From the NCBI GenBank assembly GCA_044359835.1, contig JBIKLM010000001.1:1-51680 (forward strand): DNA of 51,680 nucleotides, given 5' to 3'. Made by a program: the position numbers and the translations under genes. A model generated the notes under the pieces. That model was not told where the DNA came from. It saw only the letters and a list, made by a program, of their open reading frames with translations, and did no database searches. This document shows positions 1 to 51,680 of the stretch, one piece after another; position 1 is the first letter of the stretch, and the number at the start of each line of letters is the position of its first letter. The DNA is from Planctomycetota bacterium (GTDB lineage: Bacteria; Planctomycetota; UBA1135; GCA-002686595).

Positions 1-1
1 G

Positions 2-271
2 CGCCGGCAGGGCGGCGGCAAGGCCCCCGCCGGCGCGCCGCCGCCCTCCCGCGGCGCCTTGCTGATCGCCAGCGGAACGGCGCTGCTGCCGCTGCTCTGG
101 CTCGAGTTGCCCTCGGTTGAGACCGGCGTCATCTTCGCCACCACGGCCTCGATGGCTTTGGCGCAGGAGATGAAGCACCGCCTGGGCGGCTACACGGGGG
201 ACCTGCTGGGCGCCGTGCAGCAGGTCAGCGAGATCGCCTTCCTGTTGGGCCTGCTCGCGGCCGCCCGTTGA
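2..271 (+). CDS. cobS: C-terminal fragment of adenosylcobinamide-GDP ribazoletransferase (cobalamin synthase CobS); 5' end lies outside the window
   Basis: The frame is open from the window edge to the stop at 269-271. The segments are hydrophobic. The motif RLGGYTGDLLGA matches the conserved GGxTGDxxGA block near the CobS C-terminus. Confidence 0.55.
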   Translation, partial: RRQGGGKAPAGAPPPSRGALLIASGTALLPLLWLELPSVETGVIFATTASMALAQEMKHRLGGYTGDLLGAVQQVSEIAFLLGLLAAAR

Positions 272-320
272 GCCCGCGGGCCTCCGCGCCGCGCGCTCGC
301 CCGTTGGTTAGGCTCGAGCG

Positions 321-1808
321 ATGCTCTCCCTCGCTCTGGCGCTGCTCGGATCCTTCCAGGAGCCGGCTTTCGAGCCGCGCTACGAGCTCGGGCAGCGCGT
401 GCGCGCGCTCGAGCGCGCTTTCCTCGCCGAGCCGCCGGAAGCTCCCGGACGGACCGCGCTGATCCTGGCCGCGGAGCGCGCCGTCGAGCGCTTCTTCCGC
501 GGCGATTTCGCCGGCGCCGCCCAGGCGCTGGATGGGGCTTTTGGGCCAGCTTTCGGAGCCGGCTGGGTGCTGGTGCCGGAGCGGCGTTTAGCCGCGGCGG
601 ATGCGGAACAGATCGAGCTCTTGCTCTGGCGCTGGTATGGGCCGCTGGATCCAAGGCCCAGCGCGCTGTGCATCCGGATCGGGGCCGAGACGCGTGCGCT
701 GGAGCTCAGCCCGCCGACCGATGGGGGAGCCGAAGGGGCGCTCTGGCGCGCCGATCTGCCGCTCGCGGACCTTCCCAGCGGCGATCTGCGGCTCGAACTG
801 CTGCTCGGGTTCCCGGCGGATGATCGCGGGCTGGAGCAACAACAGCCGAGCGGCGCGGCGCCGCTCGAGCTGGACGGGCCGACCGTTCCCCGGCCCCTGT
901 GGCTGTCGCTGGTCCCGGACCTCGAGCCGCGCCTATCGGCTTTGGAAGCAGGCCTGGCGGCGCTGGGCTCCGCGGCTCCGGCCCTCGAAGCCGCGAGCCT
1001 CGCCGACAACCTGGCATTGCTGCGCGAACTCGCCGACGGACCCGCGGGCGAAACCGATTTTCCTGCGGCGCGTCTGCTCGCGGACAGCGAAGCGCTGCTG
1101 GCCGCGGCGGCCCGCGGCGAGCGCTGGTTCAGCGCCGAGCGGCCGGGGGAGCACTGGCTCAGCGTGCCCACGGCCAAGCGGCCGACGCGCGTGCGCCTGT
1201 GGCTGCCGGCGGATTTGGCCCAGCCGGGGTCGTCGTCCCGCCCGCTGGTGCTGGCCCTGCACGGGGCCGGCGGCAGCGAGAACCTGTGGTTCGACGGCTA
1301 TGGCGACGGATCGATCCGGCGCCTGTGCGAGCAGCGCGGCTGGATCCTGGCCGCGCCGCGCCTCGGCCTGCTGGGCGGCGGCGCGCCCGAAGCCCTGCCC
1401 GCGGCCCTGGCCGAGCGCTATCCGATCGATCTGTCCCGGGTTTTTGTCGTGGGCCACTCGATGGGCGCGGCGCGGGCCCTGAGCCTGGCCAGCGACGCCC
1501 CCAGCCTGCCCGCGGCCCTGGTGCTGCTGGGCGGCGGCCGCGCCCTGCGGAACCCGGAGCCCCTGCGACGGCTGCCGATCTGGATCGCCGCAGGCGAGCG
1601 CGATTTCGGCCGCCCGGGCGCCGAAGCCCTGTTCGCAAGCCTGCGGCGCGGCGAGCCCGCGCCGCCCTCCGATCCGGCCGCCGCCCGCGGCGAGACCTTG
1701 CATCGGCTGTGGATCGCCCCAGAAGTCGAGCACCTGCTGATCGTGCCCGCCGCCCTGCCCGCCGCCTTCGTTTGGCTCGATGCCCTCGCCGCCGAACCGC
1801 CCCGCTGA
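321..1808 (+). CDS. alpha/beta hydrolase-fold esterase (phospholipase/carboxylesterase or PHB-depolymerase-like) with a long N-terminal non-catalytic region
   Basis: 495-aa ORF. The C-terminal third contains LVLALHGAGGSENLW (oxyanion HG region) and VFVVGHSMGA (a GxSxG nucleophile elbow), followed by WIAAGERD and EVEHLL (candidate Asp/His). Confidence 0.7.
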   Translation: MLSLALALLGSFQEPAFEPRYELGQRVRALERAFLAEPPEAPGRTALILAAERAVERFFRGDFAGAAQALDGAFGPAFGAGWVLVPERRLAAADAEQIELLLWRWYGPLDPRPSALCIRIGAETRALELSPPTDGGAEGALWRADLPLADLPSGDLRLELLLGFPADDRGLEQQQPSGAAPLELDGPTVPRPLWLSLVPDLEPRLSALEAGLAALGSAAPALEAASLADNLALLRELADGPAGETDFPAARLLADSEALLAAAARGERWFSAERPGEHWLSVPTAKRPTRVRLWLPADLAQPGSSSRPLVLALHGAGGSENLWFDGYGDGSIRRLCEQRGWILAAPRLGLLGGGAPEALPAALAERYPIDLSRVFVVGHSMGAARALSLASDAPSLPAALVLLGGGRALRNPEPLRRLPIWIAAGERDFGRPGAEALFASLRRGEPAPPSDPAAARGETLHRLWIAPEVEHLLIVPAALPAAFVWLDALAAEPPR

Positions 1809-1897
1809 AGCTCCGACCGCTTCCGCGCCGCTCCGCAAGCCCTTGCAGCTTCGGCGCTGCTCGCTCCGCTTCCCAGGCTCGCCCGCAGAGTTCGCAT

Positions 1898-2386
1898 TCA
1901 GAGTTCGTCGTGCAGGCGAGTGATCGCTTCGTGGGCGACCTGTTGCTGGTTGAAGCGACGCCAAGCGGGGCCGGCGCGCAGGAGGAAAGCGGCGGGTCCG
2001 AGCAGGCAGGCCAGTTGGTAGAGGGGCGGGCCGGGTCGGGGGCCGGCGAGGTGGCCCAGGGCGGTCAAGGCCGGTGCGCTGGCCAGGGCCAGGAAGCCGC
2101 ACAGGGCGGTGGCGAGCAGCAGGGCGGGGCGGCGGCGGGCGGGTTTGCGCGTCGCGAGGGCCAAACCGGCCAGAGCCAGGGCGGGGACGCCGGCGAGCAG
2201 CGCGGCGGAGGCGCTGCCGGTCAGGGCCGGGGCGGCGGCCGACCAGGCAAGCAGCCAGAGCAGCAGCGGGGGCAGGCTGCGGCGCAGGGGCTCGAGCGCC
2301 AGCAGCGGGTCTTCGCCGGGGCGCTCCCCGGGCTGCAGCGCGGCGGCCCGTTCGCGCAGCTGGCGCTTTCGGAGGGCATCGGCCAT
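1898..2386 (-). CDS. hypothetical integral membrane protein
   Basis: 162-aa ORF with 3-4 Ala/Leu-rich hydrophobic spans between Arg-rich loops. It is the only protein-like frame in this interval. No family was recognised. Confidence 0.45.
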   Translation of the reverse strand: MADALRKRQLRERAAALQPGERPGEDPLLALEPLRRSLPPLLLWLLAWSAAAPALTGSASAALLAGVPALALAGLALATRKPARRRPALLLATALCGFLALASAPALTALGHLAGPRPGPPLYQLACLLGPAAFLLRAGPAWRRFNQQQVAHEAITRLHDEL

Positions 2387-2828
2387 GGCACCAGCCTGGG
2401 ACCTGCGGGGTCGGATTTCTCCCCGGGGCTCGGGGGCTCCCGGGAGCCAGGCTCCCCGGGCTCGGCCACGGGCGGGCCAGGAGAGCGGGCCTTCTCAGCG
2501 GCGCCCCCCTCCGCCCCCAAGCCCTGGCGTGCCTTAGGGGACGTCATCCCTTACGCATCCGGGAAACACCCGAGCGCTGTGCTGCCCCTCGAAGCCCGGA
2601 GGGGTCAGGCGGGCGCTCCCGGGGCGCCGGCCACGCACCGGGTGCAGAGGTCGTCCTGCGGAGCACAGCCGTCCCCGGCCGGTCGAGGCCCTCGATCTCG
2701 GGGCCCTTGGCAGGCGGCCCGCTCTCGGTATCCTGGGTTCGCTGCCCAATTCCGGTCCCGCCGGTGACGGGGGGCGCTTGTTGAGCTATTTCTCTGGACT
2801 GTCCCCCCCGAGCCCTCCCGTCCAGACC

Positions 2829-4370
2829 ATGCGCCCTTCGATCCTGCCCGTGAGCCTGCTGGCTCTGCTGGCGCTCTTGCAGCTGCTGGTCCCCCGGTCG
2901 CTCGGCCAGGGTTTCCCGGGCTTCCCCGAAGGTCGCGAGTTCTTCGTCGCCCAAAACGGCAACAACGGCGATCCGGGCACGCTGCAAAAGCCCTGGAAGA
3001 CCGTTTCTTACGCCCTGCGCCGGGCCAACCTGCCGGGCGACAAGGTCTTCCTGCGCTCCGGGACCTACCCGCTCACGGGCACGCTGCGTTTCCTGCACGA
3101 TGGCTCGGAGATCGGCGGGCCGATCACCCTGGCGACCTACCCGCTCGACCTCGAGCGCGCCGTGCTGGACGGCAACAACCTGCCCTCCAACACCAGCGCC
3201 ATGCTGGATCTGAGCGGCCGGCGCTTCATCGACATCAAGGGGCTCGAGCTGCGCAACATGCGCAAGAGCACCGTGCCGCACACGATGGTGCTGGTCGGCG
3301 GCCGAGCCGACCATCTGCGCTTCCTGGGCAACGTCTTCCACACGCTGGAGCCCTTCAACGGCTATCAGGGCTCCGGCCGCGTGCTGGCTTTCCTGGCCGG
3401 ACCGAGCCAGACCATCAGCGAGATCGAGATCGCCGACAACGAACTTTTCGAGTGCCTGACCGGCAAGGCGCCGCTGGTCGAGTTCGCCGGGCGCGTCGAG
3501 TCGGTCAATTTCACCGAAAATCTGCTGCGCGACAACGAGACCCAGGCGGCCCTCCTGCTGCGGCAGCCGAACAAACTGCAGCTATTCGCCGGCGCCCTGA
3601 TCGGCACCGACGCCCCGCGGAACTTCCTTTTCCGAAGCAACTCGATCCAGCGGCACTCCGACTTGCTGCTGGGGGGCGCCGGGATCCTGATCGCGGGTGG
3701 CAGCGACGTGCTGATCCAGCGCAACCGCCTGAGCGACAATTGGATCGGGCTGCAGATCGGCGGTCCGAGCAGCGCAGCCGACGTGCGCGGCATCCTTATC
3801 GAGAGCAATTTCGTGGAGCGCTCGGTGTACCAGGGCATCGCCTTGGGCGGCGCGCCCGGCGCCTTGGCCGCCCGGGTCGACGACATCGGGGTGATCAACA
3901 ACACCTTCTTCGACAACGGCCGTGGTCTGCAATCGGGGCCGGATGCCGGCAGCCTGGTGTTGGGTCAGGCCAGCGCCGTGCGCTTGATCGGCAATCTGGT
4001 GGTCGCCACCAGCAGCGGCCCGGCGCAGAACGTCGCGATCGCGCGGGTGAGCGGCAGCACCAACCCGGGCATCCAGCTGATCACCAATCTGTATTGGAGC
4101 CTGAACGCTCAGCCGCCGATCTTCGAGCCCCTGGATGGGCTGCTGCTGCCGGGCCTGTCGCTCTGGCAAGCGGTCACCGGCCAGGACACCGGCTCGCTGC
4201 AGGCGGACCCGCTGCTGTCGCTGCCCTCCGCCGGCGATCTGACCATCAGCGGCGCGAGCCCGGCGCGCGACAAGGCCCTGACCTTGCCCGGCACCTTCGC
4301 CCTGACCGACTTCTTCGGCCAGCCGCGGCCCTCCGGATCCTTCGCGGACATCGGCGCGCACGAGTTCTGA
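2829..4370 (+). CDS. secreted right-handed parallel beta-helix repeat protein (pectate-lyase-fold, DUF1565-like N-terminus)
   Basis: I chose the ATG at 2829 because it gives a signal peptide (MRPSILPVSLLALLALLQLLVP). FFVAQNGNNGDPGTLQKPWKTVSYALRRANLPGDKVFLRSGTY is the typical cap of this fold. Repeated NxxxxN / IxxN beta-helix rungs follow (IADNEL, FRSNSI, IQRNRL, IESNFV, VINNTF, LIGNLV). Confidence 0.7.
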   Translation: MRPSILPVSLLALLALLQLLVPRSLGQGFPGFPEGREFFVAQNGNNGDPGTLQKPWKTVSYALRRANLPGDKVFLRSGTYPLTGTLRFLHDGSEIGGPITLATYPLDLERAVLDGNNLPSNTSAMLDLSGRRFIDIKGLELRNMRKSTVPHTMVLVGGRADHLRFLGNVFHTLEPFNGYQGSGRVLAFLAGPSQTISEIEIADNELFECLTGKAPLVEFAGRVESVNFTENLLRDNETQAALLLRQPNKLQLFAGALIGTDAPRNFLFRSNSIQRHSDLLLGGAGILIAGGSDVLIQRNRLSDNWIGLQIGGPSSAADVRGILIESNFVERSVYQGIALGGAPGALAARVDDIGVINNTFFDNGRGLQSGPDAGSLVLGQASAVRLIGNLVVATSSGPAQNVAIARVSGSTNPGIQLITNLYWSLNAQPPIFEPLDGLLLPGLSLWQAVTGQDTGSLQADPLLSLPSAGDLTISGASPARDKALTLPGTFALTDFFGQPRPSGSFADIGAHEF

Positions 4371-4412
4371 CCGGCACGGAGGCGATCCCCTCGGGGCAAG
4401 CCCCAGCCGCAG
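4367..4412 (+). repeat. possible degenerate, truncated copy of the stop-codon-associated repeat seen at 28701, 38607 and 44130
   Basis: CTGACCGGCACGGAGGCGATCCCCTCGGGGCAAGCCCCAGCCGCAGG aligns by eye with CTGACCGCCAGAGAAAAAATCGACTTGGGCAACGCCCGAGCCGCAGG (copy C). It includes the gene's TGA embedded in CTGACCG. Confidence 0.3.
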
Positions 4413-4436
4413 GTTCCGGCGCGTCGAGGCCGCGAC

Positions 4437-5177
4437 TCAGAGCCCGATTTCACGCACGATTCGGGCCCGCGCGAGGCGCTGGGCCAGGCGGGCGCAAGGC
4501 AGCGTGAAGCCCATCAGCGCGTAGCACATGCCGGGTGCTCCGAAGACCCATTCCGGCAGGCCCTCCTGGCCAAGCAATCCGATCAAGAGCGCCGACAAGC
4601 AGCCGGTCGCGGGCGCCAGCGCCCAGGCCCCCAGCTCCCCGACGGTGCCGAGCCGCTCCTGGCGATCCAAGGCCAGGTTGCCCCGCTGGCTCCAGGCATG
4701 GGCGTAGAGCGCCAGCACGTTGAGTCCGAGGAAGCTCCAAGCCGCCGCGTAGACCCGGTACATGACCTGGAGATCGGACAGGTCGCGGATCTGATAGCTG
4801 GGGGGGATCCAGCCGCCGGTCAACCAGGCGAAGCAGGACTCGAACAGGATGCGCAGCGGATAGACGTAGACCAGCACCTGGAAGACCAGCGTCAGGCTGA
4901 GCACCACCGAGCGGCGGTCGTCCAGTCCATAGCGGCGGCTCCAGGTGTTGTGGGCATTCCAGACCGTGGCGATCAGGGCGAAGCTGGCGGCGAAAGCGGG
5001 GATGCGCTTGAGGGCCTCGAGCAGCTCCGCGCTGGTCTCGGGGATGTGCTCGAAGGAGATCACCAGCAGCGTCACCGCAAAGGCGAAGGCCGCGTCGACG
5101 AAGGCTTCGATGCGAGTGACCTGGCCCCCGCGCTCGCGGAAGCCGTCGGCACGCCGCTGGATGGCGGGGTCTTTCAT
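4437..5177 (-). CDS. TMEM175/DUF1211-family membrane protein (putative K+ channel)
   Basis: The internal ATG at 5177 (MKDPAIQRR...) precedes RIEAFVDAAFAFAVTLLVI, which matches the RxEAFSDGVFAIAITLLV signature of DUF1211. Six hydrophobic spans follow. The upstream 113 codons of the ORF are low-complexity and were rejected. Confidence 0.75.
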   Translation of the reverse strand: MKDPAIQRRADGFRERGGQVTRIEAFVDAAFAFAVTLLVISFEHIPETSAELLEALKRIPAFAASFALIATVWNAHNTWSRRYGLDDRRSVVLSLTLVFQVLVYVYPLRILFESCFAWLTGGWIPPSYQIRDLSDLQVMYRVYAAAWSFLGLNVLALYAHAWSQRGNLALDRQERLGTVGELGAWALAPATGCLSALLIGLLGQEGLPEWVFGAPGMCYALMGFTLPCARLAQRLARARIVREIGL

Positions 5178-5694
5178 GATCTCGAGGAGGTCCCAGCCTG
5201 GGCCCCGCGCGGACCGCCGGCACAGGCTCGGGCCGTTGGCCTGCGAAGCGGGCAGCGACTCGGCCGCCTGCCCGGGGCCGGTCTGCCCGGCTCCGTTCGG
5301 GGCTCCCCAAGCGTCCGGAAGCGCATCCCGTCGGGGATCCGTCTGGATCGGGCTTGGGTCCGTGAAGGGCCCGGCTGGCTGGGTTGGGCGTTCGAGCCGA
5401 GGCGAAAGAACCCACAGCCTAGGCTGTTCGGCGCAAATCCTAAGCGCGCCCAGCGAAGCGGCATCGAAGGGGGCGTTCGTCGCCGAAGCGCGCTCGGTCA
5501 GCACCTTCCCCGGCAAAGGTGGGCGAGCGCCGAGGGGATCGCGAAGTCCCCGGGCGGTCGGTGGAGAGGACGGGTGGCCCGGCGGGATCTAACCTGGGAC
5601 CCGGGTTTTTGGGGGGCGCAGGCGGTCTCAAGCGGCGGGAACGGGCGGTCCGATACAGCCGAAACCGTTCCGCCCACCCCGGCGACCCCTCCCC

Positions 5695-6417
5695 TTGAAA
5701 AACCAGCGCCTGGATTACGAGCTGCTCGCCGAGTCCCTCCGGGACCGGCAGCTGGTCTCGAGCGACGCCCTGAACCACGTGCTGCACCAGGTGCAGTCCA
5801 CGGGCGCCCTGTTCCCGGCCCTGCTGGTCAAGGACGGCCTGATCAGCGACTACGAGCTGTCGCGGGTGGCCTGCGACGTGTTCGGACTGCCGTTCCTGCC
5901 CGTCGACCAATACTCGCCGGACAAGGCCCTGCTGCCGCTGCTGGACGCCGACTTCCTGCGCCACTACGCGCTGGTGCCCCTGGACAAGCGCGGCAAGCTG
6001 GTGGTCATGGCCCTGCCCGGGGTGGTGCCCGCCGAGGTGCTCGTGGAGGCCGAGGCCTCGCTGCAGGCCAAGATCGTGCCGGTCGTGGGGACCGTGAGCG
6101 GCAACCAGCGCTGGCTGGAAGAGAACCTGCCGCCGCCCCAAGCCCTGCAGATCGACATGGACGCCGAAGGCGGCGATTGGGCTTCGGTGCTCGACATGGG
6201 CGACTCGGCGGTCCAGAACGATCTCGACGGCGGCGAGTTGGAGGTCCTCAAGGATCCGAGCCTGGCTGAGCTCGAGGCCAGCCTGGGTCTGCTGGACATC
6301 GCCGAGGACCCCGCCCAGGGCGGCCTGCGCCGCAGCAGCGCCGAAGAGAGCCTGGAATTCGAACTGCCGCAGCTGCCCGACCTGGGCGACGAAGACGCCC
6401 GCGGCAGCGCGGCCTGA
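5695..6417 (+). CDS. GspE/MshE N-terminal domain (T2SSE_N) protein with an acidic C-terminal tail
   Basis: TTG start. DALNHVLHQVQSTGALFPALLVKDGLISDYELSRVACDVFGLPFLPVDQY...FLRHYALVPLDKRGKLVVMAL is the typical T2SSE_N / MshEN fold sequence. No ATPase domain follows. Confidence 0.65.
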   Translation: MKNQRLDYELLAESLRDRQLVSSDALNHVLHQVQSTGALFPALLVKDGLISDYELSRVACDVFGLPFLPVDQYSPDKALLPLLDADFLRHYALVPLDKRGKLVVMALPGVVPAEVLVEAEASLQAKIVPVVGTVSGNQRWLEENLPPPQALQIDMDAEGGDWASVLDMGDSAVQNDLDGGELEVLKDPSLAELEASLGLLDIAEDPAQGGLRRSSAEESLEFELPQLPDLGDEDARGSAA

Positions 6418-6456
6418 AGCGTCGCCAGGGGAGCCCTAGCAAAGCCGGGCCCGGCC

Positions 6457-6918
6457 TCAATCCGTGGTCGTGGGGCCGCCGCTGCCCCCGGTGGCCTCGG
6501 CGGACGGCGTGGAAGCCTGGGGCGATGCGGGCGCAGCGGCGCTGCCGGCAGCTCCCTCTGGCGGGGCGGCTTCATCGCCCCGGGGGGGGAATTCGCGCGG
6601 CCCCTCTGCCGCCGGCAGACCTGCGGGAGCGGCGGGAACCGGGCTGCGGCCGCGCTGCACGCTGTCCGCGGCGCGCACCGGCTTGGGCGCGTCGACCAGT
6701 CGCCGCGGATCGAGGTCCTGGGCCGCCTGCCGCGCCTGGCGCAGCTCTTCGTCCAGGCCGCTCTCGCGCCGCAGGTCCTGCACCGCCTTCTTGGCCTTGG
6801 CCAGCTGACCCGCCGCCTGCCCGGCGACCTCCGGCAGGCGACGCCCGAACACCAGCACCGCGACCACCGCGATCAGCAGCAGCTCGGTGGGGTTGACGTT
6901 GTTGATGAACAGCAGCAT
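6457..6918 (-). CDS. tatA: twin-arginine translocase subunit TatA/TatB family
   Basis: The N-terminal TELLLIAVVAVLVFGRRLPEVAGQAAGQLAKAKKAV matches the TatA/B TM helix, hinge Gly and amphipathic helix. The C-terminal tail is long and disordered. Confidence 0.8.
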   Translation of the reverse strand: MLLFINNVNPTELLLIAVVAVLVFGRRLPEVAGQAAGQLAKAKKAVQDLRRESGLDEELRQARQAAQDLDPRRLVDAPKPVRAADSVQRGRSPVPAAPAGLPAAEGPREFPPRGDEAAPPEGAAGSAAAPASPQASTPSAEATGGSGGPTTTD

Positions 6919-7380
6919 GGCCCGGCCCCGATTCTAGCTGCCCCGCGGAGCCGCCCGGGTCGGTCTCCAGCCCGGGACCGGAAGCCGACGCTCGCGCCAG
7001 GGCTCGCGGGCGCGGCGGGCGCCGAGTCCGCCGGCGGCGGGCATCCGGGGACTTCCGAGGTGGCGCGCAATCGGCTCCCTGTGGGTCTAGAACCGCACCG
7101 CAGCGCCCCAAGCGGCCGGCTTTCGCGGCCCGGCCCCCAAACGCCTCGTCGCCGGCCCGTGCGATCGCCGCACCGGCGTAGCCCCGCCCACAGGGCCGGA
7201 GCGGTCAGTCCCAGACCGCCGGCGGCCAGCCCCGCTCTCACAGGGGCTGCACGGGCCCGCAAGCACGGCGGCGGGCTCCGGCCTGTGCTGGCGCCGGAGT
7301 TCCAAAGATCCTGGGTTCCCCGGGGCGGGCCGGCTCCTCGGTCGCCGTCCAGCGCTCCGGCCCCGGGCGAGCCGTCGGCC

Positions 7381-9777
7381 TCAATCGGCGAACAAGCGCT
7401 CGCGGCTTTCGGAGCGTTTGTTGGCCGAGAGCAGCGGCTTGATGCCGATCCCGAAGCTGGTGCCTTCGCCGGCGCGATAGCTGACCGCCAGCTCGAAGAG
7501 GAGGTCGTGGCCGTAGCGCTTGATCGCCGCGCGCGAGCCCAGGGAGCCCTGGTCGAGCAGGTCGAATTCCTGGCGGCCCTCGATGTCCCACTTGGGCGTG
7601 AAGCGATACACCGCGCCGAGGGTGGCCGCCTCGAAACGTGGATCGCCGGCCAGGTCCCGGCCGCGGAAGAAAGCCAGCTGCAGATCGAGGTCGCGGCGCG
7701 GGAAGAGCTCGAGCTGTGTGCCGGCGTAGACCGTCTCGCCGTTGTCGAGATCGTAGCGCCCGTCGTGGGACAAGCGCAGGGGCAGCGGACCCACCGAGGT
7801 GTCGAGCGAGCTGAACACCCCGATCGGCTGCCAGCCGCGCTCGAGCAGGCTCGAGTCCTGCACGTGGCTGGCGCGGATCTCGCCGTCGAACTTGGCCGGG
7901 AAAAGCGGAAAACTGGCCCGTCCGCGCAGCGCCAGGTCGACGAACCGTCCATCGGCCAGGCTCTCGAGCTCGTCCAGCACCAGCGGCGGCAGGCTGCTGC
8001 GCTCGTCGACGACGTCCTGGCGGAAGCTGACGCTGGGGGCCAGCTCCTGCAGGCTGGTCTGCGCATCGCCGCGCCACAGCACCTGGGTCAGCTTGAGGCC
8101 GGCGAAACCGAGCGCGCGGCCGATCTGGTCCTCTTCTTGGCCCGATTCGGTCCAGCCGGTGGTGGCCAGGTCGGCGAAGGGCGTGGCGATCACCCCGCTC
8201 TTGCCCAGCGGCACGGGCAATTCGAGGCGCTGCTTCTGATGGGCCCGCAGCAGGTCGGCCTCGCCGAAGTTGTCCTCGAAGGGCGCCTCGAAGTTCGAGT
8301 CGCCCTGCTGGCGGTCGTAGGCGCCGAGGCGCACATCGAAGCCATGGTGCAGGGCCTGGCCGAACAGCCGCGCGATCTCCCGGCGCTGCAGGATGAAGTT
8401 GTACTCCGGCAGGCGGCCGAGGCCGTTGTTGGCCGAATTGAGCGGCCCCGAGACGATCAGGTTCTGCATGCGCCCCGGGCGCGCCTGCCGCCAGTTGAGG
8501 AAGCTGTCGCGCTCCTCGTAGCGCAGATAGTCGTTCTCGAAGAATTCGGACTGCACGCCCGGATCGCTCTGCAGCGTCAGGGCCAGGTCGATGTATTCGC
8601 CGGTGTTGCGCTTGAAGCGGCCGCGCGAGCGCAGCCAGGTGCGCAGGGTGTCGCGGTCCTCCTCGGGCACCTGCACGAGGCCGCGGTCCTCGGCGTCGTC
8701 GGGGATCAGGCCCAGCTCGGTGTTCCAGACGTAATTGTCGCCGGACTGCAGCTTGAGCCCCGGGTCGAACAGCAGCCCGCGGGAGCCGAAGTAGTTGAGG
8801 TCGAAGCGGAAGCGCGCGCGATAGCTCTCGGCATCGCCGCCCAGCCAGCGATTGATGCGCTGGCCCAGCTCTTCCTTGACGTCCCGGTTGTATTCGAAGC
8901 CCAGCACCGTGCCGAAGCGCGCCTCCTGGCCGACCTTGAGGCCGCCCAGGCTCGGCTCGCCCTCTTCGTTGGCCAGATAGTTGATCGGCGGCAGCGGCAG
9001 GGTCAGCCAGTCGCGCAGGCGGATCTGATTCTGCTTGAGACGCACCTCGTAGGGGTTCTCCGGATCGGGCGTGCGGCGCATGCGCAGATCGCCGGTCATG
9101 ATGTAGTAGCTGGGCACGCCGAACTCCGAGGTGGTCAGTTTGGCGCGCCGGCTGGCCAGCGAGCCGTCGGCGGAGATGCGCAGCCAGTCGGCTTGGATCT
9201 TGAGCACGTAATCGCTGCCGCCCAGGCGCTCGCGGAACGAATAGTTGGCGCCGCGGATCCAGCCCTGGCCATCGACGCGGTCGATGTAGACCGCGTCGGC
9301 GAAGAACACCCGGCGGCCATCCTGGAAGTACTCGACCGGGCCCTCGAAGTAGATCTCGCGCACGTGCTCGAGCAGCGGGTCGTCGAACAGGTCCCGCAGC
9401 AGCTCCGGCGCTGGCCCGCTGTCCACGAACTCCGGCGGCGCCGCGGTCTCGAACGGCTGGCTGAGGCGCAGGTCGTCCTCGGTGCGGCGTTCGCGGCGGC
9501 CGAAGTCGAAGAACTCCAGCTCGCGATCGACCCAGCACACGGCCCAGGTGGCGCGGAACTCGCTGCGCCCGTCGCCGACCTTGGGCATCTGGAAGATCAG
9601 CAGCTTGTTGTCGCCATCGGTGCGCGTGTCCATCGACGAGAAGCCGAAGGGCTGACTTTCCTGCGGCGCCTGCTGCGGATCGCCGCTGGGCAGGGCTCCG
9701 GCCTGACCGCGCAGGCTGGGAGCGGCGGCCAGGAGCGCCAGGGCGGCGCGGCCGAGAACGAGACCGTGCGAGGCCAT
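7381..9777 (-). CDS. lptD: LPS-assembly outer-membrane protein LptD-like (OstA N-domain plus large beta-barrel)
   Basis: The ATG at 9777 gives the signal peptide MASHGLVLGRAALALLAAAPSL. The block KLTTSEFGVPSYYIMTGDLRM resembles the LptD FTTC..P.W.I.A motif. The region is about 800 aa, aromatic and beta-strand-rich. The start overlaps the stop of the upstream gene (TGATG). Confidence 0.65.
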   Translation of the reverse strand: MASHGLVLGRAALALLAAAPSLRGQAGALPSGDPQQAPQESQPFGFSSMDTRTDGDNKLLIFQMPKVGDGRSEFRATWAVCWVDRELEFFDFGRRERRTEDDLRLSQPFETAAPPEFVDSGPAPELLRDLFDDPLLEHVREIYFEGPVEYFQDGRRVFFADAVYIDRVDGQGWIRGANYSFRERLGGSDYVLKIQADWLRISADGSLASRRAKLTTSEFGVPSYYIMTGDLRMRRTPDPENPYEVRLKQNQIRLRDWLTLPLPPINYLANEEGEPSLGGLKVGQEARFGTVLGFEYNRDVKEELGQRINRWLGGDAESYRARFRFDLNYFGSRGLLFDPGLKLQSGDNYVWNTELGLIPDDAEDRGLVQVPEEDRDTLRTWLRSRGRFKRNTGEYIDLALTLQSDPGVQSEFFENDYLRYEERDSFLNWRQARPGRMQNLIVSGPLNSANNGLGRLPEYNFILQRREIARLFGQALHHGFDVRLGAYDRQQGDSNFEAPFEDNFGEADLLRAHQKQRLELPVPLGKSGVIATPFADLATTGWTESGQEEDQIGRALGFAGLKLTQVLWRGDAQTSLQELAPSVSFRQDVVDERSSLPPLVLDELESLADGRFVDLALRGRASFPLFPAKFDGEIRASHVQDSSLLERGWQPIGVFSSLDTSVGPLPLRLSHDGRYDLDNGETVYAGTQLELFPRRDLDLQLAFFRGRDLAGDPRFEAATLGAVYRFTPKWDIEGRQEFDLLDQGSLGSRAAIKRYGHDLLFELAVSYRAGEGTSFGIGIKPLLSANKRSESRERLFAD

Positions 9778-12692
9778 CAACGGCGCGGGTCGCGGGGCGG
9801 CTGGGCGGCGATCGGGCGCTCGCGCTCCGAGGCGGGCGGCGCGGGCGGCGCTTCCGCGGGCTTGCCGGACTTCTGCTCCATGTAGCCCGGTCCGGCGCGC
9901 AGCAGGAAATTGCGCGTGTCGATCTCGAGCCACTGCGCGCTGAACAGGAACTCGTTGCGGGCCGTGGCCGGTGTGCCCTCGACGCGCACCAGACCGGTCA
10001 GGGTGTTGGCGCTCAGGCGGTCGCCGGTCAGGGTCGGGCCCTCGCTGAAGGCCAGGCGGACCCGCTCGGTGGCCTCGAGGTGGTCGAAGGGGCCATCCTC
10101 AGGGGCCGTGGGATCGAGGCGGTCGAAGCGCGCCTCGCCGGCATCCAGGGTCCAGCGCTTGCCTTCGGGTGTATGCGCCACGAAGTGCACGTCCTCGCTG
10201 AACACGATCGCCTCCGGGGTGGCCACGAGGCGCCGGGCGTCGGCTTCCAGCTCCTTGAGCGCGAAGGCGCCTTCCTGACCGGCCGGGCGCTGTTCCGCGC
10301 CGACGATGACGATCTGCGGCAGCTCGGCCACGAGGCGCTCCGCTTCGAAGCTGAACTCGCGGGCACGCAGGGTGAAGGGTTCTCCGCTGCCCGGCAGGTA
10401 ACCGGCGGTGGAGACCTGGCCGCCCTCGCGGGCGCTCAGGCGGCCGCGGCTTTGGTGGTCCACCTCGAAGCGGTCGCCGCGGCCGGTCAGCGGCGGGCTG
10501 TCGACTTTCTCGAGCTGCACGTCGCCGCGCGCGGCCAGGTTGCCGCGGCCCTCGGAGCGCCAGGACTCGGCGGCCGTTTCCTCGGGACGCTCGAAGGGGT
10601 CGAAGAACAGCGCGTCGAACTCGGCCGACAGCAGCTTGTAGTGGCCCAGGGCGTCCCGGAAGCTGGCGTCCACGGCGCCGCGCGCCTGCAGGTCGCTGCG
10701 GAACTCCCGGCTGTCGAGCTGCGGCGTGCGCAGCAGGCGCAGGGTGCCGGAGCGGATCAGGAAGTTGCGCTCGGGGCTGTTGGCCTCGGCGCGCACGTCG
10801 CCGCGCGCCAGCAGCAGCACCGGGGCGCTCCAGCGGTCCTCGCGCGGGCCATCGCCCTCGAGGCTGAGGAGCCCCCGGCCGGACAGGGACAAGGCCTCGC
10901 AGTCGAGGTCCAGGGTCAGCTGGGGCCCGGCGAACAGGGCGTGCACCGCGCCGCGGCCCTCGATCGAATCCATGCGGCGCTCGACCTGCATGGCGACGAT
11001 CGAACCGAAGCGCGATTCGAAGCGCACGGGCACGGCCGGGAGTCCTTCGCCCGCCGGGCGTCCGATCAGGGTGAAATCTTCGACCCCCAGGACCTCGACC
11101 GATTCGCCGGTCAGGTAATCGGGGCCGCTGTGGACCTCGACCTCGCCGCTGGCACGGAACGAGCGGCGCTCGGCATCGAAATCGAACAGGCGCAGGGCCT
11201 GGCCCGATAGGGAGCTCGTGCCGCTCGGGTTGTTCAGGTTGAAGGCCACCTCGCGGGCCTCGGGCACCAGCCAGGTCTGGCCTTCGGCGTGGAAGTCGAA
11301 GCCGCCGCGGGCCAACAGGTCGAGGGTCTCGCCGGCTTCCGTGCGGCCTTCGATGCGGCTGTGCCCCTGGGTCTCGAGCTCGAGCCGTCCGGTGTCGCCC
11401 AGCTCGAACAGCCGCCCTTCGAGGTTCTCGGTGCGCACCTGCCAGCCTTCGAAGTCCAGCTCCACGCCGGTCCAGGCGCGGAATTCGGTGCCGGCTTCGC
11501 TGCCAGCGCCGACCGGCGGCCGCGCCGCCAGCCCGCCCGAAGCCCACAGGCTCGCCCCGCGCCAGCGCAATTCGGCCGGCCCGGCCATCTGGAAGGTCGG
11601 CGTGGCGCCCCAGTCGACCCGCAGCGGGCCCTCGCCCCACAGCTCGACCTGGCCCCCGACGACCATCGGCCCGGCGTTGCTCTCGGGCAGCCGCAGCTTG
11701 CCGAGGGGGCTGCCGACCAGCTTGGCGTGCTGCAGTTGGCCTGCTTCGCTCAGCTCGAACTCGGCGCCCTGGGAGCGGAAGCTGTGCCCGTCGGCGCGCA
11801 GTTCCACATCGCCCCGGGCCCCCAGCTTCTCGAAACGGAAACCGCCGTCCGCGGGGCCGCTGTCCTGCTCTTCGAGGCGGCCGTCGATCTCGATCCGCCC
11901 CGCCTGCAGCGTGAGCGGGGTCACGCCCTCGACCGCCAGCAGCGCGCGGTCCTGCGCTTCGATGCGGATCGTACGCGCGCCGCTGCCGGGCCCCTGCCGG
12001 ATCTCCAGCGCCCCCGCGCAGGCCAGCCGGCTGGGCTGGCCGCCCTCCGCGCGCACCACCGTGTTGGCGTCGCGCTCGAAGGCGATCAGCCCCTGGCTTT
12101 CGTCCAGCGTCAGGCCGTGGCCTTGCGCCGAGATGCCCGAGCCGGCGATGTCGGCCCAGCCGGGGGTCACGAAGCGGCCCCGGGACAGGTCGCCGCTGAG
12201 CTCGTCCGAGGTCAGCACCAGCGGCACCAGGCGGCTGCCGCGCAGCAGCTTGACGGTCACGCCGGAGAGCTCGACCAGGCTGGACAGGCTGACCTCGCTC
12301 ACGTCCTTGCCGGGTTCCTCGAGCTCGGTGCTGCCGCGGTCCGCCAGGATCTCGACCACCAGCGCATCGGTCTCCGGGTCGAACATGCGGATGGTCAGGT
12401 CCTCGAGCAGCACGCGGCGATCCTCGCCCGGCCCCGAATCACCGGCGGTGAACTCGATCGAGCGGCCGTCGCTCCCGGACTCGCCTTCGGCGTACTGCAC
12501 CAGGCTGAAACGCCCGCGCGGAATCATCGTGATGCCCGGCGCGGCCTCGCCCAGGGCCTCGGGGGGCGGCGGCTCCTGCAGCGGCCCCAAATCGATGCCC
12601 GGGACCTTGCTGGACTGCCGCGAATCGAGCCAGAACAGCACCCCGAGCCCCAGCCCGAACAGCCCCACGAATCCCAGCGCCTGTTTGATCAT
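9777..12692 (-). CDS. 971-aa membrane-anchored periplasmic protein with repeated LptC/LptA (OstA-like) beta-jellyroll-like segments
   Basis: The ATG at 12692 (MIKQALGFVGLFGLGLGVLFWL, a single TM anchor) overlaps the kdsC stop (ATGA). The stop overlaps the lptD-like start. The gene occupies the position that lptC/lptA hold downstream of kdsC in E. coli. The CDS call is firm; the function is inferred. Confidence 0.6.
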   Translation of the reverse strand: MIKQALGFVGLFGLGLGVLFWLDSRQSSKVPGIDLGPLQEPPPPEALGEAAPGITMIPRGRFSLVQYAEGESGSDGRSIEFTAGDSGPGEDRRVLLEDLTIRMFDPETDALVVEILADRGSTELEEPGKDVSEVSLSSLVELSGVTVKLLRGSRLVPLVLTSDELSGDLSRGRFVTPGWADIAGSGISAQGHGLTLDESQGLIAFERDANTVVRAEGGQPSRLACAGALEIRQGPGSGARTIRIEAQDRALLAVEGVTPLTLQAGRIEIDGRLEEQDSGPADGGFRFEKLGARGDVELRADGHSFRSQGAEFELSEAGQLQHAKLVGSPLGKLRLPESNAGPMVVGGQVELWGEGPLRVDWGATPTFQMAGPAELRWRGASLWASGGLAARPPVGAGSEAGTEFRAWTGVELDFEGWQVRTENLEGRLFELGDTGRLELETQGHSRIEGRTEAGETLDLLARGGFDFHAEGQTWLVPEAREVAFNLNNPSGTSSLSGQALRLFDFDAERRSFRASGEVEVHSGPDYLTGESVEVLGVEDFTLIGRPAGEGLPAVPVRFESRFGSIVAMQVERRMDSIEGRGAVHALFAGPQLTLDLDCEALSLSGRGLLSLEGDGPREDRWSAPVLLLARGDVRAEANSPERNFLIRSGTLRLLRTPQLDSREFRSDLQARGAVDASFRDALGHYKLLSAEFDALFFDPFERPEETAAESWRSEGRGNLAARGDVQLEKVDSPPLTGRGDRFEVDHQSRGRLSAREGGQVSTAGYLPGSGEPFTLRAREFSFEAERLVAELPQIVIVGAEQRPAGQEGAFALKELEADARRLVATPEAIVFSEDVHFVAHTPEGKRWTLDAGEARFDRLDPTAPEDGPFDHLEATERVRLAFSEGPTLTGDRLSANTLTGLVRVEGTPATARNEFLFSAQWLEIDTRNFLLRAGPGYMEQKSGKPAEAPPAPPASERERPIAAQPPRDPRR

Positions 12693-13237
12693 CGAGCCGC
12701 TCCCCGGGGCGCGCGCTGCTCGCGCGCGGCCAAGAGCAGCTCGCACAGCTCGCGCACGGCGCCGTGGCCCCCGGGCCGCGAGAGCTTGATCTGGGCCGCG
12801 CTCCGGACCCGCGATTCGGCGTCCGCGGGGCAGGCGCACAGGCCGGCCCGGGCGAACAGCGGCAGGTCCGGGAGGTCGTCGCCGACCGCCAGCGTCGCCG
12901 CGGGATCCAGCTCCAATTCGGCTTGCAGGCGCTCCAAGGCCAGGTCCTTGGGCCCGCACTGGGGCAGGTACCGATCGATCTCGAGCTCGCGCGCCCGCCG
13001 CGCCGTGGCCGGGCAGCCCCGCCCGGTGATGAAGGCCAGCTTGAAGCCCGCCTGCTTGAGGCGCACCAGCCCGAGGCCATCGCGCACGTCGAAACGCTGC
13101 ACTTCGACCCCCGCCGGCCCGTAGTAGATGCCGCCGTCCGTCAGGGTGCCGTCGACGTCCAGGGCCACCAGCTGGATCCGCTGGAGAGCTGCTTGGAGGC
13201 GCGACTCGAGGCGCTCGAATTCGAGGGGGGGATTCAC
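12689..13237 (-). CDS. kdsC: 3-deoxy-D-manno-octulosonate 8-phosphate phosphatase (HAD superfamily, KdsC family)
   Basis: LVALDVDGTLTDGGIYY (DxDGT motif I), FKLAFITGR, and VGDDLPDLPLF..AGL..CPADA match the KdsC motifs. Confidence 0.8.
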   Translation of the reverse strand: MNPPLEFERLESRLQAALQRIQLVALDVDGTLTDGGIYYGPAGVEVQRFDVRDGLGLVRLKQAGFKLAFITGRGCPATARRARELEIDRYLPQCGPKDLALERLQAELELDPAATLAVGDDLPDLPLFARAGLCACPADAESRVRSAAQIKLSRPGGHGAVRELCELLLAAREQRAPRGAAR

Positions 13238-13665
13238 GGCCTGCGGTCGCTTGCCGCACGGCCCAGGTTAGCGAGCGCGGGCACCTGGGCGCGAGGCCGC
13301 AGTCCGCGGCACGCCCGGGCCGTGCGCTGTGGCGGCGCCGAGCGCTGCGCGCGGTGCCCGCTCCGGGCGACCCGCTCGCGCCGTCCGCCTGGCGCTTGGC
13401 GGGACCCGAGCTTGCTTCGGGGACTCCCGAGGGGCGCGCGGATCCGCGCCATGCCTCGTCGGCCCGACCCGCCGCAGAATCGAGCGCCGCGTGGGCCCGC
13501 CGTCGCGGGACCATCTTCTGGCCGGGAAGCCGTCGAGCTGGACCGCTAACGGCCGCGCCCGCGGCAGCCTCGATCGCGCCCGGGGGGCCCCGGGCGGCCC
13601 AACCGCGTCGCGGCGGCGGCTCGCCCGGCTCGGACGCCGGTCGAGTCGCTCGCGGGTTCCGCTTT

Positions 13666-14268
13666 TCAGCGGCCGCCCAGCACGCGCCCCAGCAGGGTGC
13701 CCATCATGCAGGTGCCAGAGAGGCCCGCGTGGATCAGACCCAGGCCCACCACCAGGGCCAGGCCGTGGAAGCCCGGGTGCAGCGTGAGCCCCAGCGTGGT
13801 GCCGATCAGGACCAGGCTGCCGGCGATGAGCCGCACCCGGTTCATGATGCGCTGCTCGGGATCGGCGGAGCCGGACGGGGCGCCGCTGGACAGGGCGCAG
13901 GCCGCGCCGCTGACGCCGCCGGCCGAAGGCAGCGCGCGCTCGATCGGCAGGCCGGCCTTGGCCCAGGCTTCGGTTCCGCCGGCCACCGAAATAGGCTGGC
14001 TGTCGAAGCGCGCTTCCGCGAGCTGGCCGCAGGCGCGCGCGGAGCGCACGCCGGAGCGGCAGATCACGTACACGGGGCCTTCGCCGGGCAGCGCGCGGAC
14101 GCGCTCGGCGCTGAGCTGATCCAGCGGGATCGAGATCGCACCGTGGGCGTGGTAAGCGGCGAATTCTTCCGCGCTGCGCACGTCGATCAGACGCAGCGGC
14201 TCGCCGGCGTGCACGCGGCCGGCCAGGGCTTCGGGGGTGATGCTCGCGATCGTGCTCGTTCCGTTCAT
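13666..14268 (-). CDS. rhodanese-domain sulfurtransferase fused to a DUF2892 membrane domain (YgaP-like)
   Basis: The ATG at 14268 (MNGTSTI...) starts the gene. The rhodanese active-site loop is VYVICRSGVRSARA. The C-terminal hydrophobic hairpin is RLIAGSLVLIGTTLGL...LSGTCMMGTLL (DUF2892). Confidence 0.8.
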   Translation of the reverse strand: MNGTSTIASITPEALAGRVHAGEPLRLIDVRSAEEFAAYHAHGAISIPLDQLSAERVRALPGEGPVYVICRSGVRSARACGQLAEARFDSQPISVAGGTEAWAKAGLPIERALPSAGGVSGAACALSSGAPSGSADPEQRIMNRVRLIAGSLVLIGTTLGLTLHPGFHGLALVVGLGLIHAGLSGTCMMGTLLGRVLGGR

Positions 14269-14462
14269 GGGCTTGCTCGTCGTCTTCTGAGGCCAGGGGA
14301 CCCGCGGCGGGCGGCGCCGCTTCCATTCCTTTGAGCCCGGCCCGCCGGGCAGGTTCCTGAGCCCGAGGGATCCCGCCGAAACCACCTATGGCGAGGCGGG
14401 CCCTGCGCCGCTCGGGCCGCCGGAGAATCGCGAGCGCGCCCGCCCGGGCCGCGGCCCGAGCC

Positions 14463-15242
14463 TCAGCGCAGGGCGGACAGGAGCTGCTCGCCCAGGATGA
14501 ACAGGGACAGCGCCAGCAACAGCCCGGCGAAGGCGCGCTGCAGGGTCTCGCGGGGCAGGCGCTGGGCCCAGCGGGCGCCGAACAGGCTGCCCAGGGCGCC
14601 GAGCGCCACGAACAGCCCGAGCGTGCCCCAATCGAGCTCGAGGCCGAGCTCCGAGAGCAGGCTCAGGTGGCGGCCCAGGCCGGCGGCGGAGTTGGCGGCG
14701 ATGATCGCCAGGCTGGTGCCCATGGCCACCTGCAGCTCGAGCCCGCCGAGCAGCACCAGGGCCGGCACGATCAAGAAGCCGCCGCCCACGCCCACCAAAC
14801 CGGTCAAGAGGCCTACCAGGAGGCCGTCGAGCGCCATCTGCACGGGGCCGCGCGCGGGCCGCGGCGTCGTGCGCGGCTCGGCCAGGGAGTTGCGCAGCAT
14901 GAACAGCGCTGCCGCCGCCACCACGCCGCCGAACAGGGCCATCTGCAGGCCGCCGGGCACGAAGCGCGAGAGGGATGCTCCCAGCAGGGTGCCCAGCATG
15001 CCGGGCCCGCCGAAGCCGAGCACGCGGCCCCAGCGCACCTCGCCGCGCCGCGCGCGCGGCAGCATCGCCACCAGGCTGACGGCGCCGACCACCACCAGCG
15101 AGCCCGCCACCGCCTGCTTCTCCTGCCAGCCCAAGCCGAAGTGCAGCACCGGCACGGTCAGGATCGCCCCGCCGGAGCCGAGCAGGCCCAGGGTCAGGCC
15201 GATCAGGAGCGCCCCGGTCAGGGGCAGGAGCAGGGCGGGCAT
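14463..15242 (-). CDS. TauE/SafE family sulfite/anion exporter
   Basis: The ATG at 15242 (MPALLLPLTGALLIGLTLGLLGSGGAILTVP) starts the gene. A repeated GxGGG motif (LVGVGGGFLIVPAL) and about 7 TM spans are present. Confidence 0.8.
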   Translation of the reverse strand: MPALLLPLTGALLIGLTLGLLGSGGAILTVPVLHFGLGWQEKQAVAGSLVVVGAVSLVAMLPRARRGEVRWGRVLGFGGPGMLGTLLGASLSRFVPGGLQMALFGGVVAAAALFMLRNSLAEPRTTPRPARGPVQMALDGLLVGLLTGLVGVGGGFLIVPALVLLGGLELQVAMGTSLAIIAANSAAGLGRHLSLLSELGLELDWGTLGLFVALGALGSLFGARWAQRLPRETLQRAFAGLLLALSLFILGEQLLSALR

Positions 15243-15658
15243 CGCGGTCGGGAGGGGCCCTGGGCGGCGCCTATGCGCCGGGCGTCGGCCCAAGGGGTGA
15301 GAGCCGCGCCGAAAGCGCGGGTTCGCGGCGAGGCCAGGATTCCACGGGGAACCGCGCGGCCAGCGCGGCTTCCTCCGCTGGCGGCAGGCAATAGCCTCCA
15401 GGGTCTGGCTCTCCGGCGATCGAGGCCCCCGGTATCTCTTGCTCGAAGTCCGCGCTGCCGCCGCCGAGGATCAGCATCTGGAACTGCTGCTGGCTGGCGG
15501 TCGGCACCGCAAGGCACGCGGGTCACGGGAAGGGTCCGGGTTCGGCGGGACCGCGCCCCTGCCCAGAGGCGCGGCCCGCCGATCCACCCGGCGGCGCTGC
15601 GAGGAGGCGGCGCCGTCGGGCCGGGCGCTGCCCGCGCCCGCGGATGGAGGAGTTCAGG

Positions 15659-17053
15659 TCAACCCTTGGCCGGGCTGTGGGCCGCGTCCCAGGCGGTCAT
15701 GCCGCCCTTGAGGTCGGCCAGGCGCTGGAAGCCGCGCGCCTGCAGCAGGCTGGCGGCCAGGGACGAGCGATAGCCCGAGCGGCACACGATCGCCAGGGGG
15801 CGCTTCGGGTCCAGCTCGGCGAGCCGGTTGGGCAGCTGGTTGAGCGGGATCAGCGTGGCGCCGGGCAGCGCGCCGCCGGCGGTCTCGGCGGGCGTGCGGA
15901 TGTCGAGCACCTGCGGGCGCTCCGCGGAGCCGATCCAGGTTTCGAAGGGGCGCGGCTCCAGGCGCTCGAAGCGCTGGATCAGCTCGCTGCGGGTCTTGGC
16001 CCAGCTCGGGTCGAAGGCCAGGGAACCCTGCAGGTTGTCGAGGCCGATGCGGCCCAGGCGCGTGGCTGCTTCCGCGTGCTGATCGGCCCGGCCCACGATC
16101 ACGATCGGGCCCTTGGGCGGCAGCATCGTGCCGGCCCAGGTGGCGAAGCTGCCGGACAGGCCGATGTTGAGGCTGCCGGAGAGGTGGCCGGTGGCGAATT
16201 CGTCCGCATCGCGCACGTCGAGCAGCGTCGCGCCGGAGTTGGCCAGGCGCAGGGCGGCTTCGAGGCCGAGGGGCTTGAGCTTCTTGCCCAGGGAATCCTC
16301 CAGAGTCTCGCGATTCTGGCGGTTCAAGATCGCGTCGTGCACGAAGTACTGCGGCGCTTCCGGCTGGCCGGCGCTGACCAGGGCGATGAAGTCTGCCTCG
16401 GACATGGGCTGCAGGGCGTAGTTGCTGGCGCGCTGCTGGCCGAGGGTCGAGACCTTCTCGTTGGACAGGTTCTTGCCGCACATCGAGCCGGCGCCGTGGG
16501 CCGGATAGATCAGGGTGCTGTCGGGCAGCTTGAGCAGCTTCTGGTGCAGCGAGCGGTACAGCATGGCCCCGAGCTGCTCCGACGTGAAACCGATCGAGGC
16601 CAACAGATCCGGGCGGCCCACGTCGCCGATGAACAGCGTGTCGCCGGTCAAGGCCGCGTAGGGCTGTTTGGCGTCCTTGCGCTTGTCGTACACCAGGTAG
16701 GTGACGCCCTCCGGCGTGTGGCCGGGGGTGTGCAGCACGGCGATGGCCAGATCCTGGAACTCGAGGCGCTCGCCGTCGGCGTAGAGGTCCGCCGGATACT
16801 CCGGCTTGACAGCGTTGCCGAGTCCGATGCGCGCGCCAGTGCGCTTTTGCAGCTCGAGGTGGCCGGCGACGAAATCCGCGTGGTAGTGGGTCAGCAGCAC
16901 ATGCCGGATCGTGGCCCCGAGCTGCTGGGCATCGCGCACGTACTGGTCCACGTCGCGCTGCGGGTCGACCACCAAAGCCGTGCGGCTGCCCTCGTCGACC
17001 AGCAGGTAGGAGGCGTGGGCCAGGCAACCGAGGTAGTACTGCTTGAGGATCAT
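15659..17053 (-). CDS. MBL-fold persulfide dioxygenase fused to two rhodanese domains (CstB/ETHE1-rhodanese-like)
   Basis: LLTHYHADFVAGH (HxHxDH metal site). The first rhodanese-like domain lacks Cys (PIVIVGRADQH). The second carries the catalytic loop AIVCRSGYRSS. Confidence 0.85.
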   Translation of the reverse strand: MILKQYYLGCLAHASYLLVDEGSRTALVVDPQRDVDQYVRDAQQLGATIRHVLLTHYHADFVAGHLELQKRTGARIGLGNAVKPEYPADLYADGERLEFQDLAIAVLHTPGHTPEGVTYLVYDKRKDAKQPYAALTGDTLFIGDVGRPDLLASIGFTSEQLGAMLYRSLHQKLLKLPDSTLIYPAHGAGSMCGKNLSNEKVSTLGQQRASNYALQPMSEADFIALVSAGQPEAPQYFVHDAILNRQNRETLEDSLGKKLKPLGLEAALRLANSGATLLDVRDADEFATGHLSGSLNIGLSGSFATWAGTMLPPKGPIVIVGRADQHAEAATRLGRIGLDNLQGSLAFDPSWAKTRSELIQRFERLEPRPFETWIGSAERPQVLDIRTPAETAGGALPGATLIPLNQLPNRLAELDPKRPLAIVCRSGYRSSLAASLLQARGFQRLADLKGGMTAWDAAHSPAKG

Positions 17054-17431
17054 GGCGCGTCTTGTGTTCGGTGCAGCGCCGGGGCGGGGAGGATCCCCCT
17101 CCAGGTCGCTCCCGGGCTGCCTTCCATTGGAGCCGGCCGTCCCCCGGGGGGTTCCCGGAGCGGCCGACGGCCTCGGCGATGGGAACTAAGTCTCGTTCGC
17201 AGGGGAGTTTACGGATACTGGAGCCGGCCGGGGTCGCGTGCCAGGTGCGGGCCTGTCCAGGCGAGGATTTGGACAGGCTGGCCCCGAGACCCGGGCGGCT
17301 GGGACGGCGGCGCCCGCGGGTTCCGGGCCGGGCGCCGAGCCGCGGCGCGCCACCGGGGCCCACGGGCCAGCGCCTGGAGCCCGGCCCGTCCGAGGGCCTA
17401 CCTTGGGCTCGGCGCTCCGCCGCGCCGCCCT

Positions 17432-18169
17432 GTGCGCCTGCTGACCTACAACATCCACAAGGGCTGGAGCCTGCTCAACCGGCAGTTCGTGCTGGAGCGC
17501 ATGCGGCTCCTGATCCGCGAGGCGGAGGCGGACGTGGTCTTCCTGCAGGAGGTCCAGGGCGAGCACCGCGGCCATGCGCGGAGCCAGCGCGATTGGCCTG
17601 CGGAACCGCAATTCGAATTCCTGGCGGACACGCTCTGGCCGCACTTCGCCTACGGCCGCAACGCGCTCTACGACGACGGCCACCACGGCAATGCGATCCT
17701 GTCGCGCTTTCCCTTCGTGGCCCACGAGAACATCGACGTCTCCAACAGCCGCCTGGAGCGCCGCGGGCTGCTGCACGGCACGATCGCGGCCCCCGGTTGG
17801 CCGGAGCCCCTGCACCTGGTCTGCCTGCACCTCGATCTGTTCGAGCGCGGCCGCCGGCGCCAGGCTGAGCGCCTGTGCGAGCGCGTGGAGCAGCACGTGC
17901 CCGCGGCGGCGCCCCTGGTGATCGCCGGGGACTTCAACGATTGGCGCGGCACCGTCGGCGGCCAGCTCGAGCGCCGCCTCCACTTGGTGGACGCCCACAA
18001 GGCCCTGCACGGCGGGCACGCGCGCACCTTCCCGAGCGCTTTTCCCCTGCTGCGCCTCGATCGCATCTACCTGCGCGGCCTGCGCCCTCGCGCGGCGATC
18101 TGCCCCGACGGCGAGCAGTGGCGTGCGCTCTCCGACCATTGTCCGCTGCTGGCCGAGGTCGAGCCGTGA
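17432..18169 (+). CDS. endonuclease/exonuclease/phosphatase (EEP) family protein, YbhP-like
   Basis: LLTYNIHKG, VVFLQEV, GNAILSRFP, VIAGDFNDW and LSDHCPLLAEV are the canonical EEP motifs. The GTG at 17432 is the nearest in-frame start, so the start is uncertain. The stop overlaps the cls start (GTGA). Confidence 0.7.
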   Translation: MRLLTYNIHKGWSLLNRQFVLERMRLLIREAEADVVFLQEVQGEHRGHARSQRDWPAEPQFEFLADTLWPHFAYGRNALYDDGHHGNAILSRFPFVAHENIDVSNSRLERRGLLHGTIAAPGWPEPLHLVCLHLDLFERGRRRQAERLCERVEQHVPAAAPLVIAGDFNDWRGTVGGQLERRLHLVDAHKALHGGHARTFPSAFPLLRLDRIYLRGLRPRAAICPDGEQWRALSDHCPLLAEVEP

Positions 18170-19602
18170 CCCTGTGGAGCGGATTGCTGACCGCCGTGGA
18201 GCTGGTCGGTGTGTTCAACGCCGCCCACGCGGTCATGAACGTGCGCGCGCCGTCGTCCGCCCTGGCCTGGGCGGTCCTGCTGGTGGCCCTGCCCTGGGTG
18301 GCTGTGCCGGCCTATTGGGTGCTCGGGCGCACCAAGTTCAACGGCTACGGGCGCGGGCTGCGCGCGGCCCAAGCTCGCTATCGCACCACGCTGCAGGATC
18401 TGTTCGGCGAGGCCAAGCGCCATCAAAGCGTGCTGGACCCGCGCATCGAGAGCCTCGGACAGACCCTGCGCCATCTGCTGCCCCTGGGCTTCACCGAGGG
18501 CAACCTCTCCCGCATCCTGATCGACGGCGAAGCGATCTACGCCGCCATGCTGGCGGACATCCAGGCCGCGCGCCACAGCGTGTTCCTGCAGGTCTACATC
18601 CTGCGCGACGATGGGACCGGCGAGCGCTTCCTGGCGGCTCTGGCTGAGCGCGCCGCGGCGGGCTTGAGCGTGTGCCTGCTCTACGACGAGATCGGCAGCT
18701 TCGACCTGTCGGATACCTTCCTCCGGCGCGTCCGGGCGGCCGGCATCCGCAGCAGCGGCTTCAAGACCACCCGCGGACCGGGCAACCGCTTCCAGATCAA
18801 CTTCAGGAACCATCGCAAGATCCTGCTGGTCGACGGCCGCATCGGCTATTGCGGCGGTGTCAACATCGGCGACGAGTACCTGGGACAGGACCCCGAGATC
18901 GGACCCTGGCGGGACACGCAGATGCGTCTCGAGGGGCCGGCCGTCAAGCTGCTGCAGGCCTCGTTCCTGGCGGATTGGTACTGGGCCACGGGGGAAGCCC
19001 TGCGCGGCGATTGGAGCGTGGTGCTGCCGGCCCCGGAGGGGCGCGCCGTGTGCGCTGCGCCAGCGGCCGTCGTGTGCAGCGGCCCCTCGGATCCGATCGA
19101 GATCTGCAGCCTGTTCTTTAACGCCCTGTTCGCCACCGCGCGCCGCCGGCTGTGGATCGCGACACCCTACTTCGTGCCCGATCGCGCCACTTTGGCGGCC
19201 CTCAAGGCCGCCGCCCTGCGCGGGGTCGATGTGCGCATCCTGGTGCCGCTGCGCGCCGATCACCTGGTGCCGCGCCTGTGCTCGCTCAGCTACTACGACG
19301 AGATCAAACACGTCGGCATCCAGCTGTTCCATTACCACGCCGGCTTCATGCACCAAAAGGTGGCCCTGGTCGACGACCAGCTCGCCGCGGTCGGTTCGGT
19401 GAACCTCGACAACCGCTCGTTCCACCTGAACTTCGAGGCCACCGCCGTGACCCGCCAGCCGGCTGCGGTCCAGACCCTGGAGGACGCCCTGCGGCGCGAT
19501 TTCGAGCAGGCCACACCTGCGGACCTCGACACCTACGCCAAGCAGCCCTGGTGGAAGCGCGTGGTGATCCGCTTGACGCGCCTGATGTCCGGACAATTGT
19601 GA
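18166..19602 (+). CDS. cls: cardiolipin synthase (phospholipase D superfamily, two HKD motifs)
   Basis: There are two N-terminal TM helices. HKD motif 1 is NHRKILLVDGRIGYCGGVNIGDEY and HKD motif 2 is MHQKVALVDDQLAAVGSVNLDNRSF. The GTG start overlaps the upstream stop. Confidence 0.85.
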   Translation: MTLWSGLLTAVELVGVFNAAHAVMNVRAPSSALAWAVLLVALPWVAVPAYWVLGRTKFNGYGRGLRAAQARYRTTLQDLFGEAKRHQSVLDPRIESLGQTLRHLLPLGFTEGNLSRILIDGEAIYAAMLADIQAARHSVFLQVYILRDDGTGERFLAALAERAAAGLSVCLLYDEIGSFDLSDTFLRRVRAAGIRSSGFKTTRGPGNRFQINFRNHRKILLVDGRIGYCGGVNIGDEYLGQDPEIGPWRDTQMRLEGPAVKLLQASFLADWYWATGEALRGDWSVVLPAPEGRAVCAAPAAVVCSGPSDPIEICSLFFNALFATARRRLWIATPYFVPDRATLAALKAAALRGVDVRILVPLRADHLVPRLCSLSYYDEIKHVGIQLFHYHAGFMHQKVALVDDQLAAVGSVNLDNRSFHLNFEATAVTRQPAAVQTLEDALRRDFEQATPADLDTYAKQPWWKRVVIRLTRLMSGQL

Positions 19603-19658
19603 CCGCGGAGTCTGGCGGGAGCCTTCCCGATCCGCGCCGCTGCGCTTAGGCTGGCCCC

Positions 19659-21866
19659 ATGCGCTCGTCTTGCCCCCGAGCGTCCGCCTGGCTCGCCGGC
19701 GCGACGCTGTGCCTGTCCCCGCTCGCGGCCCATGGCGCCGCGCTCCGGTATCCAATTTCCGCTTCGAGTTCGCGCCCGCAGTCAGCGGAAGATCCCGAGC
19801 CGGCGAGGTCCACATGCCGGCTCCGCGGCCAGCTCGTGGATGTCGCCGGACAGCCCTTGGCCGGCGTGGAGGTCGCCGGCGGCGACAAGGCATTCGAGCC
19901 CAACGAGCGGGGCGAGTACGTCTGGGTCTACCAGTCCACGGCCGTTTCCGCCGCCGATGGCCGTTTCGAGCTGACGTTGGAGTCGGTTCCCGAGGGGGAC
20001 GAGCTCGAAATCGTCTTCCGGCTGCCCGGTCTGTTGCCGGCGGAATTGCACCTGCCAACGCGGCTTTCCGGTGGAATCGAGCTCGGCTCGATCCCCCTGC
20101 GCCGCGGGGTGCCTGTGCAGGTCGCGCTGCACGACACCCAAGGCCGGCCGCTGCACGAGGGCTGGACGTTCGAGGTGCCTAGCTTGATGACGCCCGTCAA
20201 GCGCATCGCGGGGGGCGAATTGAAGCACGGGGTGAGCTCCAGCGGATTTTCAGCGGACCTGGGTCCCGACGGCCTGCGGATCGAGGCCATGCGGCCCGGA
20301 ACGAAGCGCTTGCGGCTGGAGCACTTCTCGGGTGCGGGGGTCGAGGTCGAGTTCGAAGTGCCCGAGTGGTCCCCGGAGGTCTCCGCGGTCGAGGTCCAGG
20401 CCGTCTACGACGGTCCCGACCTCAGCGGGCTGATCGCGATCCGCTTTGCGTTGAACGACTTTTTTGACCTTCCGCCGGGCTCGCCCCTTTCGCCCCAGGG
20501 GATCGAGGTCTTCGGCCCGGACGGGCCCCTGCCGCTCACGATCGGCTTCGATCCGGCCACGGCGCGTCCGCTGTCACAGGCCCGCGACGTGCCCGCCCCG
20601 AGCGGTGTCCCGGGTCTGTCGTTCCGGATCGGACCCCAGGAGTCGATCTTCGTGCGCTCCGGCGGGAAACAGCCCATGACGCTGAGCGTCCTCGATCCCC
20701 GCTACATTCCCCTGATGCGCTCGCTCGAGCCCTCCGGGGAGGTCACGGAGATCCGGATCGAAGGCAATTCAAGCCTGATCCTGGAGCTCGTCGATCGGGC
20801 CAGCGGGGAGGCGATCCAAGAAGCCCAGATCGCTCTCGAAGTCGACGGCAGCTTCGAGACGTTCGATTTCCTGGATGCGAGCGATCTTTCAGCCGAGGAT
20901 GGGGGCACCGTGACCCGGCGCGTCCTCCGGGGCCTGCCGCCCGATGCCCTGCGGTTACGCATCCAGGCAGACGGTCACGGTCACCAGAAGTTGGAACTGC
21001 CGGCCGTCGAACCCGGTGGCACCCGCCGGCTGCGCGTGGAACTGGATGGCTCGGTCTGGGCCAGGATCGTGGGTCAGATCGAAGGTCAGGCTCCGCTCCA
21101 ACTGTTCCGTGCGCTTGTGCTCCAGAATTCGCCGGCCTATGTGGTGCCCAATTACCAGATTTTCGAACCGGAGACGATTGAGCCGGGCTTGTTCGAATTG
21201 GACGACCTCTTCTATTGGGAGGGGACCGGATCGATGAGTTTCCGGCTGATCGCCGGGGACCGCATGCTGCGCTTGGCGGGGCCCGTGGAGTTCAATCTGG
21301 CGGAGATCCCGGGCCAAACCTTCGAGCTGCAGCTCGAACCGAGCTGCACCCTGCGCGGAAACCTCGTTTTGCCCGCCGAGCTGCGCCGCGGACGGCTGCC
21401 GCTGCGTTTGACCCGCGATCGCATCCAGGAATCGCTTTCGCTCCAGAACCTGGGCAACCAGCTCTGCCCCCCCGATGGGGATCCGGACCTGTTCCTGGCC
21501 CTGGACGCGCCGAGTTACGAGCTTTCTGGCTTCGCGCCGGACGTGTATCGCCTGCATCCGGCCACGCCGGGCAGCGACCCGCGGGCCGTGCTGGCCGAGG
21601 TCGATCTGTCCGCCGGCGGGGTGCTCCAGCGCGACCTGGATCTCTCGGCCCACGTGCCGGCCTCTCTCGAGGTGCTGTTGCCGCAAGGTCTGCCGGCGCT
21701 CGAGCTGGTGCTGGCCGGGCCTGGCCGGGAGGTGCGCAGCGGCCCTTTCTCCTCGGGCAGCGCCGCCTTCGGCAGCCTGGCGCCCGGCCGCTATCGCGCC
21801 GCGCTGCGCGGCATCGCGCCGACCGGCGCCGGCCTGTGGGAGATCGGGCTGCCGAGCGAGCTGTAG
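19659..21866 (+). CDS. large exported protein with carboxypeptidase-regulatory-like beta-sandwich repeats (paralog of 22329..24386), ended by an in-frame TAG
   Basis: Signal peptide MRSSCPRASAWLAGATLCLSPLAAHGAA. CRLRGQLVDVAGQPLAGVEVA...ADGRFELTL is a CarboxypepD_reg-type unit. It is collinear by eye with the downstream paralog (IPLRRG.PVQ.AL.D..GR, PEWSPEV..V...AVY.GPD, PLPL.IGFDPA.ARP). Confidence 0.75.
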   Translation: MRSSCPRASAWLAGATLCLSPLAAHGAALRYPISASSSRPQSAEDPEPARSTCRLRGQLVDVAGQPLAGVEVAGGDKAFEPNERGEYVWVYQSTAVSAADGRFELTLESVPEGDELEIVFRLPGLLPAELHLPTRLSGGIELGSIPLRRGVPVQVALHDTQGRPLHEGWTFEVPSLMTPVKRIAGGELKHGVSSSGFSADLGPDGLRIEAMRPGTKRLRLEHFSGAGVEVEFEVPEWSPEVSAVEVQAVYDGPDLSGLIAIRFALNDFFDLPPGSPLSPQGIEVFGPDGPLPLTIGFDPATARPLSQARDVPAPSGVPGLSFRIGPQESIFVRSGGKQPMTLSVLDPRYIPLMRSLEPSGEVTEIRIEGNSSLILELVDRASGEAIQEAQIALEVDGSFETFDFLDASDLSAEDGGTVTRRVLRGLPPDALRLRIQADGHGHQKLELPAVEPGGTRRLRVELDGSVWARIVGQIEGQAPLQLFRALVLQNSPAYVVPNYQIFEPETIEPGLFELDDLFYWEGTGSMSFRLIAGDRMLRLAGPVEFNLAEIPGQTFELQLEPSCTLRGNLVLPAELRRGRLPLRLTRDRIQESLSLQNLGNQLCPPDGDPDLFLALDAPSYELSGFAPDVYRLHPATPGSDPRAVLAEVDLSAGGVLQRDLDLSAHVPASLEVLLPQGLPALELVLAGPGREVRSGPFSSGSAAFGSLAPGRYRAALRGIAPTGAGLWEIGLPSEL

Positions 21867-21908
21867 CTCGCGCCTGGCCAGGCTCAGGTCTGGCGCCCGG
21901 AGATCGCC

Positions 21909-22196
21909 ATGACCCGCGGCCGTGTGCGGATCCTGTCCGCGGACGGCGCGCCCCTGCGCGAGGCCGAACTCTGGCTGCGCTTCGATCCGAACCAGGATCC
22001 AGCCAAGCTGATCGAAGAATCCGTGGCGGTCTGCACCGACGCCGAGGGCTGGCTCGACCTGGATCTGCCCGCCGCTCCCTTCCGCCTGTTCCCCCCGGGC
22101 AAGCGGCCCCCCAAGCGCATCGCCGGGCCCTCGCGCTCGCGCTCGGCCGCCCTGGATTGGCCCGCCCTCCAGGGCCGCGAGCTGCGCTTGCCCTGA
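21909..22196 (+). CDS. detached C-terminal domain of the preceding paralog (split-gene fragment)
   Basis: It is in the same frame as 19659..21866, 14 codons after the TAG. GRVRILSADGAPLREAELWL..DP.QDPA......TDAEGWLDLDLPAAPFRLFPPGK.PP aligns without gaps to the last 95 residues of 22329..24386. Confidence 0.5.
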   Translation: MTRGRVRILSADGAPLREAELWLRFDPNQDPAKLIEESVAVCTDAEGWLDLDLPAAPFRLFPPGKRPPKRIAGPSRSRSAALDWPALQGRELRLP

Positions 22197-22328
22197 GCAG
22201 AAAATCGCGATTCCCCCGGGGCCGCGACCGGGCCCCACGAGCCGAGTTCGCCAGCGACCCCCACCCGGTCCATCGGCTTGGCTCTCGTGCTGCTTGCCTG
22301 CTGCCTGGACTCCGAAGAGATCTCCGCC

Positions 22329-24386
22329 ATGAACTCGACCCCTCGCCAACTGCGCGCCCGGATCCAAAGCGCGGTCCTTGTCTGTGCCTGTCTGCTGTTG
22401 GGCGCCCGCGCCGCGCAGCCGTGGGATGCGGAGCCCGATCCGCGGTCGACTCCAACCTGGGGCAGCGCTTCGCAGGACGCGCCGCCCCCTCCGCCCCCGC
22501 CGCCCCTGCCGAGTTCCGCGGCGACCGTGCGCGGCCGCGTGATCGACGAGGGCGGGCAGCCCCTGGCCGATGCACTCATCGAACTCGGACCGCCGGGTTA
22601 CACCAAGCAGGGCGATCTCGATTGGGTCGCGGTCTATGAACCGGGCGCCCGGACAGGGCCCGATGGGCGTTTCGAGTTCAAGCTGGAACTGGACGAACAG
22701 GTGCCGGCCATGCGACCGGCCAGGGCCAAGACCTACAGTCGATGGAGGTACCTGCGGATCTCTGCACCGGGTTTCGTGTCCACCACGCGCTCTCTGTCCG
22801 AACCCATCGACGGGGCCTACGAAGGCGGCGACATCCCGTTGCGGCGCGGCACGCCCGTGCAGCTCGCGCTCGAGGACCCCACCGGCCGGGTGCTGTACAC
22901 CGGCTGCAGCTTCCTGGGTCCTGATCCCTTGGAGCAGGCCGTGAAGCGACTCGACCGCTCCGAAGCCGGCACTGTCCCGCGCCCGAAGACCGGGATCGGC
23001 AGGACGTCGATCGTGGCTCCCGATCCCGTTTTGCCCCTCGGCCGCGAGGGAGTGCGCATCCAGGCCATGGAAGCGGGTCGGCAGCGGCTTCTGGTCAGGC
23101 ATTCCTCCGGCGCCCAGGCGGACCTCGAGCTCGACGTGCCCCCCTGGTCGCCGGAGGTCGGTGTGGTCCAGGCCCGCGCCGTTTACACGGGCCCCGACAC
23201 GGCCGAGCTGCGGGTCGTGGAATTCAGTCTGCTCTCTTCGTTGCCGCTCTCGCCCGCCGCGGCGCAGGCGCCCTCCGGCATCGAAGTGCGCGGACGCGGC
23301 GGCCCGCTGCCGCTGCGGATCGGATTCGATCCGGCCAGCGCCCGCCCGTTCGCGGAGGCGCGCGCCGCGGGACCCGCCCAACCGCCTTCAAGCTTCGATG
23401 GCTCCCCTTCCCATCATCAGCCGATCGAGCGGATCTACGTCCAACACGCCCTGGCCGAACAGCTCGAGCTGATCCTCGACGATCCCCGCTTCCTCCCGGA
23501 GGTCGTGGCGCTGCTTCCCGACGGTCAGGTCACCAAGGTGACCCTGGAAGGCAATAGCACGCTCCTGCTGGAGGTCGTCGAACAGGGCAGCGGGCGAGCG
23601 ATCGCCGACTACACGGTTTGGCGCCGATTGGGCGATTCCCATTCCTATCGGCTCAGCACCATCTCTTCCCCCACCCAGGGAAGCGGCGGCAGTCGTCGGA
23701 TCCTGCGTGGATTGTTGCCGGACCCTGAAACGTTGCGGATCAGCGCCGACGGCTACCTGGACCTGGATATCGAGCTGGCCGCCATAACGCCGGGGGGGCG
23801 GCGCGACCTGCGGGTCGAGCTGGAGCGCGATCTGTCCGGCGAGCCGCCGGCTTCCTTGGAGGTGCTCGCTCCAGAAGGGCTGGCGCCGTTCGAGCTCGTG
23901 CTGTCTGATTCCAAGGGGCGGGTGCGCCGCGGCTCGATCGAAGGGGAGCGGGGCCTGCTTGAGGACCTGATCCCGGGCCGCTATCGGGTCGGCCTGCGGG
24001 CCCTGGGGTCCAACGGCCGGCTGCGCTTCGCGATCGCCTTTCCAGAGGAGCTCCAGTTGGCCCCGGGGGAGGCCCGCGTGTGGCAGCTCGACCTGGCGCT
24101 CCACACCGGGCGGGTGCGTCTGCTGGATGCGGCCGGCCAGCCCCTGCGCCGGGCCCGGCCGTGGCTGCAAGGGGACCCGCGGCAGGATCCCGCGGACGTG
24201 GCCAGGGACCCGGCGCGCCTCGCGACCGACGCCGAAGGCTGGCTCGAGCTGACCCTGCCCGCAGCCACCTTCCGGCTGTTCCCGCCCGGCAAGGCGCCGC
24301 CGGACCGCACCCTGGGCGCCGATTGGGCGCGCACCCTGGCCTTCGATTGGCCCGCCGCGATCGGGACCGACCTGCGGCTGCCTTGA
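22329..24386 (+). CDS. large exported protein with carboxypeptidase-regulatory-like beta-sandwich repeats (intact paralog)
   Basis: The ATG at 22329 gives MNSTPRQLRARIQSAVLVCACLLLGARAAQP (signal peptide). TVRGRVIDEGGQPLADALIEL...PDGRFEFKL follows. The gene has the same architecture as 19659..22196. Confidence 0.75.
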   Translation: MNSTPRQLRARIQSAVLVCACLLLGARAAQPWDAEPDPRSTPTWGSASQDAPPPPPPPPLPSSAATVRGRVIDEGGQPLADALIELGPPGYTKQGDLDWVAVYEPGARTGPDGRFEFKLELDEQVPAMRPARAKTYSRWRYLRISAPGFVSTTRSLSEPIDGAYEGGDIPLRRGTPVQLALEDPTGRVLYTGCSFLGPDPLEQAVKRLDRSEAGTVPRPKTGIGRTSIVAPDPVLPLGREGVRIQAMEAGRQRLLVRHSSGAQADLELDVPPWSPEVGVVQARAVYTGPDTAELRVVEFSLLSSLPLSPAAAQAPSGIEVRGRGGPLPLRIGFDPASARPFAEARAAGPAQPPSSFDGSPSHHQPIERIYVQHALAEQLELILDDPRFLPEVVALLPDGQVTKVTLEGNSTLLLEVVEQGSGRAIADYTVWRRLGDSHSYRLSTISSPTQGSGGSRRILRGLLPDPETLRISADGYLDLDIELAAITPGGRRDLRVELERDLSGEPPASLEVLAPEGLAPFELVLSDSKGRVRRGSIEGERGLLEDLIPGRYRVGLRALGSNGRLRFAIAFPEELQLAPGEARVWQLDLALHTGRVRLLDAAGQPLRRARPWLQGDPRQDPADVARDPARLATDAEGWLELTLPAATFRLFPPGKAPPDRTLGADWARTLAFDWPAAIGTDLRLP

Positions 24387-24590
24387 GCCGGGGCGGGCGT
24401 CGGGTTGGCGCCGGGCCTTGGTCCATCGCGGGGGCTTCGGGACCCTGGCGCGGACAAGCGGAGCGTGGGCTGCCCGCCCCAGGCCCAACCCGACGGCAGG
24501 ACGGCATCTGCGTGGATCCGATCGCCAGCGCCCGGGAACCAGCCCGCTATGCTGGCATCCAAGGAGTTGCGCCCAGTGCGCCCGCCGCCC

Positions 24591-24968
24591 ATGGAAAAGA
24601 AATTGAGCGTCTACGACCCGGCCCTCTGCTGCTCCACCGGGGTCTGCGGGCCCGCGGTCGATCCCGAGCTGGCCCGTGTCGCCGCCGACCTGGCCTGGTT
24701 GGCCGATCAGGGGGTGGCCGTGGAGCGCTACAACCTCTCCCAGCAGCCGGCCGCTTTCGCGCTGAATTCCCTGGTGCGCGGTGCTTTGGAGCGCGGCAAT
24801 CAGGTGCTGCCGCTGGTCGTCGCGGACGGGCGCATCGTCGCGGAAGGGCATTACCCATCTCGGGAGACTTTAGCGGCGCTGTGTGGGCTGGTGCTGCGCC
24901 CCGCAGCGACCCAGCCGACCCCGGCCAACGCCTGCCGCCCGCAGGCCAGCGGCGGCTCCTGCTGCTGA
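24591..24968 (+). CDS. arsD: arsenical resistance metallochaperone/repressor ArsD
   Basis: MEKKLSVYDPALCCSTGVCGP reproduces the ArsD N-terminus with the Cys12/Cys13/Cys18-equivalent triad. A thioredoxin-like remainder and a C-terminal GGSCC follow. An in-frame GTG at 24576, preceded by AAGGAG, is an alternative start. Confidence 0.85.
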   Translation: MEKKLSVYDPALCCSTGVCGPAVDPELARVAADLAWLADQGVAVERYNLSQQPAAFALNSLVRGALERGNQVLPLVVADGRIVAEGHYPSRETLAALCGLVLRPAATQPTPANACRPQASGGSCC

Positions 24969-25204
24969 TCTGCGTAGAAGGCATCGTCTCGGGCCGCGCC
25001 CGAGCCATCCGATCAGGCCTCCCGCAGGAACTCGCCTGGCGACTCTGCGGGCATCGGGCCGAGAGCGAAGTGCCGGCCGGCGCATCGTCCAAAGCCTCGA
25101 CCGAAGACCGGCGCATGCAGCTTGTCGACGGCCCAAGGCGCGATGTGGGCCTGCTGCGCTAGAGGCGGCTCGCAGACGCGGCTTGGCTTTGGCGCCCGAT
25201 TCCC

Positions 25205-27085
25205 ATGTCCGCTCAACGACCCGCTCCCATGCCAAAGCCCAGTCCGATCGTTTTCCTAGAGGATCCGCCGCGCATCCTGCTCTTCACCGGCAAAGGTGGG
25301 GTCGGCAAGACCAGCGTGGCCTGCGCCACCGCGCTGCGTCTGGTGAGCCTGGGTCGGCGGGTGCTGCTGGTCAGCACCGATCCGGCTTCCAACCTGGACG
25401 AGGTGCTCGGGGTGGCCTTGGGTGCGAGCCCCACGCCCGTACCCGGGGCACCTGGCCTGTCCGCACTGAACATCGACCCGGTGGCGGCCGCGGCCGCCTA
25501 TCGTGAGCGCTTGGTAGGGCCCTACCGGGCCCTGCTGCCTGCGGCGGCTGTGCGCAGCATCGAAGAGCAGCTCTCCGGCGCCTGCACCGTCGAAATCGCG
25601 GCCTTCGACGAGTTCTCCAAGCTGCTCGGCGATCCCGCGGCCAGCGCGGACTTCGATCATGTCGTGTTCGACACGGCACCGACCGGCCACACCCTGCGGC
25701 TCCTGGAGCTGCCGGCCGCTTGGAGCGGGTTCCTAGGCAGCGGCGGTGGCAGCGCCTCTTGCCTTGGGCCCCTGGCGGGGCTCGAGGCCCAGCGTGGACT
25801 GTACGCCTCGAGCCGTGCCGCCCTCGAGGATCGAGCACGCACGCTCTTGGTCCTCGTGGCCCGCGCTGAATCCGCGGCTTTGCGCGAGGCAGAGCGCACG
25901 CGCGCCGAGCTCGCCGCGCTGGGCATCGGCAACCTGGCGCTGGTGATCAACGGACGCTTTCTGGCCGGGGAACCGAGCGATCCCGTGGCGGCAGCCTTCC
26001 AGCGGCGCGACGAGACGGCGCTGGCAGCCTTGCCCAGGGGGCTGGCGGCTCTCCCGCGGCTCGATCTGCCGCTGCTGCCCTTCGGACTGGTGGGTCTGCA
26101 GGCCCTGGAACGGCTCCTGCCGGACGGCGTCGGGTTGTCTGTGCCTGCCCTCGACATGCGCGCCGAAAAACCCGGAGCCGAGGCTCTTGCCGCGCGGAAT
26201 CCCTTGACGGGCGCCGAAGTCCCCGCGACCCAGGATCTCCCCCCGGGGCTCGAGAGCCTGCTGCCCGAACTCGAACGGCCCGGCCATGGCGCGATCTTGA
26301 CCATGGGCAAGGGCGGGGTCGGCAAGACCACCGTGGCGGTGACTCTGGCGCTCGAATTGGCGCGCCGCGGGCATCGGGTGCACCTGACGACCACCGATCC
26401 CGCCGCTCATGTGAGCGCTGCCCTGATCGCGGCGGCGGGCGAGCGATTGCCGCCGGGCCTGACTGTCGATCGCATCGATCCGGCGGCGGAGGTCGCCGCC
26501 TACAGCGCCGAGGTCTTGGCCAAGGCCGGGGCCGCTCTGGACCCCGCGGGTCGAGCGCTGCTCGAAGAGGATCTGCGCAGCCCCTGCACCGAGGAGATCG
26601 CGGTATTCCAGGCTTTCGCTCGCCGGGTCGACCGCGGCCGCGACGCTTTCGTGGTGATCGACACCGCCCCGACGGGGCACAGCCTGCTCTTGCTGGACGC
26701 GGCCGAGAGCTACCACCGCGAGGTCGAACGATCGAGCGGAGCGGTGCCCGAGGAGGTCCGCCGCCTGCTGCCGCGCCTGCGCGACCCAGAATTCACGCGC
26801 ATCCTGCTGATCACGCTCCCCGAGGCCACGCCGGTGCACGAGGCCGTGCACCTGCAGTCAGACCTCGGACGCGCCGGAATCCGCCCCTTTGCCTGGGTCA
26901 TCAACCAAAGCCTCAGCCCGCTGAGATTGCGGGATCCGCTGCTGCTGCGCCGCCGCGCCCACGAAGCGCGCTACATCGCCGAGGTGCTGGCCCAGGGATC
27001 GAGGGTTGCCCTGTTGCCTTGGTCCGCAGCGGAGCGAGCGCCCGCTTCCCAGGTCGTTTCTGAGGCTTCCCGCACGATTCCCTAG
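25205..27085 (+). CDS. arsA: arsenite-stimulated ATPase ArsA (two homologous halves)
   Basis: P-loops FTGKGGVGKTS and GKGGVGKTT. Signature motifs DTAPTGHTLRLL and DTAPTGHSLLLL. The three As(III)-ligand cysteines have the expected context (GACTVEIAAFDEF, SASCLGPLAGLE, SPCTEEIAVFQAF). The ATG at 25229 is an alternative start. Confidence 0.9.
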   Translation: MSAQRPAPMPKPSPIVFLEDPPRILLFTGKGGVGKTSVACATALRLVSLGRRVLLVSTDPASNLDEVLGVALGASPTPVPGAPGLSALNIDPVAAAAAYRERLVGPYRALLPAAAVRSIEEQLSGACTVEIAAFDEFSKLLGDPAASADFDHVVFDTAPTGHTLRLLELPAAWSGFLGSGGGSASCLGPLAGLEAQRGLYASSRAALEDRARTLLVLVARAESAALREAERTRAELAALGIGNLALVINGRFLAGEPSDPVAAAFQRRDETALAALPRGLAALPRLDLPLLPFGLVGLQALERLLPDGVGLSVPALDMRAEKPGAEALAARNPLTGAEVPATQDLPPGLESLLPELERPGHGAILTMGKGGVGKTTVAVTLALELARRGHRVHLTTTDPAAHVSAALIAAAGERLPPGLTVDRIDPAAEVAAYSAEVLAKAGAALDPAGRALLEEDLRSPCTEEIAVFQAFARRVDRGRDAFVVIDTAPTGHSLLLLDAAESYHREVERSSGAVPEEVRRLLPRLRDPEFTRILLITLPEATPVHEAVHLQSDLGRAGIRPFAWVINQSLSPLRLRDPLLLRRRAHEARYIAEVLAQGSRVALLPWSAAERAPASQVVSEASRTIP

Positions 27086-27344
27086 GCTGCTACGGGAGCC
27101 CCCGGGCGAGGCTCGGGGCCCGGCGGCATGAAAGACCAAATCTGGGCCACGGGCCCGCTCGCGCCTGTGGCGGGCCCCGCCGGCTGCCGGCTAGGACAGG
27201 CGCCGCGGTCATTGCGCACCGCAATGGTGGGAGTTCGAGAGCCGGGCGCCCGCTGGCACGGCGCGGCCGCTACGCTCGCTTTGCCGCCGTGGAGTTCCCG
27301 CGGCGGTCAGTCCTGGGGCTGATCCCCGGTCCGCGGAGGAAACC

Positions 27345-28703
27345 ATGCGCACCTTGATCGCTGCATCCGTGCTGGTTGGTTTCGCGCCCCTGGCGGGCGC
27401 GTGGCAAGAGGTCGATCGTTCGAAAGCCCGCGAGGAGCGCCTGCGCTATCTCGCCGAGCAGGCCCTCGAGCAACAGGACCTATCGGGCCTGGCCTGGGTT
27501 GCCTTGGTGGGCACGGAGGAGCTCGCTGGCGCGGCTCTGGGCCATTCCGACAGGGGCCCGCTGACCGCCGACACCGCGCTGCCGGCGGCGTCCTTGGCCG
27601 AGCTGCTGTTCGCCGCGGCGGCGCTGCAGGCGGCCGAGGCCAAGGGCATTCAGCCGGGGACCGAGCTCTCCGCGCTGCTGCCGGAGCGCAAGCTCGAGCT
27701 GCCCGGCGTGAGCCTGCACGGTTTGCTGGCCCACACCTCCGGGCTGGCGTTGGTGCCGGCTTCCCTGCCCATCGAAGCGGGCGCCCCCGCCGAAGAGGGC
27801 CAGCCGCCGGTCGATCCGCCCTGGCTGACCTGGCTGCGCAGCGCCTCGCCCGCGGCGGCGCCGCAGAGCTGCTACGGCTGGACCAACGCGGATCTGCTGC
27901 TGCTCGATCTGTGGATGCAGAGCGCGGCCGGCCAGGGTCTGGCGGCCCAGGCGGAAGCCAAGCTGTTCCCGGCCCTCGGCTGGAAGGACAAGCGCCTGAT
28001 CGGGGCCCTGGCGGGCACCTGGATGGAACTGGCCCAGGACCAGGGCCTCGGGCGCCTCGAAAGCGTCGAACTGCCGGCGGAACTGGCCGGCGTCGAGCTG
28101 GAGCTGTCCGCGCGCGAGCTGGCCGCGGGTTTGCGGGCCCTGCTGGGCGGCGAGCTGCTGGACGCCGAGACCAGCGAGCGGCTGACCGCCAACGTGCACC
28201 TGCCGAACGGCCAGCGCACCGGTCGCGGCCTGGGCCTGGCCCACACGCGGCTGGCCGAACTGGACGGCCTGCTGGTGGCCGGCGCCGCCCAGGGCACCAA
28301 CCTGCGCGCCGTGCACTACCCGAGCCTGGACTTGACCATCGCGCTTTTGGCGCCGGCCCGGCCCCAGTCCCTCGCGGCCCTCGAGCGCGCCTTGACCGTG
28401 GCGCTCTTCGATCTGCCCCAGCCCGAGCGCACCGACCTGCCGGTCTCCAGCGAAGAACTCGCGCGTCTGGTGGGGGAGTATCAGATCGGCTGCGACAGCC
28501 TGCTGCTCTCGGTCCAGGAGGGCCGCCTGCGCCTGACCGGCGCGGATCTCGACCAGCCCCTCGCCTACCAGGGCGGCGGCCGGTTCCTGGCCCAGACCGG
28601 CGCCGACCTGACGGTCGAGTTCGAGCCCGGCGCGGAGGGCCCCGCCCAGCAATTCGTGCTCTCGATCGAAGGCCAACAATCGATCGCCCGTCGATTCCGC
28701 TGA
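27345..28703 (+). CDS. beta-lactamase/transpeptidase-fold (serine hydrolase family) exported protein with a degenerate active site
   Basis: GGAGGA SD-like motif 5 nt upstream. Signal peptide MRTLIAASVLVGFAPLAGA. VSLHGLLAHTSGLA matches the family block LLTHTSGL. At the expected SxxK position the sequence reads ASLAE. Confidence 0.7.
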   Translation: MRTLIAASVLVGFAPLAGAWQEVDRSKAREERLRYLAEQALEQQDLSGLAWVALVGTEELAGAALGHSDRGPLTADTALPAASLAELLFAAAALQAAEAKGIQPGTELSALLPERKLELPGVSLHGLLAHTSGLALVPASLPIEAGAPAEEGQPPVDPPWLTWLRSASPAAAPQSCYGWTNADLLLLDLWMQSAAGQGLAAQAEAKLFPALGWKDKRLIGALAGTWMELAQDQGLGRLESVELPAELAGVELELSARELAAGLRALLGGELLDAETSERLTANVHLPNGQRTGRGLGLAHTRLAELDGLLVAGAAQGTNLRAVHYPSLDLTIALLAPARPQSLAALERALTVALFDLPQPERTDLPVSSEELARLVGEYQIGCDSLLLSVQEGRLRLTGADLDQPLAYQGGGRFLAQTGADLTVEFEPGAEGPAQQFVLSIEGQQSIARRFR

Positions 28704-28836
28704 CAGGCTGAGAAAAAATCGACTCGGGCTGCGCCCGAGCAGTCAGACCAGCCTGTCAGCATGCCTTTGGGCCGCCATCCGGCGGCCGCAGAGGCTGGGA
28801 TCGTCGCTGCGCGCCGATTTTTTCCCAGCCTCTGAG
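28701..28836 (+). repeat. structured intergenic repeat, copy A (long imperfect palindrome starting at the upstream gene's stop codon)
   Basis: It shares the core GAGAAAAAATCGACTCGGGCTGCGCCCGAGC...GCCTTTGGGCCGCC.TCC.GCGGCCGCA.AGGCTGGGATCG with 44130..44250 (83 of 98 positions identical by hand alignment). Its left half is shared with 38607..38745. There is a 7-bp hairpin at 28723-28739. The outer arms GGCTGAGAAAAAATCG (28706-28721) and CGATTTTTTCCCAGCC (28815-28830) are complementary except for one position. Confidence 0.8.
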
Positions 28837-29191
28837 CCCTCCCGCCCGACTGCGAGCGGCGCGTCAGGCCGTCCGGGGGGCGCTGAGCGCGCCTTCCGGG
28901 CGGCGGAAAGCAAGCAAACCTCCCCCCGGGCTCGGGTGGGCCTGCCCGTCCGCCGCCCTGGATCGGCGCTCCGGCGGGGGGGCCTCGGGGCTGAGGCTGA
29001 AGGATTAATTGCCTAATGGCGGGCCGGGAAGCCCCCCTGGAGAGCGCCTGCCCACCCAAGCAGGACGCTTTTATTACAGTTTTGCACCTCCGGGGCCACT
29101 TCCCAGGCCCCGGCTCCCCTTGCCCAGGGAAGCCCCCCCCGAGGGACGCGCTGCCCACGCGATCCCCCCCGAAAGACCGGCAGGCCGCGTC

Positions 29192-30955
29192 GTGCCCCAA
29201 GGGACGACGCGGCGCCGCGCATTGGTGGCGCTGGTGCTGCTGACCGCCCTGGCCCTCGGGCTGCGCCTGTGGAACCTGGACGCTCGTTTGCCGGCGATGC
29301 CGGAACCGGACGACGTGGTGGTGGTCCAAGCGCTGCACCTCGAGCAGCAGCGCCTGGGCCTGCGATCGAAGGAAGACGCGGTCAATTCGCAATACCCGCT
29401 CCTGCTGGGGCTCCTGCTGGAGGCGCTGCCTGGAGAACTGGTGCAAACCGCGCCGGTGCAAGCGCCGCTCAGCGAGCACCTCTCGGTTGCGGCCGAGCCC
29501 CACCGGATGGGCCGCCGCATGGTGGTGGGTTTCTCTCTGCTGCTGATCCCCGGCAGCTATCTGCTCGCGCGCCGATTCCTGGGCCGCGGGCCGAGCCTGT
29601 TCGCGGCCGCCCTGGTGGCGACCAGCCTGCTGCATTGCCTGTATTCACAGCAGGCGCGGCCCCATGTGCCCCTGGCGACCCTGGGCGTGTGGGCGGTCTT
29701 GGCCTGCCAGCGCCTGGTGCGCCGCGGCGGTGTTCCGGCCTATCTGTGGGCCGGCTTGACGACCTCCGCGGCCGTGGCCTGCCTGCACAACGGCTTCGCG
29801 CTGCTGCTGCCGCTGGGGCTGGCGTTGCTGCTGCGCTGGCCCCGCGAGCGCGGCTTCGCCCGCCTCTCGGCGCTCCTGCCCCTCGGCCTGCTGGGCTTCT
29901 CGATCGACCTGGCTTACCCGACCCTGATGGGCGCAGGCAGCGACCTCGGCTTCGACAAGCCGGAGGGCTCGTTCTTCCTGTCCGGGCACCGCATCGACAG
30001 CATCAACATCGACGGACGGGGTTTCCTGTTGGTGCTGGGTTACCTGTGGGGGCACGACCCGCTCATGGTCCTGCTCGGTGGCCTAGGGCTGGCCCTGCTG
30101 CTCGGGCGCGCCCGTTCGGCGCGGCTGCCCAAAGTCGCGCGCCGCGATCTGTGGATCGCCTTGGCCTTCGCCCTGCCCTACCTGCTGGTGATCGGCCTGT
30201 ACGCGCGCACCTTCGGTCGTTTCCTGCTGCCGCTGCTGCCCTACGCGGCGCTGCTCGCGGCGGCCGGGGCCGCCCTGGCCCTGCGCCGACTCCCCGCGCT
30301 CGCTCCGCCGCGCCGCGCCGCTTTTGCTGCACTCTTGGCGCTGGCCTTTCCGCTGGCCCAGGACGTCCAGCTCCAGCGCCTGCGCTCGCGGCCGGACACC
30401 CACAGCCAACTGGCCGATTTTTTGACCGAGCACGCCGACCCACAGAGCGATCTGATCCTGCTCGGCAATCAGGTCTGCCTGCCGCTGGCCGAGCCTCGGC
30501 GCAGCCTCCTGGCGCTGCCGGATTGGTCGCTGACCGTCTGGCAGCGCTATCAGCTGATGCTCGAGTCCGTGCCTTGCGGGCGCGCGCTCAAATCCACTCG
30601 CCCCCTGGGAGTCCCGACGCTCTATTCGCCCAACGGCCTCCCACGCCCGGACATGCAGGTGGCGCTGCTGGATCAGCTCCAGCGGGGGGTCTACCAGTGG
30701 GTCGTCTCCAGCAACCAATTCGACCTGAACGGAGCCCGCGGGACCCTGCAGCCGGTGGTCGAGAAGCTCGGCCCGCCGACCCGCTCCTTCGGCTATCCAC
30801 CGCGTCTGGTGCACGCAGAGGACTCGGAGGGCTATTCCCTGGACGGGGGGGCCGGCTGGAGCTGGCTGTGGCGCCGCGAGCGCCTGGGAGCCCTGCTGGA
30901 GCTGCGCGATCTGCGCCCCTCGCCGCGCGATCCGGTGAAGGCCACTCCGCGCTGA
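29192..30955 (+). CDS. polytopic membrane glycosyltransferase, GT39 / ArnT-PMT-like
   Basis: About 11 hydrophobic spans over the first 400 aa, starting RRRALVALVLLTALALGLRLWNLD (typical of ArnT/PMT-type enzymes), followed by a soluble C-terminal domain. The start is uncertain: GTG 29192 was chosen, and the ORF is open from TTG 29009. Confidence 0.5.
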   Translation: MPQGTTRRRALVALVLLTALALGLRLWNLDARLPAMPEPDDVVVVQALHLEQQRLGLRSKEDAVNSQYPLLLGLLLEALPGELVQTAPVQAPLSEHLSVAAEPHRMGRRMVVGFSLLLIPGSYLLARRFLGRGPSLFAAALVATSLLHCLYSQQARPHVPLATLGVWAVLACQRLVRRGGVPAYLWAGLTTSAAVACLHNGFALLLPLGLALLLRWPRERGFARLSALLPLGLLGFSIDLAYPTLMGAGSDLGFDKPEGSFFLSGHRIDSINIDGRGFLLVLGYLWGHDPLMVLLGGLGLALLLGRARSARLPKVARRDLWIALAFALPYLLVIGLYARTFGRFLLPLLPYAALLAAAGAALALRRLPALAPPRRAAFAALLALAFPLAQDVQLQRLRSRPDTHSQLADFLTEHADPQSDLILLGNQVCLPLAEPRRSLLALPDWSLTVWQRYQLMLESVPCGRALKSTRPLGVPTLYSPNGLPRPDMQVALLDQLQRGVYQWVVSSNQFDLNGARGTLQPVVEKLGPPTRSFGYPPRLVHAEDSEGYSLDGGAGWSWLWRRERLGALLELRDLRPSPRDPVKATPR

Positions 30956-31010
30956 GCCCACCGCCCAAACGCGCCGCCCGGGGCTTCCCGCGCCGCCCCT
31001 GCGCTGGCCC

Positions 31011-33365
31011 TCAGGGCTTCTCGAAGAAGAAGAAGCGACTCGAGTGGAAGTAGCGATTGGGCCCGGCAACGCCCGGCAATCCGCCCGGCAGCAGGCGGTC
31101 CTCGACCTCGACATACAAGGCCGTGAAGCGATCCTGCGGCGGCCCCACGAGGCCCAGGTCCAGGCTGCCCAGGTATTCGCCCGGGACGCCGCTCGGGAAC
31201 AGCGGGACCGATTGGAAGCTGCGGTTGCTGAACAGATTACCCTGACCGAAGCAGACCTGCGGCTGGCCGGTCAGGGGATCGAGGCAGGGCGAACCGAGCG
31301 CCGGGGCGGGCAGCCCGATGTGGCGCCAATCGCCGTCGTCGTCGACGCCGAAGCGCAGGCGCACCGCGGCGATCTCGAGCTGTGCGGGGGCGGGATTTTC
31401 GACCCGCGCTCGCACCAGCACCTGACCGCTCGGCAGCAGGATCGCCTCGGCTTCCACGTCGCTCCTGGAGCGCCCGCGGAAGACGCCCGCGGCGAAGGAG
31501 CGCAGGTTCAGGAAATCCTGGGGACCCGAGGAGCCGTGATCGGCGTTGGCGGTGTAGTGCATCCGCACCGATCCCTGGGGATAACGCCGCCGGAGCGTGT
31601 CGTCGAACCATTGCCCGCGCAGCCGCAGGTCGAAGTTCCAATCGGCGCTGGCCTCCTGCTGGTGGATCTGCTTGCCCTGCAAGAGGGCCAGGGCGATCTG
31701 CACCGCCGGATCGCTGGTCTGGTGCCATACGCCGGTGTCCTCCAGCTCTTCGATCAGCGCGAAGCCATCCAGATTCAGGGGGAAATAGAGCGGATAGCCC
31801 GCGGCCCATAGCCCCGCCAAGGCCCCGTCCCAGTTGGTTTGCAGGCCCGGGGTGAAGTGCGCCACCGCGGTTTCGCCCAAGAGGTCCCACTCGCCGATGC
31901 CGGCGCTGACGTGCAGATAAGCGCCCAGCACGCGGGGATCGGCGGCCACCGCGAAGCCGGAGGCCCAGCCGAAGCGCGAGCTGCCCTGCAGCGCGAAGCG
32001 CAGGCTGCCCGGCGCGGCGCCCTGCACGATCTCGGTCGCGGTCAGGGCTCGCAGCATGGCCGCCGCGGCGGCCACCCAGGCGTTCCAGCGCGGCTCGCCG
32101 CTGGCCAGGGCTTGGTCGAAGGAACACAGCGCGACCCCAGCGACGCTGCCGGGCACGGACCCGCCGGCCTGCAGGAAATCGCCCACGATCACGCCGATGC
32201 CGAGTTCCTCGACCGTGGCCAACACCGAGGCCTCGAAACTGGCCTGCTTGGCCTGGCTGGGAGTGCCGACGCCCGGGATGCTGCCATCCTGGAACTCCGG
32301 GAACAGCAGCGCGAAGTCGGGGCTCCACAGGGTCGCTTCGCCCCCCAGCACGTTCATCAACAGGAACTCGGTCGGCGCCGCGCCCGCCGGCAGGTACAGG
32401 CTGCATTCGATGTCCGTCCAGACGTCCTTCTTCCAGGACGTGCAGCCGGCGCAGACGTTGTCGGGGGCGCCCAGCTCCGGCACATGGGGGCTGTCGAAGA
32501 CGAAGCGCTTGCGCACGACCCCGCTGGGCAGCGAATCGATCACCAGGCTCGGTAAGATCTTGGCCAGGTAGGGGCTGCCGTGATCGAGGATGTCCTCGGC
32601 GTCCGGGAACAGGCGCTGGCGGTAGGTGGCGATCAGGGTCGCGTTGAGCACGTCCACGGCGATCGGCTCGCTGCAGCGCCACTGGCCCTGTGCGTCGCGC
32701 AGCGCCAGCGCCAACAGGACGCCGCGCCGGTCGACCAGCCCGAGGTCCATGGCCGAGTTCCACTCCAGCAGGCCGCCGCCCGCGGCCGGGAAGTGGCCGA
32801 CCTGCCCAGCGGCCGCTGCGACCGTCTGGCCGTCGAGGCTGCCGACCAGGGTCGGCTCGCTCCAGGGGCCGCCGTCGGCGCTGTAGGCGAAGCGTTGCAC
32901 CGCCGGGGCCGCCTCCAGGCCCCCGGCGAGCACCACCTCGGGGCTACCCCCGAGCTGGACCACGGGCGCCGCGGCGGCGCTCGACCGGTTGCCGGCGGCA
33001 TCGAAGGCCGTGGCGGTCAGGGCCAAGGCCGTGCCCGGCACGGCGTTCGGCAGGAACTCGAACTCGAAGGGGGCCGTCTGCAGGCTGGCCAACGGCTGGC
33101 CATCCAGGGCGATTTCGACGCGCTCGAGCCCCTGAGCGTCGCTGGCCTCCACCTCGAGCAGCACCGGCAGGCCGGTCTGGAGGGCCGGGATCGCCTTCCA
33201 GGCGATCGTCGGGGCTTGGGTGTCGCCGGCGCCCGGGCCGGCTCCCGTGCCTCCGCCGCCGGAACAGCTCGGCAGGGCCAGCGCTGCCAGCGCCAGCGCA
33301 ACCGAGCGCGACGCCGTGGCAAGCGGCGCGGCGCGGGGAACGGCGGGTGCGAGGTGGGAGGGCAT
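31011..33365 (-). CDS. lipoprotein with an N-terminal Ig-like domain and a large C-terminal alpha/beta-hydrolase-like domain (possibly PhoPQ-activated pathogenicity-related, PqaA-type)
   Basis: The ATG at 33365 gives MPSHLAP...ALAALALPSCSGGGG (lipobox). DTQAPTIAW...VEASDAQGLERVEIALDG...ATAFDAAGN is a bacterial Ig-like unit. LQGSSRFGWASGFAVA resembles the GxSKRGW nucleophile region of the PqaA family. The functional call is tentative. Confidence 0.55.
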   Translation of the reverse strand: MPSHLAPAVPRAAPLATASRSVALALAALALPSCSGGGGTGAGPGAGDTQAPTIAWKAIPALQTGLPVLLEVEASDAQGLERVEIALDGQPLASLQTAPFEFEFLPNAVPGTALALTATAFDAAGNRSSAAAAPVVQLGGSPEVVLAGGLEAAPAVQRFAYSADGGPWSEPTLVGSLDGQTVAAAAGQVGHFPAAGGGLLEWNSAMDLGLVDRRGVLLALALRDAQGQWRCSEPIAVDVLNATLIATYRQRLFPDAEDILDHGSPYLAKILPSLVIDSLPSGVVRKRFVFDSPHVPELGAPDNVCAGCTSWKKDVWTDIECSLYLPAGAAPTEFLLMNVLGGEATLWSPDFALLFPEFQDGSIPGVGTPSQAKQASFEASVLATVEELGIGVIVGDFLQAGGSVPGSVAGVALCSFDQALASGEPRWNAWVAAAAAMLRALTATEIVQGAAPGSLRFALQGSSRFGWASGFAVAADPRVLGAYLHVSAGIGEWDLLGETAVAHFTPGLQTNWDGALAGLWAAGYPLYFPLNLDGFALIEELEDTGVWHQTSDPAVQIALALLQGKQIHQQEASADWNFDLRLRGQWFDDTLRRRYPQGSVRMHYTANADHGSSGPQDFLNLRSFAAGVFRGRSRSDVEAEAILLPSGQVLVRARVENPAPAQLEIAAVRLRFGVDDDGDWRHIGLPAPALGSPCLDPLTGQPQVCFGQGNLFSNRSFQSVPLFPSGVPGEYLGSLDLGLVGPPQDRFTALYVEVEDRLLPGGLPGVAGPNRYFHSSRFFFFEKP

Positions 33366-33897
33366 GACCCAGGTCTTAGGCCGCCGCGGAGCCAGGGCAA
33401 CGTTCCCCGACCCCCGACCGACCGAAAGGGCCAACAGGTTAGGAACCCTCCAGCTCGCCGCTCAAGGCACCCGGGGACCGACGAGCGCCCGACCGCAGCC
33501 TAACTCCGCCCGCCAGCGGAACTCGCGGCGATCGCGCGTCTCGCTTTCCCCCGCGGACTGCCTGGCCGGAGGCGCAGCGCTCCTCAGGACAGCGGGCCAG
33601 CGCCTCGCGCCACCCCAACCCTGTCCCGATCTTCCGCACCGCTCGGAGCCCCAGGCACCCCGCCCACCTCAGCGCGGCTCACGAGTGCAGCCCCATGGAT
33701 CGGTCCGAGCCCGTCGCCCCTTTTTACGGGACCTCCATTCCCCGCTCGAATTCAGCGGCGGAAATCGCGCTGCTCTGCGCTTTATCCAGTGGGTCCTCCA
33801 AGGCCGCCCGAGTCGGGTGGGTCCCCGGGGCCCGCTCCATCTCCCGCTCCCAGCCTACGGCTCCTCTGGCCTCCGGCGCATCCCCAACGAACCCACC

Positions 33898-34320
33898 ATG
33901 AAGCTGTTCTCCGCCTTCTCTCCGACCGCCATCGCCGCTCTGCTGCTGACCTACGCAGCCGTTCCCCTGGCTCAGCATCCCGAAGCCCAGCGCGCCGAAT
34001 CGCCGAGCGCCTGTGCGATCGAGGAGTTCGGCTCCGGAACGATCGTGGCCAGCGGGAAAGCCCCTGGAGGGGACCCGTCCGTGCAGATCACGAAGGGCCC
34101 GCATGGAAGTCCTGGGAACATCAACGTGACCAGTGTCTGGATCAACAACGTCAAGATCGACAAGGACAAATACACCATCAAAGGTCAAGGAACAATCGAT
34201 CCCGAGATCACCTTCCACGAACCCGATCCGGGCGCGCCCGCCCAAGGTGCGGATGTCAAGGTCTATGGCACGACCTCCAACGGCGACAGGAAGTTCGTGG
34301 GCGAGCTCAAGTGGAAGTGA
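33898..34320 (+). CDS. small secreted hypothetical protein (140 aa) in a low-G+C patch
   Basis: The ATG at 33898 gives MKLFSAFSPTAIAALLLTYAAVPLAQ (signal peptide). The mature part is Lys/Asn/Thr/Ile-rich, unlike its neighbours. My hand count over 34081-34200 is 59/120 G+C. Confidence 0.6.
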   Translation: MKLFSAFSPTAIAALLLTYAAVPLAQHPEAQRAESPSACAIEEFGSGTIVASGKAPGGDPSVQITKGPHGSPGNINVTSVWINNVKIDKDKYTIKGQGTIDPEITFHEPDPGAPAQGADVKVYGTTSNGDRKFVGELKWK

Positions 34321-34443
34321 TCTGCTGAGCTTCGGCCAGTTTTTGACTGATCCCGGCGCCCGCTCCGGCGGGCGGCGGGCATCGAATCCTCTAGGGCGCT
34401 CCGGGACGAGCTCGATCCTTGACCGCAAGCTCTGAGCCGCGGA

Positions 34444-34763
34444 TCAGAGCTCTTCGAGCAGCCACTGCGCCGCGGACGACCATCTCAGCCGGTCGGGCAA
34501 GGGTCGCCTCGGCGGGCTGGCGTCGAGGGTGACCAGGAAAGCCCGCGCGGAGGGGTGCAGCCGCGCAGCGGCCTCGAGGGCCTGCAGCTCGCGGCTCCAG
34601 GTCGCATCGCCTTCGGTCTCGAGGCAGGCTTGGATCAAGAGCGGCGGTTCTCCGGGTCGCGTGGCATCGCAGTACGGTCGCAGACCCGAGTGCCGAGCAG
34701 CACAGGCCTTGGCGAGCCCTGGGAGTCTCGAAGCGAATCGCGGCGGCCGTCCGGACGGGGAGG
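34444..34763 (-). pseudogene. possible 3' remnant of a DUF4143-type AAA+ ATPase gene
   Basis: The frame is open with no plausible start. Its upstream part overlaps the DUF4256 gene. The tail ...LLIQACLETEG....RELQAL..A....SARAFLVTLD......LPDRLRWSSAAQWLLEEL resembles the C-terminal restriction-endonuclease-like end of DUF4143 ATPases. The evidence is weak. Confidence 0.25.
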
Positions 34764-35312
34764 CTAGATCCGCAAGCAACCGCGGAAGCCACGCACCGCG
34801 TAGTAGGAGTCCGCGCCGTTGTGGTAGGTGAACACGTGGCCGTAGCGCCGATCGCAGAACAGCGCGCCGCCGGCAGCGCGGATGTCGGCTGGGGTCGACA
34901 CCCAGCTCGAGGTCTTGCGGTCGAATTCGCCCAGCGCCTGGAGGGCGCGGTACTGCGCTTCGGTCAGGAGCGCGATGCCCAACTTGGCGGCCAGGCCCAG
35001 GGCGCTGTCGAGGGGTTTGTTCTGCTTGCGCCGCTCGAGCGCCTGCTGGTCGTAGCACAGGCTGCGCCGGCCCGCCGGCGACTCGGGGGCGCAGTCAAAG
35101 AACAGCAGCCCGCCGTCGCGCTCGATGCCGACCACATCCGGCTCGCCCCCGGTGCGCTCCATGCCTTCAAGGACCGCGAGGCACTTGGGCGCGGCGGCCA
35201 ATCTGGCCGCGACGTCTGCCCAGGAGATCTGGGGATGGCGCTCGGGGTGCTGGGCGAAGCGCTGCTGCAACGTCGCGAGCAGCTTGGACTCTTGATTGGC
35301 CCTGGGCGCCAT
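34764..35312 (-). CDS. DUF4256 family protein
   Basis: ATG at 35312 (MAPRANQESKLL...). MERTGGEPDVVG, LFFDCAPESPAGRRSLCYD, KTSSWVSTPADIRAAGGALFCDRRYGHVFTYHNGADSYYAVRGFRGCLRI matches my recollection of the conserved DUF4256 C-terminus. Confidence 0.75.
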   Translation of the reverse strand: MAPRANQESKLLATLQQRFAQHPERHPQISWADVAARLAAAPKCLAVLEGMERTGGEPDVVGIERDGGLLFFDCAPESPAGRRSLCYDQQALERRKQNKPLDSALGLAAKLGIALLTEAQYRALQALGEFDRKTSSWVSTPADIRAAGGALFCDRRYGHVFTYHNGADSYYAVRGFRGCLRI

Positions 35313-35599
35313 GGCGGCTTCGAACTCGAGGATTGCGTGGCAGGCGTGCCGCGGGGCAGCTTGGCGGAGCCGAGGCCAACGCACCGAGTCTAATGCGCGG
35401 GTGGCAGGGCTGTGCCCTCATCCGCAGCGGGCCCCGGGGGGCCCGTTCGCCCTTCGGAACCGCCTGTGGATCCCGATCCCCAGGCCGGTCCCCGTGGCCG
35501 TCTTGGAGAGTGTGTGCGCCGAGGCCCACGCTCGGATCGACCGCTACGGGGTCTGCAGGAGCAGGCGCCTGACCCCGGGGATCCGATGCTCTGCACAAA

Positions 35600-35636
35600 G
35601 ACTCTGGGATCGGCCACTGGCGCCGATCCCAGAGTC
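35600..35636 (-). terminator. perfect 15-bp stem / 7-nt loop hairpin, candidate terminator of the DUF4382 gene
   Basis: GACTCTGGGATCGGC (35600-35614), loop CACTGGC, then GCCGATCCCAGAGTC (35622-35636). It lies about 90 nt downstream of the minus-strand stop at 35725. Only a short CTTTGTG tract follows on the minus strand. Confidence 0.4.
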
Positions 35637-35724
35637 TGCGCCCGCGCGCAGGGCGGGCGCAAGGCCCGCGGACAGTCGGGTGCTGCGACTCAGGAGCAGC
35701 CCGAGTCGATCGCTTCTGTGCCGA

Positions 35725-37548
35725 TCAGTTGACGACGACCGTCAGGATCTTGGCCGCCAGGGTGTTGGTCTGGGCGGTGTAGGGGCCGATGGCCCCCAGG
35801 TCGTAGAGGTTGGCGCCCTGGGCCAGCTTGATGGAGAGGGCCACGTCGAGGGCGGCCAGGGTGCTGAAGACCTGGAACGAGCCGGTGACCTTGTCGACCA
35901 GGTTGAACAGGCCCGTGGCGTCCTGGGAGGTGATCGTGGGGGTCGGGCTGCTGGGCAGGTTTTGGATACCCACGAAGCCCTTGTCGACGATCGCCAGCTC
36001 GAACAGGTTGGGGGCCCCGCTGAGGCTCACCTGCAGCTGGGTCGGGTCCGAGGTCAGCGTTGCGACCAGGCCACCCGGCCGGTTCTTGATCAGCAGCAGC
36101 GAAGGCGCCAGCTCGCGGTTGATCACCGCCGTGGCCTCGAAGTCCGCGCCCGCGGAGTCGATCGCCGTGAACCAGCCCAGCAGTTCGACCGCCGTGCCGT
36201 TGGTGATGCCCAGCCCGTCCGCGGCCGTGCCCACCTGAGCCACGAGCGCATCGGGATCGGTGGCGGGCAAACCGCTCTCGTTCCAGCTGAACAGCCCTTG
36301 CAGCAGCAGGCCGATGCGCACCAGATCGACGGTCAGCTGGCCGCCCGTCGGGGCGGCGGCGGCGAAGCCGAGGGCCCGCGTGGGCTGCAGGCGCACCACC
36401 GCATCGGTTGCGGTGGCATCCACGTCGGTCCCGATCAGGTCGCCGAAGATGCGCACGCGCTGGCCGATGTTGATGTCGTCGGCGTCGTAGGGCGTGGCCG
36501 AACCGCGGCGTAGGACCTTGGTTTGGGCGAAGGCCACGTCGACGGTGAAAAACGTATCGAACTGGAACTGATCGTGGGTCGTGTTGTTGCTGTGGCCGCG
36601 CACCACCAGCGTCGGATTGCTGCCCGCGCCGCCGATGCGGCCGACCACATGGCCCTCGATGATGTCCTGGCCGCCGTTGTAGGTGCCTGTGCCGGCCTCC
36701 ACGTAGACCACGGTCAGGTTGGGCAGCGACGGGGCGATGGCGCCGTAGGTCTGCACCCAGGTGCCCGCGGGCAAGCCGGCCAGGGCCTCGAGCCCGGGAT
36801 TGCCCGTGTAGGGCACGCCATTGACCTGGTACACGGTCTGGGGCAGCACCGAGACCGTGGTGCTGCCATAGGACACCCCTTGCAGCGTCTGCAGGTCGAG
36901 CTGGAAGGTGCCTGCCGCGGCGTCGACGGATTGGACCTCGCCCAGGGCGATCAGCTCCTTGGGACTGGACGGATCGACCCCCAGGACCAGCTTCGGCTCG
37001 ACGCGGACGCTGTTGCCCAGGCTGTCGACCTGCACGGATTGATTCAGGTCGAAATCGAGCTCGATCAGCTTGTGGGCTCCCGCGCCCATGGAGAACGGCG
37101 CCTGCAGGGTGATGTCGAAGGGCACCGGGCCGGTCAGCGGATCGCCGTCTTCATCCAGCAAGGACGCCGCGGAGCTCTGGCCCACCAGGAACACCTCCGC
37201 ATCGCTGAAGTCGAAGGTCACCTGGGCCCCCGTGTAGAGGCCCAGCGGCACCGGGCTCGTGCCGAGCACCTGGGACAGGTCCTGGAGTTCGGTCAGGTCC
37301 ACGCGCACCGGCTGGGTCAGCAGGCTGACCAGGGCGCCGGAGGCGCGCTCGAGCTGGATCGCTTCGATTTCGACGAAAAAGTTGGCTACTTGGTCAGCGG
37401 CCGCGTCGGTCAGGGCGAAGGTGACCGCGCCCTGGCTGTCGCCATCGCTGCTGCTTCCGCTGCAGGCGCACAGGCCGAACAGCGGCAAGGTGGCGAGCCA
37501 AGGAAGCAGCAGGGCGCGCTCGAGGCGCGAGTCAACAGGTCGGTGCAT
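35725..37548 (-). CDS. DUF4382-domain lipoprotein
   Basis: MHRPVDSRLERALLLPWLATLPLFGLCACSG (lipobox-like LCAC). AVTFALTDAAADQVANFFVEIEAIQLERASG..VSLLTQPVRVDLTELQD...LGLYTGAQVTFDF matches the DUF4382 pattern (LTDAP...V.V.I..I.L....G....V.VDL..L.....G.Y..I.L). Confidence 0.75.
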   Translation of the reverse strand: MHRPVDSRLERALLLPWLATLPLFGLCACSGSSSDGDSQGAVTFALTDAAADQVANFFVEIEAIQLERASGALVSLLTQPVRVDLTELQDLSQVLGTSPVPLGLYTGAQVTFDFSDAEVFLVGQSSAASLLDEDGDPLTGPVPFDITLQAPFSMGAGAHKLIELDFDLNQSVQVDSLGNSVRVEPKLVLGVDPSSPKELIALGEVQSVDAAAGTFQLDLQTLQGVSYGSTTVSVLPQTVYQVNGVPYTGNPGLEALAGLPAGTWVQTYGAIAPSLPNLTVVYVEAGTGTYNGGQDIIEGHVVGRIGGAGSNPTLVVRGHSNNTTHDQFQFDTFFTVDVAFAQTKVLRRGSATPYDADDINIGQRVRIFGDLIGTDVDATATDAVVRLQPTRALGFAAAAPTGGQLTVDLVRIGLLLQGLFSWNESGLPATDPDALVAQVGTAADGLGITNGTAVELLGWFTAIDSAGADFEATAVINRELAPSLLLIKNRPGGLVATLTSDPTQLQVSLSGAPNLFELAIVDKGFVGIQNLPSSPTPTITSQDATGLFNLVDKVTGSFQVFSTLAALDVALSIKLAQGANLYDLGAIGPYTAQTNTLAAKILTVVVN

Positions 37549-37844
37549 GGGTGAGAGAGCGTGGGTTGCGTCGGCCAGCGGGCCGAGAGGCTTTGTTCGG
37601 GGGATCCCAAGGAGCCTTATAGGGGCCTTCTCCGGAGTCCTTGCCTTCCGGGCGAGCCGCCCGCGGCTGCTCCCAGACCCGGCAACGGCGTCCCGCTGGG
37701 TCCCGCCCGTTCCGGCCCTCGAACCGGCCGGGTCCGCTGCGGTTCCGCGGGAGATCCGCCGGGGCCGCGGCCAGGCAGACTTTTCCCGGTCCCGCTCGGG
37801 GGCCGCTTTACACTGGGTTCACAGCGCCCGATCCAAGCCCAGCC

Positions 37845-38609
37845 ATGCAAAGCAAAGCAGCCAACGTGGAGGCCTACCTGGCCGAACAGACCCCCGAGCG
37901 CCGCCAGACCCTCGAAGCGGTGCGTCGCCTGATGCGGCAGAGCCTGGATGCGCGCATCGCGGAGGGCATGTCCTACGGGATGATCGGCTACTTCGTGCCC
38001 CACGCGATCTTTCCGGCGGGCTATCACTGCGACCCGAAGCAGCCGCTGCCCTTTGCCGGTCTGGCCGCGCAGAAGGGCCATTTTTCGCTTTATCTGATGG
38101 GCCTGTACCTGGACCCGGAGCTCACGGCGCGCTTCGAGGCCCGCTGGCAGGCCAGCGGCAAGAAGCTCGATATGGGCAAGGCCTGCGTGCGCTTCAAGCG
38201 GCTCGAGGACCTGGCCAGCGAGGCCATCGCCGAGACCCTGCGCGGCATGGACCTCGATACCTACCTGGCCACCTACCAGGCCCGTTATGGCTCCACCAAA
38301 GCGGGCGCCAAGGCCCTGGCGAAGAAGAACGCGTCGGCGGGCGCCGCTTCGCGGAGCCGCGGCACGGCCGCCCCGTCCAAGCCGGCCGCCGCAGCCGCCC
38401 CCGCGGCCAAGCGCGCCTCGCGCGGCGCCCAGGCAACGGCCGCGGCGCGGGGCCAGGCGTCGGCGCCCGCCAAGGGGGCCGCCCGAACCCGGCCGGCCGG
38501 AAAGGCCCAGCGCTCAGCCAAGCCCAGCCCCGTGGAGAAACCCAAGCCCGCCAGACAGGCCAAGACCGGCGCCAAGACCGGGCCCAAGCGCCGCTCCGCG
38601 GGCTCCTGA
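37845..38609 (+). CDS. DUF1801 (YdhG-like) domain protein with a roughly 100-aa Ala/Lys/Pro/Arg-rich basic C-terminal tail
   Basis: ATG at 37845. VEAYLAEQTPERRQTLEAVRRLMRQSL..RIAEGMSYGMIGY...GLAAQKGHFSLYLMG is typical of DUF1801. The tail reads AKKNASAGAASRSRG...KPKPARQAKTGAKTGPKRRSAGS. Confidence 0.75.
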   Translation: MQSKAANVEAYLAEQTPERRQTLEAVRRLMRQSLDARIAEGMSYGMIGYFVPHAIFPAGYHCDPKQPLPFAGLAAQKGHFSLYLMGLYLDPELTARFEARWQASGKKLDMGKACVRFKRLEDLASEAIAETLRGMDLDTYLATYQARYGSTKAGAKALAKKNASAGAASRSRGTAAPSKPAAAAAPAAKRASRGAQATAAARGQASAPAKGAARTRPAGKAQRSAKPSPVEKPKPARQAKTGAKTGPKRRSAGS

Positions 38610-38745
38610 CCGGCGGAGAAGAGATCGACTCGGGCTGCGCCCGAGCCACCGGACGAGCCCGACCGATGCCTCTGGGCCGCCGTCCGGCGCCGGGGAGCGC
38701 CGGGGGCCCTGCGGGCGGCCAACGGGGGGCCGAAAAAGCAGCAGA
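38607..38745 (+). repeat. structured intergenic repeat, copy B (right half degenerate)
   Basis: It starts at the TGA of the DUF1801 gene. CTGACCGGCGGAGAAGAGATCGACTCGGGCTGCGCCCGAGCC...GATGCCTCTGGGCCGCCGTCCGGCGCC aligns with copies A and C. An identical 7-bp hairpin lies at 38629-38645. Confidence 0.7.
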
Positions 38746-38852
38746 AGCCCACCAAATCACCTCGTGCGGGCCTTGACGGCGTGGCCCAGGGTTGGTCCAG
38801 GGCCTCGCTCTCGCCTTGACCTGCGCCCGCGGGGCCCCCGAACATCCCCGGG

Positions 38853-39551
38853 ATGGCCCGCGAGGGGCAAACATTTGGGTACGAGGGCGCCAGCGGGCCG
38901 CCCAGCGGGACCGCCCCGGCTCTGGCCGCCGGGCAGCAGCAGCTCCGTGATCTGATCGAACCGCCGCCGGTGCACGCCCGCCTGTCCGGCGATTGGCTGC
39001 GGGGCGCCCTGGCGATGACGCGCAGCGCAGGCGACTTCTTCGTGCGCTTCGAGGGCGATCCGCTGCTCGAGGGCCGCGCCCGAGCCGCCCAACACCTCTA
39101 CCAGCGCTGCCTGCTGGTGGCCCCCGAACGGCTGGCCTCCCGGGCCCTGGCGCTGCTCTCCGTGCGCTCCCGGGGCTGGCGCGGCCTGCCGGCGGTCGAG
39201 CAGCTGCTCGCGCGCTGCCACGAGGATGGCGCCGCCCAGCTGGTGCTCGAGGACGAGCGCGAGGAGGACTACGGCCTCTCCGCGGAACCCGGCGTGCTGG
39301 GCCAATACGCCATCGCCGGCGAGCTCTTCGGCCTGGCCAGCGCCCACTGGCGCCTGGCGCTGGTGCGCTTCAACCGCCTGCCGTTCCCCGAACGGCGGGG
39401 TCTCTTCGATTGGGTCGTGCGCGGCATCGACCCTCCCGCCGATCCGCAGCACGCGGCGGCGGGCCAACCGCCGTCGCCCGGCTGGAACCTGCCCCGGGCG
39501 CGCTCGCTGCTGGCCGAGGTGCTGGCCTTACCCGAGGGAGGTGCTTCATGA
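38853..39551 (+). CDS. module 1 gene A: cytoplasmic protein with a sigma-70 region-4-like C-terminal segment (family not recognised)
   Basis: It is a paralog of 44585..45322, alignable along its full length by eye (23/36 identical in the block GELFG...RFNRLP..RR.LFDWV.RG). The stop overlaps the next start (ATGA). No TM or signal sequence. Confidence 0.7.
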   Translation: MAREGQTFGYEGASGPPSGTAPALAAGQQQLRDLIEPPPVHARLSGDWLRGALAMTRSAGDFFVRFEGDPLLEGRARAAQHLYQRCLLVAPERLASRALALLSVRSRGWRGLPAVEQLLARCHEDGAAQLVLEDEREEDYGLSAEPGVLGQYAIAGELFGLASAHWRLALVRFNRLPFPERRGLFDWVVRGIDPPADPQHAAAGQPPSPGWNLPRARSLLAEVLALPEGGAS

Positions 39552-40450
39552 AATCCCGTTCGATCAGCCCGGCGCTCGAGCAGCTCCTCGCAGAGCTGGC
39601 CCAGCGGCCGGATTCGATGCTCTTCGGCCGCGCGGCCGCCGCCTCCACCGAGCGGCTCGAGTCCGCCGCGCCGCGCCTGTGGACCGGCAAGGAGCCCGGC
39701 CTGACCGCCGCCGAGCAGGAGTTGCTGCGCGGCTATCGCGAGGAGCTCAGCGGCCTGATCCGCCAGCTTTCCTTCGGGCTGACCCGCAGCCTGCCGGGGG
39801 TCTCGGCGCTGCTCGATCCCCGGCTCGACGCCGAAGCGCGCGCGCGGGCCCTGCCCAGCGACGAGCTGGCCGAGCGCCGCGCCGCCGCCGCGCGCCTGCC
39901 CGAGCGCGACCAGTGGATCCCCGGGGCCGCGCGCCTGCTGCGCGCCCTCGAAGGCGAGCTGACGCGGCCCGAGGAGGCCCTCGAGCTGCTGCGCCAGGGC
40001 CAGCGCTTGGCGCCGCACCCGATGACTTTGCAGCACCAGGCCTTCTGGCTCGAGCGGCTCGGCCGGCCCGACGAGGCGCTGCAGGCGGCCCTGGCCGGCT
40101 GGCGCAGCGCGCGCGATCCGCTCTGGCGCACCGCCCTGGCGCTGATCCTGGGCCGCATCCACTTCGCGACCGGCCGCTACTCAGCCGCTTCGCACTGGTA
40201 CGGCCTGGCCCAGCGCCATGAGCCCAGCCTGGCGGCGGCCCTTTCCGCTTGGCACTGCGCCCTGCGCGCGGGGCAGAGCAGCGCCGCCGAAGCCCACGCG
40301 GGCGCCGCCTTCGAGCTGGCGCCCGACGCGGCCCGCGCCGCGCGCGAGTTCAAGGCCTTGGCGCGCGCCGCCGGCGCCGAGCTGCATTTGTCGCGCGGGC
40401 ACGGCCCGCGCTCCGACCGCTGGGTCTCGGCCTTCGTGGAGGTGGTCTGA
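39548..40450 (+). CDS. module 1 gene B: cytoplasmic all-helical (TPR-like) protein
   Basis: ATG preceded by GGGAGG. It is a paralog of 45319..46233 (ISPAL..LL.ELA..P.S.LFGR 16/23 identical; LLR..REE...L.RQ.SF.LTR.LPG; TLQH.AFW). The C-terminal half is Ala/Leu-rich and repeat-like. No TM. Confidence 0.7.
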   Translation: MKSRSISPALEQLLAELAQRPDSMLFGRAAAASTERLESAAPRLWTGKEPGLTAAEQELLRGYREELSGLIRQLSFGLTRSLPGVSALLDPRLDAEARARALPSDELAERRAAAARLPERDQWIPGAARLLRALEGELTRPEEALELLRQGQRLAPHPMTLQHQAFWLERLGRPDEALQAALAGWRSARDPLWRTALALILGRIHFATGRYSAASHWYGLAQRHEPSLAAALSAWHCALRAGQSSAAEAHAGAAFELAPDAARAAREFKALARAAGAELHLSRGHGPRSDRWVSAFVEVV

Positions 40451-40692
40451 TGGTCCGCGCCCTGCCTGCCACGCCGCGCGCGCGCCGTCTGCTGCTGTTG
40501 GCCCTGCTGGGGCTGGCGGGCCTGGCGCCCGCCCAGGTCTCCGGCGTCGGGCCGCCCAAGCCCAAGGCCGAAGGCCAGCTCAGCGCCCGCGACAAGCTCA
40601 AGCGCAGCGCCCCGCCGCCGGTGATCGAAGGCGGCAACGGCCCCGTGACCAGCCGGGGGCAGAAGCAGGAAGAGGTCATTCCCAAGCCGTGA
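40450..40692 (+). CDS. module 1 gene C: 80-aa exported Pro/Lys-rich protein
   Basis: The ATG shares one nucleotide with the upstream TGA (TGATG). MVRALPATPRARRLLLLALLGLAGLAPAQV is a signal peptide. The mature part is low-complexity. Gene C of module 2 has the same length and position. Confidence 0.55.
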   Translation: MVRALPATPRARRLLLLALLGLAGLAPAQVSGVGPPKPKAEGQLSARDKLKRSAPPPVIEGGNGPVTSRGQKQEEVIPKP

Positions 40693-40706
40693 GGGAGCGC
40701 CGTTCC

Positions 40707-43700
40707 ATGCCGGCCCCGGGGCGCCGCGCGGCCCTGGGCCTGGCCGCCCTGGCGGCGGCCCTGGGCCTGGCCCTCTGGGCGGGCTCGCAGGGTCCCTGGA
40801 GCGGCATCGCCCGTGTTCCGGGGGGCTCGCGGGCCGCGCTCGCGGGCGCCGCTGCGACCCTGCCGGCGTCCGCCGCGGACGTCCGAGCCGCCGGGCTTGC
40901 GGAGCGATCCGGAGCGCAGCAAAGCCCCGCGGAGCTCGGCCCCCGATCCCTCGCCGGCGCGCCCGCCGCGGCCGCCCCGCAGGCGCCCGAGGCGATCCGC
41001 GCGGGCCCCGAAGCGCGCGCGGGCCAGCTCTTGATCCTCGGCCCCGACGGCGCGCCGCTCGCAGGCGCCGAGCTCTCCGCGCACCTCTGGGATGCGGAGG
41101 TCTATCAGACCCTCGACGACAGCGCCGGGAACCTGGCGCTCTGGCACCTGCCCGGCCGCAGCGCGGCGCTGGCCCAGCGGCGCCTGGCCGGCTGGTCCGA
41201 CGCCAGCGGGCGCCTGGCCCTCGAGCGCAGCTTCGAGCTCGTCGATCCCGAGACCGATTTCGAGTTTTGTTGGGTCACGCACCCGCGCGCGCGGGCGGCC
41301 CTGTTCCAGCGCTCGGTGGGGGAGTCCTGGCCCGCGTCCCTGCGCCTCGAGCCCGGGCGGGCCGCGACCGCGCGCGTGACCATCGCGGGCGCGCCGATCG
41401 CCGGCGCCCGGCTGGTGCAGCAGGCCCTGCCGCCCGAACAGGTCGGCGCGGGCAGCCTGGCCGGGGAGGCGCTGATGCGCCGCGCCCTCGAACGCCGCAG
41501 CGAAACCGATGCAACCGGCGTGGCCCCTCTGCTCGACCTGGGCGGACCGATGTGGGTCTGGGCCGAGGCCGAGGGGCAGCGCTCGCTGCCGGTGCGGCTC
41601 GGCGAGCCGGGCCCGCTCGAGCTGGAGCTCTTGCCCACCTGGAGCCTCGAAGCCCTGGCGCGCTCCCTGGACGGCAGCCGGCTCGAGCGCGAGGCCCTGG
41701 TTTCGATCGAATCTATCGCCGTCGGCGATCCGGCGCTCGCCGGCCAGCCCCTGGCCAGCGTGCAGAGCCCGGACGGCGTGCGCTTCGGTCCGCTGGAGCT
41801 GCCGCGGCTGCCCGCGGGACGCGAATACCTGCTGCGCCTGTGGCAGGGCGGCAACCGCGAATGGACCGCGCGCTTCCCGGCGCCGCTCGGCTCCGCCTGG
41901 AGCCTCGAGATGCCCTTCGTGCGCGGCGTCGATCTGGCCGTGTTCCCGGTGGCGCTCGAAGACGGCGCCGCCCTGGCGGGTGCGCGCGTCGTCGCGCGGC
42001 CGAGCGGCGGAGCGCCCGGGGCGATCCTCGAGCGCCGCGCCGACGCGGACGGCATCGCCCTGCTGGCGGGCCTCGACGCCGAGCTGGCCTACGACATCGA
42101 GGCCCAGGCCCCCGGCCGCGCCCCGCGCACGATCGTGGGCGTGCGCGTGGCGCCCGGCGAGCGCCGCAGCGCCTTCGATCTGCCCCTGGCGCGCGCCGCG
42201 ACGCTCTCCGGACGGGTGCTGCTCGACGGCCAGCCGGCGTCGGATTTCGTGCTGATCCACAGCACCGCCGTGCTCGGCCAGTACCAGCGCCGCGCCTTCG
42301 GACCGCAGGCCGCGGGCGCTTTCCTGCTGGAGGACCTGGCCGAAGGCCCCCTGACGATCCTGGCCGAATTGCCCGGTCTGGGCCTCACGCCGCCGGCGCG
42401 GCTCGAGCTGCTGGCCGGCTCCGCGGCGGCGCAGAGCGTCGAGCTCGAACTCGGCCCCGGCCAGCGCGCCGCCGGTCGCCTCGTGGACGCGCAGAGCGGC
42501 GCGCCGATCGCCGCGGCGCGCCTGACGCTGCTGAGCGGCGATCCCCAGCGCCCGCGGGCCAGCATGCCCCTGCCCCAGGTCTCCGATGCCCTGGGCCATT
42601 TCGAGCTCGAACGCCTGCATCCCGAGGCCAGCGCCCTGTGCATCGAGGCCCCGGGCCATCGGCCCGAACTGGTCGCTCTGGCATGGCCGAGCGAGCCCCG
42701 CGGCGCGGCGCCGCTTCACTTCGGAACGATCGCCCTCGATCCGCTCTCCGACCTGTCCGTGCGCCTCGAAGGCGCCGCGGATCCGACGCGCTACCAGGTC
42801 GCCCTGGGTTTCCGCCCGCGGGGCCCCAGCGTGGCCTTCGACGCCGCCGGGCGCGCCAGCCTGCCGCTCGACCGCGCCGCCGGCGAGCTGACCCTGCGCC
42901 ACCCGAGCGGGGTCGAGGACCTCTACGCCCTGGATGGCTCTGCATCCGACGCGGGCGAAGTGCGCCTGTGGGTCGACGAAGGCCGCCGCCTCGAGCTCCT
43001 GCCCACGGGCGCCGGCGCCGGCGGGCCCCGCGAGGCGCTCGACCTGAGCCTGGATGCAGAGGCCGCTGCGGCCCCGGCGGAGCCGAGCGCCGCGTTGGAC
43101 GCAGGGGCTTTGCCCGCGGGCGCCGACGCCGACCTGCTCGACGTCTGGATCAAGTTCACCGACCCCGAGGGCCGCCCCGGCCTGCGGCTGCTGACGCTCT
43201 CCGATCGCAGCCGCGCCACGCGCGTGCCGGCCATCCCCGCCCGGGTCCTGTACCTGCAATGGAGCTACGGCGCGCCCGCACGCAGCGCGCAGGCCAGCGT
43301 CACGCTCAGCGGCGCGGCCCTCGAGCGCATCGAGCTGCCCCTGGGCGCCGCCAATTGGCCCCTGCGCCTGATCGACGCGGCCGGCCGCGGCCTGCCCGGC
43401 GTGCGCATCGAGGTCTACCAGCGCCCGCCCGGACAGGCGCTCAAGCTGCTCGGCCAGCGCCTCAGCGACGCGGAGGGCCTGGCCCAATTGCCCAGCGCGC
43501 CTGCGGGAGAGCTGTGCCTGGCGCTGCAGGGTCCCGACGGCGGCGTGCTCGCCGATGTGTGCCTGACGGCCGCCGATTTCGGCCTCGCCGCGCCGGCCCC
43601 GGGCCGCCGCGCGCAGGACGCCGGACACCATGCGCTGCCCCTCTGGCTCGGCGAGCCGCGGCTCGTCGAGCGCGTCTTCGATCCGCGCCTGACGTTCGAA

Positions 43701-44132
43701 TTCGTCTTGCGCGACGAGGACGGACCCCTGGCCGGCGCGCGCCTCGATTGGAGCGCCCTGGACGGCCAGCTCGCGCTCGGCAGCCTGTTCAGCGACGATT
43801 CCGGCCGCGCGCGCCGCACCGCCCTGGGCCCCGGTCCCTATCGCATCGCCATCGAAGCCCCCGGCCACTGGCCCCTCGAATTCGAGCTCGATCTGCCCGC
43901 GGAGGGGCTGCCGCCGCTCGAGCTGCGCCTGCCGAGGCGCGTGCTCTTCGAGCGCACCCTGCTGGGCGCCGACGGCCTGCCGCTGGCGGACCAGCCCGTG
44001 CTCCTCTCCGTGCCCGACCTGCCCCCCGGCGCGCGTTTGATCGGCTGGCCGCCACTCGATCTCGCCACCGACAACCTGGGCCGGGTGGGCCCCCTCGAAG
44101 CCCCCAGCGGCGCGCTGGCAGAGCCGCGCTGA
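40707..44132 (+). CDS. module 1 gene D: 1141-aa exported or membrane-anchored protein made of carboxypeptidase-regulatory-like beta-sandwich repeats
   Basis: The ATG at 40707 lies 10 nt after GAGGGAG. MPAPGRRAALGLAALAAALGLALWAG is the anchor or signal. There are multiple units such as LSGRVLLDGQPASD..., AAGRLVDAQSGAPIAAARLTLL...DALGHFELERLHPEASALCIEAPGHRP and LRLIDAAGRGLPGVRIEVY...SDAEGLAQL. Confidence 0.8.
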   Translation: MPAPGRRAALGLAALAAALGLALWAGSQGPWSGIARVPGGSRAALAGAAATLPASAADVRAAGLAERSGAQQSPAELGPRSLAGAPAAAAPQAPEAIRAGPEARAGQLLILGPDGAPLAGAELSAHLWDAEVYQTLDDSAGNLALWHLPGRSAALAQRRLAGWSDASGRLALERSFELVDPETDFEFCWVTHPRARAALFQRSVGESWPASLRLEPGRAATARVTIAGAPIAGARLVQQALPPEQVGAGSLAGEALMRRALERRSETDATGVAPLLDLGGPMWVWAEAEGQRSLPVRLGEPGPLELELLPTWSLEALARSLDGSRLEREALVSIESIAVGDPALAGQPLASVQSPDGVRFGPLELPRLPAGREYLLRLWQGGNREWTARFPAPLGSAWSLEMPFVRGVDLAVFPVALEDGAALAGARVVARPSGGAPGAILERRADADGIALLAGLDAELAYDIEAQAPGRAPRTIVGVRVAPGERRSAFDLPLARAATLSGRVLLDGQPASDFVLIHSTAVLGQYQRRAFGPQAAGAFLLEDLAEGPLTILAELPGLGLTPPARLELLAGSAAAQSVELELGPGQRAAGRLVDAQSGAPIAAARLTLLSGDPQRPRASMPLPQVSDALGHFELERLHPEASALCIEAPGHRPELVALAWPSEPRGAAPLHFGTIALDPLSDLSVRLEGAADPTRYQVALGFRPRGPSVAFDAAGRASLPLDRAAGELTLRHPSGVEDLYALDGSASDAGEVRLWVDEGRRLELLPTGAGAGGPREALDLSLDAEAAAAPAEPSAALDAGALPAGADADLLDVWIKFTDPEGRPGLRLLTLSDRSRATRVPAIPARVLYLQWSYGAPARSAQASVTLSGAALERIELPLGAANWPLRLIDAAGRGLPGVRIEVYQRPPGQALKLLGQRLSDAEGLAQLPSAPAGELCLALQGPDGGVLADVCLTAADFGLAAPAPGRRAQDAGHHALPLWLGEPRLVERVFDPRLTFEFVLRDEDGPLAGARLDWSALDGQLALGSLFSDDSGRARRTALGPGPYRIAIEAPGHWPLEFELDLPAEGLPPLELRLPRRVLFERTLLGADGLPLADQPVLLSVPDLPPGARLIGWPPLDLATDNLGRVGPLEAPSGALAEPR

Positions 44133-44250
44133 CCGCCAGAGAAAAAATCGACTTGGGCAACGCCCGAGCCGCAGGAGCAGGCTGTCCGCAGGCCTTTGGG
44201 CCGCCGTCCTGCGGCCGCACAGGCTGGGATCGACGCCTCGGGCTGGATTC
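44130..44250 (+). repeat. structured intergenic repeat, copy C
   Basis: It starts at the TGA of gene D1. 83/98 positions are identical to copy A by hand alignment. The hairpin at 44152-44168 keeps its pairing through a T-G (G-U) wobble that works only in a plus-strand RNA. Confidence 0.8.
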
Positions 44251-44584
44251 GTTGTTCAGGGCCTGACCGAGCGGTCGGGCGCCTCTCGGCCCGCTCCGGC
44301 GGAGGCGTGGGCCGCAAGCCCGCGCTGCGCTAGACGCGCGCCAAACCCAGGGCCGCCGCCGGCCAAGCCCCCGAGCCCCGGCCGAATCCGGGGAGCGCTT
44401 CGGGGCCCCAGCTCCCCTCCAGGGGCAGCGCATCGGACGGCGAGGGGCCGCGGGTTGCGGCTCGACCTCGGGGGGGCATCTCCGCCGGGCCGCCGCTTTG
44501 TATCGGAAATGTAAGAAATTCCCCGTCGTACCGGCGCTGGGGAGCGGTCTTGACGGGCAGCGGGGGCCTGGGGACGATTCGGCC

Positions 44585-45322
44585 ATGCACTCCGGCGGGC
44601 GGCCTCCCCATGCGGACGGAGACGAGCGAGGTCCCCTCGCCGGCGCCGTCTCCGGGCCCGCGAATGCGCTCCCCCAGGACCTGGCCACGGCCTCGGCCCA
44701 GCGCCAGCTCAGCCAGCTGCTCGAGCCCGGCCGCGTGCTCGGCCGCCTCGACGCGGACTGGCTGCGGCGCGCGCTCAGCGAGGCCGGCAGCAGCCGCACC
44801 TTCTGCGAGCGGCACCTCGAGGATCCGATCCTCGAGCTGTTGCCCCGCGCCGCCGTGCAGCTAGCAGAATCCGCGCTGCTGATCGATCCCGAGCGTTTGG
44901 CGGAGCGCCTGATCGCGCTGCTCGCGGTGCGCGGTCGCTTCTGGCCCGCGGGGCAGTCGGTCGAAGCGCTGCTGCGCCGCTGCCTCGACGACGGCATCGA
45001 TCAGATCCTGCACGAAGACATGCTCGACGAAGCCCAGCACCTGCCGCCCGAGCCGGGTTTCGAAACCGACCACGCCCTGGCCGGCGAGCTGTTCGGCGTG
45101 CCCGAGCCGTTCCAGCGTTTGGTGCTGCTGCGCTTCAACCGTTTGCCTGCGGGGCAGCGCCGCACGCTTTTCGATTGGGTCGCCCGTGGGACGGAACCGG
45201 CCGGAACCGTTCCTGGGAAGGCCGGGACCAAGGGCCGGAATTCGGAGCTCCGGTTGACGCTGGACGCCGCCCGGGCCATTCTCTCCGAGGTCCTCGCCCT
45301 GCCGAGGGGAGGTGCGCGATGA
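44585..45322 (+). CDS. module 2 gene A: paralog of 38853..39551 (sigma region-4-like C-terminal segment)
   Basis: I chose the ATG at 44585 by comparison with the paralog. The ORF is open from TTG 44498. The end ...EVLALPRGGAR overlaps the next start (ATGA), exactly as in module 1. Confidence 0.65.
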   Translation: MHSGGRPPHADGDERGPLAGAVSGPANALPQDLATASAQRQLSQLLEPGRVLGRLDADWLRRALSEAGSSRTFCERHLEDPILELLPRAAVQLAESALLIDPERLAERLIALLAVRGRFWPAGQSVEALLRRCLDDGIDQILHEDMLDEAQHLPPEPGFETDHALAGELFGVPEPFQRLVLLRFNRLPAGQRRTLFDWVARGTEPAGTVPGKAGTKGRNSELRLTLDAARAILSEVLALPRGGAR

Positions 45323-46233
45323 GCCGCAACCGTTGGATCAGCCCGGCCCTCCAGGGCCTGCTCGACGAGCTCGCCAGCAGCCCGTCTTCGGTGCTGTTCG
45401 GCCGCGGCGCGGCCCTGGCGCCGGGGGCCCAAACCAAGCTGGCCAGCGCCCACCGCGCGCCCGAGCGCTGGAGCGGCCGCGAAACGGGTCTGCTGGCCAT
45501 CGAGCGCGAGCTGCTGCGCGCCCACCGCGAAGAGGTCGGCCATCTGGTGCGCCAGGTGTCCTTCGCCCTCACGCGGCGCCTGCCGGGCCTGGTCGAACGC
45601 CTCGACCCCCAGCTCGACCGCGCCGCCCAAGCCCGCGCCCTGCCCCGCGAGACCCTGCAGCAGACCCAGCGCGAACTCGCCCGCCTGGACCCCGACCAAC
45701 CCCGCAGCGTCGCCCGCCTGGCCCAAGCCGTCCAGCTCGACCTGCAAGACCCCCGCGACGCCATCGCACTCCTGCGCCAAGCCCAACGCATCGCGCCGCA
45801 CGCGAGTACACTGCAGCATACCGCCTTTTGGAACGGTCAACTGGGCAATCTTCAAGACTGCCTAGGCGCGGCGATCCAGGCGATCTCCTTCTGTTCAGCT
45901 GGCCCTGAATTCGTCGCCGCTCAGATCTCTGCGGGTTTCGCCTCATTCGAGCTGGGCGCCTTCTCAAGAGCGGCTGAGCACTATTCCAGAGCTCACTCGG
46001 TCGACGGATCGGTGCATTTGTTGGCAACCAGCTGGCTATGCAGCCTCTTGTCTTCGTCGCCGAGCGCGGAGTTCCTTGCTCGAGATCTGCTGCAAGAGTT
46101 GGCTCGGAACAGCGAGGTAGTCGCCTGGCTCCGAAGCTATTCAGCGAGCGAGTGTCTAGGGCTTATCGGTCGGTCAGCCACTGACCCCGAATCACTGAAA
46201 GTCCACCGGATGCTTCAGGAGGCGGTCACATGA
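45319..46233 (+). CDS. module 2 gene B: paralog of 39548..40450 (helical/TPR-like)
   Basis: ATG preceded by GGGGAGG. The N-terminal 190 aa are collinear with B1. The C-terminal third is divergent and encoded by markedly lower-G+C DNA. Confidence 0.7.
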   Translation: MSRNRWISPALQGLLDELASSPSSVLFGRGAALAPGAQTKLASAHRAPERWSGRETGLLAIERELLRAHREEVGHLVRQVSFALTRRLPGLVERLDPQLDRAAQARALPRETLQQTQRELARLDPDQPRSVARLAQAVQLDLQDPRDAIALLRQAQRIAPHASTLQHTAFWNGQLGNLQDCLGAAIQAISFCSAGPEFVAAQISAGFASFELGAFSRAAEHYSRAHSVDGSVHLLATSWLCSLLSSSPSAEFLARDLLQELARNSEVVAWLRSYSASECLGLIGRSATDPESLKVHRMLQEAVT

Positions 46234-46472
46234 ATCCTCCCCGGAGCTTCCGGCGCTCGTTGCTTCTGCTTGAGGTCGCTTTGGCCGGCAGCTTGTTCTA
46301 TCCGACTCCTGTTGAGTGCCAGGCCACCAACGGCATTGCACCGCCGCTGGCTGCGCAGGCGCCGGAACTCGACCGTGGGGATCGTTTGGGTCGGGCCGCC
46401 GGTCAGTCGGGCGGCGGGGGGGCTTCGCCGGTGGTCGGCTCGGGCGGAGGTCTGCCGAACGGACGGGGTTGA
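46230..46472 (+). CDS. module 2 gene C: 80-aa exported Gly-rich protein
   Basis: ATGA overlap with gene B2. MNPPRSFRRSLLLLEVALAGSLFYP is a hydrophobic N-terminus. The Gly-rich tail reads GQSGGGGASPVVGSGGGLPNGRG. Its length is identical to C1 (80 aa). Confidence 0.5.
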   Translation: MNPPRSFRRSLLLLEVALAGSLFYPTPVECQATNGIAPPLAAQAPELDRGDRLGRAAGQSGGGGASPVVGSGGGLPNGRG

Positions 46473-46588
46473 TCGGGCGCGAAGGGCCGCCCAGGGTCTG
46501 GCGGTTTGCCTTGGATTGGTCGATCGGAGGGGCGTGTAAGCGGCGCTTCCGCCTGCTTTGACCTCGGGCTGGTTAGCCTGAGGCTCTG

Positions 46589-48550
46589 ATGGCTCGATCG
46601 GCCGAGAGTCGGAACCCTCTCCTCCCTTGGCTGCTGCTCGTGGGCTTGGCGGGGGCGGGGGCTTGGCTTGGGATTGGGAGGGGGTCCGGGAAGGGCGCTG
46701 CCGCGGATCTCGGGGGCGTAGCGGCGCCTGAAGACGGGGCAGAGGGGCGCGCGGCGCCGGGAGCGCCGGAGCTGGACGGGTCCCTCGAGCCCGCCGCGTT
46801 GTTGGAGGGCCGCGTGGTGCACGACGGACGGCCGGCGGAACACTTCCGGATCCACGCGGCCGACCGCCGGAGCGGGCTTTGGCGCGCGTGGAGCTTTGGG
46901 CCGCAGGCCCAAGGCCGATTCCGCATCGAAGGGGCCAGCGCCGGCGAGGTCTGGCTGCACGCGGAGGTGCCCGGGGCCGGGTTCTCGGCGCGGGTTCAAG
47001 CGCTGCTGCCCGCGGACGAGCCGCTGGTCCTGGAGGTCGGCCCGGGCGTGCGCGGCCGCGGGCGGGTGGTCGATCTCGAAAGCGGCCGGCCCGTGGCCGG
47101 CGCGCGCATCGATTGGCTGCTCGGCCGGCTCGACCTGCCGATCGCGCGCGGCGAGAGCGGCGTGCGCAGCGACGCCGAGGGCCGCTTCGAGATCGGCGGG
47201 CTGCATCCCGATTCGGTCGGCCTGGCGATCAGCGCGCCGGGCTATCGCGAGGGCGAGCTCCTGGCGCCGCCCGGCGACGGGCCTGTGCGCGAGCTGGGGC
47301 TGGCGCGCCTCGAACGGAGCGCGCCCCTGGCGCTGCGTCTGCTGGGCGCCGCCGAGTCCGAGGGCTTCCGCCTGGCCGCCGGTTTTCAGGTCGGCGGCGG
47401 TGGACAGGCCTTCGACCGGGGAGGGCAACTCGACCTGCCGCTCGAGCGCGAGACCCGTTTCGTGACCCTGCGCTGGCCCCAGGGTTTCGAGGACACCTAC
47501 TTCGTGGAGCCCGGCGAGCAGAGCCTGGTGCTCGAAGTCGAGCCGCAGCGCGCCATCGAGCTGCGCGCGCTCGGCGCCGTGCCGCAGGACCCGGGGCCGG
47601 CCTTGGGCGTGCTGCTCAAGTGGATCGACCGTCGCGGGCGGTCGGTGCGTCGCTGGGCGAGCATCGAGGCCTCGGGCGAGCCCTTGCGCCTGCCGGGCAT
47701 CCTGGCGGAGCGGGTCGACGCGGAATGGACCCACGGGCGCGCGCCGGGGCGGTCCCTGAGCAGCTTCGAGCTGGGCCGCGAACCGCTCGCGCGCCTCGAC
47801 CTGCCGCTCGGCGGCGGCGGCTGGCTCGTGCGCATCGTGGACGCCTCCGGCCAGCCGCTGGCCGGGATCGAAGCCGTGTTGTACCAGCGCCTGGGCGGCG
47901 CCGTGCGGCGCGGTTTCGACGCCGGGCCCAGCGACCTCGCGGGCCTGCTCGAACTGCCGCGGCCCTTGGCGGGCCAGGCCTTCCTGACGCTGCTCGACGG
48001 GCGCGGCGGCGTGTTGCCCGAGCGGCTCCTGCGCGACGGGGATTTCGGGCTCGAGCCGCCCGAGCTGCGTTTCGCGCCGACGGGGCGGGTCGAGCTCGAC
48101 TTTCGCCTGCTCGGCCAGCCCCTCGCGGAGGTCACCGTCCGCTGGGAGTGCGCCGCGGGCAACGTGCTGCTGGCGCCCTGCTGGAGCGACGCGGGCGGGC
48201 GGCTCCTGCGCCAGGGCCTGGGCCCGGGCCGCTATCTGCTCCTCTTCGAGCACCCGCGGCTCTGGCCGTCGCGGCTCGAATTCGAGCTCGACGGGCAGCA
48301 CACCGGGGCGCTGGAGCTGACCGGCGCCGTCCCCCTGGACCTGCCCGTGGCCGAGCGTTTGCCCGGCCTCGACCCCCAAGCCCCCCTCGCGCTCGAGCTG
48401 CTCGAACCGCTCCCCGAAACGACCCTGCTGGCCTGGCCGCCCGCCGCCCTGGCCCTCGACGCGGACGGGCACCTGCGCCTGCCGCGCGCCCCGACCGGCC
48501 GGCTGCGCCTGCGCGCCGGCGCCGAGAGCTTCGAATTCGAGCACCGCTGA
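46589..48550 (+). CDS. module 2 gene D: 653-aa membrane-anchored protein with carboxypeptidase-regulatory-like repeats
   Basis: MARSAESRNPLLPWLLLVGLAGAGAWLGIG is the anchor. Units include LEGRVVHDGRPAEHFRI...GRFRIEG and GRGRVVDLESGRPVAGARIDWL...SDAEGRFEIGGLHPDSVGLAISAPGYRE. Confidence 0.75.
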   Translation: MARSAESRNPLLPWLLLVGLAGAGAWLGIGRGSGKGAAADLGGVAAPEDGAEGRAAPGAPELDGSLEPAALLEGRVVHDGRPAEHFRIHAADRRSGLWRAWSFGPQAQGRFRIEGASAGEVWLHAEVPGAGFSARVQALLPADEPLVLEVGPGVRGRGRVVDLESGRPVAGARIDWLLGRLDLPIARGESGVRSDAEGRFEIGGLHPDSVGLAISAPGYREGELLAPPGDGPVRELGLARLERSAPLALRLLGAAESEGFRLAAGFQVGGGGQAFDRGGQLDLPLERETRFVTLRWPQGFEDTYFVEPGEQSLVLEVEPQRAIELRALGAVPQDPGPALGVLLKWIDRRGRSVRRWASIEASGEPLRLPGILAERVDAEWTHGRAPGRSLSSFELGREPLARLDLPLGGGGWLVRIVDASGQPLAGIEAVLYQRLGGAVRRGFDAGPSDLAGLLELPRPLAGQAFLTLLDGRGGVLPERLLRDGDFGLEPPELRFAPTGRVELDFRLLGQPLAEVTVRWECAAGNVLLAPCWSDAGGRLLRQGLGPGRYLLLFEHPRLWPSRLEFELDGQHTGALELTGAVPLDLPVAERLPGLDPQAPLALELLEPLPETTLLAWPPAALALDADGHLRLPRAPTGRLRLRAGAESFEFEHR

Positions 48551-48622
48551 CGCACCTCGGCCGGCCTGTTTCCCCCGTCGGGGGGGCTCCCGCGGCCGGC
48601 CGCGCTCTGGGATGATCCGGGC

Positions 48623-51055
48623 ATGAGTTTCCTCCGTCGAATCCAGCTCGCGGCCGCCCTGCTGCTTCTGATCTGCCCGCTGATCGCTGCCCAACAAGCG
48701 GGCTATCGCCTGCCCTCGCAAGCGATCGTCGATGTGCTCGACGCGCCGCCGACCCCCAGCGTGGATTTCGCGCCGAACGGCCAGCGCTTCCTGCGCATCC
48801 AGCGCCCGGCCATGCCGTCGATCGCCGAGGTGGCCGCGCCCTGGGAGGGGCTGGCGGGTCTGCGGATCGTGCCGGAGCTGCGCTCGCGGCGCCTGCTCGG
48901 GCTGCCCACGCGCATCGAGGTGCAGGACGTCGCCGGCGGCCCGGCGCGGGCCCTGGCGCTGCCCGAGGGAGCGCGCGTGGCCTCCTGGGCCTGGTCGCCG
49001 GACAGCCGGAACATCGCGCTGCTGCTGGTGGGCGAACAGGGCCTTGGCCTGTGGCTGGCGGATCCCGCCAGCGGCGGCCTGCGCCCGATCCAGGGCGGCC
49101 TCAACGCCGTGCTCGGCCGGCCCTTCGGCTTCATCGGATCCGGCGAGGGCCTGTGGATGCTGCTGATCGATCCGGCCGTGGAGGCGCCCGAACAGAGCGC
49201 CGTGCCCAGCGGGCCCGCGGTGCAGGAAACCGCCGGCACCAGCGCGCCCCTGCGCACCTACCAGGATCTGCTCGATGGCCCCGAGGCCGAGGCGCGCTTC
49301 GGATTCCTCGCCACCAGCCGCTTGGCCATTGTGGACCTTGCCGAGGGCCAGCCGCGCCTGGTCGGCGAAGCGGCGTTGATCCGCAGCGTCGAGGCTTCGC
49401 CGGACGGCTCGCTGTTCCTGGTCCAGACGGTCGAGCGGCCGTTCAGTTATGTGCTGCCCCTGGAGAGCTTCCCCACGCGCTACGCGGTCTGGGACCGCGC
49501 GGGCCGCGAGGTCCAGCGCGTGGTCGATCGGCCCCTCGGCGATCGCATCCCGATGGAGGGCGTGCCGCTGGGCCCGCGCAACGTGACCTGGCACCCGGCC
49601 GAGCCGGCCACGCTGGTCTGGACCGAGGCCCAGGACGGCGGCGATCCGGCGCGGCCCGCCGAGCTGCGCGACATCTGGTACGCCCGCGCCGCTCCGTTCC
49701 AGGAGCCGGCGCGCGAGCTGGCGCGCCTGGCCCAACGCGCCTCCGGCCTGGCGGCGCTCTCGGAGTCCGGTCGGCTGCTGGTCAGCGAATACGACCGCGA
49801 TCGGCGCTGGACGCGCACCTGGCTGCTCGACCCGCGCCAGAGCGAGGTGGCCCCGCGCCTGATCGAGGACCGCAGCAACAACGACCGCTATGGCGACCCG
49901 GGCACGCCGCTCAGCGAGCCGAACAGCCGCGGGCAGAGCGTGGTGCGCGAGCGCGGCGGGCGCATCCTGCGCTCCGGGCCGGGCCATAGCCCGGCGGGCC
50001 CGCGGCCGTTCCTGGCGCGCGAGGACCTGGCCAGCGGCGAGCGCGAGATCCTCTGGCGCAGCGCGGAAGGCCGCTACGAGAGCGTCGCGGCCCTGCTGGA
50101 CGAGCAACTGACCGGGGCCGCGCTGGTCTTCGCCAGCGAAAGCGCCACGGAGCCCACCAACTACTTCGCCTGGAGCACCGGCCAGGAGCCGCGGCCGCTG
50201 ACGGACTTCGCCGATCCGACGCCCCAGCTGCGCCAGATCCGCCAGGAGCTCCTGACCTATCAGCGCGCCGACGGCGTGCCGCTCTCCGGCACGCTCTACC
50301 TGCCCGCGGACTACCAGGAGGGCACCAAGCTGCCGCTGTTCATCTGGGCCTATCCGCTCGAATACAACGACAGCAAGACCGCCGGCCAGGTCACCAACAC
50401 GACCACGCGCAGCCTGCGCCTGCGCGGCGCGACCCACCTGGCCCTGCTGCTGGCCGGTTACGCGGTGCTCGACAACGCCACCATGCCGATCGTCGGCGAT
50501 CCCGAAACGATGAACGAGACCTTCATCGAGCAGATCGTCGCCGCCGCCCAGGCCGCCATCGACGCTTGCGTCGCCCGCGGCGTCTGCGCGCCCGAGCACG
50601 TGGTCGTCGGCGGCCACAGCTACGGCGCCTTCATGACCGCCAACCTCTTGGCCCACAGCGACCTGTTCCGGGCCGGCATCGCGCGCAGCGGGGCCTACAA
50701 CCGCTCGCTGACGCCTTTCGGCTTCCAGAGCGAACGCCGCACCCTCTGGCAAGCGCCGCAGACCTACATCGAACTCTCGCCCTTCTTCGCCGCCGACCGC
50801 ATCGACGAGCCGCTGCTGATGATCCACGGCGAGATGGACAGCAACCCGGGCACCTTCCCGACCCAATCCGAACGCCTCTACGCCGCCGTCAAAGGCAACG
50901 GCGGCACCGCCCGCCTGGTCATGCTGCCCGCCGAAGACCACGGCTACCAAGCCCGTGAATCCTGCCTCCACGCCATTGCCGAAATGGTCGACTGGTGCGA
51001 ACGCTTCGTCCGCCCCACCCCCCCAACCCCCACCGAAGCCGCCGCCCCGCGCTGA
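48623..51055 (+). CDS. S9 family serine peptidase (prolyl oligopeptidase / glutamyl endopeptidase-like) with an N-terminal beta-propeller
   Basis: Signal peptide MSFLRRIQLAAALLLLICPLIAAQQ. Nucleophile elbow VVGGHSYGAFMTANL. IHGEMDSNPG (Asp) and PAEDHGY (His) lie in the C-terminal alpha/beta domain. Confidence 0.85.
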   Translation: MSFLRRIQLAAALLLLICPLIAAQQAGYRLPSQAIVDVLDAPPTPSVDFAPNGQRFLRIQRPAMPSIAEVAAPWEGLAGLRIVPELRSRRLLGLPTRIEVQDVAGGPARALALPEGARVASWAWSPDSRNIALLLVGEQGLGLWLADPASGGLRPIQGGLNAVLGRPFGFIGSGEGLWMLLIDPAVEAPEQSAVPSGPAVQETAGTSAPLRTYQDLLDGPEAEARFGFLATSRLAIVDLAEGQPRLVGEAALIRSVEASPDGSLFLVQTVERPFSYVLPLESFPTRYAVWDRAGREVQRVVDRPLGDRIPMEGVPLGPRNVTWHPAEPATLVWTEAQDGGDPARPAELRDIWYARAAPFQEPARELARLAQRASGLAALSESGRLLVSEYDRDRRWTRTWLLDPRQSEVAPRLIEDRSNNDRYGDPGTPLSEPNSRGQSVVRERGGRILRSGPGHSPAGPRPFLAREDLASGEREILWRSAEGRYESVAALLDEQLTGAALVFASESATEPTNYFAWSTGQEPRPLTDFADPTPQLRQIRQELLTYQRADGVPLSGTLYLPADYQEGTKLPLFIWAYPLEYNDSKTAGQVTNTTTRSLRLRGATHLALLLAGYAVLDNATMPIVGDPETMNETFIEQIVAAAQAAIDACVARGVCAPEHVVVGGHSYGAFMTANLLAHSDLFRAGIARSGAYNRSLTPFGFQSERRTLWQAPQTYIELSPFFAADRIDEPLLMIHGEMDSNPGTFPTQSERLYAAVKGNGGTARLVMLPAEDHGYQARESCLHAIAEMVDWCERFVRPTPPTPTEAAAPR

Positions 51056-51586
51056 TGCGCGGAGGATCAGGCCCTTCGACCTCCCGGCAAGCCCCGGCCC
51101 GCCGCTCGGCCTCCCGGACTGACCCACGCTCCCGCGTCGTCAGCGCGACGGATCGCGACGGACCTTATGGCTCGACCCTCGGGACGGCCCCGGGGGACCG
51201 CGGATCGGTTTCCCCGGAGAGCCGCTGCAGGGCGACGAACGTGCGGGTTCCTGGGAGGAAGCGCCCAGGGTGGGCGACCGCGCTGCCCTGGCGTTGCGCG
51301 GAAGCATCCCGCGACGGCCCGGCGGTCGGGGCTCCCTGCGGGGCAAACACCGACTCGTAGCGCTCTGCGATCCCTAGGCGAACCGGCGGGCGTCGGATCG
51401 GCGAGCGCAGGGGTCGGTGTTCGCGGAGCCTTGAGGGGATCGCAGGAGCAGGATCGGATTCGTTGGCGCAATCTTTCGGGGCGCTTCCCGAATCAGGGGG
51501 GTCTCGGGTTTCGGGGCTCGTTCGGGGGCCTCGGGGCGCGCAGACTGCGTTTTCGGGGGCGCTTCGGCCCCGCCGGCCTCCCCCCC

Positions 51587-51680
51587 ATGATCCTCGAGCT
51601 CGATTCGGTGCGGAAGTCCTATGGGCGCTTCGAGGCCTTGGCGGGCCTCAGCGTGTCGGTGGCTCCGGGGGCGGTCGGGT
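51587..51680 (+). CDS. ABC transporter ATP-binding protein, N-terminal fragment (continues beyond the window)
   Basis: MILELDSVRKSYGRFEALAGLSVSVAPGAVG is the canonical start of ABC ATPases, immediately before the Walker A motif. Confidence 0.6.
   Translation, partial: MILELDSVRKSYGRFEALAGLSVSVAPGAVG

Follow-up and report, generated by a model that had tools for sequence, protein, structure and literature searches.

A 132-nt repeat family placed on TGA stop codons in a freshwater Planctomycetota lineage, probably a non-autonomous mobile element

We analysed a 51.7-kb stretch of Planctomycetota DNA (51,680 nucleotides; hereafter the window) in which copies of a structured repeat lie at the ends of genes. 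The repeat belongs to a family with hundreds of amplified copies in a lineage of freshwater Planctomycetota. It is probably a non-autonomous mobile element, resembling a MITE or a REP mosaic, whose insertion at (Y)TGA(G) is strand-specific and restores the stop codon. The window contained six copies (five to six, counting the degenerate copy F), each starting on the TGA stop of a co-oriented gene (Table 1). The four copies named in the original prediction (A, B, C and F) were all present at their places, each on its host's TGA; the count itself was too low, as copies at 24966 (+) and 35727 (-) had been missed. Also overlooked were the second terminal TGA, the tandem arrays with a 132-nt period and the absence of the element at orthologous sites. 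Among the identities first suggested, a REP/MITE-like element gained support, because hundreds more copies exist and they are tied to gene ends and strand.

Table 1 Copies of the repeat in the window, their host genes and the parts of copy A.
Feature	Position	Strand	Host gene (stop codon)	Basis and remarks
Copy A, full length, near the family consensus	28701-28835	+	Beta-lactamase-family gene, 27345-28703 (left TGA of copy A)	nhmmer 156 bits, model 2-137; covariance model 170.8 bits
Left TGA of copy A	28701-28703	+		
Body of copy A	28704-28832	+		
Right TGA of copy A	28833-28835	+		
Left terminal inverted repeat, CAGGCTGAGAAAAAATCG	28704-28721	+		Read from the sequence of copy A
Stem-loop 1, copy A	28699-28760	+		MFE fold; outer stem GCTGACAGGCTG / CAGCCTGTCAGC
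Inner hairpin of stem-loop 1, CTCGGGC-TGC-GCCCGAG	28723-28739	+		Enclosed by the outer stem
Stem-loop 2, GGCCGCC-ATCC-GGCGGCC	28770-28787	+		Fold; most highly repeated segment of the unit
Stem-loop 3	28789-28834	+		Fold; holds the right inverted repeat, a small hairpin (ATCGTCGC-TGC-GCGCCGAT) and T6
Copy B	38607-38700	+	DUF1801 gene, 37641-38609 (TGA 38607-38609)	nhmmer 44 bits, model 2-86; covariance model 75.3 bits; only stem-loops 1 and 2 recognisable
Copy C, right end decayed	44130-44250	+	CarboxypepD_reg-domain gene, 40218-44132, 1,304-residue product (TGA 44130-44132)	nhmmer 86.7 bits, model 2-123
Copy D	24966-25026	+	arsD, 24405-24968	nhmmer 21 bits; repeat family D1; only stem-loop 1 left
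Copy E	35604-35727	-	Minus-strand DUF4382 gene, 35725-37548 (stop 35727-35725)	nhmmer 42.5 bits; inverted repeat I1
Copy F (probable member), old, degenerate	4368-4430	+	Beta-helix gene, 2778-4370 (TGA 4368-4370)	

The window copies differed in their state of preservation. Copies A and C, first aligned by hand at 83/98 identical positions, were 82% identical over 117 nt. Copy B was frame-shifted relative to copy A by an indel, which places its conservation at the nucleotide level, and copy D lay within the arsD-arsA spacer. Copy E tracked its minus-strand host gene, its neighbours being on the plus strand. Copy F was missed by the nhmmer profile search and scored 26 bits with a covariance model whose training set included it. 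It had 53/75 positions in common with copy E (z about 3.7 against shuffles), and its sequence suggests that it is probably a genuine member of the family. The host proteins upstream of the window copies were mutually unrelated by Pfam. The initial observation that minus-strand genes never converge on a copy is incorrect for the one at 4368, since a convergent gene has its end at 4437.

The repeat unit was 132 nt long, with terminal inverted repeats of ~18 nt and three GC-rich stem-loops, and closed with a second TGA. The left junction read TGA followed by CAGGCTG, and the right end of the unit was CCTC-TGA. The left inverted repeat, CAGGCTGAGAAAAAATCG, was equal to the reverse complement of the right end, GAGGCTGGGAAAAAATCG, at 16 of 18 positions, as in MITEs. 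Unit length ranged from 132 to 139 nt among copies, within the ~50-500 bp of non-coding MITE units, and inter-copy indels were not multiples of three. The A-run, the second GC palindrome (GGCCGCC-ATCC-GGCGGCC) and the right-arm T-run reported from the first reading were all seen as described, the T-run arm being absent from four of the six window copies. Copy A was predicted to fold into three stem-loops at -83.3 kcal/mol (z = -6.9). The predicted outer stem of stem-loop 1 pairs GCTGACAGGCTG with CAGCCTGTCAGC, so that the stop codon is itself base-paired. Across the copies, pairing was retained in 97.7% of cells in the inner hairpin of stem-loop 1, in 76.5% in its outer stem and in 90.5% in stem-loop 2. 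Compensatory changes in stem-loop 3 were found in copy E, where double changes retained the stem (AGACTCTGGGATCGGC pairs with GCCGATCCCAGAGTCT), and in the copy at locus L039. The hairpin pattern was observed 12 times in the window against 2.7 expected, a count that none of 100 shuffles reached.

In all window copies the UGA was followed by a constant 19 nt and then by a 17-nt hairpin, which fitted CTCGGGC-NNC-GCCCGAG in the four copies named first, and in copy A the frame was open from TGA to TGA, the 132 nt corresponding to 44 codons. Both features would be expected of a recoding signal, that is, a bacterial SECIS or read-through element adding a 44-residue extension to the upstream proteins. 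This interpretation is close to refuted. The spacing between UGA and hairpin ranged from 19 to 27 nt in copies outside the window, unit lengths varied by steps that would not keep a frame, and copy B was out of frame relative to copy A with its nucleotides still conserved. With a GC content of 72%, open frames of such length are to be expected anyway. The proteins encoded upstream are unrelated to one another, and their element-free orthologues stop at the same codon. Nor is the hairpin known to show the loop and bulge characteristics of established SECIS elements.

The metagenome depth on the element was ~100 to 1,400 times the flanking depth. Over copy A it was ~1,000 to 17,600, against ~12 in the flanks, with the maximum (~17,600) over stem-loop 2 and with sharp edges (rise at 28695-28703, fall at 28836-28847). 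Judged by these depth ratios, roughly 1-3% of the genome would consist of the element. The family data set comprised 61 insertion loci with 74 units and nine tandem arrays, and a single Planctomycetota MAG accounted for 34 of the 41 loci found in the genome scan. The tandem arrays had a 132-nt period, with neighbouring units sharing one TGA, and joints that go back by 132 nt were present in the metagenome data at copy A. A related species (79% amino-acid identity) also carried the family, at other loci and with its own sequence subfamily, and none of 72,556 plasmids matched the unit in a blastn search. Many copies were abruptly truncated. Truncation in the style of a retro-element, with the 5' end intact and the 3' end lost, was considered and rejected as ascertainment bias: the apparent trend arose because the first scan matched the left hairpin only, and left-truncated copies were present (L021, L036 and L061).

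Imperfect palindromes of 60-135 nt that start at the stops of same-strand genes recall integron attC sites, which close gene cassettes and often have the stop codon inside them. That the copies are attC sites is, however, exceedingly improbable. They were dispersed among conserved syntenic housekeeping genes, including the gene for the 1,304-residue protein and the intact arsD-arsA operon, and the tandem arrays had no gene between units. The element ends carried no RYYYAAC or GTTRRRY core sites, and no integrase was found in the window.

In 41 of the 54 evaluable loci the element started precisely at the TGA stop of an ORF that was long, co-oriented and high in GC3, and the number rose to 44 when three borderline cases were added. 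No copy stood in the reverse orientation at TGA, as none of the 54 loci was flanked by TCA. The window contained 84 non-stop intergenic TGAs against 24 TGA stops. Since TGA accounts for 24 of the 27 stops in the window, its constant use carries little weight, and a pyrimidine before TGA was common at unoccupied stops too; the joint regularity of TGA and a preceding pyrimidine was therefore dropped as strong evidence of a target. The base 3' of the right-end TGA was G in 13 of 17 solo copies, compared with 8 of 18 unoccupied stops (p = 0.008), and three of the four empty sites had Y-TGA-G. Two off-stop copies carried the same non-TGA triplet on both sides (CGA/CGA at L072 and TGG/TGG at L057). 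Off-stop copies were mostly co-oriented with the upstream gene, which hints at an orientation preference beyond TGA.

Comparison with relatives at 79% and 83% amino-acid identity indicated that the syntenic orthologues end at the same native stop with the element absent. Element-free orthologous ends were found for the beta-lactamase-like gene, arsD and the DUF4382 gene, which is the presence/absence pattern of a MITE. The arsD-arsA spacer was 111 nt and element-free in the relative L042, against 236 nt here. In an RNA contig of a relative that is ~93% identical, unrelated sequence without the element followed directly after the TGA. The pattern of an empty copy A allele had no match in a collection of metagenome contigs (ENA contigs), a miss of little weight because JGI contigs from the window itself seem to be missing from that collection. 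Nor did any close relative yield an empty allele whose downstream flank could be aligned, and among DNA runs over 20 kb of the window no contig skipped copies B to E. TGA was present on both sides of the unit. The right TGA also pairs inside stem-loop 3 and could thus belong to the element itself.

The G-U wobble in the first hairpin of copy C had been taken as a sign of RNA function in the sense orientation. This argument did not hold for the family: the stems of 44 copies contained 96 G-U cells and 92 A-C cells (p = 0.83), and, as A-C cells are G-U on the opposite strand, there was no strand asymmetry. Covariation, which the original prediction had put forward as a check, gave a divided answer. 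The covariation score was above that of shuffles (0.143 vs 0.099; none of 500 shuffles equalled it), but the counts of double changes were no better than those of slid controls, and RNAalifold kept no stem but the almost unchanging first hairpin, at a covariation term of -0.06. Old copies, too, preserved the first hairpin and stem-loop 2 well. The lack of a G-U excess, the weak covariation and the truncated or decayed copies together argue against a selected sense-strand RNA; the conserved hairpins and some compensatory changes may nevertheless reflect a structural constraint, either from transposition or from a host function.

No Rfam family matched the window at gathering thresholds, and a permissive search returned only sub-threshold hairpin matches of 12-25 bits. 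The repeat was contained in assembled metatranscriptome contigs from the relative that is ~93% identical, which establishes its presence in RNA only and not the position of transcript ends. With no Rfam match and only this passive presence in RNA, nothing supported the sRNA that had been listed among the first options. On the plus strand, the small hairpin followed by U6 folded weakly (-7.8 kcal/mol) and occurred in full-length copies only, copies B, C, D and E being without it. On the minus strand, a stronger hairpin was followed by UCGAUUUUUU (-13.6 kcal/mol), and a terminator scanner flagged the minus-strand hairpin of copies A and B, with a 4-nt spacer before the T6. Terminator-like sites overall were not enriched (9 found vs 6.9 expected).

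These features bear on whether the repeat is a 3'-UTR RNA module selected by the host, serving as a terminator, a stabiliser of mRNA 3' ends or a modulator of translation termination and kept for its activity in the sense orientation. Such a module would account for a start fixed at the stop codon with a hairpin 19 nt downstream in the gene's orientation, for the hairpin with U6 on the plus strand and that with UCGAUUUUUU on the minus strand, for the first hairpin remaining intact in the old copies B and D, and for the occurrence of the element in metatranscriptome contigs. There is also a precedent in SPRITE, a terminator-like MITE enriched at the 3' ends of CDSs (PMC3049150). We nonetheless consider a host-selected module unlikely. 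Sense-strand G-U pairs did not exceed A-C and RNAalifold found negligible covariation; the orthologous genes of relatives manage without the element; copy D sits inside the arsD-arsA operon; the T-run arm is missing from most window copies; and the canonical terminator geometry points antisense, with no excess of terminator-like sites. Arrays of identical units in tandem have no obvious RNA rationale. SPRITE itself resembles the present element in its MITE-like form, its A-run and T-run ends, its long stem and its enrichment near CDS 3' ends, where it is suspected to be tolerated or co-opted since elsewhere it would block transcription (PMC3049150). Unlike the present element, it is AT-rich, has ~30 copies and no reported defined target or stop-codon junction, and its distribution mirrors the overall coding bias (~63% leading strand) and is not fixed relative to the adjacent gene.

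Under the favoured explanation of a mobile element, integration occurs at the trinucleotide TGA in one orientation relative to the TGA strand, as the insertion loci show, and probably in the context Y-TGA-G. An insertion that hits a stop codon leaves this codon and the entire protein intact, and is therefore nearly neutral. Selection would presumably purge insertions at the ~550 out-of-frame coding TGAs and in promoter or 5'-UTR DNA, and this purge would leave survivors that start on the stop codon and follow the gene's orientation. Re-insertion at the TGA flanking a resident copy generates the arrays that are seen, with their 132-nt period and single shared TGA. Inserted copies then decay with no detectable folding constraint on either strand, although some constraint may exist. 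Any terminator or 3'-UTR effect would be a by-product or a later co-option.

The mobilising enzyme would be supplied in trans, and could be either a transposase producing a 3-bp TGA duplication or an HUH single-strand transposase inserting 3' of TGA. Pfam searches of 30 window ORFs identified no transposase or integrase, and the window held no autonomous parent with the same ends. In ~470 kb of related DNA, a fuzzy search found no solo terminal repeats, and tblastn found no homologues of IS200 TnpA or RAYT, a weak negative because the query sequences were approximate. A further point against the favoured explanation is that classical inverted-repeat transposons seldom keep a strictly fixed orientation towards a target of 3 bp.

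As a mechanism only, single-stranded DNA transposition by an HUH tyrosine transposase (IS200/IS605 or RAYT type), without a true target duplication, is possible, if doubtful. The enzyme would cut 3' of (C)TGA both in the left flank and at the terminus of the element itself. This would explain the absolute orientation relative to the target, the identity of the flanking motif with the last bases of the element, the subterminal hairpins, the arrays with one common TGA and the complementarity of the flanking CTGAC to an internal GTCAG. Precedents are tagged REPs that supply the TAG stop of their neighbours, and the REP families and tyrosine transposases flanked by inverted repeats that were reported in a planctomycete (PMC3733652). 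The ends of the present element are, however, true terminal inverted repeats (16/18), the CGA/CGA and TGG/TGG triplets of off-stop copies resemble a 3-bp target duplication, the GTAG/CGTC tag is absent, and no Y1 transposase was found in the DNA searched with approximate queries, again a weak negative. IS200/IS605 elements insert 3' of a fixed 4-5-nt motif in one orientation and have subterminal hairpins, as the present family does, and they do not depend on target duplication, which may hold for it as well. They and their palindrome-associated derivatives are without terminal inverted repeats, unlike the 132-nt element, in which two copies suggest a 3-bp duplication and with which no TnpA or TnpB gene is associated.

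A more speculative reading, which we think rather improbable, is that the element homes to stop codons as a "safe harbour" by strand-specific read-out of its target. Pairing of the flanking (G)CTGAC with the internal GTCAG(C), similar to an IS200/IS605 guide, could be one such read-out. The element would then be a very small transposon, moved by a class of enzyme with no established link to inverted-repeat MITEs, and when complete it might in addition provide the host with terminators that work in both directions.

Among known repeats, the bacterial MITEs (Correia/NEMIS of Neisseria, RUP of S. pneumoniae, ERIC) share with the family short non-coding units of ~100-170 nt, terminal inverted repeats, short identical flank sequences, long hairpins and tens to hundreds of dispersed copies, as well as confinement to one lineage and presence or absence at orthologous sites. 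They differ in that their target is TA, whereas here it is TGA, with the insertion orientation locked to the target and hence to the host gene; about three quarters of the loci begin exactly on a stop codon, and there is no known insertion sequence from which the element derives. Stop codons and orientation go unmentioned in a 2024 review of prokaryotic MITEs (PMC10969869). REP, BIME and REPIN sequences are likewise GC-rich extragenic palindromes arranged in mosaics downstream of genes. Unlike REPs and REPINs, the 132-nt unit has three different hairpins and terminal inverted repeats and bears neither the GTAG nor the CGTC tag: ATCGNC, with N variable, precedes the first hairpin, and CGTC was confined to copy D and stem-loop 3. 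It also differs from GTAG-tagged REPs in that the stop is TGA and is the host's own native stop, and no RAYT was found in the DNA searched.

The mycobacterial MIRU are short tandem intergenic repeats oriented with the flanking genes, and their ends overlap stop and start codons. They carry short ORFs for translational coupling and are without the inverted repeats and hairpin architecture of the 132-nt element. Group IIB1 introns of groEL colonise the stop codon, leave the host protein unchanged and form tandem double insertions (PMC12584367). The present family is similar in its colonisation of stop codons with unchanged host proteins and in its tandem insertions, but the groEL introns are large ribozymes with a reverse transcriptase and a single target gene, whereas the element here is 132 nt long and occupies the stops of many unrelated genes.

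The family has consequences for the study of this lineage. Several contigs begin or end at a copy of the 132-nt repeat, and this, together with its high abundance, indicates that it probably breaks short-read assemblies of the lake lineage. It gives hundreds of genes structured 3' UTRs, and it can send searches for sRNAs, terminators or riboswitches astray. Its insertions could be dated directly from the 20-year Lake Mendota metagenome series. That insertion is tied to TGA and to a single orientation leads us to expect an unusual mode of target recognition, potentially useful for directed integration. The family represents a clean natural case of selfish DNA that has reached a very high number of copies in a compact genome of 72% GC, succeeding by landing on the single trinucleotide per gene where insertion is cost-free.

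The repeat family of the original prediction is real. At each of the four sites named there, the TGA of a same-strand ORF is followed by 19 nt with an A-rich run and then by the hairpin CTCGGGC-NNC-GCCCGAG; copies A to C have a second GC palindrome 3′ of this first hairpin. Copies A and C, previously aligned by hand (83/98), were 82% identical over 117 nt. A repeat search of the window recovered the family together with two extra copies (D and E), and the hairpin motif occurred 12 times against 2.7 expected, a count reached in 0/100 shuffles. Based on GC3-based gene calling and Pfam, the genes upstream of the copies are real and mutually unrelated. The suspected degenerate copy F agrees with copy E at 53/75 positions (z about 3.7) and is probably an old relic of the family. 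The spacer of an arsenic-resistance gene pair holds the decayed copy D, which retains stem-loop 1 alone; loss of its T-run arm would, speculatively, fit selection against a terminator within the operon. The window also contains several large paralogous CarboxypepD_reg genes, and in an adjacent two of them repeats lie exactly 2,190 nt apart (e.g. 22035-22166 / 24225-24356, 73% identity), a spacing that points to tandem gene duplication.

Positions of the repeat copies and associated features, in window coordinates unless a contig or locus from another genome or metagenome (L-number) is named
Feature	Position	Strand	Upstream gene or description
Copy A	28701-28835		Beta-lactamase family
Copy A, stem-loop 1			GCTGACAGGCTG (stop codon included) paired with CAGCCTGTCAGC; encloses conserved hairpin
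Copy A, stem-loop 2	28767-28784		GGCCGCC-ATCC-GGCGGCC
Copy A, stem-loop 3			CAGAGGCTGGGA paired with TCCCAGCCTCTG; encloses small hairpin and T6
Copy A, second TGA	28833-28835		End of unit
Copy B	38607		DUF1801
Copy C	44130		CarboxypepD_reg protein, 1,304 residues
Copy D	24966	+	ArsD; copy sits between arsD and arsA
Copy E	35727-35604	-	DUF4382
Copy F	4368		Beta-helix protein
arsD-arsA pair	24405-27085		Arsenic resistance
CarboxypepD_reg genes	19659-24386, 40218-44132, 46589-48550		Paralogous
Adjacent CarboxypepD_reg genes	19659-21866, 22278-24386		Repeats 2,190 nt apart
Related-species arrays	L064 9773-10107; L057 11655-11964; L069 993-1204; L060 3712-3955		TGG/CGG shared triplets
Left-end duplication	L068 2545-2580 (same in L071)		TGACCGGTTGTTGAGAAC twice
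Head-to-head copies	L040 2202-2388		Overlapping: 2293-2202 (-), 2234-2388 (+)

The full unit, defined from copies outside the window with copy A as the best example within it, is 132 nt long, begins directly after the stop codon and ends with a second TGA. Its terminal inverted repeats (left, CAGGCTGAGAAAAAATCG; right, CGATTTTTTCCCAGCCTC) match at 16/18 positions. Folding of the copy A strand gives three stem-loops (-83.3 kcal/mol, z = -6.9), and the opposite strand folds almost as stably. Conservation of the unit is not due to coding, because an indel in copy B shifts the frame relative to copy A with the nucleotides still conserved, and because unit length and TGA-to-hairpin distance vary in steps other than multiples of three. 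Between the host TGA and its own terminal one, copy A is open for exactly 44 codons, and tandem arrays keep the frame; since indels among the copies are not multiples of three, this open frame is probably an effect of the 72% GC content.

The beta-lactamase-like gene has syntenic orthologues in the contigs L046 (83% amino acid identity) and L042 (79%), with the same C-terminal residues and native TGA. Directly past this TGA the orthologues continue into unrelated sequence (...TTCCGCTGAGCTG... and ...TTTCGCTGAATTC...), and relative to them the window carries 132 extra bases. The arsD-arsA spacer measures 236 nt in the window versus 111 nt in L042, and the orthologues of arsD and of the DUF4382 gene also stop at the native stop without the element. 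A metatranscriptome contig of a ~93% identical relative departs from the window sequence exactly after 28703, and a search with the element HMM across about 62 kb from the syntenic relative gave no matches. The family is common to two related species at differing insertion sites, individual insertions not being shared, a pattern that is the mark of a mobile element.

A one-genome-per-species scan with the hairpin pattern returned at least 41 loci. Among the matches listed (41), 34 came from a single Lake Mendota Planctomycetota MAG (JBILNK01), confirming that further copies exist, and the remaining 7 were chance matches within unrelated genomes. Lake Mendota metagenomes were also the source of contigs encoding the window's own protein. 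Across four lake metagenomes, counting copies at least 90% similar, depth at copy A was 7–12 in the flanks, about 1,000 at the element ends, about 8,000 at the first hairpin and about 17,600 at stem-loop 2, ratios that pool every sampled organism with such a copy and thus give an upper bound per genome. The depth edges were sharp (28695-28703 and 28836-28847), and many metagenome joints stepped back exactly 132 nt, the mark of tandem arrays. Hundreds of copies per genome are likewise implied by the window density of 5–6 copies per 51.7 kb. Summed depth at stem-loop 2 was about double that over the remainder of the unit; this excess may reflect its presence in other repeat types or many half-copies, or short collapsed contigs may have produced it artefactually. 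Scanning metagenome contigs for the stem-loop 2 motif gave 19 loci, all in the syntenic relative's assemblies (ENA ERZ10661xx), and missed JGI Lake Mendota contigs (e.g. L047) carrying the exact motif; the window's source is apparently outside this collection, so negative scans of metagenome contigs weigh little. The relative's copies form a distinct subfamily at other loci, with ends TGACAGGTTGAG... and ...CCCAGGCTGTGA. No match to the unit was found among plasmid sequences.

Merging adjacent units into arrays and dropping duplicate contigs gave 61 independent loci with 74 units and 9 tandem arrays, of which 54 were evaluable (4 ran off the locus and 3 were without a left end). For 41 of the 54, the start coincides exactly with a TGA stop, in each case that of a long ORF in the same orientation and with coding-type GC3; 3 further loci (L007, L011 and L068) very likely also start at stops. 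At eight loci the junction is without a TGA, yet most of these lie 7–123 nt downstream of a co-oriented stop. No copy among the 54 loci was flanked by TCA, so none had inserted at a TGA in reverse. Copy E lies on the minus strand like its gene, among plus-strand neighbours, and orientation therefore follows the strand of the gene, not the region. At L068, an 18-nt left-end tandem duplication including the TGA lies between host stop and unit and could be the footprint of abortive or repeated insertion. The overlapping pair at L040 may be a nested insertion or an HMM shadow of the palindromic unit.

The constant TGA is weak target evidence alone, since TGA ends 24/27 of all called genes in the window (TAG 3, TAA 0) and a pyrimidine, found before the stop in most window genes, is common before TGA at element-free stops too. 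The window holds 84 intergenic TGAs that are not stops (42 on each strand) versus 24 TGA stops, and insertion at any intergenic TGA would place only about 22% on stops. If insertions survived solely in a zone that begins at the stop codon and extends about 30 nt past it, where sense-strand TGA density is 0.0057 per nt, each gene would offer about 0.89 stop targets versus about 0.17 non-stop targets in sense and about 0.17 in antisense. This tolerance model predicts 72–84% on stops (observed, 76–81%), and we infer that it fits the placement better than insertion at any intergenic TGA.

G follows the right-end TGA in 13/17 solo units versus 8/18 unoccupied stops (p = 0.008), and 3/4 empty orthologous sites read Y-TGA-G. 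Insertion may involve a simple 3-bp TGA target duplication, which would produce the pattern seen at two off-stop copies with identical non-TGA triplets on both sides (CGA/CGA in L072, TGG/TGG in L057). However, orientation is absolute, the right TG pairs inside stem-loop 3, and the flanking CTGAC is complementary to an internal GTCAG. These three features speak against a simple duplication and fit an HUH single-strand mechanism in which each end is cleaved 3′ of (C)TGA; either model may hold. At internal junctions of tandem arrays the triplet drifts to TGG or CGG instead of TGA, as would be predicted in the absence of selection for a stop codon; in the related-species arrays showing this, the first unit still begins at a TGA stop.

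Selection on a transcribed RNA had been offered as another explanation, with a G-U wobble in the first hairpin taken to indicate the sense strand. In a sequence-only alignment of 44 copies, covariation support for a three-stem model was mixed: 80% of cells paired versus 33–40% with slid partners, and the score (0.143) exceeded shuffled (0.099; 0/500 as high) and slid (0.06–0.075) controls, but double changes were no better than in slid controls and RNAalifold retained no stem other than the first hairpin, which is nearly invariant (covariation term, -0.06). The wobble argument failed its decisive test, as stem cells comprised 96 G-U and 92 A-C (p = 0.83) and sense-only pairing transitions are thus no commoner than antisense-only ones. 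Neither wobble count nor covariation in this alignment gave evidence for a selected sense RNA. A terminator scan of the window showed no overall enrichment (9 sites versus 6.9 expected) and within the copies flagged nothing except the first hairpin of A and B, read on the minus strand; on the plus strand, the hairpin followed by U6 is weak (-7.8 kcal/mol). Abrupt truncation affects many young copies, and the old copies B, D, E and F are without the T-run arm. RNA contigs, which as assemblies cannot show 3′ ends, carry the repeat. Full-length copies may plausibly act as terminators or stabilisers, an effect that is not needed to explain the placement pattern.

The element matched no Rfam family, failed the comparison with SECIS and integron attC, and does not carry the tag of REPs proper. 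Its structural and population features are those of a MITE, in line with the REP/MITE-like option of the original prediction. IS200/IS605-type elements, which insert on the 3′ side of a fixed motif and in a single orientation, are one precedent. IS5/IS1031 and PIF/Harbinger make 3-bp TNA/TWA duplications in a CTNAG-like context which, as generally described, resembles Y-TGA-G. The closest precedents are REPs with a GTAG tag, in which the end of the repeat frequently provides the TAG stop of an adjacent ORF (PMC3733652). Further precedents are SPRITE, a terminator-like element with a proposed terminator/stabiliser effect (PMC3049150), and the group II introns that have settled at the stop codon of groEL (PMC12584367). 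Stop codons and orientation go unmentioned in a 2024 review of MITEs in prokaryotes (PMC10969869). The family is very abundant, MITE/REP-like and previously undescribed, and we consider it probable that its stop-codon start and strand bias arose through integration that is TGA-specific and locked in orientation, with purifying selection acting afterwards.

Follow-up and report, generated by a model that had tools for sequence, protein, structure and literature searches.

The window analysed here is a 51,680-nt stretch of DNA from a Planctomycetota bacterium (GCA_044359835.1). It contains two neighbouring four-gene cassettes, A-B-C-D, encoded on the same strand (Table 1), and no extra copy of any module gene was found elsewhere in the window. 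All eight ORFs begin with ATG and end with TGA, and their codon bias is of the coding type (GC3 0.86-0.94, the exceptions being B2 with 0.78 and C2 with 0.70). In both cassettes A and B overlap by ATGA, and the B/C overlap of 1-4 nt reads TGATG in module 1 and ATGA in module 2. Ribosome-binding sites (GGAGG or GGGAGG) lie 6-9 nt 5' of the starts of B, C1 and C2. The original prediction had described both cassettes with these coordinates and junctions and with a GGAGG-type site in the last codons of A, all of which were confirmed. Hydropathy revealed no hydrophobic segment in either A or B, in agreement with the earlier view that both lack signal and transmembrane segments. C1, D1 and D2 have one such segment each at the N-terminus, and that of C2 is weaker.

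Table 1. Genes and other features of the duplicated module, with positions counted from the first nucleotide of the window.
Feature	Position	Strand	Description
Module 1 promoter-like motif	38816..38845	+	TTGACC, 18 nt, GAACAT; ends 7 nt before the A1 ATG
A1	38853..39551	+	232 aa; all-alpha cytoplasmic protein, ECF-sigma-like but divergent
B1	39548..40450	+	300 aa, soluble; conserved ~95-residue N-terminal helical domain, then C-terminal TPRs
C1	40450..40692	+	80 aa; predicted Sec signal peptide (APA/QV cleavage), then Pro/Gly/Lys-rich peptide with Q-x-x-G-x-x-P-P
D1	40707..44132	+	1141 aa; N-terminal hydrophobic anchor/signal, then repeated CarboxypepD_reg-type beta-sandwich domains
Hairpin-containing dispersed extragenic repeat, ~100 nt	44139..44245	+	directly after the D1 stop
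Module 2 promoter-like motif	44550..44578	+	TTGACG, 17 nt, GACGAT; ends 6 nt before the A2 ATG
A2	44585..45322	+	245 aa, paralogue of A1
B2	45319..46233	+	304 aa, paralogue of B1
C2	46230..46472	+	80 aa, predicted exported peptide; G-I-A-P-P-L motif, C-terminal PNGRG
D2	46589..48550	+	653 aa; beta-sandwich repeats behind an N-terminal anchor

The paralogy of A, B and D between the two modules is far beyond chance. A1 and A2 are 46% identical (BLAST, E = 6e-53), B1 and B2 are 44% identical (E = 3e-48), and D2 is 33% identical to residues 480-1137 of D1, its C-terminal 660 residues (E = 5e-65); no significant BLAST match was obtained between C1 and C2. Homology of the A and B pairs had been described as running end to end. 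The pairwise homology stands, but its extent is slightly overstated for B, because the BLAST alignment runs from residue 1 to residue 228 of 300 and B1 and B2 are weakly alike over the remaining ~70. The faster evolution proposed for the exported parts is borne out by these paralogue values, and the identities to lineage L001 follow the same series (A 92%, B 86%, D 76%).

Each A gene is preceded by a promoter-like motif. On its + strand the full window contains just two matches to TTGACN-N16-19-NANNAT, each directly 5' of an A gene; the module 1 motif is conserved in L001, L009 and L013, and that of module 2 in the L003-L008 orthologues. The 6-7 nt between the motif and the ATG of A suggest that the module transcripts are leaderless, and no Shine-Dalgarno sequence was found upstream of A1, so a leaderless transcript would be expected for this gene. 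The promoter looks housekeeping-like and not ECF-type, and the usual ECF autoregulation is therefore not indicated. D2 is preceded by a 116-nt gap with another TTGACC (46558).

An exhaustive search with the A profile yielded ~309 relatives of 170-250 aa, of which 150 were scanned against family models. Sigma70_r4_2 of Pfam was matched by 17 of these (best E = 3.2e-10) and the sigma70-ECF model TIGR02937 by 21 (best E = 1.2e-6), and the remaining weak matches were nearly all to ECF sigma models too. The matches that could be checked all lie under the curated cut-offs, a score being displayed for one member only, P0112 (21.6 bits vs a cut-off of 42.9), which spans positions 17-163 of the 165 of TIGR02937 in a single stretch. 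Two members of the family carry the IMG annotation "sigma24 family". Against the PDB, the family profile retrieved the sigma-4 domains of Mycobacterium tuberculosis SigD and SigC (E = 0.019 and 0.14), and hhalign placed the family on RpoE/AlgU/SigW with P = 4e-4, collinearly from Y-G..WL (2.3/2.4) through region 4.2. The AlphaFold model of A (pLDDT 89.9) fits the ECF family in size and helix count, and SigH, SigG1, SigW-RsiW, AlgU and RpoE are among its best Foldseek matches, at non-significant E-values (0.8-6). At the level of profiles and predicted fold, these lines show the A family to be remotely homologous to ECF sigma factors, and A presumably binds RNA polymerase.

A1 and A2 themselves gave no match in Pfam, NCBIfam, PADLOC or the PDB, and no sigma model was matched; they have no characterised orthologue there, as had been predicted. 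The statement that A matches no family is true only for curated models, as profile methods tie the family to ECF sigma factors. Sigma70_r2 is absent from the top 25 families matched by the A relatives, and A has no evident counterpart of the acidic motif conserved in region 2.2 of ECFs. In the A1/A2 clade an unstructured Pro-rich loop (model residues 190-212), greatly expanded in P0005, takes the place of helix 1 in the sigma-4 helix-turn-helix, which makes canonical -35 binding doubtful. Most members outside this clade retain an intact sigma-4-like helix-turn-helix consensus (G-K-S...A-E-G-x-G-P-P-E-x-V). A few relatives match PhyR sigma-like models (PF22233, E = 4.6e-5; NF006623, E = 6.8e-5).

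The only Pfam and NCBIfam matches of B1 and B2 are to TPRs, located at residues ~130-260. These profile matches show TPRs in the C-terminal part of B, for which the claim that B belongs to no family was not upheld. A weak match of B1 to the LcrH/SycD chaperones was also seen (E = 0.029). The N-terminal domain of ~95 residues is conserved and helical and matches no curated model; its profile found nothing better than E = 0.6 in the PDB, and its HMM recovers proteins of L020 and L022 outside the training set (E = 1e-22 and 1e-19). No anti-sigma domain (ASD, zf-HC2, NepR/CnrY-like) was recognisable in B with Pfam and NCBIfam.

Nine C proteins have Q-x-x-G-x-x-P-P in common just past the predicted signal-peptide cleavage site, and the mature parts, which had been called unrelated, are thus not wholly so. 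The signal was judged solely by hydropathy (basic residues followed by a hydrophobic stretch at the N-terminus) and by an A-x-A motif, and these features suggest export and cleavage of C. Within the module-2 clade the peptide varies in its middle and retains P-[NT]-G-R-G at the C-terminus. The C2 orthologues of L006 and L017 preserve the protein, including the C-terminal PNGRG, with synonymous changes in conserved codons. Because of the shared motif and the synonymous-site pattern, C appears to be under selection as a protein, and by its pattern of codon changes C2 is a real gene. D is homologous between loci (tblastn E = 1e-32 and 2e-12). CarboxypepD_reg (PF13620) was found in three stretches of D1 (84.8 bits) and two of D2 (68.8 bits), above the cut-off of 32.3. 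These matches show beta-sandwich domains at the profile level and, with hydropathy, agree with the earlier description of D as N-terminally anchored and built from carboxypeptidase-regulatory-like units. Genes for exported peptidases lie just 3' of the module, the family being S9 for the window and S8 for L017.

A B-type gene overlaps the A stop codon in every core-family lineage with downstream sequence (the window, twice, L001/9, L003-8, L011-13, L015, L017-20 and L022). The order A-B-C-D is found in at least five further lineages (L015, L018, L019, L020 and L022), Planctomycetota MAGs among them, with A only 24-30% identical, and the expected co-occurrence of the four genes in other genomes was thereby observed. 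Two lineages have A-B-C without D. The coupling of the cytoplasmic pair A-B to exported products therefore stands, but D, which had been taken as a fixed part, is not obligatory. In P0070, from one metagenomic contig (L023), A and B are fused in frame, and C and D are absent there. A-B and A-B-C(-D) are thus conserved across distant lineages.

Since the A family is tied to ECF sigma factors and B is a TPR protein, the module is best read as a divergent sigma/partner-regulator operon and not as a system without relatives; A and B can no longer be said to have no characterised counterpart. Taken as a whole, it is rather more probable than an even chance that the region carries a conserved operon in two copies, the outcome of an ancient duplication, and that in this operon a divergent ECF-sigma-like A and a soluble TPR regulator B are tied to C and D as exported products. 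The module is probably an envelope- or peptide-linked gene switch of a new variety. A would be a sigma-factor-like protein of the ECF type (group 4) that has diverged greatly, the N-terminal helical domain of B would bind it, and the C-terminal TPR domain would receive a protein or peptide signal. Translational coupling could provide A and B in a fixed proportion. B might keep A inactive, like a soluble anti-sigma factor, or the activity of A might require B, like the fused TPR extension of ECF42. C, as a small Sec-exported peptide, and D, as a large membrane-anchored protein, would be co-transcribed with A and B and could supply input from the envelope side, constitute the output, or do both, the direction of the signal being presumed. 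Each module would be transcribed from a separate promoter of the housekeeping type, placed right before a leaderless A.

Several known systems resemble parts of this arrangement. Among the ECF (group 4) sigma operons that also encode regulators and envelope proteins, rpoE-rseABC and algU-mucABCD likewise begin with a small sigma-2/sigma-4-like gene, followed by a coupled partner and then exported or membrane genes, and the A family is remotely similar in sequence and fold to RpoE, AlgU, SigW, SigH and SigD. They differ in that A1 and A2 fall under every curated sigma model and have a helix-turn-helix that is partly a Pro-rich loop, that B is a TPR protein without a transmembrane segment or recognisable anti-sigma domain, that the exported partners are a Pro/Gly-rich peptide of ~50 residues and a CarboxypepD_reg repeat protein instead of RseB/MucB-type proteins, and that the module promoter is not ECF-like. 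In ECF42, the ECF core carries a C-terminal TPR extension of ~200 residues that is essential for activity (PMC7826278, PMC8999054). The layout is alike, a sigma-like core joined to a TPR module of ~200 residues, and in P0070 the two form a single polypeptide. However, the TPR module of the window is a separate overlapping gene, the fusion being confined to that contig, and B carries the extra conserved N-terminal domain. Soluble anti-sigma factors of ECFs also exist, such as the ZAS proteins and the partner-switch systems of non-canonical ECFs (PMC8999054). B is likewise cytoplasmic and encoded beside a sigma-like gene, but it has neither the H-x3-C-x2-C zinc motif nor a detectable anti-sigma domain, and carries a TPR sensor domain instead.

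A peptide-pheromone switch of the RRNPP kind could also account for B and C. A fragment of the C pro-peptide, for which the C-terminal P-[NT]-G-R-G is the candidate, would be re-imported and bind the TPRs of B, which would then release or activate A, and processing or capture might be aided by D or by an exported peptidase encoded nearby. In rap-phr cassettes the TPR gene overlaps at its 3' end with a small ORF, and C has the same position relative to B. B also resembles the RRNPP receptors in being a cytoplasmic protein with TPRs behind a putative N-terminal effector domain and in being followed by a small gene, whose predicted product is a Sec-exported pro-peptide conserved at its C-terminal tail. 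All five features of the RRNPP signature, a peptide of 10-100 aa, a Sec signal, a receptor of 250-500 aa, C-terminal TPRs and adjacent genes (PMC10075063), are found in B and C: the peptide has 80 aa and a basic, then hydrophobic N-terminus (the C2 segment being weak, and the signal judged by hydropathy and A-x-A only), and the receptor has 300-304 aa, TPRs in its C-terminal half and a gene overlapping that of C. The mature RRNPP peptide consists of the C-terminal 4-10 residues of the pro-peptide (PMC10075063), a rule that fits the last five residues of C, kept in the module-2 clade despite synonymous changes; the S9 and S8 peptidase genes just downstream would suit this account too. However, the C-terminal conservation concerns one clade only, and the TPRs are generic, with no homology to Rap, NprR, PlcR, Rgg, PrgX or AimR receptors detected in Pfam and NCBIfam. 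No RRNPP system is known outside Firmicutes and their mobile elements (PMC10075063), whereas the host here is a diderm planctomycete, so that re-import of the C peptide would have to cross two membranes. B would act on the sigma-like product of the gene before it, where RRNPP receptors target a response regulator or DNA, and the C peptide is longer and Pro/Gly-rich. A pheromone switch thus appears unlikely.

Little probability is likewise given to A being a sigma-derived pseudo-sigma that has lost its function with RNA polymerase, with A-B acting as a cytoplasmic adaptor or chaperone pair that helps C and D to be exported, folded or anchored. B would then be comparable to a TPR class-II secretion chaperone, or A to the PhyR sigma-mimic domain in partner switching. 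The degenerate helix-turn-helix of the A1/A2 clade with its Pro-rich loop, the PhyR-model matches, the LcrH/SycD match of B1 and the housekeeping-like operon promoter are consistent with such a role. However, most members beyond that clade have the intact helix-turn-helix consensus, the PhyR and LcrH matches are few and weak, and A-B persists at loci without C or D, as would be expected of a regulator more than of a dedicated chaperone. The original prediction had read the four genes as an entirely new system, of a surface, adhesion or sensing kind, unrelated to known regulator families. A1, A2, C and the N-terminal domain of B indeed match no curated model, and literature searches found no paper describing this four-gene architecture, but several independent lines link the A family to ECF sigma factors and B is a TPR protein. 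The profile evidence already weakens this proposal, which must be considered very improbable.

The hairpin-containing repeat that follows D1 is not module-specific, further copies being present at 38616-38720, before module 1, and at 24975 and 28710. It may be a terminator or a REP-like element.

Both modules of the window are real four-gene sets, as the original prediction held, with the order A (a candidate ECF-sigma-like protein), B (a soluble TPR protein), C (a small, putatively exported peptide) and D (a predicted N-terminally anchored beta-sandwich repeat protein). Each of the eight genes is open from an ATG start to a TGA stop, and their codon bias is typical of the real genes of this genome (GC3 0.86-0.94; B2 0.78 and C2 0.70), the G+C content of the window being about 72%. 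The junctions agree with the claimed translational coupling: A and B overlap by ATGA in modules 1 and 2, B1 and C1 by TGATG, and B2 and C2 by ATGA, with GGAGG-type ribosome-binding sites embedded in the last codons of the upstream gene. Hydropathy revealed no hydrophobic segment in A or B, matching the proposed lack of signal and transmembrane segments, and a single N-terminal one apiece in C1, D1 and D2.

Features of the window, with coordinates and strand
Feature	Position	Strand	Remark
A1	38853-39551	+	module 1
B1	39548-40450	+	module 1
C1	40450-40692	+	module 1
D1	40707-44132	+	module 1
A2	44585-45322	+	module 2
B2	45319-46233	+	module 2
C2	46230-46472	+	module 2
D2	46589-48550	+	module 2
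S9 (prolyl oligopeptidase family) peptidase gene	48623-51055	+	signal peptide; starts 72 nt past D2, same strand
Extragenic repeat, ~100 nt	24975-25080, 28710-28815, 38616-38720, 44139-44245	+	no copies expected by chance
Gene for 669-aa protein	19857-21866	+	
arsD and arsA	24549-27085	+	
Sulfur-handling-related cluster	13666-17053	-	
Gene for 799-aa protein	7381-9780	-	
Gene for 971-aa protein	9777-12692	-	
HAD-hydrolase gene	12689-13237	-	

The paralogy of the two modules, already suggested for A and B, is beyond doubt. A1 and A2 are 46% identical (E = 6e-53), B1 and B2 44% identical across residues 1-228 (E = 3e-48), and D2 aligns with residues 480-1137 of D1 at 33% identity (E = 5e-65). 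No third module copy and no further paralogue of any module gene were found elsewhere in the window. The module-2 proteins are 47% (A) and 51% (B) identical to those of L017, a locus from another genome or metagenome, versus 46% and 44% to those of module 1, and module 1 shares just 40% with L017 for A and B alike. Judged by these identities, the duplication is old, and module 2 is nearer to the L017 module than to module 1.

The module had been described as one with no characterised counterpart, a view that no longer holds for A and B, as the A family can be tied to ECF sigma factors and B contains TPRs. A1 and A2 gave no match in Pfam, NCBIfam, PADLOC or PDB sequences, and a defence-system reading of the module was unsupported by PADLOC. 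A word-indexed homologue search returned only 4 close relatives with A1 as query and only 6 with a 40-sequence alignment, and a locus search with a 4-sequence A alignment returned only two metagenome loci. Exhaustive HMMER searching with a six-sequence A profile recovered 309 cluster representatives at E <= 1e-3, nearly all of 170-250 residues. Their alignment yields the consensus GDPL..R..(n)..RA.L.D..RL..RA.AR.A..A..Y.G.P.L..WL...ID.A...LL.ED.E.E..G.P...(n)...LG.EP..ARRAC..FN.LP...RR.FFA.V.EGKS......G.G.PE.V...L..AL.A, with the sigma-70 region 4.2 pattern (LP...R / helix-turn-helix) in its C-terminal half and a Y-G...WL...I segment patterned like ECF region 2.3/2.4. When 150 members were scanned singly, 17 matched Pfam Sigma70_r4_2 (best E = 3.2e-10) and 21 matched TIGR02937 sigma70-ECF (best E = 1.2e-6); one member aligned in a single stretch to positions 17-163 of the 165 of TIGR02937, spanning both domains. 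Almost all weak NCBIfam matches of the family are to ECF sigma models, and two members already bear the label "sigma24 family" in IMG.

Profile and structural comparisons point in the same direction. Against the PDB, the family profile found the sigma-4 domains of Mycobacterium tuberculosis SigD (E = 0.019) and SigC, plus GerE, and hhalign with an RpoE/AlgU/SigW alignment gave a collinear match (P = 4.2e-4) that starts in region 2.3/2.4 and runs through the whole of region 4.2. AlphaFold with the 40-sequence alignment produced a confident all-alpha model (pLDDT 89.9, pTM 0.84); an earlier one built on 6 sequences was unusable (pLDDT 51). The best Foldseek matches of the full-length model were the ECF sigma factors SigH, SigG1, SigW-RsiW, AlgU-MucA and RpoE-RseA, none of them significant, probably because the placement of the re-orienting sigma-2 and sigma-4 domains varies between solved states. 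These independent tests, on sequences and on a predicted fold, agree in describing A as ECF-sigma-like, and the family very probably descends from ECF sigma factors. It is less sure that A1 and A2 still function as sigma factors, since both score under every curated sigma threshold and their clade has a Pro-rich, poorly modelled loop in place of helix 1 of the helix-turn-helix (A1 residues ~190-212). The same loop is much enlarged in P0005, another A-family protein. No bona fide ECF sigma gene was found elsewhere in the window.

The order A-B-C-D recurs outside the window in loci where D lies downstream (L001/9, L015, L018, L019, L020 and L022). In the nearest genome, a Lake Mendota Planctomycetota MAG, A is 95% identical and the tandem arrangement is the same; the module is also present in the Planctomycetaceae MAG GCA_016125265 and in GCA_050480685. 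A GTDB scan with narrow patterns gave one locus, in a near-identical MAG, and so says little about the distribution of the module. In all core-family lineages having downstream sequence, the gene after A is of the B type, with its start codon overlapping the A stop codon, and an HMM of the B N-domain recovered the L020 and L022 proteins, neither in its training set, at E = 1e-22 and 1e-19. The overlap of C with the end of B is found in the window (twice) and in L001/9, L003-7, L011/12, L015, L017, L018, L019, L020 and L022. D is absent from L003-8 and L017. The former (ENA ERZ10661xx, Logan ERR3440692) carry the module-2 orthologue of a related organism, with A 81% identical, and a 191-aa HSDR_N-domain gene (type I restriction enzyme R N-terminal domain) in place of D; in L017, a 105-aa gene and an S8 peptidase gene come after A-B-C.

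Other combinations of A were observed. In L023 (JGI 3300036992, Ga0394830_0009056), a single 496-aa ORF at 1055-2545 is an in-frame A-B fusion comprising an A-like sigma-like domain, a B-like N-domain and a TPR region, with no C or D gene downstream. The fusion may be natural or, as it was seen in a single metagenomic contig, an artefact of assembly; as Rosetta-stone evidence, it hints at a physical interaction between A and B. Remoter sigma-like relatives (P0153, P0164) occur in L010 (8001-9703) and L021 (7001-11107) with different downstream genes, which encode a protein of >381 aa in L010 and, in L021, a protein of 223 aa in which one stretch is faintly B-like, followed by one of 924 aa with weak AAA+ matches of the sigma-54-activator type. 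Given these differing partners, the A-type sigma-like core seems to be combined with other modules.

B starts with a conserved region of ~95 residues (consensus ..SP.LE.LL.E.A..P.S.L......GL..AERELLRVHR.EL..LLR..), which has no match in Pfam and whose profile found only noise in the PDB; the TPRs that come after it are unmistakable at profile level. The C proteins consistently have 60-90 residues; their N-terminus is basic at first and hydrophobic thereafter, and an A-x-A-like site precedes a tail rich in Pro and Gly. Their mature parts had been called unrelated, which is correct insofar as C1 and C2 have no significant similarity by BLAST, but nine aligned C proteins have in common a Q-x-x-G-x-x-P-P motif immediately after the predicted cleavage site. 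The C proteins of the module-2 clade (C2, L006, L017) keep P-[NT]-G-R-G at the C-terminal end while third codon positions vary, which shows protein-level selection on the C ORF. The assignment of D as a CarboxypepD_reg beta-sandwich protein is supported by domains exceeding the Pfam threshold, and tblastn with D1 detected homologous D in the distant loci L018 (E = 1e-32) and L019 (E = 2e-12); D2 had no match among PDB sequences. The 669-aa protein of the window has a sub-threshold CarboxypepD_reg match (E = 7e-6) and no similarity to D1 or D2 detectable by tblastn. Exported peptidases adjoin the Pro-rich secreted peptide gene, namely the S9 enzyme after module 2 and an S8 subtilase downstream of A-B-C in L017 (13018-14196); they could be processing enzymes or a coincidence.

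The best-supported reading is that A is an ECF-derived sigma-like regulator, B its soluble partner, and C and D linked envelope components. B would bind A stoichiometrically through the new N-domain, its TPRs would read a protein or peptide cue, and its role might be that of an anti-sigma factor or, as in ECF42, of a co-factor that A requires. ECF42 depends for its activity on a fused TPR extension (PMC8999054, PMC7826278), an arrangement that the L023 fusion resembles. It has also been considered that A is a pseudo-sigma and serves together with B as adaptor or chaperone of C and D; the degenerate helix-turn-helix of A and a few weak PhyR-like and LcrH-like matches speak for this, the persistence of A-B where C and D are missing speaks against it, and it is judged unlikely.

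B and C together display the five-point computational signature of RRNPP peptide quorum-sensing cassettes (PMC10075063), including a conserved peptide C-terminal tail, which makes it conceivable that A-B-C, in a diderm phylum, is a sigma switch gated by a peptide pheromone. Exported C would be processed, perhaps by the adjacent exported peptidase with D as envelope partner, and the TPR domain of B would detect a fragment of it, whereupon B would free or activate the ECF-like A. Caution is called for by the phylum, by its diderm envelope and by the missing homology to known receptors, and such a switch is judged unlikely. If true, it would extend RRNPP-style genetically encoded peptide signalling beyond the Firmicutes and wire the peptide signal to a sigma factor instead of a response regulator or repressor.

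With A read as an ECF-derived regulator, the module is a divergent, unclassified ECF sigma branch with unusual partners. ECF sigma factors are classified with Pfam-type models. The A family comprises at least ~300 sequence clusters that these models fail to recognise, and it is thus missing from the current ECF censuses of Planctomycetota and relatives. To our knowledge, signalling in Planctomycetota is largely uncharted, and no description of this operon architecture was found in the literature searched, two planctomycete ECF surveys lying outside it. Neither B with its new N-terminal domain, nor the conserved small secreted peptide C, nor the large envelope protein D is like the partners in studied sigma systems, and the operon may reveal a new coupling of the envelope, or of a secreted peptide, to transcription. 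The neighbouring ancient paralogues permit comparison of partner specificity (A1-B1 versus A1-B2).

The pattern TTGAC[CG]-N17/18-GA[AC][CG]AT has exactly two + strand copies in the window, each ending 6-7 nt before an A start codon, and is kept in the orthologues and in the distant L013. Shine-Dalgarno sequences are present for B and C and absent for A. This layout suggests that each module has one housekeeping-type promoter and that the A transcript is leaderless; a sigma-70 promoter scanner returned nothing at strict thresholds. Further TTGAC[CG] hexamers occur in the spacer between C2 and D2 (46555-46591; 25 nt before the D2 ATG), where an internal D2 promoter is possible, and at 38773 (~80 nt upstream of A1); of the 20 + strand occurrences in the window, 4 are located inside the module spacers, which add up to ~800 nt.

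The spacers upstream of A1 and A2 are ~80% identical over their first ~95 nt, which represent a dispersed hairpin-containing repeat with the core GAGAA.A.ATCGACTCGGGCTGCGCCCGAGCC, then TGGGCCGCCGTCC.GCGGCC. Its copies begin ~7 nt past the stop codons of + strand genes, namely ArsD, a beta-lactamase-family gene, a DUF1801 gene and D1. A module-specific regulatory element was rejected as the explanation, since the repeat also follows the stops of two unrelated genes (24975, 28710). Rfam gave no match over the whole window, repeat included, and neither the post-gene repeats nor the D2-S9 spacer gave a better predicted RNA fold than shuffled sequence did. In this genome, the repeat may serve as a terminator or as a REP-like element.

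Of the two arsenic resistance genes, arsD (PF06953, E = 2e-39) is the immediate neighbour of arsA (E = 7e-72). The sulfur-handling-related cluster encodes a rhodanese with a YgaP-like transmembrane tail, a TauE/SafE sulfite exporter and a metallo-beta-lactamase-rhodanese fusion. The large genes for the 799-aa and 971-aa proteins are devoid of Pfam matches and overlap by 4 nt, and the HAD-hydrolase gene upstream overlaps this pair by another 4 nt; by their overlaps, the three are another translationally coupled set.
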